Shown here piece after piece: positions 1 to 64,000 of a stretch of 64,000 bases of DNA. Under the pieces are notes generated by a model. That model ran no database searches. It was not told the origin of the DNA and worked only from the letters and a program-made list of their open reading frames with translations. Source of the stretch: a virus; the IMG/VR virus record IMGVR_UViG_3300021519_000877, positions 1 through 64,000 of that record; one strand, 5' to 3'. Within the stretch, counting starts at the first letter, position 1, and the number at the start of each line of letters is the position of its first letter. Both the position numbers and the translations under genes were made by a program.

Positions 1-1
1 G

Positions 2-3000
2 CTATTACACAATGCAGTGGTTTCAATCAGGGGTGACAACTACAGTGGATCTAACTGGTGGTATAATGGTGATGTATGGGTATATGCTCAACAAAAAACA
101 ACACCAAATCAAGCCCCACTATTCGGTGTATATGACGATGCCGGCATTAATTTTGCTGACCAATCAGTATACAGTAGTTCATTTGCAGGCACAAAAATAT
201 TTGGATATGCTGTTGGAACAGGAACAGCTGACCCAGTTTTAGGATTTCCATTGCAGTATAAGAATGTGAATAATGTTGGAGATTATCTATTCAACAATTA
301 TTTCATGACCGACTCGTTTAGTAATTTTAAAACAAACGGTGCTGTTGATATTATTAACATTGCTGGAAACTATTTAAAAATAAATTCAACATCGAGCGAA
401 TCATTTGCAGATGTGTGGGTTGAAAAAATTGATCAACAAATTCCTATTATTCAATTCCAAGTTATGGAAGCAGACGGAATTTATGTTCAACTAAGTGCAA
501 TTGATACCCCCGGATACACTAAAGATTTAACAATAGAAGTATTTGTTAATGATATTAAGAAAATAGCCAATGTTGATTATGTATTCACAGTTGACGGGGC
601 AGCCGCATATGTTGTATCTACTACTACTTTTTCAGCTAACGATAGAATCTTAATTAAACTTTACACTAAAAAATTCCCTAATGCTAATGGCTACTACGAA
701 GCACCGATTAATTTAACTAATAATCCGCTCAACGGTTCAATTGATAACTTTACATTTACTGAAATTAGCGACCATGTAAAAACCATTGTCGATAACAACA
801 ATAAGTTTTTTGGAACATTCCCCGGAGCAAGTAATCTTAGAGATCTTGCAGACATTAGTTCATACGGCTCAAGACTAGTAAGCCATAAGAATCCAATAAG
901 TTTTGCTCATTATTTCTTAGGACTTAAAGAACACAATCTTATTGATGCAACACGCAAAGTTTCTATAGACTACAATCAATTTAAGACTAATTTAATCAAG
1001 CACGTTACTGATCTTAAAGGACTTTATACTCCGACCGAAGCATTAGACACTGCATTAACGGTAATGAATTCTTCTAAAGATAGCACGTTTCCATATAGCT
1101 ATTCAGATATGTTGGCCTACGGAAAAGATTATTCAGTAAGAACATACACAGTTGCAAATTCACGCAATGTTCAATACAGTCTTGAAAGCACATTTGATAG
1201 CACAGTATTAAGCGAAAGAGCAATCTTAGTCTACCGCAATACTCAGTTATTAATTAGAGGTATAGATTATCATATTGAACAGTTTATGCCGAGCATTACA
1301 GTTACCGCTGTATTGATTGCTGGCGACACAATTACTATTAAAGATTATTCTAGCACAGTAGGCAGCTATATTCCGCCTACTCCTACTAAACTTGGTTTAT
1401 ATCCAAAGTTTACTCCTGCTATCTATATTGATGATACCTATGCAGGCGATCCACAAACAGTTATCCAAGGACACGACGGTAGTATTACCGTAGCGTTTGG
1501 TGATTATAGAGATGATGTTTTATTAGAATATGAAACAAGAATTTACAACAATTTAAAAATTATCTATAACCCAGATCTTTTAGATATCAATACTGTAATG
1601 CCTGGAGCATTTAGAAATAATGCGTATTCACTAAAAGAAGTTACTCACCTAATATCACCTGATTTTTTAAGATGGGCAGGATTTTTTGGAGTTGATTATC
1701 AAACAAATTCGTCCTTTGATGAGTTAAACTCATTTACATTTAACTATTCATCAAACATTGACAGCCTAGATAAAAATCCGTTGCCTGGATACTGGAGAGG
1801 TGTTTACAAATATTTCTACGACACAGATCGTCCTAACACCCATCCTTGGGAAATGCTTGGCTTTACAGAAATGCCAGCATGGTGGGAGCCAACATACGGC
1901 CCTGCTCCATATACAAGCGGAAATCAAATCCTATGGGACGACCTAGAAGCCGGCCGCAATGCAAATACTGACACAATTGATGCGTTATATGTTCGCCCTG
2001 GACTAAGTGGAATACTTCCGGTTGATTCAAGTGGAAACCTAAAGAGTCCTACAGACACCGGGTTAGCAACTACTCCTATTGTTAACCTAGCAGACCCGCA
2101 TAGATTAGTTGTATTACGTAGCGAACAGATTAGTAGTAACTGGCAGCCAGGCGATTGTGCTCCGGCCGAGACAGCATGGCGCCGCAGTAGCTACTGGCCA
2201 TATGTGTGCCAGTCATTGCTTGCATTAACTAACCCCGCAACATATGCGGCCGCAATGTTTGATACAAGCCGTATGACCCCAAACAAATTTGGTCAATACA
2301 AATATGGCCCTAACGAAGAATTTTTAAATCCGTCTAAGGTTGTATTATATAGAGATACAGTTGATAGCACTCGAGTATTAGCATCAGGATACAGTGTGTT
2401 TATTATTGAAGCTGGAATCAATCGAAATGTAAATTATTTAGAAGGATTAAAAACTGATCTTGCTAATTTAAATTATAATCTAATGGCCAAACTTGGCGGC
2501 TTTGCAAGTAAAGATAAGCTTCGAGTAACAATTGATGCTGTTGATCCAACTAGTCCTTATCCTGGAGTGTTAGTTCCGTCTGAAGATTATCAGATATTCT
2601 TTAATCAAAGCACCCCTGTTGAAAGCATTAATGTTTCAGGATTAATTATTCAGAAAACTACAACAGGATATGCAGTAAGAGGATATGATAAGTTTAAACC
2701 TTATTTTACAGTATTCACTCCATACGCATCCAATGCTGATCAAACCGTAAGAGTTGGCGGCATAAGTGAAAGTTTTGTCAACTGGACAGTTAACACAATC
2801 TATGCTGCCGGACAAGTTGTATTTTATAATGACAGATATTATAGAGTAATACAAAAGCATAACAGCGGTACCACGTTTGATCTAACCTATTACCAGAGCT
2901 TGCCTTACTTGCCTACAGTGGGCGGAGTTGGTGTATATCGTCGCACTGCATTTGATAACGTAGAAACTATTGTATCTTATGGTGTAGAATATACAACTAT

Positions 3001-6000
3001 TCAAGAAGTCTATGACTTAATTGTGGGCTACGGCGAATGGTTAATGTCTAAGGGATTCGTATTTGATGAGTTTAACAACACACTAGAACAAGTGTTAGAT
3101 TGGAACTTTACCGCTAAAGAATTCTTATATTGGACCACACAGAATTGGGCAGTTAATTCTGTAATTACATTAAGTCCGTTTGCTAACAAATTAATATTTA
3201 GATCTAATAGCGGAGTAGTTGATAGCGTTGTTAATAACTTCTACGAATATAGTTTATTAAAAGCAGACGGTGCACCATTTCCTCAACACAAATTTTCAAT
3301 TGTTCGATTAGATGGAGAATTTAGCCTATCAACAGTTAACACTACAGACGGCATATTTTTTGCAAGATTAAATGTTGTGCAAAAAGAACATGCTATTGTA
3401 TTCAACAACTATACATTGTTTAACGATGTAGTATATGACATTGGCTCAGGGTATCGTCAGCGTCGTATAAATCTTAAAGGATTTAGAACACTTGGCTGGA
3501 ACGGTGACTTCTTTAGTCCGGGCTTTGTGTTTGATCAGGCAAATATTACTGATTGGAAAAAATTTGTTGATTATGGTATCGGTGAAGTTGTTCGTTTCTC
3601 AGGAAAATACTACACCGCCCCTAAGAGTATTTCTGGAACCGAAGCGTTTAACATTGACCAGTGGATTCTATTAGGTAGCAAGCCAGTATCACAACTAATG
3701 CCAAACTTTGATTATAAGATTAATCAATTTGAAGATTTCTACAGTTTAGACATTGATAACTTTGATGCTGGCCAGCAAGCAATGGCACAGCACTTAACTG
3801 GCTATACTCCTCGCACATACCTAAATAATATCATTGGTGATCCAATTGCAGAATACAAATTCTATCAAGGATATATTCGTGAGAAAGGTACAAAAAATCC
3901 TTTAACTAAATTAGGTAAGGTCAGTTTAAACAACTTCCAGAGCTCTATTGATTTCAACGAAGAGTGGGCATTCCGTATTGGATACTATGGCGGATATAAT
4001 ACATATCAAGAATTAGAAACTCAATTAGAGTCTACTAAGTTTATTGAAAATCCACAAATTATTGAATTCATTGATACCAAGCCAACCGGGTCAACGACTC
4101 CTGTGTATTACAAAGACTTGGCAGACATAATTGTTGCTCCAGAAGATTTTAATATAGAGCAAGCCTTTCCAACATCGACCACAGGCACATTTGAATTGCC
4201 AGTAGCAGGGTATGTTCGATTCAACGATGTTACTGCAACCGCATACAATAAAAACAGCGTTCTTGATATTGCTAACAATAAATCTATTATTGAAGGTAAC
4301 ACTATCTGGTTAGGCTTTAAAGAAAATGGCGAATGGGATGTTCTACGTGCTACACAAGTTCCTACAGTTATTATAGGAGTAGGCATTAATGTACCAGGGC
4401 AGTCGTTAACCGTTGCCACATATTACCCTCATCAATTAGCAGTGGGTGATTTAATTAGCATAAGCAGAATAGCAGATACTATTGATCAGTGTTATGTTGT
4501 GGCTGAAATTATAAGCCCAAATCAATTTATTGTTGGATCAACACTATCATCTCTGCCAGCAGTTTCTGGAACTATTTCAGGCTTACTATTTGCATTTAAA
4601 TCTTCAAGACTATCTGCATTTGATGACTTAGCAAATGTATCATATCTCGAAAGATGGAACTATGATGAAAAGGTGTGGGTTGATGATGACGGTACTGGCA
4701 AGTGGGCAGTATATAAAAAGACAGATAACTATACATCTTTAAACTATAATAATACACTTGATAAGCCAGGGCAACAGTTTGGTTCAAAAGTTATTGCAGA
4801 CGACAACTATAATCTAGTGGTAGTAGCAGCGCCGCAATATGAAAATATCAACACTGATGAAACAGGCCGCACATTTATCTTATCAAGAAGCTTTCAAAGC
4901 GAGCCACAGCTTGCATTTAGCTATTCATTAAACGATAGTTTGCATGTATACCATACCGGCACAGAAACTTTGTTGGGTGCAAGTTTGGCACTAGATGCCG
5001 CCGATAATTTGTTAATTGTTGGAGCACCTGCAACTGGCTACGTTAAATCTACAACAGGAACTTATGTTGTTTCTACAGGTTCTTCAACACTGTCTTATAA
5101 ACGACAAGGTGTTGTTAAATTATCTACATTAGATTTCAACAATAGTCAAGAAGCATTACAGACTGTAATAACAACTCCTAATCCTGCAAATACTTCTTCC
5201 TTTGGCACAAGTATTTTGTATTCAACTTCTACTAATAGGTTATTAGTAGGAGCACCGGGCGAGAATAAAGTTTATGCATTTACCGTAACATTATCTACTA
5301 CGTCTATTTCTGTAGCAAACAACTTTGCCGCAATTACGGCTCCACTATCTCTTAATACTGGAAGTAGTTTTGGTTATGCAATCGCATCGAGCTCCGCTGA
5401 AAAAGTTGCAGTAGCAGCGCCTGGCTTTATGTCCACTAGTTCAAATGGCGCAGTTTACATTTACGATCTATCCTCAACTTCAACATATATACAACAGATT
5501 ACTGGTGACAATTTAAATATGGCCGGCACTGATATATTTGGCCTAACAGTTACAATGAGTCGTGACGGAAAGTATCTAGTCATAGGAAGCCCGGTTGCAT
5601 ATGATTCAGTCCGTGGAACACAATCAGGTGTTGTAGATATTTTTGCTTGGCAAACCAACAAATATGTTTACAAACAAAGACTGCATGCACCAATCACTTC
5701 AAGTGATATTAGCTTTGGACAAGATCTATCAATTAATGATGCTGGAAACTTGTTGATTATTTCCTCGCTAGGCAATGCTAAGACAACTAATATTTCGTTT
5801 GACAAGTATGCAACTCGCCTTAGCAATGCTATATCGACTTCTACTTATGGTTCAATATATGTTAACGATCCTACAAGTTCAGAGCGCACAAAACAAACTA
5901 CATTTGATAGTGGATCTACACGATATCATTCTAAGATTTCTAATGCCGGCGCAGTGCATTCATATTGCCGTGAAAATGAAAAATGGGTATATGCTCAAGA

Positions 6001-9000
6001 AATATTTGATAAAAACATTTCTTCAAATAGCCAATACGGAAAGAGTGTTTTTGCAACCGATAATTCAGTGTATGTTGGTGCTCCTGGCCTATTGCCGAAT
6101 GGTTCAGATCAAGGTGAAATTTTTGTATTCGATAAAATAGATACAGCAATTAACGGATGGTCATTATATAGAAATCAAGAACCGGCAGTTGACCTGTCCT
6201 TAGTTAACAGAGCAATGACAATTGATGCATCAACAGAACAAGTTCAAGATTATCTTGATATTATTGATCCATTGAAAGGAAAGATTTTAGGCACAGCTAA
6301 ACAAGAATTAAAATATACAACTTCTTATGACCCAGCAATTTATAGTTTAGGTATTACAGGTGTTAACGTTAATTCTAATGCTAACTGGCTCGACGAGCAT
6401 ATTGGTGAACTATGGTGGGATTTATCTACAGTTAAGTATGTATGGTATGAACAAGGCGAGCTTGAATACAGAAAAAATAATTGGAACAGCATTTTCCCAG
6501 GTAGCACAATTGATGTTTACGAGTGGGTTCGTTCACAGTATCTTCCAGCCGAGTGGAGCGAAATAGCCGACACCGCCGACGGATTAACACGTGGGATTAG
6601 TGGCCAACCTAAGTTTACAGACAATTCAGTTATTTCGGTTAAGCAGGTTTACAATAGTGTTTCTAATTCATTCTCTAATGTATACTATTATTGGGTTAAG
6701 AATAAAGTTGTAATTCCAACCAACGTGCCAAGTCGCAGAATAGCTGCATTTGAAGTAGCACAACAAATTGCCGATCCACTCGGGTCAAGTAGCAAGTTCT
6801 TGGCAGTAATTAGTCCTAATGCAGTAATGTTAGGCAATTCAAAATCCGCAGTTGGGTCCGATCAAATTAACTTAAACATCGCATTTGATTATATTAATGA
6901 TGCCGCCAACCGCCATACCGAATGGTTGCTGTTACAAGAAAACGATCCAAATAGTAAACCTAATTGGTTGCTAGAGAAAAAATTAATTGATAGCTTACTT
7001 GGCCACGATGACTTAGGAAATCCAGTACCAGATCCAAGCCTTCCTAGCAAACTAAGCTACGGAGTTGAAATACGTCCACGTCAAGGATTGTTTGTTGATC
7101 GATTTGCTGCTCTTAGAAATATCATTGAGTTTGCTAATACAACACTGACTTCACAACTAATCACAGGACGAATTAGCTTTGACAATCTTGATGCTAAGGA
7201 TGCAATTCCATCCGCTGCAGAATATGATAAGTTAGTTGAAGACATTTATAGTTTGGAATTAATTCCTACAAAATTGTTGACCACTGCAGAATTAACAGCA
7301 GGACCAACACCAGACGGAAAACTAATATCAGTAGCTATTAGCGACCCGGGTTACGGTTATATTACACCTCCTACAATTGAAGTAATCGGCGACGGAACTG
7401 GAGCAGTATTAGAAGCGGTTCTTAATGATGCTACTCAAGTAGTGGGTGTTAATATTATTAATCCAGGGTCAGGCTACTCTGTTCCTCCAACATTAGTAGT
7501 TCGTCCATACACTGTAGTTGTGCAGACAGACTCAACAGTTGGCGGCAAGTGGTCAGTATATATTTGGAACAAGAGTCAATCCTTATGGATTAAGTCAAGA
7601 ACTCAAGACTTTGACACAACACAATATTGGAAATATATTGATTGGTCAAGCACTGACTATGATCCTTTAAAATCAATCGCAACTACAGTGGCATCACCGT
7701 ATGCACTAGCGGTGTTACAACAGTTATCAGTAAACACATATGTTAAGGTAAAGAATGGCGGTGACGGCAGATATCTAATTCTTAACAAAACAGACGGCAC
7801 TGGTGGAACATTTGACAATGACTGGGATTTAGTATATTCAGAAAAAGGCACAATTCAATTCTTAGATATTATTTGGAATCTAACCGATTCATTATATGCT
7901 TGGGATGAAAAAACTGGATTTGATCAAACAGAATACGATCAGAGTCCTGATAAAGAAATTGCTTATATCTTATTAGCTCTTAAAGATGACATATTTGTTA
8001 ATGAGCGTAGAATATATTGGAATCAATTGTTCTTTAAATCAGTTAAGTATGCTTTAACGGAACAAAAATTCCTAGACTGGGCATTTAAAACAACATTTAT
8101 TAGTGTTACTAACAATGCTGGAAGTCTTGACCAACGTCACACTTACAAATTAAGAAGTAGTGCAGATTACGAAAGTTTCTTGAATGAAGTTAAACCATAC
8201 CATACCAAGGTTAGAAGATTTACAGAAACATATACAAGCACAGAGGTAACAAAATCATTTACCACTGACTTTGATTTGCCACCTTACTATAATACTGCAA
8301 CATTAAATTTTAGCAAAGTAGAATTTGGTAATAATATTTTATTACAGTATCCATGGAAATCTTGGTATGACAACTATGCATACAGTATAGAAACAATCGA
8401 TGTGTATGATGGCGGTAGCAATTATTCACAAACACCAACGGTTACTATTGTTCCTGCGGCAGGTGATAAAGGGCACGGAGCAACAGCCGTAGCCTTTATT
8501 TCATTAGGCAAAGTTAGTAGAGTTATTGTTACTAATCCAGGTAGTGGATATACAGCAAATCCTACAATAGTATTCAATGGTGGCGGAAGCACTACATTAA
8601 CCGCTGCTCGTGCAGTGGCACGTCTAGGACACAATAATGTAAGACATAACGGTCTTACAATAAAATTTGACCGCGTTAGTGGCCGTAGAGAAATTGGGAA
8701 TCAAACGTTTACCGACACATTCCACGGCGACGGCGAAGCTCTTACATTCCCACTAACTTGGGTCCCTATAGCTGAAAAATCTTTAATTACATTGGAGGTT
8801 AACGGCGGACTACAGTTAATAGATGCATATACAGTTGAATATAAAGAAGCAAAATATAGCCCACAGCCAAATACTACATATACAAAAAAGTATGCAACTT
8901 TAAGACTTAATTTTATTCCTGCCAAGGGCGATGTTATTACTATTGAGTATCCAAAGGATGTAGATTTATATACAGCCGTTGATCGTATATTTGATTATTA

Positions 9001-11935
9001 CGAACCTACTAGCGGCATGCCAGGTAAATTCCCTGATCAACTTATGTCTGGCTTATCATATTCTGGTCTTCAGGTTGATACATTGCCATTCAACTTTGCC
9101 GGTGGCTGGGATGTTATTCCTTACGGAGCATCACCGTGGGACAACTATTCTACCGAAGTAGGATATTTTTCCTTTATAACAACGTCTACTGCAACACAAG
9201 CATTTACACTCAGCGATACTGTTATTAGCACAGGCACCCAGGTAAATGTATATGTTAAATCGGCAAATGATACAAGTTTAACTGGAACACGGATCGATGG
9301 TACTGGAACTAGTTCCATTCCTACTATTATTGGATTAGGAACAGGCGCAGTTGATTATATCGAAATCCTAAGTTCAGGATTGGGATACACTTCCACTCAG
9401 TTAACTATTACAATATCAGCACCTAATACATTAGGCGGCACACAGGCAATAGTAGGAGATAATTATACACTATCTCCAAGCGGCGATGGAAGTATCACTA
9501 GTATAAATTTAGATCCACAGTACCAAGGCAGCGGATATACATCTGCTCCTATTGTAACTATTACTGGTCCTTCTACAGTGACTGCCTATGCTAAAGCAGT
9601 ATTAAAAGCAGAGTTTATAACAACCGCTTCTACAGTTACGCAAACATCAATTACTATACCTTCAAGTGCGTTTGGGACTCCAAATAATCAGGTTGTGTTT
9701 AGATATTCCGACAGCGACGGCACTGTATTGCCAACAGATGAATACAGTTTGGATTCTGTTATCAGTGGCGGCGACCTTGCTTATACAACTGCATTAGGAA
9801 TTACTCCTAGTGAAATTATTCTAGACGGTGGCTCAACAAGCACTAGACATCTTACAGGAATGATGGATGACGGATTCTTAAATCCAATTAACAGTCCTGC
9901 TCCTGAAGAGTGCATTCCTGGGCAGATTAGAGAATCTATAGGTATTAGTGTATATACACAACCTGTTGATACATCACCTGTAATTACTAACAAGAAATAC
10001 TTTGTTGACGGAACTACAAGCACATTTGTCCTTGGAATTAAACCTACTAATATAGATTCAGTAATTGCTATTTTTAATAATATTAAATTAGACACTGACC
10101 AATATGTAATAGACTATGCATTAAACACATTTACTTTTAGTGCGCCTAATCCTGGAACAGGATGGTTAAGTTTGACATCTATGCAACTTGGAGCGGTACA
10201 GTTATTAGATGCTAGCTATGAAACCATTACAACAACTGGAACTACTTTATTAAGTGCAGTATCATTTGCTGATGTTGGCTCTAATGGTACAAGTGCATAT
10301 GTAACGGTAGATGGTGTACCGGCAGTAATGGGAGTTGACTATGCTTTAAGTAGCTATCGCTCACGTGCAAGATTTACTTTCTATAAAACAGGAAATATTC
10401 AAACTTATTTGTTTAGAGGCGAAGTAAAATCATTCAGCGAAATTACAGAACAGATTATTAATGTTACAACTGGATCAACTACATTTGACCTATTACAACC
10501 GCCTGGTAATTTAGGTCCATATCATAGTCAAGTTATTGTAACTAAAAATCAGTTACGTTTAAATCCGCCAGTAACTACATATTACAAAGTATCGGGTAAT
10601 AATTTAATTTACAATATTAGCGAATCTATTATGTATCCGCCACGTGCGATTGATTTATTAAGCATTGAGGTTTATGTTAACGGAGTTTTATCACCACCAG
10701 TAAGGGGATGGAGATTAAATCAGCAAGACGGACAAATCCATTTTTCTACAAGTGTAATAACTGACGGCGATGTTATCGCTGTTGTAGTGAAGGCCGGTAA
10801 TGAATATCTGATTGAGAATAATCAACTAGTATTAACTACAGCCGCGACAATTGGCGATACACTACATGTAACTACCTTTACAAATCACGATCCTGATTTT
10901 ATTCGTTCAGAACGATATAACGGTAACAGCTCTAATTATTATAAGATGCAAAGAGCAGTTGTTGATTCCTCATATGTATGGGTTACCTATAACGGCGTGC
11001 CATTGATTGCTAACTTAGATTTTAGTGTAGGCACCGACGGATATATCATAAGAGTTCGCAACGGTTTATATCAAGGAACTACAGATAACATAGTAATAAC
11101 CAGTTTTGCAAAAATTGATTCTCAATTAACTGCTTACAGAATTTTCAAAGATATGTTAGGACGCACTCATTATAAGAGATTAAGTTCTGAAAATTCTACA
11201 GTGGTGATTCAAGATTTCCTTATTTCAGATGAAGTAATACTAGTGCAAGATGCTAGTATGCTAACTCCACCAAATATTTTAATTAATACTCCTGGTATTG
11301 TATTGATTAATGGTGAGAGAATTGAATTCTTTACAATTAACGGAAACGAATTAGGTCAGTTACGTAGAGGCACACTAGGTACTATGCCTCCAACTATACA
11401 GCCTGCGGGATCAACAGTGGTCGATCAAGGAAGTTTGCAAACACTGCCTTTTGTTGAGTTTGTTCAAAATTATGTAACAGCTACAACAACTTCTACGCAA
11501 CTTACTTTTGATCTTGCTGGCCATATTACATTTAATACAAGCACATCATACACTGATCAGATTGAAGTTTATTATGGTGGAACACCGCTATTAAAACCCG
11601 GCAAAGCAACCACAGTTCTACATGATTTTGATTCGTCATATGATAGTAGATCTGATGAGGCAGCAATGTCTCCTGGATTTACAATGACAGGAACAACGCT
11701 AGTTATTTCAACAACCAGCAACATTACATTAACTGGTGGTGTAAAACTAGAAGTAATTTCTCGTAACTCAAAAGTATTTGGAGATAACAAATCTCCTGAA
11801 ATGAAATTTTTATTAGATAAGACAGCATCATTACCGGTTGGTACCTTTGACTATGCCAATACTGAAGCACTAGTATACTTAGAATCAGGGTTAATATTAA
11901 CCGACGAAGAAGACGGACCATTAGAAGGATTATAA
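2..11935 (+). CDS. Giant virion structural protein (baseplate wedge/tail-associated), 5'-truncated by window edge
   Basis: Frame is open from position 2 (LLHNAVVSIRG...), >3,970 aa. FG-GAP-like repeats (e.g. FGSKV..LVVVAAP, FGYAIA..VAVAAPG, YGKSV..VYVGAPG) and repeated G-S-G-Y-x-x-x-P-x-V/I..GG.GA motifs of the type seen in large myophage baseplate proteins; lies in a structural gene block. Confidence 0.7.
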   Translation, partial: LLHNAVVSIRGDNYSGSNWWYNGDVWVYAQQKTTPNQAPLFGVYDDAGINFADQSVYSSSFAGTKIFGYAVGTGTADPVLGFPLQYKNVNNVGDYLFNNYFMTDSFSNFKTNGAVDIINIAGNYLKINSTSSESFADVWVEKIDQQIPIIQFQVMEADGIYVQLSAIDTPGYTKDLTIEVFVNDIKKIANVDYVFTVDGAAAYVVSTTTFSANDRILIKLYTKKFPNANGYYEAPINLTNNPLNGSIDNFTFTEISDHVKTIVDNNNKFFGTFPGASNLRDLADISSYGSRLVSHKNPISFAHYFLGLKEHNLIDATRKVSIDYNQFKTNLIKHVTDLKGLYTPTEALDTALTVMNSSKDSTFPYSYSDMLAYGKDYSVRTYTVANSRNVQYSLESTFDSTVLSERAILVYRNTQLLIRGIDYHIEQFMPSITVTAVLIAGDTITIKDYSSTVGSYIPPTPTKLGLYPKFTPAIYIDDTYAGDPQTVIQGHDGSITVAFGDYRDDVLLEYETRIYNNLKIIYNPDLLDINTVMPGAFRNNAYSLKEVTHLISPDFLRWAGFFGVDYQTNSSFDELNSFTFNYSSNIDSLDKNPLPGYWRGVYKYFYDTDRPNTHPWEMLGFTEMPAWWEPTYGPAPYTSGNQILWDDLEAGRNANTDTIDALYVRPGLSGILPVDSSGNLKSPTDTGLATTPIVNLADPHRLVVLRSEQISSNWQPGDCAPAETAWRRSSYWPYVCQSLLALTNPATYAAAMFDTSRMTPNKFGQYKYGPNEEFLNPSKVVLYRDTVDSTRVLASGYSVFIIEAGINRNVNYLEGLKTDLANLNYNLMAKLGGFASKDKLRVTIDAVDPTSPYPGVLVPSEDYQIFFNQSTPVESINVSGLIIQKTTTGYAVRGYDKFKPYFTVFTPYASNADQTVRVGGISESFVNWTVNTIYAAGQVVFYNDRYYRVIQKHNSGTTFDLTYYQSLPYLPTVGGVGVYRRTAFDNVETIVSYGVEYTTIQEVYDLIVGYGEWLMSKGFVFDEFNNTLEQVLDWNFTAKEFLYWTTQNWAVNSVITLSPFANKLIFRSNSGVVDSVVNNFYEYSLLKADGAPFPQHKFSIVRLDGEFSLSTVNTTDGIFFARLNVVQKEHAIVFNNYTLFNDVVYDIGSGYRQRRINLKGFRTLGWNGDFFSPGFVFDQANITDWKKFVDYGIGEVVRFSGKYYTAPKSISGTEAFNIDQWILLGSKPVSQLMPNFDYKINQFEDFYSLDIDNFDAGQQAMAQHLTGYTPRTYLNNIIGDPIAEYKFYQGYIREKGTKNPLTKLGKVSLNNFQSSIDFNEEWAFRIGYYGGYNTYQELETQLESTKFIENPQIIEFIDTKPTGSTTPVYYKDLADIIVAPEDFNIEQAFPTSTTGTFELPVAGYVRFNDVTATAYNKNSVLDIANNKSIIEGNTIWLGFKENGEWDVLRATQVPTVIIGVGINVPGQSLTVATYYPHQLAVGDLISISRIADTIDQCYVVAEIISPNQFIVGSTLSSLPAVSGTISGLLFAFKSSRLSAFDDLANVSYLERWNYDEKVWVDDDGTGKWAVYKKTDNYTSLNYNNTLDKPGQQFGSKVIADDNYNLVVVAAPQYENINTDETGRTFILSRSFQSEPQLAFSYSLNDSLHVYHTGTETLLGASLALDAADNLLIVGAPATGYVKSTTGTYVVSTGSSTLSYKRQGVVKLSTLDFNNSQEALQTVITTPNPANTSSFGTSILYSTSTNRLLVGAPGENKVYAFTVTLSTTSISVANNFAAITAPLSLNTGSSFGYAIASSSAEKVAVAAPGFMSTSSNGAVYIYDLSSTSTYIQQITGDNLNMAGTDIFGLTVTMSRDGKYLVIGSPVAYDSVRGTQSGVVDIFAWQTNKYVYKQRLHAPITSSDISFGQDLSINDAGNLLIISSLGNAKTTNISFDKYATRLSNAISTSTYGSIYVNDPTSSERTKQTTFDSGSTRYHSKISNAGAVHSYCRENEKWVYAQEIFDKNISSNSQYGKSVFATDNSVYVGAPGLLPNGSDQGEIFVFDKIDTAINGWSLYRNQEPAVDLSLVNRAMTIDASTEQVQDYLDIIDPLKGKILGTAKQELKYTTSYDPAIYSLGITGVNVNSNANWLDEHIGELWWDLSTVKYVWYEQGELEYRKNNWNSIFPGSTIDVYEWVRSQYLPAEWSEIADTADGLTRGISGQPKFTDNSVISVKQVYNSVSNSFSNVYYYWVKNKVVIPTNVPSRRIAAFEVAQQIADPLGSSSKFLAVISPNAVMLGNSKSAVGSDQINLNIAFDYINDAANRHTEWLLLQENDPNSKPNWLLEKKLIDSLLGHDDLGNPVPDPSLPSKLSYGVEIRPRQGLFVDRFAALRNIIEFANTTLTSQLITGRISFDNLDAKDAIPSAAEYDKLVEDIYSLELIPTKLLTTAELTAGPTPDGKLISVAISDPGYGYITPPTIEVIGDGTGAVLEAVLNDATQVVGVNIINPGSGYSVPPTLVVRPYTVVVQTDSTVGGKWSVYIWNKSQSLWIKSRTQDFDTTQYWKYIDWSSTDYDPLKSIATTVASPYALAVLQQLSVNTYVKVKNGGDGRYLILNKTDGTGGTFDNDWDLVYSEKGTIQFLDIIWNLTDSLYAWDEKTGFDQTEYDQSPDKEIAYILLALKDDIFVNERRIYWNQLFFKSVKYALTEQKFLDWAFKTTFISVTNNAGSLDQRHTYKLRSSADYESFLNEVKPYHTKVRRFTETYTSTEVTKSFTTDFDLPPYYNTATLNFSKVEFGNNILLQYPWKSWYDNYAYSIETIDVYDGGSNYSQTPTVTIVPAAGDKGHGATAVAFISLGKVSRVIVTNPGSGYTANPTIVFNGGGSTTLTAARAVARLGHNNVRHNGLTIKFDRVSGRREIGNQTFTDTFHGDGEALTFPLTWVPIAEKSLITLEVNGGLQLIDAYTVEYKEAKYSPQPNTTYTKKYATLRLNFIPAKGDVITIEYPKDVDLYTAVDRIFDYYEPTSGMPGKFPDQLMSGLSYSGLQVDTLPFNFAGGWDVIPYGASPWDNYSTEVGYFSFITTSTATQAFTLSDTVISTGTQVNVYVKSANDTSLTGTRIDGTGTSSIPTIIGLGTGAVDYIEILSSGLGYTSTQLTITISAPNTLGGTQAIVGDNYTLSPSGDGSITSINLDPQYQGSGYTSAPIVTITGPSTVTAYAKAVLKAEFITTASTVTQTSITIPSSAFGTPNNQVVFRYSDSDGTVLPTDEYSLDSVISGGDLAYTTALGITPSEIILDGGSTSTRHLTGMMDDGFLNPINSPAPEECIPGQIRESIGISVYTQPVDTSPVITNKKYFVDGTTSTFVLGIKPTNIDSVIAIFNNIKLDTDQYVIDYALNTFTFSAPNPGTGWLSLTSMQLGAVQLLDASYETITTTGTTLLSAVSFADVGSNGTSAYVTVDGVPAVMGVDYALSSYRSRARFTFYKTGNIQTYLFRGEVKSFSEITEQIINVTTGSTTFDLLQPPGNLGPYHSQVIVTKNQLRLNPPVTTYYKVSGNNLIYNISESIMYPPRAIDLLSIEVYVNGVLSPPVRGWRLNQQDGQIHFSTSVITDGDVIAVVVKAGNEYLIENNQLVLTTAATIGDTLHVTTFTNHDPDFIRSERYNGNSSNYYKMQRAVVDSSYVWVTYNGVPLIANLDFSVGTDGYIIRVRNGLYQGTTDNIVITSFAKIDSQLTAYRIFKDMLGRTHYKRLSSENSTVVIQDFLISDEVILVQDASMLTPPNILINTPGIVLINGERIEFFTINGNELGQLRRGTLGTMPPTIQPAGSTVVDQGSLQTLPFVEFVQNYVTATTTSTQLTFDLAGHITFNTSTSYTDQIEVYYGGTPLLKPGKATTVLHDFDSSYDSRSDEAAMSPGFTMTGTTLVISTTSNITLTGGVKLEVISRNSKVFGDNKSPEMKFLLDKTASLPVGTFDYANTEALVYLESGLILTDEEDGPLEGL

Positions 11936-11936
11936 C

Positions 11937-13109
11937 ATGACAAGAATTACACAACTACCACTTGCAACAACAATTTCAGAAACAGGAGTATTTGTTATTG
12001 TAGATGACGGAATAACAAAAAAACTTACCTGGCAAACATTACGATCCGGTGCGCTGAAAGGCGACACAGGCGCTAGCGGTCCGACAGGGTCAACGGGGCC
12101 AGCTGGCCCAACCGGTCCACGAGGCACCACAGGAACAGCGGCATCGGTTGCTGTTGGAACAGTAAGTATTGTCTCTGGCAATCCTACAGTAACCAACGTT
12201 GGCGATATGTATACTGCTGTTTTAAACTTTGGCTTACCACAAGGTCCTAAAGGCGATACAGGAACACAGGGAGTTGTTGGCCCAACAGGTCCACAGGGAA
12301 ATACAGGAACACAGGGAGTAGCTGGTCCTACTGGTGCTCAAGGCGCCCAGGGATCGTCTTCTACTATCCGAGTTGGCACAGTAACTACTGGAAGTCTTGC
12401 AGTTACCAACACTGGTACAATTAATAATCCAGTATTTAATTTTGTTATTCCAGCAGGCCCCACTGGCGCAACAGGAGCTACTGGGTCTACAGGAACACAG
12501 GGAGTAGCTGGCCCACAGGGAAATACAGGAACACAGGGAGCAGCTGGCCCACAGGGAAATACAGGAACACAGGGAGCAGCTGGTCCTACTGGTCCTAAGG
12601 GCGATACAGGAACCTACATATTAGTTACTGCAACTACTACAGTTCTTGGCGGTGTTAAGATCGACGGAACATCCATTACTATTGACGGCAGCGGAGTTAT
12701 TAGTTCTACTGGCGGTGGTGGCAGCGGATTAACAAGTAGAACTACAGCATCGATTACTACAGTTTCATTAACTGTTGGTGCTAGCACAACAACTAATATT
12801 GTTGGATACAAAGGATATGCATTAATGAGTATTCAAACATCTGCCGGCGCTTGGGTTACAGTGTATTCAAGTGCAGCCGCAGCCACAGCAGATGCTGCCC
12901 GTTCTATTGCAACAGATCCTACAGCAGGTAGTGGCGTAATTGCTGAAACTATTACAACAGCTTCAGGAACAACATATTTTAGTCCAGGAGTATTTGGTTA
13001 TAGTAGCGAAGCAATTCCTAGCACTAATATCCCTGTTAAAGTTTACAACAACAACGGAACAACAACACCTATTACTGTTACACTAACATTACTTAAACTA
13101 GAAGCATAA
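11937..13109 (+). CDS. Collagen-like (Gly-X-Y) tail fibre/spike protein
   Basis: Three Gly-X-Y tracts (GPTGPQGNTGTQGVAG...), N-terminal 'ITQLPLAT' motif typical of fibres, ATTTVLGGVKI motif; 1 nt after previous stop. Confidence 0.75.
   Translation: MTRITQLPLATTISETGVFVIVDDGITKKLTWQTLRSGALKGDTGASGPTGSTGPAGPTGPRGTTGTAASVAVGTVSIVSGNPTVTNVGDMYTAVLNFGLPQGPKGDTGTQGVVGPTGPQGNTGTQGVAGPTGAQGAQGSSSTIRVGTVTTGSLAVTNTGTINNPVFNFVIPAGPTGATGATGSTGTQGVAGPQGNTGTQGAAGPQGNTGTQGAAGPTGPKGDTGTYILVTATTTVLGGVKIDGTSITIDGSGVISSTGGGGSGLTSRTTASITTVSLTVGASTTTNIVGYKGYALMSIQTSAGAWVTVYSSAAAATADAARSIATDPTAGSGVIAETITTASGTTYFSPGVFGYSSEAIPSTNIPVKVYNNNGTTTPITVTLTLLKLEA
12489..12583 (+). repeat. In-frame 36-bp tandem repeat (~2.6 copies) in collagen tract
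   Basis: Unit ACAGGAACACAGGGAG(T/C)AGCTGGCCCACAGGGAAAT encoding TGTQG(V/A)AGPQGN; related copies at ~12258-12330. Confidence 0.85.
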
Positions 13110-13110
13110 T

Positions 13111-14775
13111 ATGTCTATTACTCCGACTATTTCAACAGAAGAACTTACAATAGGTGTGTATCTCAAACGAGATGCACACGAAAATGGTATGACCTTACAG
13201 GAATATACTAACGGAGTTATAGCCGGGACACAACCAACACTCGAGCATGATGCCTTTGTGTATCAGTTTGGAGCAACAGACGATGCAATTGATTTAGTTA
13301 CAGAATGGGCCGTAACAAATAATTTAACAGTGTTAGAATCGCACCACGGTACAGCCGTAGTAAAATTATCAGGCACCGCAGGGCAGTTCAATAACTTATT
13401 TGGCATTGAATTACAAACAGTTACTGATTCTAATAGGACATACAGTTCTTATACCGGACACTTTATTGTTCCTTCTGAAATTAATGATGTTGTTGAAGCA
13501 ATATTAGGAGTTGATGAGTCAGGCACCCTTATGCATAATGCCACCATGGAGGCAAGTAATGCTGGTCCGTTTGATCCAAATGTTATAGTAGGCCCGACTC
13601 CTGTTGATCATGCTCTTGCATATAAATTTCCAAGAACACCTGGCACTAATCAACAACAAGGATCAGGCGCATGTATAGGAATTATTGAACTTGGCGGCGG
13701 ATGGACTACACAAAATTTAACCAGCTCATTCAGTAGAATTGGTTTATCAAATCCCGTAGTAGTAGATTATTCAGTCGATGGCGGAACAAACAATCCAGGG
13801 GTGTATGATGCATATGGAGCAAGTGCTGAAGTTATGCTCGACATTTATTGTGCAGGCGCAGTTTCTCCCGGTGCAAAACAGGTGATATATTTTGCACCAA
13901 ATACCTACATGGGATTCGTTGATACAATATTAGCGGCAGCAAATGATACTGTAAATAATCCTAGCGTTCTTAGTATTAGTTGGGGAACTACTGATACTAA
14001 CTTTGGAACATTTTATCGAAATCTATATGAATCTGCATTTCAAACAGCAGTTGCAAGAGGGATTACAGTTTTTGCATCCACCGGCGACTATGGAGTAAGA
14101 GCAGTTAGTGGCGGTGGCCTTTATACCCTTGATTATCCAGCATCGAGTCCTTATGTAGTAGGTGCGGGCGGCACAGTTATATCAATCAATAACGATTACA
14201 CTATTGCTAGTGAAGTGGCATGGGGAACAGCAGGCGGCTCTACTGCCGGCGGCGGTGGAGTTAGCACACTATTCAGTGTACCGAGCTGGCAAACAGGGCT
14301 TGTTTCCACTACCTACCCGGGTAGCACTGCAACAACAATCACTGGTAGGTCGATTCCTGATGTATCTACAATGGCCGCGGGTTATTCTTTTTATTGGTAT
14401 AATTATACAAATTCAAGTAGCGCAGTTACTAACTCTTTTGGTACGTTTTTAGGCACTAGTGCCGTAGCACCGCTATTAGCAGGAATGATGGCCAGATTAA
14501 ATCAAGCATCGGGAAAAAGAATTGGGTTTGTTAATGCAGACTGGTATGCTAATAGCACCACTTGCTTTAACGACATAACATCGGGCGATAATCACGGTGG
14601 TAATACTGTTGGTTATAGGGCCAGCTCTGGTTGGGATGCAGCAACTGGGTTGGGGTCTCCTAAGGGAAATATGCTTTACAAGTTATATAATACTGGTTCA
14701 ACATTTCCTAAACTTAACTACGGATTTAGGCCAACCACTGGTAGCACATATCCTAGAAGACCAAGTATACGATAA
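13111..14775 (+). CDS. Sedolisin/kumamolisin-type serine-carboxyl protease (peptidase S53) with activation pro-domain
   Basis: EVMLD (catalytic Glu/Asp), SISWG, ASTGD (oxyanion Asp), PASSPYV, GGGGVS, R.IPDVS, GTSAVAP (catalytic Ser), DITSGDN..GWDAATGLGSP Ca-binding region; ~150-aa prodomain; no signal peptide. Confidence 0.92.
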   Translation: MSITPTISTEELTIGVYLKRDAHENGMTLQEYTNGVIAGTQPTLEHDAFVYQFGATDDAIDLVTEWAVTNNLTVLESHHGTAVVKLSGTAGQFNNLFGIELQTVTDSNRTYSSYTGHFIVPSEINDVVEAILGVDESGTLMHNATMEASNAGPFDPNVIVGPTPVDHALAYKFPRTPGTNQQQGSGACIGIIELGGGWTTQNLTSSFSRIGLSNPVVVDYSVDGGTNNPGVYDAYGASAEVMLDIYCAGAVSPGAKQVIYFAPNTYMGFVDTILAAANDTVNNPSVLSISWGTTDTNFGTFYRNLYESAFQTAVARGITVFASTGDYGVRAVSGGGLYTLDYPASSPYVVGAGGTVISINNDYTIASEVAWGTAGGSTAGGGGVSTLFSVPSWQTGLVSTTYPGSTATTITGRSIPDVSTMAAGYSFYWYNYTNSSSAVTNSFGTFLGTSAVAPLLAGMMARLNQASGKRIGFVNADWYANSTTCFNDITSGDNHGGNTVGYRASSGWDAATGLGSPKGNMLYKLYNTGSTFPKLNYGFRPTTGSTYPRRPSIR

Positions 14776-14808
14776 TATGCTTACTTTTATTAGCGAATAA
14801 ATAACATT

Positions 14809-15471
14809 ATGGAAGATTCAAAAGAAAACAAAATGACTGAAAACCAACAACAAATTCCTCAACAATCAAAGCCAAATGAGCAGGCAGGTCTGCACATCCA
14901 AGGGCATATCAAGATTTTTGACCCAGAAACTAAAGAAGTATTCATTGATAAGCGTAACGCTATTCACTATGAAAACTTTAGTATTGGTCTAGCACAGGCT
15001 ATGAGCAATCAAGGCCAGGGATTTATCTCTGAAATGTGCTTTGGCAACGGCGGAAGTCGTATTGACCCTACTGGGATCATTACATATTTGACTCCAAATA
15101 GTGTTGGATTAAATGCTGATCTATATAATAAAACATATACTAAGAATATCGATTCTAACAGCACACTAAATTTAGATCCATCTAGAAATTTTATGGAAGT
15201 GCGCCATATTACAGGCACTGCATATACTGATATTTTAGTAAGCTGTTTGTTAGACTTCGGCGAGCCAAGTGGTCAACAAGCATTTGACCAAAGTACCGGT
15301 AAGACAGATTATATATTTGATGAATTAGGGTTACGAGCTTATAGCCCAGAGGGAGCAGGCGCAGGTATGTTACTAACTCACGTTATTTTTCACCCTGTTC
15401 AAAAGTCATTGAATAGATTGCTACAAATAGATTACACAGTTAGAATTCAAAGTCTAACTAACGGGGCATAA
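14809..15471 (+). CDS. Virion structural protein (tail/baseplate), start possibly 14833
   Basis: Beta-rich ORF within structural operon; preceded by AATAAATA late-promoter-like box. Confidence 0.55.
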   Translation: MEDSKENKMTENQQQIPQQSKPNEQAGLHIQGHIKIFDPETKEVFIDKRNAIHYENFSIGLAQAMSNQGQGFISEMCFGNGGSRIDPTGIITYLTPNSVGLNADLYNKTYTKNIDSNSTLNLDPSRNFMEVRHITGTAYTDILVSCLLDFGEPSGQQAFDQSTGKTDYIFDELGLRAYSPEGAGAGMLLTHVIFHPVQKSLNRLLQIDYTVRIQSLTNGA

Positions 15472-15473
15472 TA

Positions 15474-17315
15474 ATGGGCGAATACAGAATACTCTACTCT
15501 GATCCGGCAAAAAATAGTAGTCCTATTATAGTTGCTGATAATTCGCTGAATAAAAATTCTACAAGTTTAACACTTGTTGGCCGTAACTATCCGGGATACG
15601 GAGAAACAGTTGAAACTGATCTAGTTCATCTGTTAGAAAATTTTGCGGCATCTAGTCCTCCTAGTAATCCTATTGAAGGACAGTTATGGTTTGATACTAG
15701 CGACCCTAGCTCTAAAGTATTAAAAATTAATGATGGCGGCATCAGCGGATCAAGATGGTCTCCTATTAATGGAGTATTTCAACAGCCTAATACACCTACT
15801 AATGTTAAGACTGGCGACATCTGGGTTGATACTGCTAATCAACAATTAAAGTTTTTTAATGGTACCGACTTTACCTTAGTTGGGCCAGACTTTTCGGGCG
15901 GATCAAGGACTGGAAGTTACCCTGCATCATTAATTGATACAGTTGGACAAACACATAACGTAATTATAAACTATGTCAATGATGAAGCTATTGAAATCAT
16001 TGCTGCCTCAAACTTTACACCAAATCCTGTTATTAACGGGTTTGGATCTTTAAAGCCAGGCCTTAATATTTCATCTTCAAATGTAGGAACAATATCAACT
16101 CCTATATATCCACGAATTAATGGTATTGCAGAATCATCGTATAACTTACAGATTTCTATTCCATCAAGTCAAAAAATTACAGCTGATGCATTTTTAAGAA
16201 ATGATATTGATCAGCGTATGTCAGGATCATTAAACATTGCTACTGACAACAACTCATTAAAGATTGGTGTAGATCCTACATTCTTGCTTTATAGATCTAC
16301 TATTGGTAATAAGGCTGTCTTCTCAAACATTCAAAACAACGGCCAGTTTAATTTTATTATTAACGATTCTAATGGAACTCCAAATAATGTTTTAACAATG
16401 CTTGGCGAGAAAAAGTATGTCGGTATTAATAATTCCGGACCACAGTTTGAATTAGATGTTGTTGGATCTATTAAAGCTACATCAAGTGCTACAGTTGATA
16501 CACTATATGTAACAAATACTACAGGCACTATTAATACAGTTGCAGGCAATGCTGTTCAAGTTGCAGGCGGAGTAGGTATAAGCGGCACGTTGGTAGTTAC
16601 TGGGGAACACATTCTTCAAGGACCATTAACAGTTGGGCAAACTGTGCTTCCGGCAATTGTTCCGGATGATGTTCAATATTCGATAGTATTGCCTACAAGA
16701 GATGCTATCTATAATATGGGTGATAGCAAGTTAAGATGGAAAGCAGTATATGCTAATACATTCTTAGCAACTAACTCCGGAACTCAAGCACAGTTTGTTG
16801 GTAATGCAACTTCTGCAACAAAACTATCAACACCAAAGAATTTTTATTTAACGGGAGATATTACTGCTCCGACAGTTAGTTTTGATGGTTCGTCATATAC
16901 TAATATTTTTACTGCTACTGCGCAGACAACATTGATTACAGGAAAAGCAAATACATCAACAACATTTGCTTCGGATTCAATATTAGTTTATAGCACAAGT
17001 ACTACAAAGTTATATCAACACACTAAAAAAGATTTCCTTAAAGATATAAATTATTACGACATTGCTCCAGGAAATACTCCGTATAGCACTCCTTCTGGAA
17101 GTTTAGTTCCGGTCGGAACAATTCTACCCTACGTAGGGGTAACTGCTCCAGTAGGTTGGTTATTGTGTAATGGGCAGACTATTTTAATTTCAAATTATCA
17201 ATATCTATGTACTAACACATTAGCTGGATATCCGTTTGGCGGCACCGGCGCATCATACAACTTGCCGAACATTCCTGACTTAGCATCGGGCATTAAATAT
17301 ATTATAAAATACTAA
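15474..17315 (+). CDS. Tail fibre-like protein (paralogue 1) with C-terminal phage tail-collar domain
   Basis: Shared N-terminal domain (TSLTLVGRN..LVHLLENFA..P..P.EGQLWFD); C-terminal PVGTILPYVG..APVGWLLCNGQ...YNLPNI collar motif. Confidence 0.75.
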   Translation: MGEYRILYSDPAKNSSPIIVADNSLNKNSTSLTLVGRNYPGYGETVETDLVHLLENFAASSPPSNPIEGQLWFDTSDPSSKVLKINDGGISGSRWSPINGVFQQPNTPTNVKTGDIWVDTANQQLKFFNGTDFTLVGPDFSGGSRTGSYPASLIDTVGQTHNVIINYVNDEAIEIIAASNFTPNPVINGFGSLKPGLNISSSNVGTISTPIYPRINGIAESSYNLQISIPSSQKITADAFLRNDIDQRMSGSLNIATDNNSLKIGVDPTFLLYRSTIGNKAVFSNIQNNGQFNFIINDSNGTPNNVLTMLGEKKYVGINNSGPQFELDVVGSIKATSSATVDTLYVTNTTGTINTVAGNAVQVAGGVGISGTLVVTGEHILQGPLTVGQTVLPAIVPDDVQYSIVLPTRDAIYNMGDSKLRWKAVYANTFLATNSGTQAQFVGNATSATKLSTPKNFYLTGDITAPTVSFDGSSYTNIFTATAQTTLITGKANTSTTFASDSILVYSTSTTKLYQHTKKDFLKDINYYDIAPGNTPYSTPSGSLVPVGTILPYVGVTAPVGWLLCNGQTILISNYQYLCTNTLAGYPFGGTGASYNLPNIPDLASGIKYIIKY

Positions 17316-17319
17316 AATT

Positions 17320-19200
17320 ATGAGTTATACATTAAAACTAACCAACGGTAAAATATTATTAACGTTACCTGATCAACAATCAGATGCTATTTCAACGAGT
17401 CTAACTTTAATAGGTAAGAACGTTAATGCCTACGGTACTGATCTTAATGATAACTTTGTAAGATTGCTAGAAAACTTTGCAAATACTTCTGAACCAACAA
17501 GTCCGTTAATCGGGCAAATATGGTTTAATACTGTAGAGCAACGTATGTATGTTTACAATGCAGCAGATGAATTTAAGCCAGTTGGTGGTCCAATCGTTTC
17601 TGCAATACAGCCTGCTGGAATAAGCAGAGGCGACTTATGGATTGATACCACATCTCGACAATTAAAATTTCATGACGGTGTTAATATAGTTGCAGCCGGT
17701 CCTGATTATGATTACTCTAAAGGTAAATCAGGTTGGGTAGTTGAAACAGTTACAGATAATGTTAACGGTGATCATATAATTGTTGGTTTATACACTAACG
17801 GAACACTACAAGGTATTTTAAGTGATGTAGCATTTATTCTTAGGTCAGATTTCCAAACAAGCACCGGAATGACCTCAGTTGGAGTTGGCTTTACTGCCAA
17901 GGCTCCGATGAAGTTTATTGGTACAGCAACAAATGCTGAAGCCATTAATGGTGTTAGTGGTGTTAATATTTTAGATCTATCTTCTACATTGCCACAGAAT
18001 ATGAATGCTCCGTTATGGATCTATAATGACGAAGGACTAACAGTAGGCACCAACGGAGATATCCAGTTATTTGTAACAGGAACTAACCGCGTAACTACAA
18101 TGGCATTAGCCGGTGTGCAGGACTTTGATTTTATCGCTGCTACAAGTACCGGCACATTAAATCATATATTTTATTATAATGCAACTAATCAATGTTTAGG
18201 GGTTTACAATACTGATCCACAATTTGGAGTTGATGTAGTAGGTGATGTTCGTATTCAAGGAAATTTAGAAGTTTACGGTTCGTCAACATATATAACATCC
18301 GCTGACTTGCGAGTTGAGAACAAGGTTATCGAGCTTGGGTATTCAGATACTCTTACAACTGATCTAATGGCCAACGGCGGTGGATTAGAATTGCATGGCT
18401 CAACAACTAAAACATTTAAATGGTATAGTAGTGCTGATGCATGGACTTCAGGTGAAAATCTTGATTTAGCCTCTGGTAAAGTTTACAAAATTGGCGGTGT
18501 TGAAGTATTGAATGGTAATTCCTTGGGAGTTGCGGTAACTGCGGCCCCTGGATTAGAAACTGTTGGAATTTTAAATTCGCTAACAGTTGGTGTAATTCAT
18601 ATGGAAAATTATTCCATTGGAACCACATCAGGTGCGCCACTATTGCTTGGTGTTGCTCCAACTTCTAGTTTAGATGTGCAAGGATTAAAAATATTCAACG
18701 TTGGCAATATAAACTACTTAGATCCAGGTGATGTTGCAACTAACAAATCTTATGTTGACTCAGCAGTAGGTGTTGCTCGTGCAGGTCAGTTTGCTCCAAC
18801 TATCGATGTTACAGGACATGCTACTACACCAGAAGATCCTAACTTAAACGTATTTGTTCTTGGTATGTTACAAATTATGTTACCACCAACAGACCCTAGT
18901 CCGTATGGTGTTCCAGAAAACGGTCGTGCTCGAGTATTAGTAACACGATATGCATCTGGTGCAGTTTCTGCAGTTAGTGACAACATCGGATTCAATAGTG
19001 AAAGTGTTTATAGAGCAGGAACTAGCACACCGGTAAACGTTGTGCAATATCAAACAACTTATGTTGCATCAATAACTGTACCAGCAAGAAATTTAGCAAT
19101 CAACAGAGCAGTAAAACAATATATTGTTTCAGGCGGTGTATGGATTCAGTTACCATACGTTGGATCCTCAAACACTGTTTGGTCAGATGGTACATGGTAA
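17320..19200 (+). CDS. Tail fibre-like protein (paralogue 2)
   Basis: Same N-terminal domain (TSLTLIGKN..NFVRLLENFA..PTSPLIGQIWFN); G/T/V-rich beta-repeats; ATNKSYVD motif. Confidence 0.7.
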   Translation: MSYTLKLTNGKILLTLPDQQSDAISTSLTLIGKNVNAYGTDLNDNFVRLLENFANTSEPTSPLIGQIWFNTVEQRMYVYNAADEFKPVGGPIVSAIQPAGISRGDLWIDTTSRQLKFHDGVNIVAAGPDYDYSKGKSGWVVETVTDNVNGDHIIVGLYTNGTLQGILSDVAFILRSDFQTSTGMTSVGVGFTAKAPMKFIGTATNAEAINGVSGVNILDLSSTLPQNMNAPLWIYNDEGLTVGTNGDIQLFVTGTNRVTTMALAGVQDFDFIAATSTGTLNHIFYYNATNQCLGVYNTDPQFGVDVVGDVRIQGNLEVYGSSTYITSADLRVENKVIELGYSDTLTTDLMANGGGLELHGSTTKTFKWYSSADAWTSGENLDLASGKVYKIGGVEVLNGNSLGVAVTAAPGLETVGILNSLTVGVIHMENYSIGTTSGAPLLLGVAPTSSLDVQGLKIFNVGNINYLDPGDVATNKSYVDSAVGVARAGQFAPTIDVTGHATTPEDPNLNVFVLGMLQIMLPPTDPSPYGVPENGRARVLVTRYASGAVSAVSDNIGFNSESVYRAGTSTPVNVVQYQTTYVASITVPARNLAINRAVKQYIVSGGVWIQLPYVGSSNTVWSDGTW

Positions 19201-19213
19201 GGAAAAGGATTAA

Positions 19214-21187
19214 ATGGCATACACTATAAGTAAATCAAACGGCGGAACACTAATACTATTAAACGATGGTTTAGCAGATAATCAGGTAACCTCGTTAACC
19301 CTTGTTGGTAAGAATGTTAGTAATTTTGGCGATGCTCAAAATGAAAACTTTGTTCACATATTAGAAAACTTTGCTTCTGCGTTTGAGCCTCGCTCACCGA
19401 TGCAAGGGCAGATATGGTTTGACTCTAGTTCTAATGTATTCCGTCCAGCAGTATTCGACGGAACTAACTGGAGACCGATTGCTACTTTACTTTACAGTAA
19501 TACAACTACTGATACATTAGTTAATGCAGGATTTAATAATTTTGCAGCATCAAATCCTGGTGATTTCTGGTTTAATAGTTCTAGCAAACAACTACATGTA
19601 ATTACAAGCCTTGCAAACGATATGACCTTAATTGGTCCCGAAGCAGTGTATGGCTTTGGTGTTACAAAAATGTCATCGGTTAGTATAAAAGATATAAGCA
19701 ACGTTGCACATCCTGTTATTAAAATGATAGTAGATGGCACAGTTATTGGAGTTGTAAGCACACTTACATTTGCCACTAACGAAGTTGACCCGTATAATAT
19801 CTATAAAGGTATTACTCTTTCATCTAACTCTGCTCTAGCTGCAGGCACTATTTGGGCAACTACTCTTAACGGCAATTTGGTAGCTGGTCAGATTACCGCC
19901 GACAACGCTGATATTACTGCATTACTTGGAGTAACGGCTGCGATCGAAACCGTTAACGTTGATACACTTAATGGAACTACTGGTAATTTTACTACTGTTT
20001 CTGGAGATGTTGTTAATGGATCTACAGTAAATGCTTCTACAGTTAATGCTACAAATTTAACAGCGTCCGGCACAGGACTTATTACAGGTACTTGGAAGTT
20101 AAACACAAACAGTTATCTTACACCAAATACTGACGGCTCAAATGATTTAGGAACTAGTTCACTTAGATTTAACAATGTTTATTCTAAAGCACTGAGCACA
20201 GGTAACTCTGCAAGTGCTGGAGATATTATAGGATACTGGAAATTAACTTCTGGGTCATCATTTACTCCTACAACGGACTTAGGTAACGACCTTGGAGCAT
20301 CAAGCAAACGATTCGGTACAGTATATACTTCAGGAATATCAGCAAGTAATGGTGGCAATGTAATCTCAGTAACAGGTTCCCCAAATATATCAGGCAATGT
20401 TACTCCCGCAATCGATAATCTGTATAGTTTAGGATCTGGCGCTCAAATGTGGGCAGAGGTTTTTGCAGACAACATTCAAACAAATGCAGTAGATACTACT
20501 CAAATAAATTCTGTCAATGGTACAATTAACACTTTATCTGTAATAAATGCAACAATTACCACGTTAACTGATGCATATTCTCATACTATTAGCCAGTTTG
20601 ATACAGATGGATCTCTTGCCACAAACTCAGATGCACGACTTGCAACACAGCGAGCAATTAAGACATATGTTGATTATGTTGCTCAAGGGTTAACTAATTT
20701 AATCAATGCAATTCCAACACCCGATACTGATGGGACATTAGCTGCTAACTCTAATTCAAGATTAGCAACACAGCGGGCTACAAAGACTTACGTTGACAAT
20801 ACTCGTTCGATATTGCAAACTGAAATAGATAACATTCCTCGTGGTGGTTTTGGAACGGACCAAACGTATGAGAATGTAACAGTTGCTAGAAACTTTGGTA
20901 CCTCATATGTTAATACTACAGGCAAGACCATGTGGGTTAATGCAACAGTTTCAACAGCTGATACTGACGGTGATGACCCATTCCAGTGGACCATTGCATT
21001 TGTAAATGGTATGGAAATTACTCGACAAGTGTGGTTAAACAATTATACAGGTGCCCCGTGCCAGATGACATTACAGTTTTTTGTTCCACCAGGAGCTTCC
21101 TACTATGTTAATATCTATACTACAGATGAACCACCAAATCAACTATCGTTTGGCCAGTCGATATTAAACTGGATCGAATTTAGATAA
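19214..21187 (+). CDS. Tail fibre-like protein (paralogue 3)
   Basis: Same N-terminal domain; internal repeats P.TD..NDLG.SS.RF..VY (x3) and DTDG.LA.NS..RLATQRA.KTYVD (x2); C-terminal GFG..QTY.NVT..R..GTSYVNTTGK fibre-tip-like domain. Confidence 0.7.
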   Translation: MAYTISKSNGGTLILLNDGLADNQVTSLTLVGKNVSNFGDAQNENFVHILENFASAFEPRSPMQGQIWFDSSSNVFRPAVFDGTNWRPIATLLYSNTTTDTLVNAGFNNFAASNPGDFWFNSSSKQLHVITSLANDMTLIGPEAVYGFGVTKMSSVSIKDISNVAHPVIKMIVDGTVIGVVSTLTFATNEVDPYNIYKGITLSSNSALAAGTIWATTLNGNLVAGQITADNADITALLGVTAAIETVNVDTLNGTTGNFTTVSGDVVNGSTVNASTVNATNLTASGTGLITGTWKLNTNSYLTPNTDGSNDLGTSSLRFNNVYSKALSTGNSASAGDIIGYWKLTSGSSFTPTTDLGNDLGASSKRFGTVYTSGISASNGGNVISVTGSPNISGNVTPAIDNLYSLGSGAQMWAEVFADNIQTNAVDTTQINSVNGTINTLSVINATITTLTDAYSHTISQFDTDGSLATNSDARLATQRAIKTYVDYVAQGLTNLINAIPTPDTDGTLAANSNSRLATQRATKTYVDNTRSILQTEIDNIPRGGFGTDQTYENVTVARNFGTSYVNTTGKTMWVNATVSTADTDGDDPFQWTIAFVNGMEITRQVWLNNYTGAPCQMTLQFFVPPGASYYVNIYTTDEPPNQLSFGQSILNWIEFR

Positions 21188-21202
21188 TACTACGGATAAA
21201 TT

Positions 21203-22762
21203 ATGCCATACACAATTAACAGAACTAACGGATTAAAAGTAACAGTTGTTCAAGACGGAACAATAGATACAACCTCGCTTGATATTATCTTAGTTGGTAA
21301 GAACTATTCGGGTTACGGTGAGTCTTTTAATGAAAACTTTGTAAAATTATTAGAAAATTTTAGCAATACTACAGAACCTAAGAAACCTCTTAGTGGGCAA
21401 TTATGGTTTGATGCAAAGAATAAAAAAATAAAAGTGTATGATGGTACAAAATTTAAATCGCTAGGAGTAGTTGATACTAGTGTGGTTAGACCAACAAGTA
21501 TGAATCAAGGTGATTTGTGGTACAATCCAACAGATCTAAAACTTTATGCATATAACGGTAATTCGTGGATACTAATCGGCCCATCTGCAGCGAGCGGATC
21601 TAACGGAGTAAGCACAACCTCTGTTATTGATAATAATGGAAACAGTCATCCAATAAGCCAAACAGTGCTTGGCAATTCTTCCCCATCAGTAGTGGCTCCT
21701 CCAGGCCCAGATTGGCGCATTAGTGTAACACCGACTGACGGCTTATACAATACCTATCCAACATTGGTGCCTGGTATTAACTTGCCCGGCACACTCGGCA
21801 ACGGAGTCAGTGCCTATAATACAAGTACCGGTTATATGTTTTGGGGAACTGCTGCTACAGCGTTAGGCTTAGTAGAAGGCACAACGGGCATGGTCCCTGT
21901 GTCAGAATTATTAAAAAGAAGCGAACTAACTACTGGTGCAGATTTTCCAATAGTCACAAATTATGATGTTACTGTTGGTCTTGCACGAGTTGTAAGAATC
22001 CATGTAACTGATTCAACTGTAGGCAATATAAGTAATATCCGCGATACTCGCTTACAGTTTAATGTCAGTACACCATATAGCGGAACATATACTAATATCC
22101 TTAACTTAGATGGTGCCGGCAGTCGTCAAGTGCTTCCAACAGCAGACGGTCCTGTAAATTTAGGAGCAACCAATAATCAGTTTAGCAACTTATATGTTAA
22201 TAACATCAATCCTGGCGCAAGTACTGTAGGTGCGATAACTGGTAGTTGGACCGCGGATACATTAGCGGCAACAAATTTCTCGGCATCTACTGCTACAATA
22301 TCAACATTATCTGCTGCTGTTGGCGGCGGAGTAGTAACAGGAATATGGACATTAGCAGATGGCGCAATGTTTGAATCAACGTATGCTGACTTAGCAGAAC
22401 GCTATGCAGCCGACGCCGAATATGCTCCAGGCACTGTATTAGTAATCGGAGGCGATGCCGAAGTTACTACAACGGATCGTAGAGGAAATACAGCGGTAGC
22501 AGGTATAGTATCCACAGATCCTGCTTATACATTAAATGCTGACGCAGGAAATGATAGCACTCATCCATACATTGCACTTAAGGGTCGTGTGCCATGTAAA
22601 GTAGTCGGCCCTATCAGCAAGGGAGACTTATTAGTTACTTCAAGTACAGCTGGTCACGCTGAACGAGCTCATGCAAATGATAATCCAAATGCTGTTCTCG
22701 GTCGTGCATTGCAGGACTTTGAAGATTCAACTGCCGGCCTTATAGAGGTAATGGTTGCCTAA
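21203..22762 (+). CDS. Tail fibre-like protein (paralogue 4) with C-terminal intramolecular chaperone/autocleavage-like domain
   Basis: Same N-terminal domain; C-terminal YADLAERY..GTVLVIGG..GIVST.P..IAL.GRVPCKV.G.I.KGDLLV domain of the peptidase G2/IMC-like type. Confidence 0.7.
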   Translation: MPYTINRTNGLKVTVVQDGTIDTTSLDIILVGKNYSGYGESFNENFVKLLENFSNTTEPKKPLSGQLWFDAKNKKIKVYDGTKFKSLGVVDTSVVRPTSMNQGDLWYNPTDLKLYAYNGNSWILIGPSAASGSNGVSTTSVIDNNGNSHPISQTVLGNSSPSVVAPPGPDWRISVTPTDGLYNTYPTLVPGINLPGTLGNGVSAYNTSTGYMFWGTAATALGLVEGTTGMVPVSELLKRSELTTGADFPIVTNYDVTVGLARVVRIHVTDSTVGNISNIRDTRLQFNVSTPYSGTYTNILNLDGAGSRQVLPTADGPVNLGATNNQFSNLYVNNINPGASTVGAITGSWTADTLAATNFSASTATISTLSAAVGGGVVTGIWTLADGAMFESTYADLAERYAADAEYAPGTVLVIGGDAEVTTTDRRGNTAVAGIVSTDPAYTLNADAGNDSTHPYIALKGRVPCKVVGPISKGDLLVTSSTAGHAERAHANDNPNAVLGRALQDFEDSTAGLIEVMVA

Positions 22763-22775
22763 ATACGGGGGCAAC

Positions 22776-22806
22776 AAAAAAGGCACCCTAGGGTGCCTTT
22801 TATTTT
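22776..22806. terminator. Bidirectional rho-independent terminator between convergent transcription units
   Basis: Perfect palindrome AAAAGGCACCCTAGGGTGCCTTTT flanked by A and T runs, between + structural genes and - genes. Confidence 0.9.
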
Positions 22807-22818
22807 GGAGATAAAATC

Positions 22819-23403
22819 TTAAACAGTTTCTTTAGTAGCCTTCTTGCTTTTTGGAGGATCAATCTCATCTGCCTCCTTGCGCAGTTTGGCAGCTTCTTTA
22901 TACAAAGCATCTGCCTTAGAACGCATTTCAGCTGGACTTAATTCAACACTAGTTTCTTCAACCACATCAGTAGTAACAACTTCTGCTGCCTTTTCGTTAA
23001 TAGTTGGGATTGTTGCATTAGATCCATCTTTGATTGCCAATTGTTCTAATGTTACACCTTTTTGTTGAGCAATAATAGTATTCAACTCGTCGAGTGGAAT
23101 ATTAGTCTTATTGTCTGGTGTAACTAATACTAAACTAGTAGGAACCTTCTTTAGATATCCGTTGGCATGAACATACTGAAGCATATTCGATCCATCGGGG
23201 AATCGACGAACAGCCATTACATCTGCTAGTTCTTCAGCTTGTTGTCCAGTATCGGATTCAACTAAACTCATCAATCCATCGTGATATGAATCTTGAAGTA
23301 CCTGTGTGCCTACGACTAATGCAGAGAGAGGATCTCCTGGAATAGTGCGATAAGCAATAACAATTTTTGCTCCGTTGTTCTTCATTTTACCAACGTGTTT
23401 CAT
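22819..23403 (-). CDS. Hypothetical protein with C-terminal coiled coil
   Basis: 194-aa ORF, AGGAG RBS upstream. Confidence 0.7.
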   Translation of the reverse strand: MKHVGKMKNNGAKIVIAYRTIPGDPLSALVVGTQVLQDSYHDGLMSLVESDTGQQAEELADVMAVRRFPDGSNMLQYVHANGYLKKVPTSLVLVTPDNKTNIPLDELNTIIAQQKGVTLEQLAIKDGSNATIPTINEKAAEVVTTDVVEETSVELSPAEMRSKADALYKEAAKLRKEADEIDPPKSKKATKETV

Positions 23404-23415
23404 TTTAATCTCCTA

Positions 23416-23670
23416 TTAAGCTGCTGGGGTTTCAGCTGGCTGTTGTGGTGCTACTGCATTTAAGAATTCATTTAACTTGTTAAATGATGTTCCGACTGCT
23501 GCCATTTCGGCTGCACGGAATGCACCACGTTGACTTGCAACATCAATAATTGCTCGTAAGTTACCTAAATCTTGAATTGTTAATTCTGGTGTTGCTGGTG
23601 CTTGTGGTGGAACTGCTCCGCCAACAGCGTCAGTAGTTTCTACTGTACCTTGATCTAATTGTTCTGACAT
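23416..23670 (-). CDS. Hypothetical protein
   Basis: 84-aa ORF with AGGAG RBS, in tight - strand operon. Confidence 0.65.
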   Translation of the reverse strand: MSEQLDQGTVETTDAVGGAVPPQAPATPELTIQDLGNLRAIIDVASQRGAFRAAEMAAVGTSFNKLNEFLNAVAPQQPAETPAA

Positions 23671-23679
23671 GTATATCTC

Positions 23680-23961
23680 CTATGTATTCTTGTCTAAGTA
23701 CGGACATGATAGACTCAATATAGTTAGTTCTTTAGCATCCTCGACACCAAGTTCTTGGATTTCAACCATCTTATTAGTTGCATCTACTTTTAACCGTTTA
23801 GTGATAGCATACCTACTATCTAAGTTTTGGTAAATCCAACAATCTATACTATCTGCACTAAGGACATTGAGTGTCATTTTAGCAAAATGTTTTGGTATAT
23901 AAGACAACTTTCGTGCGCCCAAAACATTAAGGGCATTTACTGATCCTTTTGCTAATGACAT
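23680..23961 (-). CDS. Hypothetical protein
   Basis: 93-aa ORF preceded by exact TATAAATA. Confidence 0.6.
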   Translation of the reverse strand: MSLAKGSVNALNVLGARKLSYIPKHFAKMTLNVLSADSIDCWIYQNLDSRYAITKRLKVDATNKMVEIQELGVEDAKELTILSLSCPYLDKNT

Positions 23962-23973
23962 AATGTACCTACT

Positions 23974-25227
23974 TTATTTATAATAAGCAGTCTGGCCATA
24001 TGGTGCAATTATGGATTCGTTACCGTGGATAATAAACAGCGTTTCACAGTATTCTTCTGGACCCCAGCTACCACAAGGATAACCGTCTGTAAACATGATA
24101 AAGCGTTTTGGTTCAATATCGTTTTCTTTCATAAACTCAAAATTAGCATCAAAGTCTGTGCCGCCACCACCCTTAACTTCATAAGTTAAAATGTCGCTAG
24201 CAGTATCTGATGTAAATTCAGCAAAGTTATAAACCGCTGTATCAAAACACCAAAGTTTAAGTTTAAAATCTACGTATTCGTCCATAATGCCTTTAACTTC
24301 ACTAATAAAGTCTTTGGCCTGTTTGTCCGAAATACTACCACTCATATCAATTGCACAGCATACATCAACTGTTTCATCATTAATCATGCCTGGCAAAATT
24401 GCGCCCGACATTTGTGATTTACGATTTGGACGAGTAAAGCTAAAGTTACTTTTTAGAATGCTTTGGATATTCATGCGTAACAATTCACGCCAATCCATTT
24501 TAGGTTCAGTAAAGTCTGAAATCATTCTAGCAACACCTGCTGGAATTTTACCAGCGCCAGCAGCCTGTGCGGCACTTACCATTGCTTCTTTGATTTCATC
24601 GCGGATTTTTTTCTTATCTTCTGCAGATAAACGTGGACGACCTTTGCCGGTACCTTCTGGCCCATCGCCTTCTCCATCACCCTCTGGACCTTCTTCACCA
24701 TCTAAGTGTTCATCAAGCAATTCGCCTAACGAGCCGATATCGATCTTTTCTGCTTTTTCATACAGATCGTCATAAACTTCTTCGTAGCTCTTACCGCGAT
24801 ATTTATTATCCTGAAAAATCTTAATCCAATCAGGAACTTCGCCAATACGTTCATCTTTAAGGATTTGATTAACACAATAGTCAGCGGCAATATTACTTAA
24901 TTGAGGATCACGACTTTGACGACGACCCATATGGTCAAATACATTGTGTAGGACTTCGTGTGCAAATCCAAACTCTGCTTGTTTTGGAGTAAGACGATCT
25001 ACAAAGCCTACATTGTAATAAAATGTGCGACCATCTGTAGCAAGTGTTGGGCACCAGTCTGATGCGTCAACTAATTTTAAACGGGTAGCTAAGTTACCAA
25101 AAAACGGATGACGCAACAAAAGACCAACACGAGCAGTAGTAAGTTTTTCAATAACCTTGTTCTTTTCTTCGCGAGTAAATTCACGAACTTTTTCTACTTT
25201 CTTACGCTCTTGTTTCATTACAGTCAT
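23974..25227 (-). CDS. HEXXH metallopeptidase-like + VWA domain protein (DUF2201-type), partner of MoxR ATPase
   Basis: TLATDGR, AHEVLH, acidic/Gly linker, MIDAS DMSGS, GGGGTDF, FTDG. Confidence 0.85.
   Translation of the reverse strand: MTVMKQERKKVEKVREFTREEKNKVIEKLTTARVGLLLRHPFFGNLATRLKLVDASDWCPTLATDGRTFYYNVGFVDRLTPKQAEFGFAHEVLHNVFDHMGRRQSRDPQLSNIAADYCVNQILKDERIGEVPDWIKIFQDNKYRGKSYEEVYDDLYEKAEKIDIGSLGELLDEHLDGEEGPEGDGEGDGPEGTGKGRPRLSAEDKKKIRDEIKEAMVSAAQAAGAGKIPAGVARMISDFTEPKMDWRELLRMNIQSILKSNFSFTRPNRKSQMSGAILPGMINDETVDVCCAIDMSGSISDKQAKDFISEVKGIMDEYVDFKLKLWCFDTAVYNFAEFTSDTASDILTYEVKGGGGTDFDANFEFMKENDIEPKRFIMFTDGYPCGSWGPEEYCETLFIIHGNESIIAPYGQTAYYK
23975..23982 (-). promoter_or_regulatory. 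T4-type late promoter consensus TATAAATA
   Basis: Exact TATAAATA on - strand, 13 nt upstream of ATG at 23961. Confidence 0.5.
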
Positions 25228-25259
25228 TTTGGGTTCCTATTGTTTCAGTGTATGTATAT

Positions 25260-25288
25260 ATTATACAGCTATTCTTTGGTTTTGTCAA
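25260..25288 (-). promoter_or_regulatory. Sigma70-type promoter
   Basis: TTGACA-N17-TATAAT upstream of VWA gene. Confidence 0.85.
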
Positions 25289-25460
25289 GTCCAAAATGTT
25301 CTTTAATTACTGTTGCTACAGCAGGAGCAAGCCCGGACTCTGCAATACTAGCACATTCTGCCGCAATAGATTGGGCAAATTGGGTTAGTTGTTCGTCAGT
25401 ATAAGCGTAATCGGAAAGGTAACCTGCTTGTTCTGCTAGTTTAAGTAATTGTTCGTTCAT
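25269..25460 (-). CDS. Small hypothetical protein
   Basis: 63 aa; MNE..KLAEQAG...FA..I..EC...IKEHFG pattern typical of small accessory phage ORFs. Confidence 0.55.
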   Translation of the reverse strand: MNEQLLKLAEQAGYLSDYAYTDEQLTQFAQSIAAECASIAESGLAPAVATVIKEHFGLDKTKE

Positions 25461-25468
25461 TTTGTTCT

Positions 25469-25490
25469 AAAGAGCCCCGAAGGGCTCTTT
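25469..25490 (-). terminator. C(UUCG)G tetraloop hairpin after AAA ATPase gene
   Basis: - strand AAAGAGCCC-TTCG-GGGCTCTTT directly after the stop codon; U-tract on - strand is short. Confidence 0.7.
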
Positions 25491-26573
25491 TTAGTTCTCC
25501 ATTGCTGAAATAATATATTTGCCATATTTCTCATGAAACTCATCAAAGCTCTTGAGCTTGCTAGCATCGAATGGCAATGCATATTGTGTTAATGCAACCT
25601 TAGCACCCATAACTACTAACTCGGTTGGAAAGTTATCCATCATAAAGCGGAAGAAACAATCCGCCATGTCATTCCAGTTCTTAACTTTCTTTTCATGTGC
25701 TGTTTGTAATTCATAGCACATAGAAATTGTCAAAGAATACATCGCTGAAATTTCTTTAATTTCTAATTTCTTAACTTCGCCATTTAAGATTGCTTCTGGC
25801 TTAGGCAACTGTTTGGCAATCTTACGATGTGCCATAAATTTAACAGCCAGACCGTCCCCGATGGCACCTGCTACAAGATCAGTGAGAGTGTTCTCTGACA
25901 AGTCATCATCACCGAGGAGGTCTGAAACGAATGACCAAGAGCGTGGCGTAGCAAATGCACGGCTTGAGCTCTTTGGATCAAAATCATAAAGGTCTTGTTT
26001 TGCGAAACCACAGTAGCCTACAACTTGCTCGTGGATCTTATTCTTAACAGCCCATTCTTGCCAATCATCAAAGTTAGTTTTAAGTTCTAAATGTAGGAAA
26101 CGATTGGCCAACGGAGCAGGCATACGATAAGTAACACCTTTATCTGATTCTCTGTTACCAGCGGCAACAATACTAACACCTTTTGGCAAATGATATGTGC
26201 CAACACGACGATTTAAAATTAACTGATAAGCCGCTGCCTGTGTAGCAGGAGCCGCTGAGTTAAGTTCGTCCAAAAACAACACAGCGGTTGAGTCTGGATC
26301 GCTAGGCAATTCTGCTGGCGCCGCCCATTGCATGGTGTGTGATTCTGGATTGAAGAATGGAATACCTTTAATGTCTGTAGGTTCCCAAAGTGATAAACGA
26401 ACGTCTACTACTTCGCGATCGGTTTCTTCTGCGATTTGTTTAACGATATCGGATTTACCAATACCTGGAGCACCCCAAAGGAATACTGGACGACTTACTT
26501 TAAAGCATTTACGGATAGCCGCTTTAGCTTCATTTGGAGTTTGTGTGCGGTTTGAACTGATTGACTCTGCCAT
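25491..26573 (-). CDS. MoxR-like AAA+ ATPase
   Basis: Walker A GAPGIGKS, Walker B LFLDELN, AAGN sensor, PLANRF arginine finger, ATPRSW. Confidence 0.9.
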   Translation of the reverse strand: MAESISSNRTQTPNEAKAAIRKCFKVSRPVFLWGAPGIGKSDIVKQIAEETDREVVDVRLSLWEPTDIKGIPFFNPESHTMQWAAPAELPSDPDSTAVLFLDELNSAAPATQAAAYQLILNRRVGTYHLPKGVSIVAAGNRESDKGVTYRMPAPLANRFLHLELKTNFDDWQEWAVKNKIHEQVVGYCGFAKQDLYDFDPKSSSRAFATPRSWSFVSDLLGDDDLSENTLTDLVAGAIGDGLAVKFMAHRKIAKQLPKPEAILNGEVKKLEIKEISAMYSLTISMCYELQTAHEKKVKNWNDMADCFFRFMMDNFPTELVVMGAKVALTQYALPFDASKLKSFDEFHEKYGKYIISAMEN

Positions 26574-26622
26574 TTTAGCCTCTATATAAAAAATTAATAT
26601 GAACTACTCTCACTGTTTATAT

Positions 26623-26651
26623 AGTATAACGCTAAATCGTTATTTTGTCAA
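26623..26651 (-). promoter_or_regulatory. Sigma70-type promoter
   Basis: TTGACA-N17-TATACT upstream of AAA ATPase. Confidence 0.8.
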
Positions 26652-27049
26652 GTTGGGGTTTCTTCGGTGTTGTTTTTAAGCGACATTGCTTTGGCCATAC
26701 CAAACTTTTCAACATCCCCACTAAAAAGGACTAATTGGACAGCAGTCTTTTCTTTGAATACAATTATGGACTTTTTGGTTATGTAATATGGACCATCAAT
26801 AAACCGATCTAGCCAAATTGTAGTTTGATTAGTAAGGGTAAACTCTTTTGGAAACTCTATATTGTAGCTTTTCATATCCATTTGTTCAGTGAATACTGTA
26901 AAGCCTTCTTCAGTAAGGCGCATACCGCCTACTGCTTTTTTACGTGAGTTTTGCCAAATAATTGAATGATTTTTAGCCAGGCTTTTTGCATCATCTGGCC
27001 AACCTAACTGCTTACTTACAACTGTAGTTAAATGACTTTTTATGTCCAT
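26648..27049 (-). CDS. Hypothetical protein
   Basis: 133-aa ORF, translationally coupled (TAATG) to upstream gene. Confidence 0.65.
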   Translation of the reverse strand: MDIKSHLTTVVSKQLGWPDDAKSLAKNHSIIWQNSRKKAVGGMRLTEEGFTVFTEQMDMKSYNIEFPKEFTLTNQTTIWLDRFIDGPYYITKKSIIVFKEKTAVQLVLFSGDVEKFGMAKAMSLKNNTEETPT

Positions 27050-27333
27050 TACTTGAGTAGTTCACCAGTGGTTAATTTATATACAGCAAACTCAGTGCAG
27101 TTAAACAGTTTATTCAACTTTTCTGCTAGATTGATAGCGTGACCGCTATTTGAAAAACTTACTTTTTTGTATTTTGGACCTAAATGATTTGCAATCATAC
27201 TTGTGGTCTTTAAATTAACAGGTTTCCCTTTATAAAACACAGCCCAAATGGCTTCGGCTTCGAGAACTTGTTCTGTCTTGTAAGTTTTTTTACTGGTTAT
27301 TTCTAATAGCACCTTTGGCTTCGGTCTCGACAT
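27049..27333 (-). CDS. Hypothetical protein (basic); start 27333 or 27348
   Basis: MSRPKP... ORF; GGGGA SD-like sequence precedes ATG 27333. Confidence 0.65.
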   Translation of the reverse strand: MSRPKPKVLLEITSKKTYKTEQVLEAEAIWAVFYKGKPVNLKTTSMIANHLGPKYKKVSFSNSGHAINLAEKLNKLFNCTEFAVYKLTTGELLK

Positions 27334-27334
27334 C

Positions 27335-27367
27335 CTGCGTATCCCCATATATATACGCAGTTATTTA
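27335..27367 (-). promoter_or_regulatory. TAAATA late-promoter box plus RBS-overlapping hairpin
   Basis: TAAATA at 27367-27362, then 8-bp inverted repeat CTGCGTAT/ATACGCAG (27360-27353, 27342-27335). Confidence 0.5.
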
Positions 27368-27375
27368 TCCGGTTT

Positions 27376-27600
27376 TTACAAACTTCCGCCGTCCATTTTA
27401 ATGGTAACATCGCCCGATGATTGAACATTTAATGCAATTGCATCTAAATCACCAGCTAAACGAGTCATTACCACTGATAGGCTTTCTTCAAGTAATATTG
27501 CTTCATCTATAGGCAAATTTACGGTTTTTTGACCGCTTTTTCGTGCAATACGAGCCTTTTCTAGGAACATTTCGATGGGTAAGGTGTTTAATGCTTTCAT
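27376..27600 (-). CDS. Hypothetical protein
   Basis: 74-aa ORF, ATGA overlap with upstream gene. Confidence 0.6.
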   Translation of the reverse strand: MKALNTLPIEMFLEKARIARKSGQKTVNLPIDEAILLEESLSVVMTRLAGDLDAIALNVQSSGDVTIKMDGGSL

Positions 27601-28139
27601 GATTGATCCTTGCTAACTGTATTTAAAATAGTGCGCATTTCTAATTCTGTCTTAAATGGACCTTTATATGGGTAACGTTCTAGTGTAATTAGCTTAGGGC
27701 AGAAGCTTTTTACCCAACCCTTACGGAATTTAATCACGTAGTATCCAGCACAATACAAGCTCTTACTCTTTGAGCTTTTAGCATAGATAGGCAGTCGCTT
27801 TTGAACATTCCAAAGAGGCTCAAATGCACGTCCATTCACTGGATAATCGTAAATGCTATTGTCAAGTTTCTTAGCCTGTTTTTCTTTTTTGATGGCTTCT
27901 TCAGTAATATTAATACCGAATCGTTCTTTAATTTCTTTAAGATCATTTACTTCAATCTTTTGTCCTTTGCAAAGTAAACTATAGCCTGTTTTATCTTTAC
28001 TAAGTGTGGCAAATTTCTCACCATCGTTTTCTAGGATCCAAAATTTATTTGGAACCAATACTTTAGCTACTGTAGTCATATGCATCTCCTCGCATGTGTG
28101 TATCTTGTGGTTGCAGGTATCGATATATTGACATTTCAT
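27597..28139 (-). CDS. Hypothetical protein
   Basis: 180-aa ORF, ATGA overlap with exonuclease C-terminal part. Confidence 0.65.
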   Translation of the reverse strand: MKCQYIDTCNHKIHTCEEMHMTTVAKVLVPNKFWILENDGEKFATLSKDKTGYSLLCKGQKIEVNDLKEIKERFGINITEEAIKKEKQAKKLDNSIYDYPVNGRAFEPLWNVQKRLPIYAKSSKSKSLYCAGYYVIKFRKGWVKSFCPKLITLERYPYKGPFKTELEMRTILNTVSKDQS

Positions 28140-29123
28140 TTATGATACCTTGCATTTAATGGGTCTGAATAGCTTTGTGCTTGTTCACTAACTTTAACTA
28201 AGTCATAAGTGGCACAAAATTTCATAAGTCTAATACCTACCTGTGCAACATTCTTCTTCTTATCAATTTCCGCTTGAATAGTATCAGCAATCATTAGTTG
28301 GATCTCTGCAGGGTGCGCAGTTAAATCGCATAATGTAACATTGCGAGCATAGTCATCCAATACCCTATGTTCAACACCTTCATGATCTACCCAACGCTGT
28401 AACATTAAGTTGTTCCACGCCCACCCTTTTGAGTTGCGGTCTTCGAAGGCTTCTTGTAAACCAACTTTATTTTGTTCCTTTTGTTCGGACACCCGGGTAT
28501 GCTGAGAAGACATTATCACTGGTATCGCCACGCATGCATTTTTCAAAGAGGAGCCATTCAGGATTCGGTGCTGGCTTTTCTTCATTAGTTTTTTTGTCTT
28601 TAACTCGCTTGCCTTTTTCATCAAAATATCCTTCATATGTAGTTGTAACACCGCTTACACCGTTGTATTGTTTTACATTGGGTGCAATTAGTTGTGCAAA
28701 GTCGCCGTCTGTTGAAATGATAACATGATGATCATCTGGATGACTAGCTACCCAACCTGCAATTAAATCATCTGCTTCTAGATTAGGATGTTGTAGGACT
28801 GTGCAGTTTGTTTTTTCGTGAATGTATTCTTTAAAATCGTCAAATGTTTCCCAAAAGATTTTATCTTCTTCTGCGTCAGTTGAACTCATTGCTTCGCGAA
28901 CTTCTTGACGATTACGTTTATATGGAGCATAGATATCTTTGCGCCAGCTACGACCTTCTAAACAAAATATAACGTGAGTGCCGTTAAAATCTTTCCAGGC
29001 TTTACGCACAGAATTTAAAATGACATGTAAACTCATCCCTACTTTCTCAGAGATATCACCTCGCACAACATGTCGAGCTCTAAAAAAAGTATTCGCAGTA
29101 TCTACTAAAATATATGTTGTCAT
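28136..29123 (-). CDS. 5'-3' exonuclease / T4 RNase H-like flap nuclease, interrupted by a frameshift at ~28470
   Basis: N-half: ILVD..N.FFR, R..IY.PYK.NR, LEADDLI, ISTDGDFAQL, GDTSDNV..YPGV; ends RTKGTK*. C-half in another frame continues NKVGLQEAF...NVTLCDL; together one FEN/RNase H-type protein. Frameshift may be an assembly error. Confidence 0.8.
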
Positions 29124-29500
29124 TAACTGATCTCTGATCTTCCGTTGGGTAATTTGTTAACATTAATGTAACCTGCACCTCTACGATCCATACCAGGTAC
29201 ATTCTCGTCACTGCCGATTTCTTTACATAGATCACCAAACCACTGATCCATTATTTCTTCATCTGTAGTACCGGTATATCCGTTTTCTCTTAACATTGTA
29301 ATAAAATATTCATTCCAGTCAAGTTCAAAAAATCCATTCTTTGGATTTGATGGATTAACATGCGTATCCAATACAGCTACCCACGGCTCTTTTAGATTAG
29401 TAGCAATAGTCTTTGGATCTACTGGTTCGCTAGGAACAACATACTTTTCTGCTTCTTTTGTTTTTTTTGATTTAAACAAATTTTTAATTTTTTCTAACAT
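29123..29500 (-). CDS. Hypothetical protein
   Basis: 125-aa ORF coupled to neighbours. Confidence 0.65.
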   Translation of the reverse strand: MLEKIKNLFKSKKTKEAEKYVVPSEPVDPKTIATNLKEPWVAVLDTHVNPSNPKNGFFELDWNEYFITMLRENGYTGTTDEEIMDQWFGDLCKEIGSDENVPGMDRRGAGYINVNKLPNGRSEIS

Positions 29501-29766
29501 ATTTTACCTTTTAATATACCTACCAAAAATTCTTCTTTGGTTACCCAGCGATATAAGAATACCGGATCACCAGGCCCTGTAATCATTCGTGTACCTTTAT
29601 AACCTAACTTCATCCAAATCCATTCATCTGAATAGTAACATTTACGTGGCCGCAGAAAGAATTTTAATTCCCAAGTAGCCCTTCCGTGAAATACATCGTA
29701 TTCTTCATCCATTCCGGGTATCGGCATAGGGGTTACTCTAGCGTATCCAAACTTTATCTTCCCCAT
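29494..29766 (-). CDS. Hypothetical protein
   Basis: 90-aa ORF overlapping neighbours by a few nt; true start uncertain. Confidence 0.55.
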   Translation of the reverse strand: MGKIKFGYARVTPMPIPGMDEEYDVFHGRATWELKFFLRPRKCYYSDEWIWMKLGYKGTRMITGPGDPVFLYRWVTKEEFLVGILKGKIC

Positions 29767-29927
29767 TTAATCTTTAACCAAATACGTTCATGTATATAAT
29801 GTACCGCAGTTAAAATAATGTGAATAATAACAGCGTTTCCTAATCCCGTCCACAAAGCCGTAATTAGCAATGCAATAATACGATATGTTAATGCACGAAC
29901 TATGGTTCTTTTGTGGAGTTCAGTCAT
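29754..29927 (-). CDS. Small membrane protein, DUF2061-like
   Basis: R.IVRALTYRII...YIHERIW.KIKWG signature; TAATG coupling with queE stop. Confidence 0.65.
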   Translation of the reverse strand: MTELHKRTIVRALTYRIIALLITALWTGLGNAVIIHIILTAVHYIHERIWLKIKWGR

Positions 29928-30781
29928 TAAGTTCCCCACTCGTTCTTAAACAAAGGTACTTGTAAGCGGTCACTATATCGTAAACCGTTTTTCATTGCTA
30001 ACAATGCCACGGCCTTATTATTCATAGCGTATACACTTTCAACGCCTCCGACCGGCATTAAGTAGACAGGACCTGTAAATCCAGCGGCACGATAAATGTC
30101 CACTGCTTCTAATGCTTCTTCAGCATCTTCTTCGGTTGCAACAACAAACTTCAAATATGTATAACCCGCTTCTTCGTATTCACAAACAACTTCTGGCTTA
30201 ATAGCCTCATCTGGATGCTCGCCTGAACAACTTAGTTTGGCACTAACTGAGAATGTAACTTCTCTAGCTAACTGATGATTAGTATTGCGCCATTTGATTA
30301 AAAACTCTTTAAATTCTGGAGTTAGCTTTTGAGTACCATTTGTTTCAAATGTGATCTCTTTTAACTCTTGCATCTTAGGATGATCCAACAAGTCGGGATA
30401 AGCACGTTGCCAACCTAATAACGGCTCGCCACCTGTAATAACAAGATGTGCGTCCTGCCATTTATTCTCAGGAAGAATTTCCATAGTGCGTTCTACAATG
30501 GCATCACTAGTAAGCATTGGCGACAAGTCCTTAAAACTAGGATGCCACGAAGCATAGCTGTCACAGCCTGTTGATACTAGAGGTAAGTCTTCATACTTTG
30601 TAAACATATGAGCAACTTCGGAAATCTCTTCTGCCTCTGCACTTAGTTCACCTTTTGACATACCAAAGCCTGCACATTTAAAATTGCATCCAAATGTGCG
30701 TAAGAACACAGAAGGCACGCCCATATAACGTCCTTCACCTTGTATACTGTAAAATAATTCTGCTATTTTAAGTTTGCTCAT
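29927..30781 (-). CDS. queE: 7-carboxy-7-deazaguanine synthase (radical SAM) with atypical Cys spacing
   Basis: ELFYSIQGEG..G.PSVFLR..GCNFKC, GCDS, VITGGEPLL, ETNGT, SAKL, YLMPVG, RLQV; co-located with folE and TGT-like gene. Confidence 0.88.
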   Translation of the reverse strand: MSKLKIAELFYSIQGEGRYMGVPSVFLRTFGCNFKCAGFGMSKGELSAEAEEISEVAHMFTKYEDLPLVSTGCDSYASWHPSFKDLSPMLTSDAIVERTMEILPENKWQDAHLVITGGEPLLGWQRAYPDLLDHPKMQELKEITFETNGTQKLTPEFKEFLIKWRNTNHQLAREVTFSVSAKLSCSGEHPDEAIKPEVVCEYEEAGYTYLKFVVATEEDAEEALEAVDIYRAAGFTGPVYLMPVGGVESVYAMNNKAVALLAMKNGLRYSDRLQVPLFKNEWGT

Positions 30782-30978
30782 TTATTTGCTCGGTTACTTG
30801 TGCAACTATCATTCCATGTTTCTGCAGCCTGCTTTTGGTATTGCTCTAAATCCCATTTATCTTTTGCCGCAATATATTGATCTTCAGTAAGTCCATGCCA
30901 GCCGCAACAATCACCTGTTGGACTACGACCACACCCACATGTACCAATCTTACCAGATTCATTAGCTCTTACTTGCAT
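30778..30978 (-). CDS. CDGSH-like [2Fe-2S] mini-protein (putative)
   Basis: CGCGRSPTGDCCGWH resembles the C-x-C-x2-S-x3-P-x-C-D-G-S-H motif. Confidence 0.55.
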   Translation of the reverse strand: MQVRANESGKIGTCGCGRSPTGDCCGWHGLTEDQYIAAKDKWDLEQYQKQAAETWNDSCTSNRANK

Positions 30979-31431
30979 TATTCAGTTCCTTTCAAACTAT
31001 CCATAATTACTGTGCGTTCTTTATTATACACTCGTTTTTGGAGAAACGCAATAAACTCCTTGTGCTCCATTGTCTCTGCTTTATTTAGAATATTTTGGCA
31101 AGCCCGCAAATAATATCTACGACGAGCAGCCTTGGTAACACCTTTCATATCTTCAACTTTAAATTGAAAAGTGCGGACTAACGCATCTGCCGCCTCGCTT
31201 GGTTTACCGTGCCATTCTACATCACCATCATTGGTGATAACTAATACGGCCTTATCTTCTTTGTTATTAAATGAAATCATATGGTTAGTTGGCATTAAAT
31301 TTCCAATTGTTAGTCCTGTTCCTGCCGAATATCCTGTGTTCCAATTTCCAACAGCAATATTATTATTTGCAATTGACGACCAGGTGTAATTGCTAACATT
31401 GCCAGTTAAAGTAAATTGGATAGGCTCAATC
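30978..31431 (-). CDS. Hypothetical protein (start uncertain)
   Basis: Frame open to 31655, but the upstream part overlaps the HIT gene; real start likely near the HIT stop or at a downstream Met. Confidence 0.5.
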
Positions 31432-31839
31432 GTTTCTATATTCCGGCGACTTATAATTGCCTTTGCCCGGGATTGTGTTGCGAACACCGCCAATTGGATC
31501 CTCAACGTCGCCCTGGCGACGAGGGATAAGATGAACGTGAGGCCACATGACAGTTTGTCCTGCACTTTCGCCATAATTAAATCCAATATTGAAACCGTCC
31601 CATTCTCCGGCTTCCACTTTTGTTTTACCCCAATCCACAGCTTCTTCAAATGCATCTTTTAACACTCCTAACGAATTATATTTAGGCACAAATAATAAGT
31701 GCCCAGGGGTACACGGATATTTGTCGAGAAATATTGCAACATGAAAATCTTCACTGATACAATTATCCCAAGGTGCCCCGCTTTCTTCTAATGTTTCTGG
31801 ACCATCAAAAATAGTATACTTGATCATTTTGTCCACCAA
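31426..31839 (-). CDS. HIT family nucleotide hydrolase
   Basis: D.YP.TPGHLL.VPK, GFNIG.N.G..AGQTV.WPHVHLIPR. Confidence 0.92.
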   Translation of the reverse strand: MVDKMIKYTIFDGPETLEESGAPWDNCISEDFHVAIFLDKYPCTPGHLLFVPKYNSLGVLKDAFEEAVDWGKTKVEAGEWDGFNIGFNYGESAGQTVMWPHVHLIPRRQGDVEDPIGGVRNTIPGKGNYKSPEYRND

Positions 31840-32366
31840 TCTTCGTATGGAAAATCAATCCACACATCATTTTCTGCTTTGTTGATTTCTACCCCGCAGT
31901 AGTCCATTTTAACTTTACATTTGCTAGCAAGATTATCTACAACTACAGCAAAGCGCACATTGTTATTCCACACATTATTCCAGCGATCATCTTTTGGTAA
32001 ACAACCGCTTTGCCAATCCTCCATAATCCAGTTTAGGGTAGCACCACTATCATTAATGTCATCTACAATAAGAATATTCTTTTTACCATCGCCAGAACAC
32101 ATTGGATCGTGGATGGCATATCCAAATGCGTCATCGGCCATCCAAAGATTACTTTCTGGGCCAATAAAATCATTATGGTCTCTAAGACTAACACCTAATG
32201 TAAACATGGGCACATTAAAGTAATGACTAATCATAACAGCAGGCAATAATCCACCGCGGGTTAGTCCTACAATATAATCAGGTTTCCAATTGCTAAGACT
32301 AATATCTCGGCATATTTTTCCCATATTAAATTGAAACTCTTCCCACTTAATTTGCTTTTTGTTCAC
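31824..32366 (-). CDS. Type I phosphoribosyltransferase (Gpt/xanthine-guanine PRT-like)
   Basis: IVGLTRGGLLPA, PRPP-binding ILIVDDINDSGATL, C-terminal WIDFPYE. Confidence 0.88.
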   Translation of the reverse strand: MNKKQIKWEEFQFNMGKICRDISLSNWKPDYIVGLTRGGLLPAVMISHYFNVPMFTLGVSLRDHNDFIGPESNLWMADDAFGYAIHDPMCSGDGKKNILIVDDINDSGATLNWIMEDWQSGCLPKDDRWNNVWNNNVRFAVVVDNLASKCKVKMDYCGVEINKAENDVWIDFPYEDWWTK

Positions 32367-32823
32367 GTCTATCCTTTAAGTATTGTTCGTTATGAATCCA
32401 TTTATTATTAACTAAAAATCCCCACTCACGCACTTTCTTCATTGGCATGAATAATGTCCAAGCAGTTACCCCAGGGTGAAGCTCAATGCGATGATAGCTG
32501 CTAGGGCGGCAGATGCGAAAATGACCGGGGCCACGCCATTTGCGTATTTCGCACGTTTTAATGCCGTCTTTGTTGAAACCAGGGATCCACTCATAGTATC
32601 CACCTTTTAAAATTAGTGTAGCATATGACCACGGATGATCATGAACATCATCTGGGTCACCCTTTAGAAACTTGTGTAGGAATAAATTGAAAGGAAAGTT
32701 GTCACGATCCTTTAAAAATAAGTAGTAACGTTCTAAATATGGCTCATCGCATAGTCGATCTAAAATAACACGTTTGCGGCCGAGACTGTCTAACCAATTA
32801 AGAAACTTGTTTATCAGTGTCAT
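32347..32823 (-). CDS. Cupin-fold protein
   Basis: LH....D...HDHPW..ILKGGYYE...YHRI..AWTLF..WGF cupin metal-binding pattern. Confidence 0.7.
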   Translation of the reverse strand: MTLINKFLNWLDSLGRKRVILDRLCDEPYLERYYLFLKDRDNFPFNLFLHKFLKGDPDDVHDHPWSYATLILKGGYYEWIPGFNKDGIKTCEIRKWRGPGHFRICRPSSYHRIELHPGVTAWTLFMPMKKVREWGFLVNNKWIHNEQYLKDRREQKAN

Positions 32824-33010
32824 CTTGACTCCTTGCTATATCATACATTAGTTTGAATTGTTCCCAACTGTATTGTAAGGCTGGATATTTTTCACACATA
32901 CGTCCTAATTTAATAGGATCAATTTTATATTCAGTTAGCCAGGTAGTTTGTTGATCTAAATGCCCGTCCTCTTCATACATTTCATACAGAACATCTTTAA
33001 TATGTTTCAC
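32798..33010 (-). CDS. Hypothetical protein
   Basis: 70-aa ORF, GTGA overlap with upstream gene. Confidence 0.55.
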   Translation of the reverse strand: MKHIKDVLYEMYEEDGHLDQQTTWLTEYKIDPIKLGRMCEKYPALQYSWEQFKLMYDIARSQDDTDKQVS

Positions 33011-33333
33011 AGCTTTAAAGTTTCCATGGTAATAATCTTGCCAAGTGCTTTGCCGATATCTTCACCGTCGATAATAACATGTAGACTATTAATCTCACGA
33101 TCTTTCTGGCGATCATAAAAGCTAGTCTCTACAATAGTACCACCGGCTGCTTTGAATACTTTGAACTGAATACCACGGTCGTTATGAAACGATACTCCTG
33201 CTGTTTGGCCAAGTGAGACTTCATAAAGTTCACTGTCCACTTCACCGCTATCGTTTAACCAATCACGTAACCATTGTTTAAAAGTTCTGCGTTTACTTCG
33301 CCGATTAATTGAGATGCCGTATTTCTGTCTCAT
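33007..33333 (-). CDS. Hypothetical protein
   Basis: 108-aa ORF, ATGA overlap with folE. Confidence 0.6.
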   Translation of the reverse strand: MRQKYGISINRRSKRRTFKQWLRDWLNDSGEVDSELYEVSLGQTAGVSFHNDRGIQFKVFKAAGGTIVETSFYDRQKDREINSLHVIIDGEDIGKALGKIITMETLKL

Positions 33334-34145
33334 TTGCCTACGTAGCTCTGTTGTAGTTTAATATTGTCAAAGAACTCTTTCTTAGTATTCATGTCATCTT
33401 TAAATGCACCTGTTAATACTGTAGTTTGAGTTAAACTGCTACCTGCCATAATACCTCGATTTTCACAGCAACCGTGAATGGCTTGTATGTAAACTGCAAT
33501 GTTCTTTGAACCAGTAGCATTAGATATCTCACGTGCTATATCATTGCAGAGCTCTTCTTGCAAAGTACCACGGCGAGCACACCACTGAGCAATTCGAGTA
33601 TACTTAGACAAACCAATAAGCCTGTCGGCAGCAATAATTCCAATGTAGGCAACACCAGAAACAGGCTGATGGTGGTGACTACACATACTACGCAATTCAC
33701 TCCGCACAACCAACATACCTTTGTAGCCATCATCCACCTCATTAGGAAAACTTGTTGCATCTGGCGCTTCTTCGTAGCGACCTGACATAATTTCATTAAA
33801 ATACATTTTAGCAAGACGCTTTGCAGTACCTTGACTGTTAGGGTCATTCTCACGATCAATAAGCAATGTATCTAACACACTCTCAAATGCCTTAGTGGCT
33901 TCTTTGATTAAGATAGCTTTATCTTTTTCAGTGATGTATTCACTAATATTATCCCCAGCCCAAAAGCGTTTCTTATCACGCTTCATCTTAAAGCGAATAG
34001 CATCGGCTAAATTTGCTTCTTTGTAACCTTTGTCGCTCATATTCATTGCGGCATCTTCGTATCCAGGATGATACGGTGCTTCCTTAACTAAGTCAGGATT
34101 ATTATTCATTACTGCTTTTAAATCGTCTGATGTAAATGTTGTCAA
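33330..34145 (-). CDS. folE: GTP cyclohydrolase I
   Basis: TAKRLAKMY, SMCSHH, G.AYIG, IGLSK..R, LQE.L, HGC...RG, TTVL.G.F; TTG start with GGAG RBS. Confidence 0.93.
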   Translation of the reverse strand: MTTFTSDDLKAVMNNNPDLVKEAPYHPGYEDAAMNMSDKGYKEANLADAIRFKMKRDKKRFWAGDNISEYITEKDKAILIKEATKAFESVLDTLLIDRENDPNSQGTAKRLAKMYFNEIMSGRYEEAPDATSFPNEVDDGYKGMLVVRSELRSMCSHHHQPVSGVAYIGIIAADRLIGLSKYTRIAQWCARRGTLQEELCNDIAREISNATGSKNIAVYIQAIHGCCENRGIMAGSSLTQTTVLTGAFKDDMNTKKEFFDNIKLQQSYVGK

Positions 34146-34187
34146 TTCTATTTCTCCGAGTTTATGCCGTGGATGGCTTGTATACTA

Positions 34188-35291
34188 CTATTTTATATTC
34201 TTTAGCAGATTATTACAACTAAAAAAATGTTCAGTTAAATCTAATGCTTGTTTATTTAGGCTAGGTAAAAGTTTATTGTAATTTTCCATTTGCTGAATAA
34301 TCTTAGCACATAGTTCTTTACGATGTATTATATATTTTTCAAATGATTCTGTCCACTCGCTTGGATATTTAAATCCTTCATAATACATTTCTGAATATGA
34401 TAAACGATCTGGAACCATCGGAATAGCATCTACAAGTGCGCCTTCATAGCAACTAATACCTAGCGTTTCTTGTAGGTTGGCTGAAAATACTAGTTTAGCT
34501 TCACCTAACAAATTGTGATATTCGTTTTTACTAAGTTGTTGATCCTGGCAAACAACAAACTCATATTGTGGCAAGTGTTCTTTTAAGTCACGGAATATTT
34601 CAACTTGTTTCTCTGGTGCAATTCGATGTGGAAATAAAATTAAATCACGTTTGGGCATATGTTTGTATGGAGTCAACAGCCCTTCCATATATTCCATAGG
34701 CCAACCAGTTTTAACTATCTTATCTGTAAGTGTACCTGCACGAAGTTCTGCAAGATCTTCATCAAACCAAGGATTTTCAGTTACTGGTCCATTTTGTAAT
34801 AGATTAGTAAAAAACATTTCAATATGGAACTGTGTGGCAAAATAGTTGTAATCAAATGCGTGATAAAAACTCTTTTCAGCATTTCTAACCCACGGCTTAT
34901 CTCCAACAAGACGTCCTAAAAAGTCTTGAGGATCGTAACTGCCAGCATGCCACAAGCCGTGTATTGTTACAGGAATCTGTAACAATTCACTCATATACTT
35001 TAAGTTGATGACACCAGGGTGCCAAGCATCAGTAAAAATAAAGTGATCGCCAGGACTAACTGATCCGGCGCAAAATAAGCGGCCAATTTTTTCAACTTGA
35101 CTAGACTTATATATATTGGTGCCACCAAAATTAAGGAAAGCGCCAGGAGTAGTGGCTTGAGGAATATCCTCAGGGCCTGAGATAATTTGAACATTGTGTC
35201 CTTTCTTTCGTAATATAGCAGGTACATGAGTTTTCCACTCGCCGGTATAGCGAGTGGGTACACTTTCTAAATCGACTAAAAATATAGTCAT
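34188..35291 (-). CDS. Glycosyltransferase (GT-B fold, GT4-like)
   Basis: C-terminal LFPHRIAPEKQ...EYHNLL..AK..FS...QETLGISCYEG...PMVPDRLSY.E nucleotide-sugar binding signature. Confidence 0.75.
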   Translation of the reverse strand: MTIFLVDLESVPTRYTGEWKTHVPAILRKKGHNVQIISGPEDIPQATTPGAFLNFGGTNIYKSSQVEKIGRLFCAGSVSPGDHFIFTDAWHPGVINLKYMSELLQIPVTIHGLWHAGSYDPQDFLGRLVGDKPWVRNAEKSFYHAFDYNYFATQFHIEMFFTNLLQNGPVTENPWFDEDLAELRAGTLTDKIVKTGWPMEYMEGLLTPYKHMPKRDLILFPHRIAPEKQVEIFRDLKEHLPQYEFVVCQDQQLSKNEYHNLLGEAKLVFSANLQETLGISCYEGALVDAIPMVPDRLSYSEMYYEGFKYPSEWTESFEKYIIHRKELCAKIIQQMENYNKLLPSLNKQALDLTEHFFSCNNLLKNIK

Positions 35292-35512
35292 TAAGCTTCT
35301 CTACGTTCCTTAGCTTCACGACGTGCTTTGCGCTGGAGATACTCTTGAGTGCGCTGCCAATCTTTATAAGCCTTAGATCTGTATAGATCAGCTTCGTTAA
35401 AATCGATCAATTCCAAACGGCAATGATCGTGCCATGTTTCTAGATCACTAAAGATCTTTGCTACTTCGGGCTTCATAGTTAGATACTTCGCTAACCACTT
35501 TGGCTGTGCCAT
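35291..35512 (-). CDS. Hypothetical protein
   Basis: 73-aa ORF, TAATG-coupled to glycosyltransferase. Confidence 0.6.
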   Translation of the reverse strand: MAQPKWLAKYLTMKPEVAKIFSDLETWHDHCRLELIDFNEADLYRSKAYKDWQRTQEYLQRKARREAKERREA

Positions 35513-35523
35513 GTTGTGTTTCC

Positions 35524-35949
35524 TTAAATTACTATTGAGTTTGTTGGGCGAGTAAGATTATAAGAAATGACGCATCCGTTCTCGCCGTCTTCGGATACAT
35601 CAATTACTACAGCTCGGTTTGGATACCTTGCCGCAATTTGGTCATACAAATCATCTGCGATCATTTCGCACGATTTGAAATCTAATTGAATAATGTCTGT
35701 GTTGTATAAACTTTCTAACCAGCGTTTAAATTGAATAAATTCAATATCGCGATCATTATGGAATACGTCAATTGCCACACGGAAGTGAAAGATATGACGA
35801 TGTGCGTTTGCTAGGAAACTTACATCATATTCACCTGCGGTACATAATGCTGGATCTGTGCCAGCGGCTGGATAACGATGGATACCTTCTTTGCGGAACG
35901 ATACCCAAATTTGTCTACCTGCGGCTTGTTTAATTGTTTCAATGCTCAT
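35524..35949 (-). CDS. QueD/PTPS-like T-fold protein with LxxxHRHxF motif (candidate DpdL-type CDG decarboxylase)
   Basis: EGIH, LANAHRHIF, EF..FK, SCEMIA, VSEDGENG align with QueD EAAH/CxxxHGH/DF..LK/TAENIA/V.ET; catalytic Cys absent. Confidence 0.65.
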   Translation of the reverse strand: MSIETIKQAAGRQIWVSFRKEGIHRYPAAGTDPALCTAGEYDVSFLANAHRHIFHFRVAIDVFHNDRDIEFIQFKRWLESLYNTDIIQLDFKSCEMIADDLYDQIAARYPNRAVVIDVSEDGENGCVISYNLTRPTNSIVI

Positions 35950-36491
35950 TTTATGATCTCGTCTTTACCATATTCGTCCCAGCTTGTAAACTGTTCACGT
36001 CCTGTTAAACTGTGTAATGTATGACACCAAACACCTGGATTACTTGCCTTGAAGTCTTTGTCGTCTAGTTTAATTGTAGCATTATATCCTAACTGTGTCA
36101 AGTATGGAATCTTCACAGATAGTTGAGGAATAAACTGGCGATGCTCAACTAGCCCACTTTCTAACAACCCTTCAACTTGTGCAACATCCAAATCCAAGGT
36201 GCACCAAAAATCAGAATCCAACCATTCTTCAATCATAGTTTCCCAAGGTTTCCAGCCTTCACCATCATTAACATCTAGTTTTGGAAAACTTTGATTAGCA
36301 CCAAAATAGATATGAGTAATAGGATATCCGCCTAGCATATAGTGTGTTTCGAGAGCCTCTGCGATGGCCTCTCGTGATTGAACCCCAACAACAAATAAGG
36401 TAAGATGACCGAACGCTGGAGTTTTTTCAATTTCCTTGCCAACGAAGAATGTTACTGCTTCGCTGGTACCGGTTTCATAATCACGCTTCAT
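35946..36491 (-). CDS. Hypothetical protein within deazaguanine cluster
   Basis: 181-aa alpha/beta ORF (TLFVVG, HIYFGANQSF) with ATGA coupling to the QueD-like gene. Confidence 0.65.
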   Translation of the reverse strand: MKRDYETGTSEAVTFFVGKEIEKTPAFGHLTLFVVGVQSREAIAEALETHYMLGGYPITHIYFGANQSFPKLDVNDGEGWKPWETMIEEWLDSDFWCTLDLDVAQVEGLLESGLVEHRQFIPQLSVKIPYLTQLGYNATIKLDDKDFKASNPGVWCHTLHSLTGREQFTSWDEYGKDEIIK

Positions 36492-36623
36492 TTAGGTAGA
36501 TGCCCACCAGAGAACACCAATGACAATTACCAATCCTACTAGGAAGATTCGTCCATGCCGTTTCTGTGTTGCAAATTCTTCTTCCTCGGACCCATACTCA
36601 AATCCAATTTTATCTTTTTTCAT
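36492..36623 (-). CDS. Small single-pass membrane protein (43 aa, not in ORF track)
   Basis: MKKDKIGFEYGSEEEEFATQKRHGRIFLVGLVIVIGVLWWAST*; fills the gap and abuts the next ATG. Confidence 0.55.
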   Translation of the reverse strand: MKKDKIGFEYGSEEEEFATQKRHGRIFLVGLVIVIGVLWWAST

Positions 36624-36825
36624 TTATTTTCTTTCTAAGTTCAGTATTTTCATCTACTAACTGTTTGGTTAGTTTTTTATAGTATAATAAATCTTCTTCT
36701 TGATGTGACCGCTCTATGGTACATTTTTCTAAATCTTTAGGAATATCATTGACCCGTTTATTTAGGCCTGCGAGGTAGCCAAAAAATATTCCTACTAACA
36801 ACCAAATAATATCAGTGGTCATCAA
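36610..36825 (-). CDS. Small membrane-anchored coiled-coil protein
   Basis: N-terminal hydrophobic helix then coiled coil. Confidence 0.55.
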   Translation of the reverse strand: MMTTDIIWLLVGIFFGYLAGLNKRVNDIPKDLEKCTIERSHQEEDLLYYKKLTKQLVDENTELRKKINEKR

Positions 36826-38480
36826 CCAACCTCACCTATAAGTTCAGTTTCTAACGCTCTTAAATCGTCATCGTCTGGGTTTTCTAAATCAACTTCTTCA
36901 GCTTTGGTTACAGTTTCTAATTCAAACAAGTTACCAAATGTATTTTGGGCGGGGCCACCCTGTAATCGAGCACCTTCCAAACTAGTTAAGAACGCTTTGG
37001 CTTTTGGCTCTTCTAACATAGCAAGTGCTTCTGCTAAATCTTTAGTTTCGAATAGTTCTGTAACAAAACGATCAAAGTATAAAATGTTGCGTGGAACCCA
37101 ATCTGAGTATTGATCACTAGTGCTGTCTTTGGCATTCAACTTGTTCCAATGACGCCAATCTGGTTTGGCTTTAGCAATTTCAATATCCATAAGTTGATTA
37201 GCACGTTGAACAGCCTTGATATGACATTCAACATTATGGCCCATCATTAATGCGTAGGCAAAACTATCCCAACTTGTTTTATTAGGAATCTTACCTAACT
37301 TATTAAGACGAGGTACTTCGTGATAATGATCTGAATTTAGGTGATCAAATTTAACAGGCTCGCCCTTTTTATCTACTCCTAATTCTGCATCTGTTTTACG
37401 AGTACCAATATTATAGTAAGCAATGTCTCCCATTACTAATCTACGACCAATTTCACTTTCAAAAGGAAACGGAATATCTGAACCCGCTAGTGATTTGTTG
37501 TCTGGGGCTTTGTCCATAATAACACTCCAACGCTTTGGCGTGTGTTGTGCATTTGTGTAGACAAGTCCGTGCGCTGTTGCAATAAACGGTGAGGCGCAAT
37601 CAAAAGAGATGGTAAATTCTTCATTAATATGTTTCCTAATTTGTCGTTGAATTGAAGTCAAATAGCAAGACCAGTCTAATTGGGCAGTGCCCAAGAAGTG
37701 CATCCAGTTCTTACCTTTTAACAAATTATCTTCACGTAGAATCATTAAGCGACGTAATGTGATATCCATCTTACACATATTGGCGCCACCCATCGCCCAA
37801 CCTTCTGCTTCACGTCCGGCATACTTGCCTGCAGGATCTGAAAACTCTTTTACACCTTGATACCACTTTTCTGCGGTATCCCAATCACCACCTTGTAATA
37901 CGTTAAGCCATTTAGTTTGCCCCAAACGATTCATCAAGAAGTAATCATTATTGAAACGTGTCTTTTCTAAACAGTCATCAAATGTTTTCAATCCAGTCTT
38001 TGGACTATGAATATGATCGCAAGCCCAAGTCGGCACGTCCAACATCATTGACCAATCTGCTGTGAGCTCAAGCCACTCTAAAATACTTTGGCGTGTCTTA
38101 TTAGCCGCAGGACCATCGAAGTTCAACCAATCAAATTTAAGAACACCCTTACCGATCTGGTATCCACCAGAGTCACCTAAGATCATTGTATTGTTACGAT
38201 CTCGTTGCTGGATCATCGATTCTTGTGTCACTGACTTGACTAAGTCCAACTGTGCGTGACCTGCTGAATACAAACCATACTTGTAGGTAAAGTAACCTTC
38301 TTCTGGATTTAAAAAGTTCATGCCTTCGATGCCGCGATCAAACCCCGCAGGCATACGATCATCTGCGATAAACTTTTCTAATCTCTGTTTAGCAATATAT
38401 GTTGAATAGAAGCTACTAATAGCTGGCAAATAGACAGCATAGTCTTTTTGTAAAGGAGTTAAATTGACTGGTGGGTTCAT
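36822..38480 (-). CDS. dpdA: tRNA-guanine transglycosylase-fold protein, DpdA-like DNA base-exchange enzyme
   Basis: TGT motifs in order: GDSGGYQ, MMLDVP, VLQGG, GWAMGG, HFLG, SFDCAS, GHN; clustered with folE, queE and a QueD-like gene next to replication genes. Confidence 0.75.
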   Translation of the reverse strand: MNPPVNLTPLQKDYAVYLPAISSFYSTYIAKQRLEKFIADDRMPAGFDRGIEGMNFLNPEEGYFTYKYGLYSAGHAQLDLVKSVTQESMIQQRDRNNTMILGDSGGYQIGKGVLKFDWLNFDGPAANKTRQSILEWLELTADWSMMLDVPTWACDHIHSPKTGLKTFDDCLEKTRFNNDYFLMNRLGQTKWLNVLQGGDWDTAEKWYQGVKEFSDPAGKYAGREAEGWAMGGANMCKMDITLRRLMILREDNLLKGKNWMHFLGTAQLDWSCYLTSIQRQIRKHINEEFTISFDCASPFIATAHGLVYTNAQHTPKRWSVIMDKAPDNKSLAGSDIPFPFESEIGRRLVMGDIAYYNIGTRKTDAELGVDKKGEPVKFDHLNSDHYHEVPRLNKLGKIPNKTSWDSFAYALMMGHNVECHIKAVQRANQLMDIEIAKAKPDWRHWNKLNAKDSTSDQYSDWVPRNILYFDRFVTELFETKDLAEALAMLEEPKAKAFLTSLEGARLQGGPAQNTFGNLFELETVTKAEEVDLENPDDDDLRALETELIGEVG

Positions 38481-38483
38481 TAA

Positions 38484-39221
38484 TTAAGCCTGTGCTGGAA
38501 TGATATATTTGTAAGTAGCAATGCCACTGTCTAATTCAATCTGCATAGCACCTTGATCATTTGAGATACTAAGTTTTGTATTGTTAGCATCGGCGATCTT
38601 CAAAATGCTTAATACTTGGCTAACAGGCCATGTCCAAGATTTTGTTAAGTTACCTGTAACATTGGCTGCAAATACAAACTCACCACCATGCGTTGATTGG
38701 TCACCAAAGATAAATTTAAGATTACCATTCTCAGTTTTAGTTAGGAATGTTGTATGCTCGCTATTAGCGGCAGCTTGAAAGTTAAAACGTTGAATAGCAG
38801 TTACGCTTGGCTCAACTTCTAAGTCCCATTTTGCGCCGCGGAACTTAACAGTTTTAAGTTTCTCGTTAATAACTTCAGTGTTCATAAAACGATAATCGTT
38901 CTTGAAATCACCTTCTTTATTTTCAAAGTGAATGCTAACTGGCAATTCTTCACCATTACGTTCTGCATTTACAATTTCAATTTTTGCATCTTCTTTGTAA
39001 ACAGGGCAATCCAAATGAATTTTTAACTTGTTAAGTTGCGGCATACCAAACACACCCTTCATTTCCGGAACCGCTTTGTTTACTTCACCATACATAATAA
39101 CACTACGGTCTTCAGCCATAGAGTCAAGTTTAGTATCGGCGTCGCTACCTGTGATTTTTACAATATCTAAAAATCCCAAGCTATGTGTATGTCCTACGAT
39201 GTCTTTCAATAGATCCAGCAT
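38484..39221 (-). CDS. Putative sliding clamp (gp45/PCNA-like processivity factor)
   Basis: 245 aa with two-domain beta-alpha pattern ending 'YKYIIPA'; immediately downstream of DNA polymerase B; clamp loader present in window. Confidence 0.6.
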   Translation of the reverse strand: MLDLLKDIVGHTHSLGFLDIVKITGSDADTKLDSMAEDRSVIMYGEVNKAVPEMKGVFGMPQLNKLKIHLDCPVYKEDAKIEIVNAERNGEELPVSIHFENKEGDFKNDYRFMNTEVINEKLKTVKFRGAKWDLEVEPSVTAIQRFNFQAAANSEHTTFLTKTENGNLKFIFGDQSTHGGEFVFAANVTGNLTKSWTWPVSQVLSILKIADANNTKLSISNDQGAMQIELDSGIATYKYIIPAQA

Positions 39222-39239
39222 ATAAATCTCCTTTGTTAT

Positions 39240-39268
39240 ATTATATTTAGGTTTTTGGTTAAAGTCAA
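39240..39268 (-). promoter_or_regulatory. Sigma70-type promoter with embedded TAAATA box
   Basis: TTGACT-N17-TATAAT; TAAATA at 39249-39244; AAGGAG RBS downstream. Confidence 0.8.
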
Positions 39269-39275
39269 TAACATT

Positions 39276-41945
39276 TTATTCAAAATCAAATAAACTACCA
39301 AAATTGTTATCTTGTGTTGTGCTACTTAAATCCCATTCAAGAACTCCAATAAGATTATCTAACTTATTGTTAATAATAGCAGTTTCCATTTCTGAATGAT
39401 TAAACGGTAAATCCTTAAACCATTGTGGCAAGCGCATTTCATCTACTGGATACGCAATACTGGTATATCCTAACGGATTATCTTTCATCTTACAAACAAT
39501 AACTTTCATACCGTCTACAATCTGTTGACTATACTTGTCACCATTCATTGTTTTTAAAGTATTCCAATTAATACTTGCTCGCACATGACCAGGCATGTTT
39601 GTTTTACCAGCTTTCTTTTCTTTGGCTTGGTAGTCAGTAATATTGTTAGCACGTTTTGGACTACCTTTCTCCCAACCAGGTCTAGCCTTAAACTCAGTGC
39701 GGAATTCACTAATACGATCCAGGATTTCAGTTTCTTGAGCACCATCTAAAACTTTATTTAGAAGTTCGCTTAAAAAGTTCTGCATAAATTCTGGAGTATC
39801 TGAACGCTTCAAGTCTAAGCCCATAGCCTTCATCTTGCCAACACCGTTATCGTCATCTTGTCTCTTGCCATCTTTGTCATAATAACGAACAGCGTACCGC
39901 TTTTTAGTAATAAACAATCCACGGTCTGCTACAAGTTCACGACCTGCTTTAATAACCTCACCGCGATTTTTTGGACAGTGAAAGTCATCTAACATGAACT
40001 GTGGGAATGTTGCATTTACTTCTTCTGCGATTTGATCGTAGAGTTGCACCACTGTATCTTTGTTCCAAGGAATAATACCTTTATTAATGTCGTTCTTTAA
40101 AATGGGCCAAGCACTAAAATACACAGAGTCGGTATCGCCGTAGATAATGCTCTTGCCAATATAATTGTATTCACCGGCTACAAACTCATTTACTTTAGCA
40201 GCCATGTGACGGGCAATTCTACGCCCAGTGAGCGTTGTTGATTGACCAATGCGCTTATCGAAGAAACGGCAACCAGGATTAAGAATAGCCCCATAGAGAC
40301 TGTTAAGCAAAATCTTTTTAACCAGTTGACGCTTGTCCCAATATTCTTCTTCAATTTCATTTTCTGCCTTTATTGCATCTCTAAGTTTTGCCTGCATGTC
40401 TTTACGTTCAGCATACCAGCGTTTTAATAATCCAGGAATAATTCCTTCTTTTGCATAGGTAAAGATTGTGCCGTTAGCACTTAAGATCCAGGGTTGGTTA
40501 TTTTCATAAACCATATCATAGATTTGAGCACCACTTAACACATCGGTTGACCCATCTTCCCAGTCGAGGATAATATCATTGGCCTTGTCTTTGTTCATAA
40601 CAAATTCAAATTCATTTGAGCCAAACTTGCCTTCCCATGCTGCCGCAAAACTACTACCCTTGGCCATCTTAGCTTCAATTTCTTCTTTGGTATAATCCTG
40701 ACGCAACTGCCCAACAATAGTTTCTGGGCCCATGTTAAGTGCTCTAATTGCACTAGGATATAGTGAGTTAATATCCATTGAACCGATCCACTCATGCAAT
40801 CCTTTCTTTGGATACGCTACATACGCACCAGCCGCTTGATTATCACCGCGGTCATCTTGTCTTGGACGACTTGGCACAATAAGACCTTTTGCGTGTGCTT
40901 CAATAATAATAGCCTGTTCTGTTACAGCTACAGCACCCATGGTTGTTGCCAATAGAACTGTGTTTTCGTGTGCAATGGTATTGGCAAGATCAATAAACTT
41001 CAGCTTCTTATCTAGTTTATCTAACAACGCAGTATCTTGTCTGTTGTATATGATAAAAGTTCTAAAGTCATTATTATATAATTGATCTAATGTTCCTTCG
41101 TAAACGGTTTTGGATTCTCCAACTTCCATTTCTCCAATAGCATCAAGTCTGTAAGTATGTCTTTCTTCGTATGTATACTTTCTATATAGTTCGAGTGAGT
41201 CAAGGTGAACCCTGCCCACGAGGTCATAAGTGACCGCAGTTTTTCCGTATTTTTCATATTCTCTTTTCTTTGGAAATTGATCCCATAAGCATAATCTACG
41301 AGTATCTTCTTTTGAGAGAACTTTGATAATACGATTAACAGTATAAGGCATATCAAAGCCCTCACTGTTCCAACCACTTAAAATATCTGCATCTTCGATT
41401 AAGTTTAGGAATGTATCTAACATTTCGTGTTCTGTTTCAAACAAGATAGTGTTAGGAATGTCTTTAATTTGCTCTTGCGCCTGCGCCATTGTTAGAGTCT
41501 TTGGCGGTACTGCTAAACATACTAGGGTATCTAACCACTGTAGGTGAACTGAAATTGCAGTAATTGGCATAAATGCGTCATCTGGTGCCGCATAGCCACG
41601 CTCTGGATCGAAGTCCACTTCGATATCCCAAAATGCTACATTTAGTTTTGGTGCGTCGATGTTTAGATAGTTTTCTTCTAATACACGAAACACTGGATTA
41701 ATGTCTGACTCAAATAGTCTGTGACTACTGTGAATCTTTTGTTCTTTAATGTGTTCTTTCCAGCTCTTGCTAGTAACTTTGCTTAGTGCGTCCCCATACA
41801 AACTTGTGTGTTTGCCCTTTTGATCAGGATAGTAAAAAACGTATCTTGCGGGGAACTGCTGAAATATACGGCCTTTCTTTGGATCTCTTTCGACAACAGA
41901 TACGATATCTGTGTCACGATCCCATCGTGCATCTACATACGACAT
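39276..41945 (-). CDS. polB: Family B DNA polymerase (T4 gp43-like) with 3'-5' exonuclease
   Basis: DIEVD (ExoI), GWNSEGFD (ExoII), YNRQD (ExoIII), DINSLYPS, KILLNSLYG, YGDTDS, KKRY. Confidence 0.96.
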   Translation of the reverse strand: MSYVDARWDRDTDIVSVVERDPKKGRIFQQFPARYVFYYPDQKGKHTSLYGDALSKVTSKSWKEHIKEQKIHSSHRLFESDINPVFRVLEENYLNIDAPKLNVAFWDIEVDFDPERGYAAPDDAFMPITAISVHLQWLDTLVCLAVPPKTLTMAQAQEQIKDIPNTILFETEHEMLDTFLNLIEDADILSGWNSEGFDMPYTVNRIIKVLSKEDTRRLCLWDQFPKKREYEKYGKTAVTYDLVGRVHLDSLELYRKYTYEERHTYRLDAIGEMEVGESKTVYEGTLDQLYNNDFRTFIIYNRQDTALLDKLDKKLKFIDLANTIAHENTVLLATTMGAVAVTEQAIIIEAHAKGLIVPSRPRQDDRGDNQAAGAYVAYPKKGLHEWIGSMDINSLYPSAIRALNMGPETIVGQLRQDYTKEEIEAKMAKGSSFAAAWEGKFGSNEFEFVMNKDKANDIILDWEDGSTDVLSGAQIYDMVYENNQPWILSANGTIFTYAKEGIIPGLLKRWYAERKDMQAKLRDAIKAENEIEEEYWDKRQLVKKILLNSLYGAILNPGCRFFDKRIGQSTTLTGRRIARHMAAKVNEFVAGEYNYIGKSIIYGDTDSVYFSAWPILKNDINKGIIPWNKDTVVQLYDQIAEEVNATFPQFMLDDFHCPKNRGEVIKAGRELVADRGLFITKKRYAVRYYDKDGKRQDDDNGVGKMKAMGLDLKRSDTPEFMQNFLSELLNKVLDGAQETEILDRISEFRTEFKARPGWEKGSPKRANNITDYQAKEKKAGKTNMPGHVRASINWNTLKTMNGDKYSQQIVDGMKVIVCKMKDNPLGYTSIAYPVDEMRLPQWFKDLPFNHSEMETAIINNKLDNLIGVLEWDLSSTTQDNNFGSLFDFE

Positions 41946-41955
41946 ATTCTTCTCC

Positions 41956-42000
41956 TACCGCTTATGGCCGGCAACCTTCACTTAGCGATTTATGGCTCGC
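41956..42000 (-). promoter_or_regulatory. Tandem stem-loops with shared GCCAUAA loop abutting polymerase RBS (candidate translational operator)
   Basis: mRNA: GCGA-GCCAUAAA-UCGC ... UGCCG-GCCAUAAG-CGGUA-GGAG-AAGAAU-AUG. Confidence 0.55.
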
Positions 42001-42016
42001 AGGACCTTTCTCATTA

Positions 42017-42316
42017 TTATTTAGTTAGCATATTAATTAGACCGATAAAATCGATGCTAACAAGCAACAGATAATTAGCCACCATACCAAAACTACCCCT
42101 AGTCCAAGCAGCCCAACCATACATAGCACAGCCAGCGATCCAAATAGGATAAAGCATGAGCAGAGGAGGAGTAGGGACTGTAAGGGCCATAGTAATACTA
42201 CAACCAATAGAGATAGCCCAAGCAAGTATTTCAATATAGAATCTTAACGGCCATTCTTGATAATCTCGTTTGGCCCATTTGAATATATCTACAAATCCGT
42301 TTGTAATTTGGTCCAT
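42017..42316 (-). CDS. Small multi-pass membrane protein
   Basis: Three hydrophobic segments in 99 aa. Confidence 0.6.
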   Translation of the reverse strand: MDQITNGFVDIFKWAKRDYQEWPLRFYIEILAWAISIGCSITMALTVPTPPLLMLYPIWIAGCAMYGWAAWTRGSFGMVANYLLLVSIDFIGLINMLTK

Positions 42317-42612
42317 TAGTCGTCATCACGATTGGGATTTACATTATCGCTTTCGCGGGTAGCATGTCCACTAATATCAACAATAGTTTCTAAATCATCG
42401 AACTCGTTGAATACACGATCCCAATCACCTTTTTGTGCAATCTTAATTGCTTTTTTAATAGTGCTTGGCTTTACTTCTAATTCTTCTGCTACCGCTTTAA
42501 TTGTGTCATTAAGTCCTTCGTTCAAGTCTTGAACTTCTTGTAGAACTGTAACACCTTCAGAAATTAACTGACGGATTTTTGCTTTTTCTGGATCGCCGAA
42601 TACTTTGCTCAT
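42316..42612 (-). CDS. T4 DsbA/GapR-like dsDNA-binding protein (putative)
   Basis: Helical pattern LISEG...EVQDLNE.L.D.IK.VAEEL.VKP..IKKAIK. Confidence 0.55.
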   Translation of the reverse strand: MSKVFGDPEKAKIRQLISEGVTVLQEVQDLNEGLNDTIKAVAEELEVKPSTIKKAIKIAQKGDWDRVFNEFDDLETIVDISGHATRESDNVNPNRDDD

Positions 42613-42631
42613 AATGTTCTCCTATCTGTTT

Positions 42632-42660
42632 ATTATATAGTAATAGTGGGTTATTGTCAA
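42632..42660 (-). promoter_or_regulatory. Sigma70-type promoter
   Basis: TTGACA-N17-TATAAT; AGGAG RBS downstream. Confidence 0.85.
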
Positions 42661-42686
42661 GCAGTGAGACATAATAATTATGAATG

Positions 42687-42792
42687 TACGGTTGTTAAAT
42701 TGGCATCACAGAGATCGAGAACCAAAGGATTTTCCAATTTTCCCCTTTGGGCATCACCGAATTGGCAGTCGAGCCCGCAACCTGTGGCCGTA
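42687..42792 (-). ncRNA. Candidate structured RNA element (unclassified)
   Basis: Nested complementary segments TACGG/CCGTA, CACAG/CTGTG, TCGA/TCGA, CCAAAGG/CCTTTGG, plus loop AATTGG complementary to CCAATT, in an intergenic gap. Confidence 0.3.
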
Positions 42793-42794
42793 TT

Positions 42795-43949
42795 TTATTT
42801 CTTTAGTTGTCTAGCAAGTTTGCCAGCTAGTTGTTCTTCGTAAGTGCGTTCGTGTTCAAACAGCTCATCAGCTAGACTATCGTGTGTCCATCCTTCGCCT
42901 TTTACCTGCTTCTCTAAACGATCAATAGCAGATTTCATACCTGATCCTGCCGGAGCCGCTTTACGCTTGGCTTCAATGTCGCTGTGTTTCTTTTCGCGCT
43001 CTGCAGAACCTTTACGGAATTTAGCAAGAGCTGTGTCTTCTTTCATTCCGCCTACGCTAGCAAGTTTTAATAGTGCGGCTCTGATAAATTCTGTAAGTTC
43101 TTTGGCAGCACCGTCACCCCACTCTACACTTTTAACGATAGCATGTGCGCCTTCTGAATCAATTTGATCAGCAATATGTTTTGCTAATTCTGGAGTTAAA
43201 TGCTCTAACCCTTCTGTATCGCCTTCGCCTTCAGTTGGCCGTGTATCCATCATTCCTGGACCAGTAATGCCGTTCATTGCTTCCGGTGTCTTGCTAATTC
43301 TACGTGGTTGAACAGCACTACGGCTACTACCGTAATCTTTACGCATATCTTGGTTGCTATGGGTATCTCTATAACCTTGAATATATTCGTCCCATTCTGG
43401 ACTACCTTTTTGGAATCCGTATTCTGCTGTTATATCATGTTGGCGACCATAGTAAGCATCTGCACCGCCTAGGTCAAACGGAGATTTTTGATTCACTCCG
43501 CCTCTATTAATAAACTGGTCGTATTCCGGAGTACCATCTGCAGGTATCTCTCCTTCACCTTCCGCCACACTTTTCTCTTTACGATTGATCTTTTTTTGTG
43601 CTGTATTCATATTAATCCCACGGACTGCCTGATCGATCCAGTCCTTATCACCAGTGCGTGGATTAGGTGTTGCAGCCTTTGCGGCATCTTGTTGTACCTG
43701 GCGCTTTGCTTTATAGCTTTTTAAGGAATCAATACTCAATTCGTTAAGCTGTCGTGTAAGACGATCTTCGTAGCTTTCAGCAACTTCTTTTTTCTTATGC
43801 TTTACTTCGCCTTTCTTTTCGGCTTTCTTTTTGTCCTTCATTGGACCAGCAGCCCCTCCGCCGATTGCTTTGTTAGCATTCTTGGCTACAGGATTCTTTG
43901 CTTTGATTGTGCGAATAGGATCGCGACGGTCTTTTTTGCCTTCGTTCAT
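42795..43949 (-). CDS. Charged, modular hypothetical protein (putative internal head protein)
   Basis: K/E-rich modules separated by VAE, LNE, LFE motifs. Confidence 0.55.
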   Translation of the reverse strand: MNEGKKDRRDPIRTIKAKNPVAKNANKAIGGGAAGPMKDKKKAEKKGEVKHKKKEVAESYEDRLTRQLNELSIDSLKSYKAKRQVQQDAAKAATPNPRTGDKDWIDQAVRGINMNTAQKKINRKEKSVAEGEGEIPADGTPEYDQFINRGGVNQKSPFDLGGADAYYGRQHDITAEYGFQKGSPEWDEYIQGYRDTHSNQDMRKDYGSSRSAVQPRRISKTPEAMNGITGPGMMDTRPTEGEGDTEGLEHLTPELAKHIADQIDSEGAHAIVKSVEWGDGAAKELTEFIRAALLKLASVGGMKEDTALAKFRKGSAEREKKHSDIEAKRKAAPAGSGMKSAIDRLEKQVKGEGWTHDSLADELFEHERTYEEQLAGKLARQLKK

Positions 43950-45043
43950 AATGTTCTCTTTATAACTTTAGATTTTTTCTTTTTGGCACCCTTTGGCGCT
44001 CCTACAGTACCACCGAATAACCACCCGCCACCTGCGGCAGGAGCACTAGCAATACTTCCAGATCCTGTCGCACCAGCACTAGCTGATTCGCCAATTTCAA
44101 TGCCACCTTCTTCATCTGGTTCTGCAATTTTGTTTAAGAAGTCGCCTACGAACCAAAACCAATTTTTAAAGTGGCCAGGATTAGTATCGTATTCTTGATG
44201 AGCATAGCCTTGAGCACTACTAATTAAACTGTTGAATGTGGATGACTCTTGATTCTTTGCGGCTACTTTTTCCATCTCATTATATAACTGATCGGCCCCG
44301 GCTTCGTCTTGGTATTTTTCAATGCTGGGGGCTAAAGAGTTATACACTGATAGTATACGTCTTGCCACTGTAGGTTGCATATCTCCCCATCTAGCGGCTT
44401 CGGTTACGTCCGTAGACGAATTAGGATGCTCGTCGCTGTCGCCACTCTTGGCAATAAGGTTACCAGAGCTACGATCTAAGCTCTTTAACTCTTGAGGTTT
44501 ATGTTCTTCTTCACCTTTAAGAATCTTGCGAGCACGACTAAATCCGTCCACAAGCACACTTAAACTATCTTCGTCTGCTTGATACTTAATACCGATACCA
44601 CCAGCAGCTTCCCAAGCAGAGATATTACTACCTCGGTCATCAACTAATATGTTAGGAGTGCCGTCTTTTTGTTTTGCGTATTTGGCTTTGTTGGGTGTAA
44701 TAATAAGATCGTCGGGCTGCGGATTTAAATTATTTTTAATCCATACACGTTTCCATTTTTCACTATTTTCAAAGTCGTTGCGTAACGGGCTTGAACAAAT
44801 ATGATAGTGTCCGTATAGCTTTACAACCATAGCAACAATTTGATCAGCGGGTTGAGTTTTAGGTAGGCGATTAAAAAAATCTGTGCCTATCATTTTTTGT
44901 AATGTTGGATCTGTTTTTGCAGGCGGTATATCTCTATAGTTGCCGCTTTCAATACCGGCAAGTTTAGCATACTCTGTAAAAAAGTCTGCTAATACTCCAT
45001 CGAGGTCTAGATATACTTCTGGCTTGTTCATTTCTTCATCCAA
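43946..45043 (-). CDS. HAD-family 5'(3')-deoxyribonucleotidase (NT5C-like) with C-terminal extension
   Basis: YLDLDGVLADF, FFNRLP, ICSSP, K..W, ILVDD...NI..WEAAGG.GI. Confidence 0.8.
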   Translation of the reverse strand: MDEEMNKPEVYLDLDGVLADFFTEYAKLAGIESGNYRDIPPAKTDPTLQKMIGTDFFNRLPKTQPADQIVAMVVKLYGHYHICSSPLRNDFENSEKWKRVWIKNNLNPQPDDLIITPNKAKYAKQKDGTPNILVDDRGSNISAWEAAGGIGIKYQADEDSLSVLVDGFSRARKILKGEEEHKPQELKSLDRSSGNLIAKSGDSDEHPNSSTDVTEAARWGDMQPTVARRILSVYNSLAPSIEKYQDEAGADQLYNEMEKVAAKNQESSTFNSLISSAQGYAHQEYDTNPGHFKNWFWFVGDFLNKIAEPDEEGGIEIGESASAGATGSGSIASAPAAGGGWLFGGTVGAPKGAKKKKSKVIKRTL

Positions 45044-45375
45044 TTTGCTACAGGACTTACGGTGCCTGTTTTATCTGTTTCTTTACTACCTTTAGTAGTT
45101 AATTTCTTTGCGGTAATGCCAACACGCTTTCGTGCAACATTCATCATCTCTTCTTCAGCAGGGGTATAGTGAACGGACACCATTAGTCCTGCTGACGGTC
45201 CATTTGCATCAAATTCGTGCTCGCAGTCTGGAGCTCCGGCGGCTGCAATAGCTAATCGATATTTTGTATATGGTACGGTTTCAGCTGATGGATAGGTGTA
45301 GGATCCAACAGAGGCAGCCTTGTAATTTTTATTTACAGGTTCTGTTTTTGCTTCTAGTAGATCTCTTATTCTCAT
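45028..45375 (-). CDS. Hypothetical protein (N-terminus MRIRDLLE)
   Basis: 115-aa ORF coupled to neighbours. Confidence 0.6.
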   Translation of the reverse strand: MRIRDLLEAKTEPVNKNYKAASVGSYTYPSAETVPYTKYRLAIAAAGAPDCEHEFDANGPSAGLMVSVHYTPAEEEMMNVARKRVGITAKKLTTKGSKETDKTGTVSPVANWMKK

Positions 45376-45683
45376 TTCTTATCCACAGGCTTTTCGCCGG
45401 TTAGATATGGTTTACTAAACCATAACTTTATATATTCAGCACTTCCGGGTTTAATATTATTATCTTTCATCAACTTGACTTTTTCAGCGGCTGTTGTTGA
45501 AATATTACTACCCTTATTTATTTCTGCATTATGCGCACGATATTCTTGTAATCGTGCTTCGCTACCCAATCCAGCTAGATACTGTATAACTTTTAACTCG
45601 TTTAGGGGATCGTTAGGCGCTATATAAGCGTCTTCATCGCTGTCCTGCGGAATATTATCGGTAGTTATATAATATTGTTTCAT
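45372..45683 (-). CDS. Hypothetical protein
   Basis: 103-aa ORF coupled by ATGA. Confidence 0.6.
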   Translation of the reverse strand: MKQYYITTDNIPQDSDEDAYIAPNDPLNELKVIQYLAGLGSEARLQEYRAHNAEINKGSNISTTAAEKVKLMKDNNIKPGSAEYIKLWFSKPYLTGEKPVDKK

Positions 45684-47473
45684 TTCTTTTCTAAAAGTTT
45701 AATTAGGTTGGCAATACGAATTTCGTATTCCTCTCCTATTTTAACACAATTATTGACTCGTGTCTTGCCTTTCATCTTGGTTCCGGACTTTTTATATCCT
45801 TTCCGACATTTTGGATCCAGCCTTTGGTCTTCTTTGCTCATAGTTGCACCAGTGCCAATTTGATCAAAGTTTTCACCAACTAGATCACCTGCACGAGCCG
45901 GGCGTTTTGTTTTGCCCTTTAGTTGTCCTGCTGTGCCTAATTTATTTTTAGCTGCGCCAGCAAATGCGCTTGTTGGTAACATTGTTTCTACCGGCGCCAT
46001 CTTCTTAACTTTTTTAACAGGAGTTAACCCAGTTTGTACCGCTAACATTAATGCTTGTGCATCTTTGTCATTTAACGTTTTTGGTAACCCTTGACGGAAT
46101 GCTTCAAAATTACTTTCAATTGCGGCAGCTCGCATCTTTGTTGCACTCATTCCTGAAGCGTTGTCTGAGTCTGGATCTCGATCACCTGCTGATGCTACAC
46201 TGATAGTATTGTAGTTGTATTCTTGCCCGTTGTATTGTTGTAATAGTTTATCGAAACTTGCCGCACGGTCTGATCCGGCAACCATAACAAGGTCTGAGTA
46301 TTTGCTGTTAAGATGCTTTGCAGCTTCAATTGGGGTGCGGACTTGTTCATTGCATGCTACAAAGTTAGTTCCAGGAAACATTAATTTTAAATAATGCATC
46401 TTTTGTTCTATACTTAATGGATTGGCTTTATGATCCTGTGTCTTTGAAACATAGATTACATAATCTGCGTGTTGTTGAGCAGCCGCATTTTTTACAGCAT
46501 TAATTAAAACTTCGTGTCCGATAGTAGGTGGATTAAAACGACCAAATGCAAATACTATCTTGCGTAGTGCGGGTTTAACTAATTCGTTAAGTAATCGACT
46601 TCTACTTTCACCAAATGTTTGTGCAACTTTAGCACGAGCGGCTTCTTTGCCTGCCCCTTTAGCTGTGCCAACTTCTCCGCTCTTAACGCTGATCATACTG
46701 CTGAATACTCCTTGCATACGATTATTGCTACGTGGATTTTTAATTGTTTGTTTGCTTTGTGCAAGTAGAGTATCAAAATCATTGGTCAAGTCATATTGAT
46801 ATAACAATGTTTGTAGGTCACTCCACTTTTGACTATGCCAAAGTATTTCTCTATCTGTTTGTTTAAATGTGCCTGGTTCGTAAGTAACCTTACGCAACTG
46901 TAGCTCAGTGCTTGATAGGTTAAACTCGAATTCTTGATTTGGTTGAACATTGTTTGGAACATGAACATTTAATTTTTTAAACAGTAATTTTGGATCAGTT
47001 TCGATTGCGGCAATTTTAACAAGTCCTAATACAAGACCTTGCTTCTCAGCGGGCATGTCTAGAAACTCTTGTTTAAATCCTGCTTCGATATGATCCAATG
47101 CAATGATGTTATCGATCTGTGCCGAATACCCTAGGGCATGATCATGATAGCGAACAGTTACAATCTCACCAGAGTTATAACTACGACGGCCAGCATGCTT
47201 CTCAGAAGTAAATGCTGTGATAACAGTGTCTGGCATTTTTTCAAAGAAATGCACAAGATCTTGTTTAACTTCTTTTTTATTCTTGCTAGACTTGATATGC
47301 GTAATAAGATCGATGTCACCAAAATCATTCTTTTCTAAATTTGAATTGTAGCTGCCAGATGGCTGTATGCTAACAAAGCCTGGAAACTTTGAAATGATAT
47401 TTTTATAAGATGCTAGGAAACTTTGATAGTCCTGGCGACTCTTTACTCGATCAGCACCTGCTACTCCGCTCAT
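45680..47473 (-). CDS. Fusion: Pol-beta/PolX-like nucleotidyltransferase + HIGH-type (cytidylyltransferase/NadD-like) nucleotidyltransferase
   Basis: N-term SGSY..DFGDIDL...AQIDN; C-term FAFGRFNPPTIGH, NPL, MVAGSDR, MSATKMR. Confidence 0.72.
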   Translation of the reverse strand: MSGVAGADRVKSRQDYQSFLASYKNIISKFPGFVSIQPSGSYNSNLEKNDFGDIDLITHIKSSKNKKEVKQDLVHFFEKMPDTVITAFTSEKHAGRRSYNSGEIVTVRYHDHALGYSAQIDNIIALDHIEAGFKQEFLDMPAEKQGLVLGLVKIAAIETDPKLLFKKLNVHVPNNVQPNQEFEFNLSSTELQLRKVTYEPGTFKQTDREILWHSQKWSDLQTLLYQYDLTNDFDTLLAQSKQTIKNPRSNNRMQGVFSSMISVKSGEVGTAKGAGKEAARAKVAQTFGESRSRLLNELVKPALRKIVFAFGRFNPPTIGHEVLINAVKNAAAQQHADYVIYVSKTQDHKANPLSIEQKMHYLKLMFPGTNFVACNEQVRTPIEAAKHLNSKYSDLVMVAGSDRAASFDKLLQQYNGQEYNYNTISVASAGDRDPDSDNASGMSATKMRAAAIESNFEAFRQGLPKTLNDKDAQALMLAVQTGLTPVKKVKKMAPVETMLPTSAFAGAAKNKLGTAGQLKGKTKRPARAGDLVGENFDQIGTGATMSKEDQRLDPKCRKGYKKSGTKMKGKTRVNNCVKIGEEYEIRIANLIKLLEKK

Positions 47474-48807
47474 TCTCTTGTCCTTAGTGCCGAAGTATCT
47501 GGTAGGAACTTACCTGTAAGCCCCAAACTGTCCTTACGTTTGCGCCACTCGTCTTGCATGTCATCTGGAATGTCTGCACGAGTTGAGTCTAATATTTTAA
47601 AGTAAATGTTTAGCAGAGTAATATAATCTGCTGGCTGCATTTTTGCTTTTAGTAATGCGTGTAGTTTGTAATAATCTTCAGCATCGGATGGTTTAATATT
47701 AAAACCCAAACGCTTGCTTAAAACTGCTAATGCTTGCGCAGGATCGCGGGCAATAACTTCGCCAGAGTCTTTATCTTTAACACCACCGATATGACTAAAC
47801 GATAAGCCAGCTACTTGGAATGCTGATAGCATTAGCTGTGTGCGATGCAGACCTTTAACATTTGAATGTTCTGGGTAAGCGGCTGAGTGATAGCTAAACT
47901 TTAACCAGTTTAGATCTCCAACCATCCAATCAATTTGCACACCACTACCTACTGGATTGCCTTGCTCGTCTAACTGTGAAAACAATCCAAAGATGTTACC
48001 ATCTGTTACTTTCTTTTCATCACAGAATAGTGTAGGTGCATGTGCGTTGATATAACGTGTAAGCAATTTTAAAAATGCTTTCATGCGTAGTTGTTCTGGA
48101 CTGCTTGTTCTTGCTCTTGCTTTAAGTGCTTCAAACTCTTGTGCCACTGCGGCAGGATCTAATCCCCAGGCGGCAATACTTTGGTCACTCATTTCTTTAT
48201 CTAATAAGTCAGTAGCACTAACTCCTAAGTCGATGTCGCCGCTTACTGCTTTCTTACCTACTGAACCTAATGGTACAAAATTCTTTTCACTGAAGATTGC
48301 CGCCTTCTTAGGAAATACACTTTTCAATTCTGAAAAGTATGCGGCTAGGGTTGGTTGAATGTGTTCTCTTTTAATAGAGGTCGTTTTACCTGCAAATACG
48401 TTTCCGCCTTCACTCACTGGTTTTGCCTTTAAAAATTCTGGATACAGTTTATTAAATTCACGCATGATAATACCTGCGTGGACGTTTGCTTCATTTTCTT
48501 CTGGGCTACCTGTTGCACTATCAATATCAACATGGTTGCGATCTTGTTTGGCATGAACTAGCTCGTGTGCTAGGGTGCGTAATGTATCAACTGGTTGACG
48601 ATTAGCAATAGCAAGTTCTAATGAATATGTTTCATTATTGAAACGTCCCATGGTAGGCTGATCGCCATGCGATAGAGTTTTCTTTAAAATAATAGTTGGC
48701 ATTTTATCCAACTTAAGAATCTTTTTAGCAACCGGCAAGAATACTTTTAGGATTTCTTTAAAATCAGGCTCTGCTTCTTGAGGTTTAAAAAGTTCTGACA
48801 ATAACAT
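47470..48807 (-). CDS. Fusion: zincin-like HEXXH domain + Pol-beta/PolX-like nucleotidyltransferase
   Basis: TLAHELVH..Q...ENEA; then LGSVGKKAVSGDIDL...GVQIDWM. Confidence 0.7.
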   Translation of the reverse strand: MLLSELFKPQEAEPDFKEILKVFLPVAKKILKLDKMPTIILKKTLSHGDQPTMGRFNNETYSLELAIANRQPVDTLRTLAHELVHAKQDRNHVDIDSATGSPEENEANVHAGIIMREFNKLYPEFLKAKPVSEGGNVFAGKTTSIKREHIQPTLAAYFSELKSVFPKKAAIFSEKNFVPLGSVGKKAVSGDIDLGVSATDLLDKEMSDQSIAAWGLDPAAVAQEFEALKARARTSSPEQLRMKAFLKLLTRYINAHAPTLFCDEKKVTDGNIFGLFSQLDEQGNPVGSGVQIDWMVGDLNWLKFSYHSAAYPEHSNVKGLHRTQLMLSAFQVAGLSFSHIGGVKDKDSGEVIARDPAQALAVLSKRLGFNIKPSDAEDYYKLHALLKAKMQPADYITLLNIYFKILDSTRADIPDDMQDEWRKRKDSLGLTGKFLPDTSALRTRE

Positions 48808-48808
48808 C

Positions 48809-49204
48809 TTAGTGTCCTAACTTGTATTCGTCTTTGATAATGTCTTTATGATGATGATCTGCTAATCGTTTGCATAGGTCGATGCGGAATTCTTTGTGGA
48901 ATGTATCTGCAGGATGTCTGTCAACTTCGTGTTCTTTGAAAAACTCCATACAGCCTTCTTTAACCATAGGCATCCACATTTTCCAGTCATGTGTATCTTC
49001 ATCACTATTTTCTTTATGGGATTTTTTGATCTCTTTGGCTAACGGCATAAAGTATTTTTTATGTAGATCGTTATGATCTAAAATATACCAAAATACTTGA
49101 TCTGCAAGTTCTTGTTCTTGTTCTTTTCCAAGAGATTCTGGATCTCTTTCATTAGCCTCGTTAGGGTTATGATTAATGTTGCCAAAAAATTCGTATAGTT
49201 TCAT
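48809..49204 (-). CDS. Hypothetical protein (N-terminus MKLYEFF)
   Basis: 131-aa ORF; TAAATA box at 49241-49236. Confidence 0.6.
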   Translation of the reverse strand: MKLYEFFGNINHNPNEANERDPESLGKEQEQELADQVFWYILDHNDLHKKYFMPLAKEIKKSHKENSDEDTHDWKMWMPMVKEGCMEFFKEHEVDRHPADTFHKEFRIDLCKRLADHHHKDIIKDEYKLGH

Positions 49205-49265
49205 GAGTCTACTTGTCCAAAGTAATATTACCCTATATTTAGTGTATTTTGATATAGGCTAATGA

Positions 49266-49733
49266 TTAAAAATTATACTTAATTGCTTGTAAAGTGCCTC
49301 TGCAGATGTCTAAACGCACCCGAACCCACGCATAATCACCAGTAAACTCTTTTAAATCTGTTTGTATTGGTTTACTAACAGAACCACTAAACCCACCGCT
49401 AATGCCCGCTCCGCCAGTTGTTTCCAACCCAGTGTATGTTTGTTTAGTAAGTTGAAGATCCATCCAGTCGCCTTCTCCAGGATTTGGAGTTTGACTCACT
49501 TGCACCGTGCATGTACCTATAAAAGACCCCTCAATAGTGTATGCTACAGCGTGTGTTCTGTATCCTAACCCGTAATACCCAGCACCTTCTACTCGATTAC
49601 TGACTAATGTAAGAGATGGGTCTGGCTTCCGCCCGTTCACCATTTGCGGCATTGTAATGCTGGGTTGGGTAGTATGCGTATTCGCAGTGCTCCACGGATT
49701 GTAAAATTCAAAGGTCTTACTTAAGAATGGCAT
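49266..49733 (-). CDS. Hypothetical beta-rich protein, possibly virion-associated
   Basis: 155 aa; TAAATA at 49758-49753 and AGGA RBS. Confidence 0.55.
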   Translation of the reverse strand: MPFLSKTFEFYNPWSTANTHTTQPSITMPQMVNGRKPDPSLTLVSNRVEGAGYYGLGYRTHAVAYTIEGSFIGTCTVQVSQTPNPGEGDWMDLQLTKQTYTGLETTGGAGISGGFSGSVSKPIQTDLKEFTGDYAWVRVRLDICRGTLQAIKYNF

Positions 49734-49755
49734 AATTTGTTCCTAGATGCTGTAT

Positions 49756-50412
49756 TTAAGCATCTTGCAGGACAAATTCTTGTACCTTTTTTAGATTATT
49801 ACCTAAAAACATACCCACCATAGTTAATTGCTTTGGATTATCAACATAAACAAATGGATCTTGTAGGTAAGAGTAATCTCCACGCATCCACTTAATTGTA
49901 CCTTTAGATGGTTTAATTGTATCTTTGTAATTTTTTAACCAATCCATAAACTTTAATCGTTGATGTGCTGGCATATTATATCGCAAAAATACCTTATGTG
50001 TGTATCGGTTATACGGCAATTGTTTACACAAGTGCTGTGCCGGTTTAGAACTTAGTTTAACCAAATCTTCAGCGGTAGCTGGCTCTGTTACACTATGAAT
50101 CCATTTTTTAAACTGCTTTTTTACGACCTTATATGTTTCTAAATCAGCACAATACAAATTCATTGTTCCCCATTCTGCTCTAGTTTTAACTCCTAATGCC
50201 TTACATTCTTTAAGAACTTCGGCAAATTTGTATAGATTTATTTTTTCAGTATCGGTAAATTTTTCCCAATGATTAATAATAAGCTCGTTGCGACACCAGG
50301 CCATAGTTTTATCGACGCCCCAGAAGTTCATTCTAGAGGCGCCGCTAATTATAGTTTCTACACGGTAGGGATACTTACCGTAAAACAGTTTATTAGTCTG
50401 ATGAACTTTCAT
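49756..50412 (-). CDS. Hypothetical protein
   Basis: Likely start MKVHQ at 50412, overlapping the end of clpA by 20 nt. Confidence 0.6.
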   Translation of the reverse strand: MKVHQTNKLFYGKYPYRVETIISGASRMNFWGVDKTMAWCRNELIINHWEKFTDTEKINLYKFAEVLKECKALGVKTRAEWGTMNLYCADLETYKVVKKQFKKWIHSVTEPATAEDLVKLSSKPAQHLCKQLPYNRYTHKVFLRYNMPAHQRLKFMDWLKNYKDTIKPSKGTIKWMRGDYSYLQDPFVYVDNPKQLTMVGMFLGNNLKKVQEFVLQDA

Positions 50413-52675
50413 CGTTTTCGATTTCTTCGACCTTTGCTTTGCTTGTGGATAATACTTCAATAAAGTTAAAGGTGAAAGTATCGTTTTCTGCGTCAATCTC
50501 AACTATGCCTCCGTTGACTAATTTTCCAAATAGGATTTCACGGCTTAATGGTTTCTTGATATGTTCATCAATAGCACGACTTAATGGACGAGCTCCCATC
50601 TTCTTATTAAACCCTTTCTTAATTAACAACTCAACTGCTTCTGCTGTAGGTTTAACATGAACATTCTTTTCTTTGATCTGTGCATTAAGTTCGTCAATAA
50701 ACTTCTTAACAATCTTGATCATAGTAGTTTGTTCTAACTTACCAAACTGGATAATGCCATCTAATCGATTGCGGAACTCTGGGTTGAAGTATGTGTTGAT
50801 AGCACCTGTTGCATCTCCATCACGCTCTAAACTACCAAAGCCCACACCGTTCTTTTCATTATCGGCCGCACCTAAGTTACTGGTCATGATCAATATACAG
50901 TTGCGACCGTCTGCTTTCTTACCATTGCTTCCGGTAACAACACCGTTATCCATTAAGCCTAGCAATACATTGCTTACGCTTGGATGGGCTTTTTCAATCT
51001 CATCTAACAATAAGATGCAGTTTGGATGTTCTTGTAGTTTAGTAACAAGTTGTCCAGCATTATCTTCAAAGCCTACATATCCCGGAGGCGCACCAATAAA
51101 CTTAGCTACAGAATGTGCTTCTTGAAACTCACTCATATCAAAACGCACTAGTTGAACACCCATAGACTCAGCTAAGACCTTTGCGGTCTCTGTCTTACCA
51201 CATCCGGTCGGTCCAGTAAACAAGAAGTTACCTACAGGCTTGTTTAATGATTTCAATCCGGCCTGCGAGATATAAATCTTATCTAATAGAATATCGATTG
51301 CTTTATCTTGTCCAAATACCTTACCATGCATATTCTTGTCAAGATTCTTAAGATTACTATTTTCTTTGGCCGCAACTTGTTCTACTGGCAAGTTTGCTTG
51401 TTTAGCAACTTCAAACATAATCTCGTCGTGATCTACAGTGCCACCTACTTCGTCACGAACTTTAAATCTAGCACATGCACAGTCGATAATATCAATTGCT
51501 TTATCTGGCAAGTGCTTGTCAGTAAGATACTTAACTGAGTATTTGACAGAATCAATAATGGCTTGATTAGTAATCTTAACACCGTGGTGTTTTTCGTAAT
51601 ACTTCTTCAAACCTTTAATGATCTTAACCGCCATTGCTTCTGTTGGTTCGTCAATAACCACACGTTGGAAACGGCGCATTAACGCACGATCCTTTTCAAA
51701 GTGCTTACGATATTCTTCCCAAGTAGTTGAAGCAATAACTTTCAACGTACCTTTGGTAAGAGCAGGTTTAAGCATATTGCTCATATCGTTTGAACTGCCA
51801 CCTACAGCACCAGCACCACTCATCATGTGTGCTTCGTCAATAAAGATAATGCTGTTCTTTTTCTTCTCTAAAGCGTTTAACACCATCTTTAAACGTTCTT
51901 CAAAATCTCCACGATACTTGCTTCCTGCAATCATAGCAGAGATATCTAAGTTATAAATTGTGTGATCTTTAAGATACTTAGGAACATTACCTTCTACAAT
52001 CTTACGGGCAAGGCCTTCTGCAATCGCAGTCTTACCTACACCTGGTTCGCCTACCATCATTACATTAGACTTTGTGCGACGAGCCAAAACTAATAGAATA
52101 TCATCAATCTCTTTTTCACGACCGATAACTGGGTCAATTTTCTTTTGTTTAACTTTATTGTTTAGATTGGTACAGAACTGCACAATTACTTTTTCAAGCT
52201 GTGCAGAACCCGCATCTTCAGTAACATTCTCTGCATCAACAATCGAATGTTGATTTGCAAAGTCTAAGAATGCATCTTTGTCAATTTTAGCTTGACGCAT
52301 AAAATGTGCGGCATGACTTTTCTTTTCTGAAAACAAACTAATAAAACAATCCCTAGGTTCAATAGTTGATCGCCCAGCAAACAATACTTGTGTAAACGCA
52401 CGGTTAAGCATACGTTCCATGCTTTGTGTTTTACGTGGACGAGCATCTAACTCATCAACCACAATGTCTTGTAAATCGTCTGCAATAAACTGCTCAAGAT
52501 TTTCTTTAAGTGATTTTAAATCGGCACCGAAATCTCCTAGCACCTGTTCAAATTTTGTATCAATGATCAGACTATATAAAAAATGCTCGAGTGTAATATA
52601 CTCGTGCTTATTTTTAATAGCAAGTTTGACCGCTCTTTCAAATATTGCTTCTAGATCTGAATTTGGTTCTAACAT
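50393..52675 (-). CDS. clpA: ATP-dependent Clp protease ATP-binding subunit ClpA
   Basis: Clp-N (HEYITLEH), [63 protein letters not shown] ClpP-docking loop, MGARPL; no middle domain. Confidence 0.93.
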
Positions 52676-52676
52676 C

Positions 52677-53165
52677 TTATTTCCTTTTAGATTTTTTAAC
52701 ACCCATAGCCCATTTTATTGAGCTAACTCTGTCTTGAAAAACAACTCCTTCCAAATGATCCAATTCATGCAAAAAACACTTGCACTCATAACCACGGAAT
52801 TCGCCCTCCATTGCTTCACCTTTTGAATTCTGCCAACGAGCTTTAATTGCTGTTGGACGCTTTATATTAACATAAATTCCGGGAAAACTCAAGCACCCTT
52901 CTTCTAAGTCTTCAATAACATCTGTATTAGATACTACTTCTGGATTAAAAAATGCCATTCCGTGTTCTGGACGATCTCTGTGTCCCATAGTAAACACACG
53001 AGCTTGAATACCGACCTGATTGGCGGCTAGCCCAATACCGTCATAACGATACATAGTTTCTAGCATGTCTTTTTCTAATTGGACAGGATCTATACTTGGA
53101 TTCTGGAAATCAAATTCTGGAATCTTTTCACGGAGGATTGTGTTGGGAAATTTTATAATGTTCAT
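52677..53165 (-). CDS. def: Peptide deformylase
   Basis: GIGLAANQ, EGCLS, HELDH motifs. Confidence 0.95.
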   Translation of the reverse strand: MNIIKFPNTILREKIPEFDFQNPSIDPVQLEKDMLETMYRYDGIGLAANQVGIQARVFTMGHRDRPEHGMAFFNPEVVSNTDVIEDLEEGCLSFPGIYVNIKRPTAIKARWQNSKGEAMEGEFRGYECKCFLHELDHLEGVVFQDRVSSIKWAMGVKKSKRK

Positions 53166-53983
53166 GTTATATTTAATTTACGTAAATTATCTTTCTGCTC
53201 ATCTGAGAGCGTAGGAGTTACTATTTTAACTTTAACAATTAATCGCCCTCTGCGACTAGGGTCATTAAAATTAGGCATGCCATACCCACTAAGGCCGATC
53301 ATAGATTCGTTTTGAATGCCGCCTGGAATATTAGTTTCCAATTGTTTGTCGTCAATACTAGTAAGTGTAACTGTGGTGCCTAACATTGCATCAATGCTAC
53401 TAATAGTAACTTCTTGAAATAAGTCATCACCTTGACGCACAAATTTAGGATGATCCATAATATGTACATTTAACAGTATATCCCCTCGAGGTAATTCTTT
53501 AACGGAATCATCACCCATTCCGGATAAACGTAGTGTTGTTCCTTCGTGTATTCCACGAGGAATTTTAATGTTAACAGTCTGTTCTTTACCGCTGGGTAAA
53601 TTTATATTAGCAATAAGCTCTTTGCCCCAAAACGCATCTTCTAAACTTACACTAGTTTGTAGTTGAACATTGCGATTGGTTGCTTGTCTGCGTTGTTGAC
53701 GGAATCCAAATATATCACCAAATGGATGACCTTGCCCGAACATTTGTTCAAAGCCGCCAGGCCCATTAAAATCAAAATGGAAGCCTTGTGGCTGTGGGTT
53801 ATCGTATTGGGCACGTTTTTCTGGATCGCTTAGAATAGCGTAGGCTGCCTGAAGCTCTTGAAACTTATTTTTATCGCCACCCTTGTCTGGATGATGTTGG
53901 CTGGCCAGTTTGCGATATGCTCGTTTGATATCGTCATCTGTTGCAGATTTTGGGACACCTAAGGTATTGTAATAGTCGCTCAT
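53162..53983 (-). CDS. dnaJ: DnaJ/CbpA-type (class II) co-chaperone
   Basis: J domain with HPD, G/F region, C-terminal domain, no zinc finger. Confidence 0.9.
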   Translation of the reverse strand: MSDYYNTLGVPKSATDDDIKRAYRKLASQHHPDKGGDKNKFQELQAAYAILSDPEKRAQYDNPQPQGFHFDFNGPGGFEQMFGQGHPFGDIFGFRQQRRQATNRNVQLQTSVSLEDAFWGKELIANINLPSGKEQTVNIKIPRGIHEGTTLRLSGMGDDSVKELPRGDILLNVHIMDHPKFVRQGDDLFQEVTISSIDAMLGTTVTLTSIDDKQLETNIPGGIQNESMIGLSGYGMPNFNDPSRRGRLIVKVKIVTPTLSDEQKDNLRKLNIT

Positions 53984-53995
53984 AGTAATATATTA

Positions 53996-54024
53996 ATTAT
54001 ACTACCTTTGTTAAATTATGTCAA
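53996..54024 (-). promoter_or_regulatory. Sigma70-type promoter
   Basis: TTGACA-N17-TATAAT upstream of dnaJ-def-clpA. Confidence 0.85.
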
Positions 54025-54327
54025 CTATTTGGGAGAGTCGATGCCTTGATTCATAGCAGTGATCTTTTCTTGTCCACGGCTCCAAGCCGCAACACCTAAT
54101 ACTGCGCCCATAGCCGCATGGAACAGTCCACCACCTTTAAGAGTTAGTGGTTCCCACTCTACACCGATAACTCCTTGGTGATCGTATGCTTGAATAGCGG
54201 TCCATAGGATCGGAAAAATAATAAAATCAAAAATACATACAGCCATATACATCCACCCCATCATTGGGCGCCACCTTGCTGACAACCAGTCGTTACTTGG
54301 TGCTGATGTCGAAGATTCTATTGCCAT
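54025..54327 (-). CDS. Putative holin (GTA 3TM-holin-like)
   Basis: WRP.MGWMY...F.I.P and hydrophobic GAVLGV..W.RG.EK pattern; next to spanins. Confidence 0.65.
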   Translation of the reverse strand: MAIESSTSAPSNDWLSARWRPMMGWMYMAVCIFDFIIFPILWTAIQAYDHQGVIGVEWEPLTLKGGGLFHAAMGAVLGVAAWSRGQEKITAMNQGIDSPK

Positions 54328-54590
54328 TATTTCGCTCCGTCAAATATTTTCTTTTGGTCTACATACCATTGTTGCCAACCTTTTAACTGCGTAGCAACTT
54401 CATTGTATGTTCCATAATTTTCTACTACTGTGTCGAATATTACACTTGCGCTAGCACCTGCGGGAATTTCTTTAAGTGCAGGCGGTGGTGTTTGTAGTGT
54501 GTCGCTAGCCTTTGGAAAGTTTTGGGTAACTGGAACAGTCATACATCCAACTAGCCCAAATACGCAAAGAGCAATTAATAAACGTTTCAT
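54327..54590 (-). CDS. Putative o-spanin (outer-membrane lipoprotein)
   Basis: Signal peptide with lipobox LVGC, Pro-rich segment; overlaps i-spanin end by 4 nt. Confidence 0.7.
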   Translation of the reverse strand: MKRLLIALCVFGLVGCMTVPVTQNFPKASDTLQTPPPALKEIPAGASASVIFDTVVENYGTYNEVATQLKGWQQWYVDQKKIFDGAK

Positions 54591-55033
54591 TTTTTAATTT
54601 CCTTACGATTCTTGGCAGCATCATTTAATATATCAATAACTCCTTGATTAACAGTGCATTGTTTGTCTAGTTGACCAGCAAGTTCTTGTAGTCGCTTTTT
54701 ATTAGTTTCGGTAATATCTTTAATGCGAGCTTGTTCTTTAAGAATCTGCTCTGCTAATTTTGTATTAGCTTCTGCTGCCGCTGTTTCTGAACGGCTAATC
54801 TTTAACTGCATTTCAGCAATGCGAACCTTGTATTCAGCATCTTTAGCAATGCCGCCTTCATACCATACAGCAACAACAGTTAGAATAATACCAGCAACTT
54901 GGATAGGAAGTTTATATTGTGAAACAAATGGAATAAATGATAATACAAAACTAGCGCCAATCGCAATAACACCCACCAATAACATTAGATGGAAAACGAA
55001 ATCAGGAAGCCAATTTAATAACCACATTACCAA
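54587..55033 (-). CDS. Putative i-spanin
   Basis: N-terminal TM helices followed by coiled coil and a C-terminal Cys; directly upstream of the lipoprotein. Confidence 0.65.
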   Translation of the reverse strand: MVMWLLNWLPDFVFHLMLLVGVIAIGASFVLSFIPFVSQYKLPIQVAGIILTVVAVWYEGGIAKDAEYKVRIAEMQLKISRSETAAAEANTKLAEQILKEQARIKDITETNKKRLQELAGQLDKQCTVNQGVIDILNDAAKNRKEIKK

Positions 55034-55803
55034 ATACTCTTTTGTAGAATAACAGCCTTGTCACCATTACGGATTAAGAAATGACCTTCTATTTTATTAA
55101 TATCGTAATTGCCCAAATACTTGTTTAAAAATAATACCTGGCCTCTGCTAGATTCGTCAAGCTGAAGTGCGCCTCTGAGTGCGTTCTTTAATGTATTGTA
55201 TTCGCCTATGGCGATGAATTTTGCAGTTAGTGGGCCAGCATAAGATTTAGTAAAAGTAATATTTTTACTTTCGTCCATTTCCACTGAATCGATAGCACCT
55301 TGATCAAAGAAGTCTGTAACTTCACCTGCGTCGGCCCCTTCAATACTATTGCGATATTCTTCTGGACTTAGCGGAACACATTCTTCAATATTTTCTGTAG
55401 TGAAGTCATATCCTTTGATATCTTTGTACCAACGGAATCTCCAATCAGTTCGATCACATAATTGGCTAAGTCCGTTTAATAAATCTTTAATTTGTTCCGG
55501 TGCCTTGGTAGTTCTTTCAAGTTCGACAAATATACTATATTGTCCATCTCTTTCTTCACCTGAGCTAACATCAGCATCTAGAACATAGTTGTAACCACGC
55601 TCAATAAATTCCATCAAATCAATTGCTGGTTCTTTGTCTACCGCACGGAATCGTAGAGTAATAATATCTTCATCATTGCCCATTTTACTTTGGAACTGAT
55701 CAATGGTGAACAGATTGTCAATACAATCTTTTAAGTCTGCATGATGCAGACCTTCCGTTAGATTATTGTCCTTGGATGGGTGCTTGGTCTGGAACTGGTT
55801 CAT
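55027..55803 (-). CDS. Hypothetical protein
   Basis: AGGAGG RBS 10 nt before ATG at 55803. Confidence 0.65.
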   Translation of the reverse strand: MNQFQTKHPSKDNNLTEGLHHADLKDCIDNLFTIDQFQSKMGNDEDIITLRFRAVDKEPAIDLMEFIERGYNYVLDADVSSGEERDGQYSIFVELERTTKAPEQIKDLLNGLSQLCDRTDWRFRWYKDIKGYDFTTENIEECVPLSPEEYRNSIEGADAGEVTDFFDQGAIDSVEMDESKNITFTKSYAGPLTAKFIAIGEYNTLKNALRGALQLDESSRGQVLFLNKYLGNYDINKIEGHFLIRNGDKAVILQKSIW

Positions 55804-56308
55804 TAGGCATTGCCTCCTGGGCTGCGGCATCAGGCGTCATGGCCTGGTTAGGGTTCATTTCAATATGATCACGGACATACTCGCTCTGTTGGCGTTTCTG
55901 ACCTTGATAGATATCTTGCATTAATTTTTTAGGCATAGTGATTGATACAACCCAAATAGGATGTGCATCTACTTTACCTTTCTTTGTGCCAGGACGGAAG
56001 TCACTTGGCTTATAAACTTTACGAGGAACCATTAGGTCTTCTTTCTGATAGGTTACTTTACAACCGTAATCTAACAAACGACTTGCCCCAACTGGGTCAG
56101 GCATGTCTTCAAATGGCCACATGAACTTGCAAGTAACTGCATGTCTATGCACTTCCGGTCCATCAACTAACTCGCCGTCTTGCCAATTCTTAAACACATA
56201 CAAATCTAGGTCGTCAATTACACGCTCAAAATCCTTAAGGATTTTAAACGCACTATCGTTAGTTGTTAGCGTTTCTATGGTTTTGATTACGTCTACAATA
56301 TCATGCAT
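55763..56308 (-). CDS. Hypothetical protein
   Basis: Start MHDIVD at 56308; TAAATA box 56334-56329. Confidence 0.65.
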   Translation of the reverse strand: MHDIVDVIKTIETLTTNDSAFKILKDFERVIDDLDLYVFKNWQDGELVDGPEVHRHAVTCKFMWPFEDMPDPVGASRLLDYGCKVTYQKEDLMVPRKVYKPSDFRPGTKKGKVDAHPIWVVSITMPKKLMQDIYQGQKRQQSEYVRDHIEMNPNQAMTPDAAAQEAMPNEPVPDQAPIQGQ

Positions 56309-56422
56309 AAAGGTTCTCTTTGATACAATATTTATGCGATTCAAAATAACGGCATTTGAAATGGTTTTTTGAAATACCTGATAACTATATTATGCAGGTC
56401 TCCCAACTAATGGAGGTTCGAT

Positions 56423-57172
56423 TTGTCAAGAAATAGCACAAAAAGACGTAGTCCGCCGCAAGGATCGCGTCAAAACGACAATCAAAACTTAATTGAAATA
56501 AACACTTATTTCAAGAAACAATCGCAAGTCCACATAGTTCCACGCAATACATCGCAGGAACGCTACCTAGAACTACTAAAAAACCCTAAAAAGTTCATCG
56601 TTTTCGCCATCGGCCCAGCCGGAACAGGCAAGACTATGCTTGGAGTTCAAATGGCCATCAAACAGTTAAAAGAGGGGGTGGTTGATAAGATCGTAGTAAC
56701 CCGGCCAGCAGTAAGCGTGGATGAAGAGCATGGCTTTTTGCCAGGTACATTGAATCAAAAAATGGAACCCTGGACTAAGCCAATTATGGATGTATTCCAA
56801 GAATACTACCATACGAAACAAATAGCAGAAATGCTAGAAGAAGGTATTATTGAGATTTCCCCGCTGGCATATATGCGCGGTCGTACGTTCAAGAACGCTT
56901 TTATCGTTGCTGATGAAATGCAGAACGCAACACCTAGCCAGATGAAGATGCTGCTCACACGCTTAGGCGAAGGTAGCAGAATGGTAGTTACTGGGGATTT
57001 AAATCAAGCAGATCGTCCGAAAGAAAACGGATTGCTAGAATTTTGCAGTTTATACGGCCAAGGAGGTGACTATCGTATGATTGCTATGGCGAGGTTTGAA
57101 ACAAAGGACATCGAGCGACATCCAGTGGTAAAAGAAGTTCTATCCATCTACAAGGAAACCGATAGCGAATAA
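56423..57172 (+). CDS. phoH: PhoH-like ATPase
   Basis: GPAGTGKT, TRPAV, GFLPG, PLAYMRGRTF, DEMQN, LTRLG, GDLNQ.D, RH.VV; GGAGG RBS. Confidence 0.95.
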   Translation: MSRNSTKRRSPPQGSRQNDNQNLIEINTYFKKQSQVHIVPRNTSQERYLELLKNPKKFIVFAIGPAGTGKTMLGVQMAIKQLKEGVVDKIVVTRPAVSVDEEHGFLPGTLNQKMEPWTKPIMDVFQEYYHTKQIAEMLEEGIIEISPLAYMRGRTFKNAFIVADEMQNATPSQMKMLLTRLGEGSRMVVTGDLNQADRPKENGLLEFCSLYGQGGDYRMIAMARFETKDIERHPVVKEVLSIYKETDSE

Positions 57173-57193
57173 AACACTAACAAAATTCAACAG

Positions 57194-57237
57194 AAACCGC
57201 ATACATACGACCTGCAAAATCGTGTATGCGGTTTTTT
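57194..57237. terminator. Rho-independent terminator between convergent phoH and clamp loader
   Basis: AAACCGCATAC..ACGA-loop-TCGT-GTATGCGGTTTTTT long hairpin with U-tract. Confidence 0.85.
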
Positions 57238-57238
57238 A

Positions 57239-58159
57239 TTACTGAAGTCTAGAAAGCTTCACAAGAACAGCCGCTAGGTTAATTTCACCGTCAGCAATCA
57301 ATCCATGATCCACAAGACCCTGTTTAATAATCAATAACGCTGAATCCATAGTTTCGTCATCTTTACCAAACAAATTTAAGTTGTCATACATCCAACGATA
57401 GATATCACCCATCTCTTCAGGGCGAGCAGCGCCGCACAATAACTTGCGAGCTTGCTGAATCTTGCCTTGCTTGAATAGTTCGACCATTTGGATCTTATAA
57501 TCAGCTACTCCGGCATCACTTTCGTTAGCACCTAGCAACTGACCATCTTGTGTGTTTTGTTGAACAAAGTTAATACATTTTCGTAAATCTGGATAAGTCA
57601 CTTTAACATAGGTATCTAATGTATCTAAGTCAAACTCAATATTTTCTGTAACAAGAATAGTTGCAACACGAGCAGTAAACTCAGTTTGATCAATACTGCT
57701 AAAATGCATCTGTTGACAACGACTATGAATAGCATCCATAATTCGTTGCGGTTGATTGCAAGTTAGAATGAATCGAGCAGTCTTGCTGTATTCTTCCATA
57801 ACACCACGAAGTGCTGCCTGGGCATTTGGACTTAGATAGTCTGCCTCATCAAGTAGCACACACTTAAAAGGACCAAATGGCATCATCTGCACAAAGTTGG
57901 TAATCTTATCGCGAACATCGTCTACTGAGTTAGTGCGTGATGCATTGATCTCTAGGATGTCATATTCTTCTACGCCAATTTCGTGTAGCAACAATTTAGC
58001 AAGAGTAGTTTTGCCAATACCTGGACTGCCGCTTAACATTAGATGCGGAATGCTTTTATCTTTGATCCAAGTTATAATTTGTTTCTTTTGATTTGCATCA
58101 CGAAATACATATCCATCTACTGTATTAGGACGATATTGTTCTACCCATAATTCGTTCAT
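57239..58159 (-). CDS. Clamp loader ATPase subunit (RFC small subunit / T4 gp44-like)
   Basis: WVEQYRP, GSPGIGKTT, EINAS, LDEADYL..AQAALR, SRC, DLRK.IN. Confidence 0.9.
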   Translation of the reverse strand: MNELWVEQYRPNTVDGYVFRDANQKKQIITWIKDKSIPHLMLSGSPGIGKTTLAKLLLHEIGVEEYDILEINASRTNSVDDVRDKITNFVQMMPFGPFKCVLLDEADYLSPNAQAALRGVMEEYSKTARFILTCNQPQRIMDAIHSRCQQMHFSSIDQTEFTARVATILVTENIEFDLDTLDTYVKVTYPDLRKCINFVQQNTQDGQLLGANESDAGVADYKIQMVELFKQGKIQQARKLLCGAARPEEMGDIYRWMYDNLNLFGKDDETMDSALLIIKQGLVDHGLIADGEINLAAVLVKLSRLQ

Positions 58160-58389
58160 TTGTTATCTTCTTTTTTAGGTTCGGTTGCTTGTAATGTTTC
58201 ATCTGCTACCAGCTTTGAAATTTCATTGATTGCTTTTTCTTCATTATATGCATCTAATGCTTCCTCACCGGTACCTATCATTTTCCGCATGTATAGTGGA
58301 ACATATTTTCCAAAGATAGCTTCATAATTAGCATCCACTACTTCTTTTGGAACTTTGGTCGGACGTCGACGATCACCTTTACCTGCCAT
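58156..58389 (-). CDS. Hypothetical protein
   Basis: 77-aa ORF coupled to neighbours. Confidence 0.55.
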   Translation of the reverse strand: MAGKGDRRRPTKVPKEVVDANYEAIFGKYVPLYMRKMIGTGEEALDAYNEEKAINEISKLVADETLQATEPKKEDNK

Positions 58390-58571
58390 TATACTAATTC
58401 CTCTGCAATGCCTAAAATTTCCGCGGCAATTAATAATCCGCCTGCAATAGCAATAGCACTCGGTGCACTATGGATAATTAATGCAACACCTGCGGCAATT
58501 CGTAATAAACTTTTGACAAAGCTAATGTTACGATGTAATAATGGATCTGGAATTTTTGATAAGTCTTTCAT
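58389..58571 (-). CDS. Small membrane protein
   Basis: Two hydrophobic helices in 60 aa. Confidence 0.55.
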   Translation of the reverse strand: MKDLSKIPDPLLHRNISFVKSLLRIAAGVALIIHSAPSAIAIAGGLLIAAEILGIAEELV

Positions 58572-58573
58572 TG

Positions 58574-59047
58574 TTATTCACCTTTTAATATTTTATTTTG
58601 TTCTGCTTGAACTACACGCTTGCGTAAACTGCTTGAGCTAAACGAATGATCTCTACCGTTGAATATTAGTTCAATATTTCTAGCATAACATTCATGCCGT
58701 CCTGTAAACTCTTTATCTTCATACTCTACACCTAATATCCTAACATCAATTGGAAGGATTAGCAATAGGTCAACTAGGTCCTGCTCAGTGTTGTAAACTA
58801 CAATCTCGTCAACATACCGTGTAGCGGCTAATTGAATTTGTCGTTCTACAATACTTTGAATAGGTTCATTCTTTTCAGGACGATCCCATTGAGCATTATT
58901 CTGTAGGCCAGCAATTAAGTAATCGCAATGATTCTTTGCTTCGGACAACATAGCAATATGCCCTGCGTGAAGCATATCGAATTGACTGAATGTAATGCCG
59001 ATCTTAAGACCTTTAGCTTTGAGTTCTTTAATGTGATTGAATATCAT
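58574..59047 (-). CDS. TagD/RfaE-like cytidylyltransferase
   Basis: FDMLHAGH (HxGH), AK..CDYLIAG, ER, YVDEIV, RDHSFSSS.LR. Confidence 0.85.
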   Translation of the reverse strand: MIFNHIKELKAKGLKIGITFSQFDMLHAGHIAMLSEAKNHCDYLIAGLQNNAQWDRPEKNEPIQSIVERQIQLAATRYVDEIVVYNTEQDLVDLLLILPIDVRILGVEYEDKEFTGRHECYARNIELIFNGRDHSFSSSSLRKRVVQAEQNKILKGE

Positions 59048-59053
59048 ACACTG

Positions 59054-59083
59054 ATTATACAGGGAAGGACAGGGCCGTGTCAA
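59054..59083 (-). promoter_or_regulatory. Sigma70-type promoter, likely leaderless transcript
   Basis: TTGACA-N18-TATAAT then 6 nt to ATG 59047; the -35 lies in the loop of inverted repeat ACAGGGC/GCCCTGT. Confidence 0.7.
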
Positions 59084-59097
59084 GCCCTGTTTTTAAA

Positions 59098-59460
59098 TTA
59101 TTGAATAAACGGCTTTAAATCTGGAGCAGTCCAACCTGTTGGTTTTAAAACTTTACCATCTTCACGCTTACGAACTTTACCTGTGTCTTTATCAATCTTG
59201 GCAAAGTTGGTACGCATAACTTCTTTCCACGCACCTTCTGCATCAAACCCGCCACTATGAATAGCACCGATAGTAACAACCAGAATATCAACAAGTGCAT
59301 CCAACTGTTCTACACGATCTTCTTCACGTAACGCTGCTGATAATTCTTTGCTTTCTTCATCAATAAGGCCAATATACATTGCATATTGATCTCTGTTACG
59401 ATCGCCTGTTGTTTGATCACAAGCCTTCATAAATGTTTCTTGGTCACGAAATGGGTTCAT
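59098..59460 (-). CDS. MazG-like/all-alpha NTP pyrophosphohydrolase (PRA-PH-like)
   Basis: LIDEE.KEL...EQLDALVDILVV..G, EV.RTN.AK...REDGKVLKP.GW..PDL. Confidence 0.8.
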   Translation of the reverse strand: MNPFRDQETFMKACDQTTGDRNRDQYAMYIGLIDEESKELSAALREEDRVEQLDALVDILVVTIGAIHSGGFDAEGAWKEVMRTNFAKIDKDTGKVRKREDGKVLKPTGWTAPDLKPFIQ

Positions 59461-59461
59461 A

Positions 59462-59842
59462 TTATCCTGGAATGTTAAAATTGAAATTACTACCACCAGT
59501 TGCGGCAACTCCACGCTGAATAGAATTTTTAGGTTTTTCATCAGCTAACAATAACATAGCGTTAAGATCAGCCATATAGATTTTGGCAATAGTGCCATCA
59601 TCGTTTTCATATTCCATTTCGCGTGTCCAACGAGCATGTTCCATTAGGATCCACTCGCCAATTTTAACATCTTGTTGGTTTGGCCCAATTGCCCAAACAC
59701 GACCCCAGCGAGGTTTAATACCTTCACCTCTACCGTTGTCGCTTTTTAGGATAAGCCCTGCGGCAGTTACTTCATCGCCGAATTCTATGTCTGTGACAAA
59801 AACTTTATCACGCAACGGTTCTAACTTGCCTTTAATTATCAT
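59462..59842 (-). CDS. groES: GroES-like co-chaperonin (T4 gp31 analogue)
   Basis: PLRDKVFV...TAAGLIL...G.V.AIGP...VKIGE. Confidence 0.8.
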   Translation of the reverse strand: MIIKGKLEPLRDKVFVTDIEFGDEVTAAGLILKSDNGRGEGIKPRWGRVWAIGPNQQDVKIGEWILMEHARWTREMEYENDDGTIAKIYMADLNAMLLLADEKPKNSIQRGVAATGGSNFNFNIPG

Positions 59843-59844
59843 TC

Positions 59845-60051
59845 TTAATCTTTCTTAGGATTTTGTTGATTGTAATGATCGTTTACAATATCTTCACGTT
59901 TACGAACTACTACACCACCTGGGCCTAGTTCGTCGCCACGGGCGTTCATACGAACATTACCAACTGCTGGCATTGTTTCATTACGTGCGGCAAGTGATTC
60001 CATATCAACTGCTTTACCTTGCATACTGCGATATATTTTTCTTTCGGACAT
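59845..60051 (-). CDS. Hypothetical protein
   Basis: 68 aa, AGGAG RBS. Confidence 0.6.
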   Translation of the reverse strand: MSERKIYRSMQGKAVDMESLAARNETMPAVGNVRMNARGDELGPGGVVVRKREDIVNDHYNQQNPKKD

Positions 60052-60061
60052 TTATGTCTCC

Positions 60062-60583
60062 TTATTTTAAAAACTCATGTATGTCTAAATCATACTTTAT
60101 GCTATCTACTTTATGGATTCCAATTAAGTACAATACATAACTTGCTACACTTGAACCACGTCCTACACCCCATACAATGTTATTTTCACGCATGGTGTCT
60201 ACTAAGTATTTAATGTACTTCAGCAGTGGGATCATGTTATGTTGGGCAAATAACTTTAATTCTTCAGTTACTCGCTCTTTTTCTGTTACTGTACGGCATT
60301 CACAGTATAACCAATCTACAATATCATATAACCTATACTTTTCAGGCATAAACCACTGTGCTTGATTAGCTTTATCAAACTCTTGTTTGCTGGCTACGGG
60401 CTCTGCACAAATTTGTACAAAACCAGTGTTATCGTAATTTTTCTTTACACTTTCATTGAAAATCGTACAAATTGCTGGATTGTCTAAGAAAATTGTTCCA
60501 AGGTCTGTGATTTTACCAGAATACAGAGCATCAAATACTTCTTGAGCATTTAATATAACTTGTCCGTATTCCGTGATTTTCAT
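60062..60583 (-). CDS. DNA polymerase III alpha (DnaE)-like fragment
   Basis: ERV.EEL, WGVGRGSSVASYVLYLIGIHKVDSIKYDL matches the DnaE GPGRGSGAGSLVAY.L.IT.LDP..YDL motif; ends before the catalytic DxD. Confidence 0.75.
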   Translation of the reverse strand: MKITEYGQVILNAQEVFDALYSGKITDLGTIFLDNPAICTIFNESVKKNYDNTGFVQICAEPVASKQEFDKANQAQWFMPEKYRLYDIVDWLYCECRTVTEKERVTEELKLFAQHNMIPLLKYIKYLVDTMRENNIVWGVGRGSSVASYVLYLIGIHKVDSIKYDLDIHEFLK

Positions 60584-60589
60584 ACCCTT

Positions 60590-60618
60590 ATTATAACAGG
60601 TATTGTGAGTAAGATCAA
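60590..60618 (-). promoter_or_regulatory. Extended -10 sigma70-type promoter, likely leaderless transcript
   Basis: TTGATC-N17 with TGn-TATAAT, 6 nt before ATG 60583. Confidence 0.65.
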
Positions 60619-60857
60619 CCTACGTTGATGAGTCCGTCTAGACCTTTGTCTTGGCGTTGCATTAGCTTTTTGGTTGCTTCAGACTGTCTGCGTAGAACTT
60701 CTTCTCTTAATGAATTCAGAATCATCACAATTTGATTAGCTAATGCGCCATTGCCTGATCTAAGAGCAATACTATATTTTTTATTAAGGTCACCAATTTT
60801 TGCATCTAACTCAGTATCCTTTAGATGAGAAAAATCGTCTAGTAGTGGATTAAACAT
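60615..60857 (-). CDS. Hypothetical helical protein
   Basis: 80-aa ORF. Confidence 0.6.
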   Translation of the reverse strand: MFNPLLDDFSHLKDTELDAKIGDLNKKYSIALRSGNGALANQIVMILNSLREEVLRRQSEATKKLMQRQDKGLDGLINVG

Positions 60858-60858
60858 T

Positions 60859-61191
60859 TTACCAGCTTCCGCTTACTGTAGCAACTTTTGCCCAAATATT
60901 TGTAGTGGTGTTTACATAATTTGCATAACAAACATATACAGTTGAACTCGTGGCATAAATCTGCCCATCTAAGTCACCTTCTTTACCAACAGAGCTGGCT
61001 GGCTCCGATAGCGCATGGGTAACTAATGCTGTTTGGATAACTTGCACATCAGAGATCTCAGCAGCCGCAGTTTCTAAGCTATTTTTAATAGCAATAAAGT
61101 TATCGCGGAATCCTTGTGTATCGTTATCCTGTCCAGGAACTGGAAAAGTTGTATCAATATTTGTGCTGTAGTTTGTTAAAGTTGAGGCCAT
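60859..61191 (-). CDS. Virion structural protein (short paralogue of 61231-62139)
   Basis: NID.TFP..GQDN...GFR.NF.AIK..L..A..EI shared domain; TAAATA box at 61220-61215. Confidence 0.6.
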   Translation of the reverse strand: MASTLTNYSTNIDTTFPVPGQDNDTQGFRDNFIAIKNSLETAAAEISDVQVIQTALVTHALSEPASSVGKEGDLDGQIYATSSTVYVCYANYVNTTTNIWAKVATVSGSW

Positions 61192-61230
61192 ATGTGTTTA
61201 CCGTTGTAGTTGTATATTTATGTGCTAATA

Positions 61231-62139
61231 TTATAGGGCTGCAATAGCTGATTGGAAAGCACCCCAACTGCCGGCCGCAGCAACTATGGATTTTAATGTT
61301 GTTAACGATATTACATCAAGATCAAGCACAACACCACCTAACGTTGATGTAGTAGCTGGTAGTAAATCCCACCAAATTGATGGAGGTGTTATTCCATCAT
61401 TGGGCCAACTTTCTGCATATTGTGTTCCAGTACCATTTAAGAAGTTAATGTTGGTACTAATAGTTCCATCTGCTTGAACAGCAATAGAGCCGCCTGCATA
61501 AACTTTAACTCCGCCCTTAACTAAAGTGCTTGCTGTAGGTAGAGTATATGCTTGAACAGATATAGTTCCAGTAGCTGATACTAAAATACCACTACCAATT
61601 CTAACAATACCGTTGGTTGTTGTAGATGCTACCGGCAATGATGAAGCAGTAGTTACATTAAGTGTTCCGTCGATGGCAACAAATACTCCCTGTCCTACTT
61701 TAATTCCGCCCAAAGTTGATGTAGTTGCTGGAACTAATACAGTTGCGGTGCTTCCGCTAATAACTCCGTTTATGTCAACGCTTAATCCTGTCCCGATAAT
61801 AATTCCACCGAGTGTTGTAGTAGTTGCAGGTTCTAACAGGGCAATGCTTATTGTTCCAGATTGATCAACTAATATACCTTCGCCAATAATAACACCGCCT
61901 ATTGTTGCGGATGTTGCCGGCACTAGAGTAGTTGCTCCGGTAGTTGTGTTTATGGCCAACCCATCGCCTAATGTTATTAGCGATTGGCTCGGATCAGTCT
62001 GTAACGCAGTAATTTCAGTTTTTGCATTATCGAGCGCAACTTTAATAGCACTAAAATTTTCTCTAAATCCAGCACTAGGGTTATCTTGCCCTTGTTTGGG
62101 GAATGTTGCATCTATATTAACTGTATCAATTTGGCTCAT
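61231..62139 (-). CDS. Virion fibre-like protein with PAT(T/S)xxLGG repeats
   Basis: Six to seven PAT..TLGG(I/V).(I/V)G.G repeats; TAAATA box at 62171-62166. Confidence 0.65.
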   Translation of the reverse strand: MSQIDTVNIDATFPKQGQDNPSAGFRENFSAIKVALDNAKTEITALQTDPSQSLITLGDGLAINTTTGATTLVPATSATIGGVIIGEGILVDQSGTISIALLEPATTTTLGGIIIGTGLSVDINGVISGSTATVLVPATTSTLGGIKVGQGVFVAIDGTLNVTTASSLPVASTTTNGIVRIGSGILVSATGTISVQAYTLPTASTLVKGGVKVYAGGSIAVQADGTISTNINFLNGTGTQYAESWPNDGITPPSIWWDLLPATTSTLGGVVLDLDVISLTTLKSIVAAAGSWGAFQSAIAAL

Positions 62140-62174
62140 AATTTGTATCTACCTTTGGATTTACATATTTATTG

Positions 62175-63998
62175 TTAGGGTGTTGGGTAATATAACCAAC
62201 CATTTTGATCTGATTCTTTTGGTGTTTCGACAATAATTCTATCTGTATCAAAATCGAACTGTTTAAAATCAAATCCACTATCTCTAATTCTAGATAATAC
62301 TTTGGCTGTATTACCGGGTAACACATAACAAATAGGAACTGCTTTAATAAATCCTAGTGGCACTCCTGTATCTGATTGTAATGTGGTCATATATCTTGGT
62401 TGCAATCTATCATCAACTGCTATTGTTGCAGAATCGATCTGTATAGCTTCTAACTGAGTCTGCATATTAGCCAATGAAACTGCATTTGCTGGACTGTAAC
62501 TATTGGACATTTGATTATCAATGATGTCTACATAAATTAATTCATAAACAATATTTCCATTAGAATCTTCTGCCGCTACACTCTTTATATCTCCAAAGTA
62601 GAATCGTTTTCTATGGAAATATTGTTGCATTGCACCTACGTAAGAATTAATGTCAATCTTTTCAAGGCCTGTTTCAATAACCATTTTGATTTGTGGCTGA
62701 ACTCCGAACTCTGGATCGTTTGGTCTGTATAGTAATGTAGAATCGAATGTTACTGAGTTACTCATAAAATCTCGATATGCAACTCTGCTTGCTGGAGCCA
62801 AAAATGGTTTAACATATACTCGTGTATATTCAGTAAGTGATGTTTCTTTGATAGTAATGTAGCATTCTTGATCAACTGCACTTAATTTGTAAACATCGCT
62901 TGCACGAACAGTAAAGTACCAATTCTCATCGATAGTAGTTGACCCGCCGTCAATAGTAAATGCATGAAATACATTTGTGGCAGTAAAGTCAAAATAAGTT
63001 TGACTCCTATAATCGACTCTGCCTTCAATCGTTCCGTCAGTGTTGAGTGTTAATCCTTTTGGTAAGACACCGCCTACAAGTTCATACTGTATATTATAAT
63101 CAGCATATACATTCTGTGCCAATACTGATAGCTCACTAAACTGTCCTGGAATTACAGTTCCTAACGAACCGGTAGTTATAAACTGAATGTAACTATCAAT
63201 ATCACCTTTAATTGTTAGAATAAAAATTTGAGGAGATACAACGGTACTTTGACTTTGCTGATCTGTTTTAATTATATTGATTGTAAATCTATAACTTTTA
63301 CTATATGCAGGTTGATATGAAAGGCGTCCGCATAGCTGTCCAGTTTCACTGTCTAGGCTCATGCCGGGTGGGTGCTGGCTAGCAGTACCAAGATAAACAA
63401 CTTGTGAATCTGGCAACTCTTGAACTAATGGGCGATCTAAATTAAGAATGCCACTAGTTGTACCTGTTGGAATAACTCCGAGGATTGTATATGTTGTTGA
63501 ATCAAAATCTGGAATGTATTCGTCTAACCGTAGCTTCATACCTGCTACTGGAAATACTTTAGCATTTTTAAAATAAATTACAGAATCGCCTGCTAAATTT
63601 TTTGTTGGAAAACTGGCGGCATCGTATTGGCTATCAATAGCAATGCTTATTTCTGGATTGACTGTGGTTGACCAATCCCAAGTTAATGGACCTACAAATG
63701 GATACGGATCGTATTCATATAAAGAAATAATCTGATCGCGTCCGGATCTAATTGTTCCAAGATTGGCTGTTCGGGCCAGTAGTTGACCAAAATTGTTTTG
63801 CCATAACGGAGCAACAAGATAGCTTGCACTATCGTCGAGTAAGGTAGTATCTACGTGAACAGTAATATTGTCAGTTCGCAAACTATTAGGATCAACAATT
63901 GTCATGTTAAACAATTGGCGTGAGCTTGAGATACCGTCAGTGACTGTTATGTAAAATTGATAAGTTTTATTAATTGACTCTGGCTTAACCAGTTCAAC
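62175..63998 (-). CDS. Large structural protein with Ig/cadherin-like repeats (baseplate-type), 5'-truncated by window edge
   Basis: Frame open to the right edge (VELVKPESINK...); PPGMSLD..TG.L.G and GVLPKGLTLN.DGTIEG He_PIG-like repeats. Confidence 0.65.
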   Translation of the reverse strand, partial: VELVKPESINKTYQFYITVTDGISSSRQLFNMTIVDPNSLRTDNITVHVDTTLLDDSASYLVAPLWQNNFGQLLARTANLGTIRSGRDQIISLYEYDPYPFVGPLTWDWSTTVNPEISIAIDSQYDAASFPTKNLAGDSVIYFKNAKVFPVAGMKLRLDEYIPDFDSTTYTILGVIPTGTTSGILNLDRPLVQELPDSQVVYLGTASQHPPGMSLDSETGQLCGRLSYQPAYSKSYRFTINIIKTDQQSQSTVVSPQIFILTIKGDIDSYIQFITTGSLGTVIPGQFSELSVLAQNVYADYNIQYELVGGVLPKGLTLNTDGTIEGRVDYRSQTYFDFTATNVFHAFTIDGGSTTIDENWYFTVRASDVYKLSAVDQECYITIKETSLTEYTRVYVKPFLAPASRVAYRDFMSNSVTFDSTLLYRPNDPEFGVQPQIKMVIETGLEKIDINSYVGAMQQYFHRKRFYFGDIKSVAAEDSNGNIVYELIYVDIIDNQMSNSYSPANAVSLANMQTQLEAIQIDSATIAVDDRLQPRYMTTLQSDTGVPLGFIKAVPICYVLPGNTAKVLSRIRDSGFDFKQFDFDTDRIIVETPKESDQNGWLYYPTP

Positions 63999-64000
63999 AA

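Follow-up and report, generated by a model that had tools for sequence, protein, structure and literature searches.

A replication-linked phage gene cluster for a putative 7-deazaguanine DNA modification holds a conserved GT4-type glycosyltransferase

The window analysed here is a 64,000-nucleotide stretch of an environmental virus record, itself a 74,425-bp fragment that is approximately 20% complete. Positions 29754-38480 hold a run of 17 minus-strand ORFs, all co-oriented and mostly overlapping (overlaps of 1-26 nt, otherwise gaps of at most 118 nt in the ORF list), which is preceded by genes for a family B DNA polymerase (PolB) and a clamp-like protein. The first-pass annotation had described a co-oriented run directly after polymerase and clamp, and its coordinates and layout are correct. 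In order of transcription, the features are as follows.

39276-41945, minus strand: family B DNA polymerase, context (PF00136 1e-36, PF03104 1.8e-17)
38484-39221, minus strand: clamp-like 245-aa protein, context (phrog_12062), 3 nt upstream of DpdA
36822-38480, minus strand: long DpdA-like DNA transglycosylase, putative, 552 aa, TGT fold (AF2 model, Foldseek, motifs)
36610-36825, minus strand: orf71, small protein with a 4-nt overlap at the DpdA stop; family matches sub-threshold only
35946-36491, minus strand: orf181, conserved core protein (motifs TLFVxG, HIYFGANQSF, KIDDKDFxATNPGVW)
35524-35949, minus strand: DpdL, 141 aa, QueD/T-fold paralogue, proposed CDG decarboxylase (phrog_17812 1.6e-33)
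35291-35512, minus strand: orf73, small conserved protein between DpdL and the glycosyltransferase (61 of 80 DpdA-anchored loci)
34188-35291, minus strand: GT-B/GT4-type glycosyltransferase, 367 aa (AF2 and Foldseek; EX7E, E275...E283; R223, K228)
33330-34145, minus strand: FolE, GTP cyclohydrolase I (PF01227 1.8e-39; phrog_2197)
32798-33333, minus strand: orf108 and orf70, small proteins, variably present
32347-32823, minus strand: cupin, 158 aa, 'cysteine dioxygenase'-type phage family (phrog_4786 6.7e-35; weak PDB cupin matches)
31824-32366, minus strand: purine (xanthine/hypoxanthine-guanine type) phosphoribosyltransferase, PRTase (PF00156 1.2e-13)
31426-31839, minus strand: HIT-family nucleotide hydrolase/transferase (PF01230 1.3e-9)
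30978-31655, minus strand: orf225, as listed overlapping HIT by 230 nt
30778-30978, minus strand: orf66, Cys-rich mini-protein (CGCGRSPTGDCCGWH), overlapping the queE start
29927-30781, minus strand: QueE-like radical SAM enzyme, CDG synthase (phrog_2076 4.7e-53)
29754-29939, minus strand: orf61, small hydrophobic protein, weakly DUF2061-like (PF09834 E 0.003, below cut-off)

The 552-aa protein that opens the run had been called TGT/DpdA-like, an assignment borne out only by deeper analysis, as sequence searches returned no Pfam, PHROG, NCBIfam or PDB match. Its AF2 model (pLDDT 87.4) resembles solely tRNA-guanine transglycosylases, which make up the entire Foldseek top 50, and its BFVD matches include phage TGT/DpdA proteins, those of nt-1 and phiST among them. 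Like bacterial TGT/DpdA (PF01702), it has a TIM-barrel fold with the DSGGxQ motif, the substrate Asp and the nucleophile Asp (GDSGGYQ, D103; LD(V)P, D148; SFDCASPF, D294); both catalytic Asp residues are present, and the Asp residues are invariant in an alignment of 61 sequences. Unlike those enzymes, it shows no PF01702 match, lacks the CxCxxC...H zinc subdomain, of which no CxCxxC motif was found, and carries an additional helical C-terminal region of approximately 250 aa. Profile alignment with the ACP17-type DpdA (hhalign 79%, E 1.6e-5) is consistent with this placement. In Vibrio phage 2.275.O a member of the same DpdA-like family adjoins QueF, QueC, YhhQ and FolE, and a gene near it is homologous to the clamp-like 245-aa protein, as are the Phosso 'sliding clamp beta' and PA5oct gp314.

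FolE, PRTase and HIT are confirmed by Pfam and QueE by PHROG. Five NCBIfam QueE models match the QueE-like protein partially, the NCBIfam QueE and Pfam Radical_SAM matches fall below their cut-offs, and the protein is 28-30% identical to the QueE proteins annotated in ACP17 and PA5oct. Together with the TGT-fold transglycosylase, FolE and QueE support the earlier claim of a 7-deazaguanine DNA-modification cluster. The apparent lack of QueD is an artefact of the contig end: each of the five whole relatives that were examined carries QueD, approximately 40 kb upstream of the cluster, and our contig is collinear with a 93%-complete relative (G001) and stops approximately 200 bp before its QueD. 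By this collinearity the phage's own QueD is predicted to lie just past the contig end, as the caveat that queD could lie beyond the window had anticipated.

The gene described as a QueD paralogue is indeed a QueD/T-fold paralogue and is not new: its LANAHRHIF motif matches the LxxxHRHxF defined for DpdL, the proposed CDG decarboxylase reported from phages without QueC (PMC10516641, Cui et al. 2023). It is 34% identical to phiST gp040/DpdL and 53% identical to its counterparts in PA5oct and ACP17. Adjacent orf181 has approximately 8000 metagenomic relatives, none of them annotated, and no PDB, Pfam or Atlas assignment; its homologues adjoin DpdA in ACP17 and are located elsewhere in PA5oct.

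The glycosyltransferase call was likewise upheld. The 367-aa protein itself gave no family match in a direct search, and its AF2 model (pLDDT 93.2) has a GT-B/GT4 fold with Foldseek matches to BshA, MshA, PglA and glycogen synthases; PF00534 is matched by 40 of 60 relatives, and the family profile matches the glycosyltransferase 8xsg in PDB (1.4e-5). The family comprises 1096 representative clusters. Large phages often encode GT4 enzymes that serve other ends; that of PhiXhv-15 lies in a GlmS/deacetylase context. Of 80 IMG/VR loci anchored on the glycosyltransferase, 77 have DpdL directly upstream of it (the other three are truncated) and 73 contain orf181, counts that come from one clade, with independent support from only approximately seven lineages: our clade, PA5oct-like phages, Phosso, ACP17, Xanthomonas X1/BUDD, BCSR5 and BUCT-ZZ01. 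The GT-anchored loci invariably also encode QueE and a DpdA. This GT4-DpdL linkage, which is new here, spans two different DpdA subfamilies and varying gene orders, and it makes the glycosyltransferase a genuine part of the conserved neighbourhood of DpdA, QueD-like protein and 181-aa protein that the first reading had singled out.

The remaining genes had been put forward as accessory enzymes, and they do not behave as core chemistry. The cupin call is correct by its PHROG match, and homologues were found in 103 records of phages from unrelated groups, most of them mycobacteriophages; because the family is widespread in phages lacking the cluster, it is not specific to deazaguanine clusters. 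PRTase, which falls below the NCBIfam XPRT/HGPRT cut-offs, HIT and even FolE vary among relatives. The start of orf225 is uncertain because of its overlap with HIT, and the next in-frame ATG is near 31296. Two of the small-protein calls are weak: orf66 has no HMM match and its motif presumably agrees with a SEC-C-like zinc knuckle and with CDGSH to a similar degree, and the DUF2061 resemblance of orf61 does not reach the required cut-off.

Among known systems, the dDG system of phiST (FolE, QueD, QueE, DpdL, DpdA3; PMC10516641) shares the CDG-pathway genes, DpdL with its motif, a divergent DpdA of TGT fold next to the polymerase and a cluster without QueC. Its DpdA3, however, has 259 aa (BFVD E 2e-3), whereas the protein described here belongs to another, much longer branch; phiST lacks GT4 and orf181, and its dDG product was measured, whereas our system is known from its genes. 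PA5oct-like Pseudomonas jumbo phages (Wroclawvirus) carry this module too (gp316-gp322), in the same replication setting, sharing PolB, the clamp-like gene, PRTase and QueE followed by orf125-like and exonuclease genes, with 42% identity for the long DpdA and 44% for the glycosyltransferase. PA5oct differs in its order (DpdA-GT-DpdL), in an orf181 26 kb away, in an additional epimerase/dehydratase-like gene, in having no cupin and a FolE outside the cluster, and in the experimental evidence of modified G (PMC12191111). Acidovorax phage ACP17, which Cui et al. count among the DpdL/DpdA phages (PMC10516641), has a cluster of QueD, FolE, an orf181-like gene (30%), DpdA, GT (35%), DpdL and QueE, in which the orf181-like gene, GT, DpdL and QueE adjoin one another. 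Its DpdA, at 424 aa, falls outside the long branch, in the nt-1/X1-type subfamily, and its minimal cluster lacks PRTase, HIT and cupin.

For the glycosyltransferase, a parallel in described activity is HuiG of huimycin biosynthesis, which acts with UDP-GlcNAc on a free FolE/QueD/QueE-derived 7-deazapurine. HuiG, in contrast, is an actinomycete secondary-metabolite enzyme whose acceptor is O-methylated preQ0, with no DNA involved. The T4 alpha- and beta-glucosyltransferases share the GT-B fold and modify a base of phage DNA once it has been synthesised (glucosyl-hmC), to evade restriction; their acceptor, unlike here, is a pyrimidine hydroxymethyl, and neither is found among the 50 best structural matches to our enzyme. 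No ThyA/hydroxymethylase-family gene was found in the 93%-complete relative, ACP17 or X1, which indicates that the glycosyltransferase does not serve hydroxymethyl pyrimidines.

The gene identities, folds, catalytic motifs and conserved linkage observed here suggest a pathway in which FolE, QueD and QueE would convert GTP to 7-carboxy-7-deazaguanine (CDG) and DpdL, following the published proposal, would convert CDG to 7-deazaguanine. The long, zinc-less branch of the TGT/DpdA superfamily would exchange guanine for 7-deazaguanine in phage DNA, its presumed target, and the released guanine would most likely be recycled by PRTase. From within a fixed orf181-DpdL-orf73-GT block, GT4 would act in the same pathway, using an NDP-sugar to glycosylate the deazapurine, its probable acceptor, whether as the free base prior to insertion, as in the HuiG reaction, or later, in DNA. 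Our best explanation, held with moderate confidence, is thus a replication-module 7-deazaguanine DNA-modification cassette with a GT4-glycosylated deazaguanine pathway, in a large (~330-360 kb) environmental phage distantly related to PA5oct.

A possible but clearly less probable alternative is a plain dDG/dCDG system of FolE, QueD, QueE, DpdL and DpdA, with GT4 linked by operon history only and acting elsewhere, for instance on glycans of the host envelope, a protein or some other metabolite. The phiST precedent speaks for it, as DpdL without a glycosyltransferase achieves full replacement by plain dDG (PMC10516641), as do Bakedbeans and Ahp1, DpdL phages without any GT, the lack of an obvious sugar acceptor on dDG and the non-deazaguanine contexts of distant GT relatives. 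Yet GT adjoins DpdL across lineages, DpdA subfamilies and gene orders, and within the environmental clade the block is constant. Furthermore, ACP17 DpdL and DpdA alone yielded no dDG in E. coli, for which the authors suggest missing enzymes (PMC10516641), and PA5oct is targeted by END nucleases that sense hypermodified DNA (PMC12191111). It is unlikely that a QueC-type enzyme outside the fragment makes the base a known preQ0/ADG-type derivative, the missing QueC being a sampling artefact. Relatives do encode a divergent QueC-like PP-loop protein (206-235 aa; SGGxDS and C-x(9-20)-C-x2-C-x2-C motifs) that matches PF06508 (44.8 and 23.7 bits; cut-off 22), and with only some 20% of the genome in hand the absence of QueC cannot be judged from the cluster. 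These genes, however, lie 90-175 kb from the cluster among unrelated enzymes (radical SAM/SPASM, Asp/Arg-hydroxylase-like), their strong match is confined to the C-terminal part of QueC, and PA5oct and ACP17, which share the DpdA/GT/DpdL/QueE module, give zero QueC matches, in keeping with DpdL from QueC-less phages.

We give very little weight to a nucleotide-level route, in which PRTase would ribosylate the deazapurine (compare TubE/ToyH of tubercidin/toyocamycin), HIT and kinases would process it and PolB would incorporate deaza-dGTP, transglycosylation being secondary. The position within the replication module, the adjoining HIT enzyme and a purine PRTase in this cluster and in those of PA5oct and BUCT-ZZ01 would suit such a route; PRTase and HIT, however, occur at just 14 and 7 of 80 related loci, respectively, and neither in ACP17 nor X1, whereas a TGT-fold enzyme with intact catalytic Asp residues is always present. 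Equally improbable is a product other than a DNA base, namely a pterin glycoside (compare cyanobacterial biopterin glucoside) or a tRNA modified by the TGT-like enzyme. FolE, a PTPS-like T-fold protein and GT4 do form an enzyme set for pteridine glycosides, and a tetrahydrobiopterin glucosyltransferase ranks 43rd among the structural neighbours, a match that reflects generic GT4 similarity. DpdL, however, lacks the catalytic Cys of PTPS/QueD, the constant company of QueE and a DpdA argues against this reading, and so does the G-specific restriction resistance of PA5oct (PMC12191111).

Returning to the glycosylated-deazaguanine pathway, CDG and its decarboxylated form, put forward as a new phage base, are both already known in phage DNA, from phiST. 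The suggestion of a sugar-decorated base fares better, since the glycosyltransferase lies within a conserved module and the NDP-sugar epimerase/dehydratase-like gene of the PA5oct cluster counts in its favour; PA5oct DNA is resistant at G-containing restriction sites, consistent with modified G (PMC12191111). 7-Deazaguanine has no hydroxyl and no evident acceptor for a sugar, and that the DNA base becomes glycosylated is therefore a step that we infer. No hydroxylase common to all GT-bearing clusters was found, ACP17 having none. An N2-glycosylated base, being bulky, would fit the TGT pocket poorly, and the QueC-like gene of relatives could change the final base. A glycosylated deazaguanine as the final base is plausible though unproven; if GT4 acts in the pathway, the final DNA base of these phages may carry a sugar.

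The minus-strand cluster at 29754-38480 is very likely a DpdL-type cassette for 7-deazaguanine DNA modification, a known kind of system equipped with a previously unannotated DpdA branch. It lies in an IMG/VR virus record of 74,425 bp (CheckV completeness about 20%), whose bases 1-64000 make up the window and where ORF calling places all genes from 41945 down to 28467 on the minus strand: PolB (Pfam, 1e-36), a 245-aa clamp-like gene, the cluster itself (38480 to 29754), orf125, which resembles 'virion structural' proteins, and an exonuclease. Neighbouring genes of the cluster overlap by 1-26 nt or are separated by no more than 118 nt, so the cluster is very probably one transcription unit. The deazaguanine gene run described in the first-pass annotation proved largely real, as coordinates and HMM identities hold. 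Direct HMM support exists for FolE, a purine-type PRTase, HIT, a cupin (phrog_4786) and a QueE-like radical SAM enzyme (phrog_2076, 4.7e-53; under curated Pfam and NCBIfam cut-offs). The 552-, 181-, 141- and 367-aa proteins gave zero Pfam or NCBIfam matches, and the 552-, 181- and 367-aa proteins zero PHROG matches. In the PDB, neither individual protein sequences nor profiles of the DpdA-like and orf181 families retrieved anything usable, and the cluster had no megablast match among 50,697 phage records. Other features of the window are as follows.

17-11935 (+): one ORF encoding 3972 aa; after it, at 11937-22762, come seven more large ORFs in the same orientation
23974-25227 (-) and 25491-26573 (-): a MoxR-like AAA+ ATPase beside a DUF2201 metallopeptidase/VWA protein
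30978-31839 (-): orf225 as listed together with the HIT gene, with which it shares 230 nt in a different frame
50393-52702 (-): a ClpB/Hsp100-type double-AAA+ chaperone (Clp_N, AAA, AAA_2, ClpB_D2-small)
53162-53983 (-): a full DnaJ chaperone (J domain and DnaJ_C)

The giant ORFs at 17-22762 presumably form a structural or fibre protein module, and MoxR-like AAA+ with DUF2201-VWA is a known paired module in phages. The sole in-frame ATG of orf225 past the HIT stop lies near 31296, so the gene is either much shorter or has an unusual start.

Where QueD has the motif CxxxHGH, the 141-aa protein carries LANAHRHIF at residues 46-54, which fits LxxxHRHxF. LxxxHRHxF is the signature of the QueD paralogue DpdL, a proposed decarboxylase of 7-carboxy-7-deazaguanine (CDG) (PMC10516641). 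By tblastn the protein aligns with CGPG_00067/gp040 of Cellulophaga phage phiST, which adjoins MazG (34% identity, 85% of the query, E 3e-9), and it is 53% identical to the copies in the Pseudomonas jumbo phage PA5oct and Acidovorax phage ACP17. The earlier label of QueD paralogue stands in that the protein is a QueD-type relative; motif and phiST homology refine it to the published DpdL. Its proposed reaction would be decarboxylation of CDG to 7-deazaguanine (DG). In phiST DNA the corresponding deoxynucleoside, dDG, fully replaces dG, and dCDG occurs in a Sulfolobus virus (PMC10516641); 'CDG or decarboxylated 7-deazaguanine', put forward at first as a novel phage base, is therefore known chemistry. 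DpdL together with DpdA, from either phiST or ACP17, yielded no dDG in E. coli, and the authors suggest that further enzymes are required (PMC10516641).

The 552-aa protein is, by its predicted structure, a divergent transglycosylase of the TGT/DpdA superfamily. Its AF2 model (pLDDT 87.4, from an alignment of 61 sequences) forms a TGT-type (beta/alpha)8 barrel, and the top 50 Foldseek matches in the PDB are all bacterial or eukaryotic tRNA-guanine transglycosylases, with probability 1.0. Matches in BFVD include phage 'tRNA guanine transglycosylases', the DpdA of Vibrio phage nt-1 and, weakly, phiST DpdA3. Three residues, D103 (GDSGGYQ), D148 and D294 (SFDCASPF), are invariant across the 61 family sequences, and we take them to correspond to D102, D156 and D280 of Z. 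mobilis TGT. Aligning the family with DpdA of the ACP17/X1/nt-1 type (hhalign, 79%, E 1.6e-5) pairs these Asp sites with DSGGLQ, FDEIP and SYDS. The zinc motif CxCxxC...H is absent from the 552-aa sequence, the family alignment contains no conserved Cys cluster, and PF01702 matched neither the protein by hmmscan nor anything in its own record even at E 10. The original TGT/DpdA-like label is nevertheless upheld by fold and invariant Asp residues.

This protein defines a large DpdA-like branch that is invisible to Pfam. The window protein is similar to more than 7100 clusters (90% clustering); a profile from three distant homologues reached more than 3200, and the two sets may overlap. Members measure 500-600 aa and occur on contigs as long as 360 kb, and every one is annotated 'hypothetical'. 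In four lineages the long gene adjoins deazaguanine synthesis genes. PA5oct DNA contains a modified G, and the phage is a target both of END nucleases sensing hypermodified DNA and of a G-specific variant (PMC12191111). From gene context and this modified G, we predict that long DpdA would insert 7-deazaguanine into DNA. In Vibrio phage 2.275.O (L101, 7908-15000) the genes after the long one encode a 370-aa amidoligase-like protein, QueF, a transporter of the YhhQ type, a QueC-like protein, a nucleophile aminohydrolase and FolE. In that phage the same branch thus seems to work in a preQ1-type pathway, and this gene context lends independent support to a deazaguanine substrate for the long family. 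A related-locus search with PA5oct DpdA as query found no match. The following features were seen upstream of long DpdA genes or in the same phages.

Window 38484-39221 (-): the clamp-like 245-aa gene, 3 nt upstream of the DpdA-like gene
PA5oct locus (L089) 7912-8658: clamp-like gene about 1 kb or less upstream of long DpdA, its product, which bears the annotation 'structural protein', identified by MS in virions
Vibrio phage 2.275.O (L101) 6433-7152: clamp-like gene, likewise about 1 kb or less upstream
Sinorhizobium phage Phosso (L098) 6170-6910: clamp-like copy annotated sliding clamp beta
PA5oct locus (L089) 2605-7831: PolB, intact in the window, here split by the gene for a Hef-like homing endonuclease

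The 367-aa protein is modelled with high confidence (AF2, pLDDT 93.2) as a two-Rossmann-domain GT-B fold, closest by Foldseek to the GT4 enzymes BshA, MshA and PglA and to glycogen synthases (E 1e-11 to 1e-7). GT4 enzymes bind the NDP-sugar through an EX7E motif and basic residues. Across the alignment E283 is invariant and E275 nearly so, forming EX7E, and R223 and K228 are nearly invariant. PF00534 matched 40 of 60 relatives (best 1.3e-8) and the homologue in Xanthomonas phage X1 (8e-12), with no match for the window protein. The model, the motif and these matches bear out the name glycosyltransferase (GT) given at first and indicate a GT-B/GT4-type enzyme; its family comprises 1096 representative clusters. 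Isoelectric point and net charge were uninformative as hints to a DNA or small-molecule acceptor.

The GT keeps company with DpdL across cultured and uncultured lineages, as a check of the DpdA, GT, QueD-like and 181-aa neighbourhood revealed. Of 80 GT-anchored loci, 77 have DpdL immediately upstream of the GT, and the other three end within 1.4 kb. Cultured phages with the module include PA5oct/Paride, ACP17, X1 and BUCT-ZZ01.

Gene order at loci with GT and DpdL
PA5oct-like jumbo phages: DpdA-GT-DpdL-x-(epimerase/dehydratase-like)-PRTase-QueE
Sinorhizobium phage Phosso: clamp-x-DpdL-GT-x-FolE...QueE; long DpdA elsewhere
Acidovorax phage ACP17: QueD-x-FolE-orf181-DpdA-GT-DpdL-QueE
Xanthomonas X1: GT-DpdA-DpdL-QueE
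Xanthomonas BUDD: GT and DpdL about 1.5 kb apart
Burkholderia BCSR5: QueD-DpdL-...-GT-DpdA?-x-QueE
Synechococcus phage BUCT-ZZ01: QueE-XGPRT-x-QueD-FolE-GT-DpdA-DpdL-GT

The DpdA subfamily of ACP17, X1 and BUCT-ZZ01 differs from the long branch; since two DpdA subfamilies thus stand beside GT-DpdL, the GT tracks DpdL and not one DpdA type. In contrast, phiST, Bakedbeans and Ahp1 have DpdL without a nearby GT, and it is phiST, of these, in whose DNA plain dDG was demonstrated. Two group-1 glycosyltransferases flank DpdA-DpdL in BUCT-ZZ01 (L104, 3665-5008 and 6656-7822), with XGPRT between QueE and QueD. Within the DpdA-GT-DpdL-QueE cluster of PA5oct, gp320 (L089, 12416-12934) is a short protein of the NAD-dependent epimerase/dehydratase family, which hints at tailoring of a nucleotide sugar. 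A distant GT relative (25% identity) in the Xanthomonas phage PhiXhv-15 (L102, 4819-8053) has GlmS and a GlcNAc-malate-deacetylase-like gene as neighbours and no DpdL, suggesting a different, amino-sugar-based modification pathway.

The cluster was described at first as having no QueC/QueF, with the caveat that queC or queD could lie outside the window. The 74,425-bp record has no PF01702, PF01242 or PF06508 match, and the missing QueD is in all likelihood a contig-end artefact: from DpdA outward the record is collinear with G001, a 331-kb, 93%-complete relative, and ends at the equivalent of G001 position 27,443, and G001 carries QueD at 26,724-27,245, about 200 bp past the equivalent of that end, so that QueD was almost certainly cut off. 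Bona fide QueD is present in all five whole relatives or isolates tested (52-105 bits). For QueC, four of five relatives encode QueC-like PP-loop proteins of 206-235 aa with SGGxDS and a QueC-like four-Cys motif (PF06508 scores of 44.8 and 23.7 bits), located 90-175 kb from the deazaguanine cluster among unrelated genes. At two loci of relatives the QueC-like genes (L081, 1180-1800 (+); L084, 1093-1800 (+)) adjoin an Asp/Arg-hydroxylase-like gene and a radical SAM/SPASM enzyme, with which they may form a separate small pathway. PA5oct and ACP17 have no QueC (PF06508) match; absence of QueC thus holds for cultured phages with the same module, the window's own record being about 20% complete.

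The gene order conserved across 80 IMG/VR loci anchored on DpdA runs PolB, clamp-like, DpdA, orf181, DpdL, orf73, GT, (FolE), cupin, QueE, orf125 and exonuclease. FolE occurs in at least 28 of these loci, PRTase in at least 14 and HIT in at least 7, all minima as several loci are incomplete. The PRTase recurs in PA5oct and BUCT-ZZ01, yet most relatives do without it; its most likely role is guanine salvage, in which released guanine is converted to GMP and on to GTP that feeds FolE. For orf181, the ESM Atlas held no usable match; a homologue gave only sub-0.9 fragment leads to a glycoside-hydrolase-like identity, which we do not rely on, and the Phosso 'glycosylase' shows no similarity to orf181 and is not its homologue. 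The CDGSH consensus is C-X-C-X2-(S/T)-X3-P-X-C-D-G-(S/A/T)-H. Against it orf66, initially called CDGSH-like, reads CGCGRSPTGDCCGWH, one residue short and without P-x-C-D-G, and has no HMM match, which leaves that label poorly supported; its Cys-rich knuckle matches a SEC-C-type zinc motif and CDGSH about equally well.

The association of the GT4 enzyme and orf181 with DpdL and DpdA stands: it is robust, conserved and unexplained. We lean, by a modest margin, towards the GT and probably orf181 belonging to the deazaguanine pathway; that the final DNA base carries a sugar is a more tentative proposal, which we consider possible though doubtful. Under this proposal the orf181-DpdL-GT trio would turn the CDG-pathway product into a sugar-bearing 7-deazaguanine that long DpdA would install, or the GT would decorate a base already in DNA. 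A GT acting on hydroxymethyl pyrimidines is ruled out, as G001, ACP17 and X1 contain no gene of the ThyA/hydroxymethylase family (PF00303).

The main chemical weakness of the sugar-bearing base is that 7-deazaguanine has no hydroxyl and that GT-bearing clusters share no hydroxylase. The cupin was considered as a hydroxylase making the sugar acceptor, and had been listed among the accessory modification enzymes. Its family is found in 103 phage records of unrelated groups, mostly mycobacteriophages; it is widespread in phages that lack the cluster, and neither the ACP17 nor the PA5oct cluster contains it. Given this spread we do not count it as pathway chemistry. In huimycin biosynthesis the glycosyltransferase HuiG acts on a free 7-deazapurine using UDP-GlcNAc. 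The acceptor of a sugar could be N2, as in huimycin-type compounds, the CDG carboxyl, a pyrrole-ring carbon or a non-DG product of DpdL/orf181. Our literature search found no paper on glycosylated deazaguanine in DNA or on a GT in such phage clusters.

7-Deazaguanine DNA bases are a main phage counter to restriction and are targets of recently discovered defences such as END nucleases and Dag glycosylases. The GT4 enzyme and the 181-aa protein emerge as fixed partners of DpdL in cultured and uncultured phages, and could bear on how dDG really forms. We know of no previous glycosylated purine in a phage genome; the sugar-bearing base, if true, would be the first to our knowledge, and would occur in a very abundant environmental clade of jumbo phages as well as in the PA5oct/Paride group of therapeutic phages. 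The modified G of PA5oct would then have an explanation, and so would the inactivity of DpdL and DpdA alone in E. coli.
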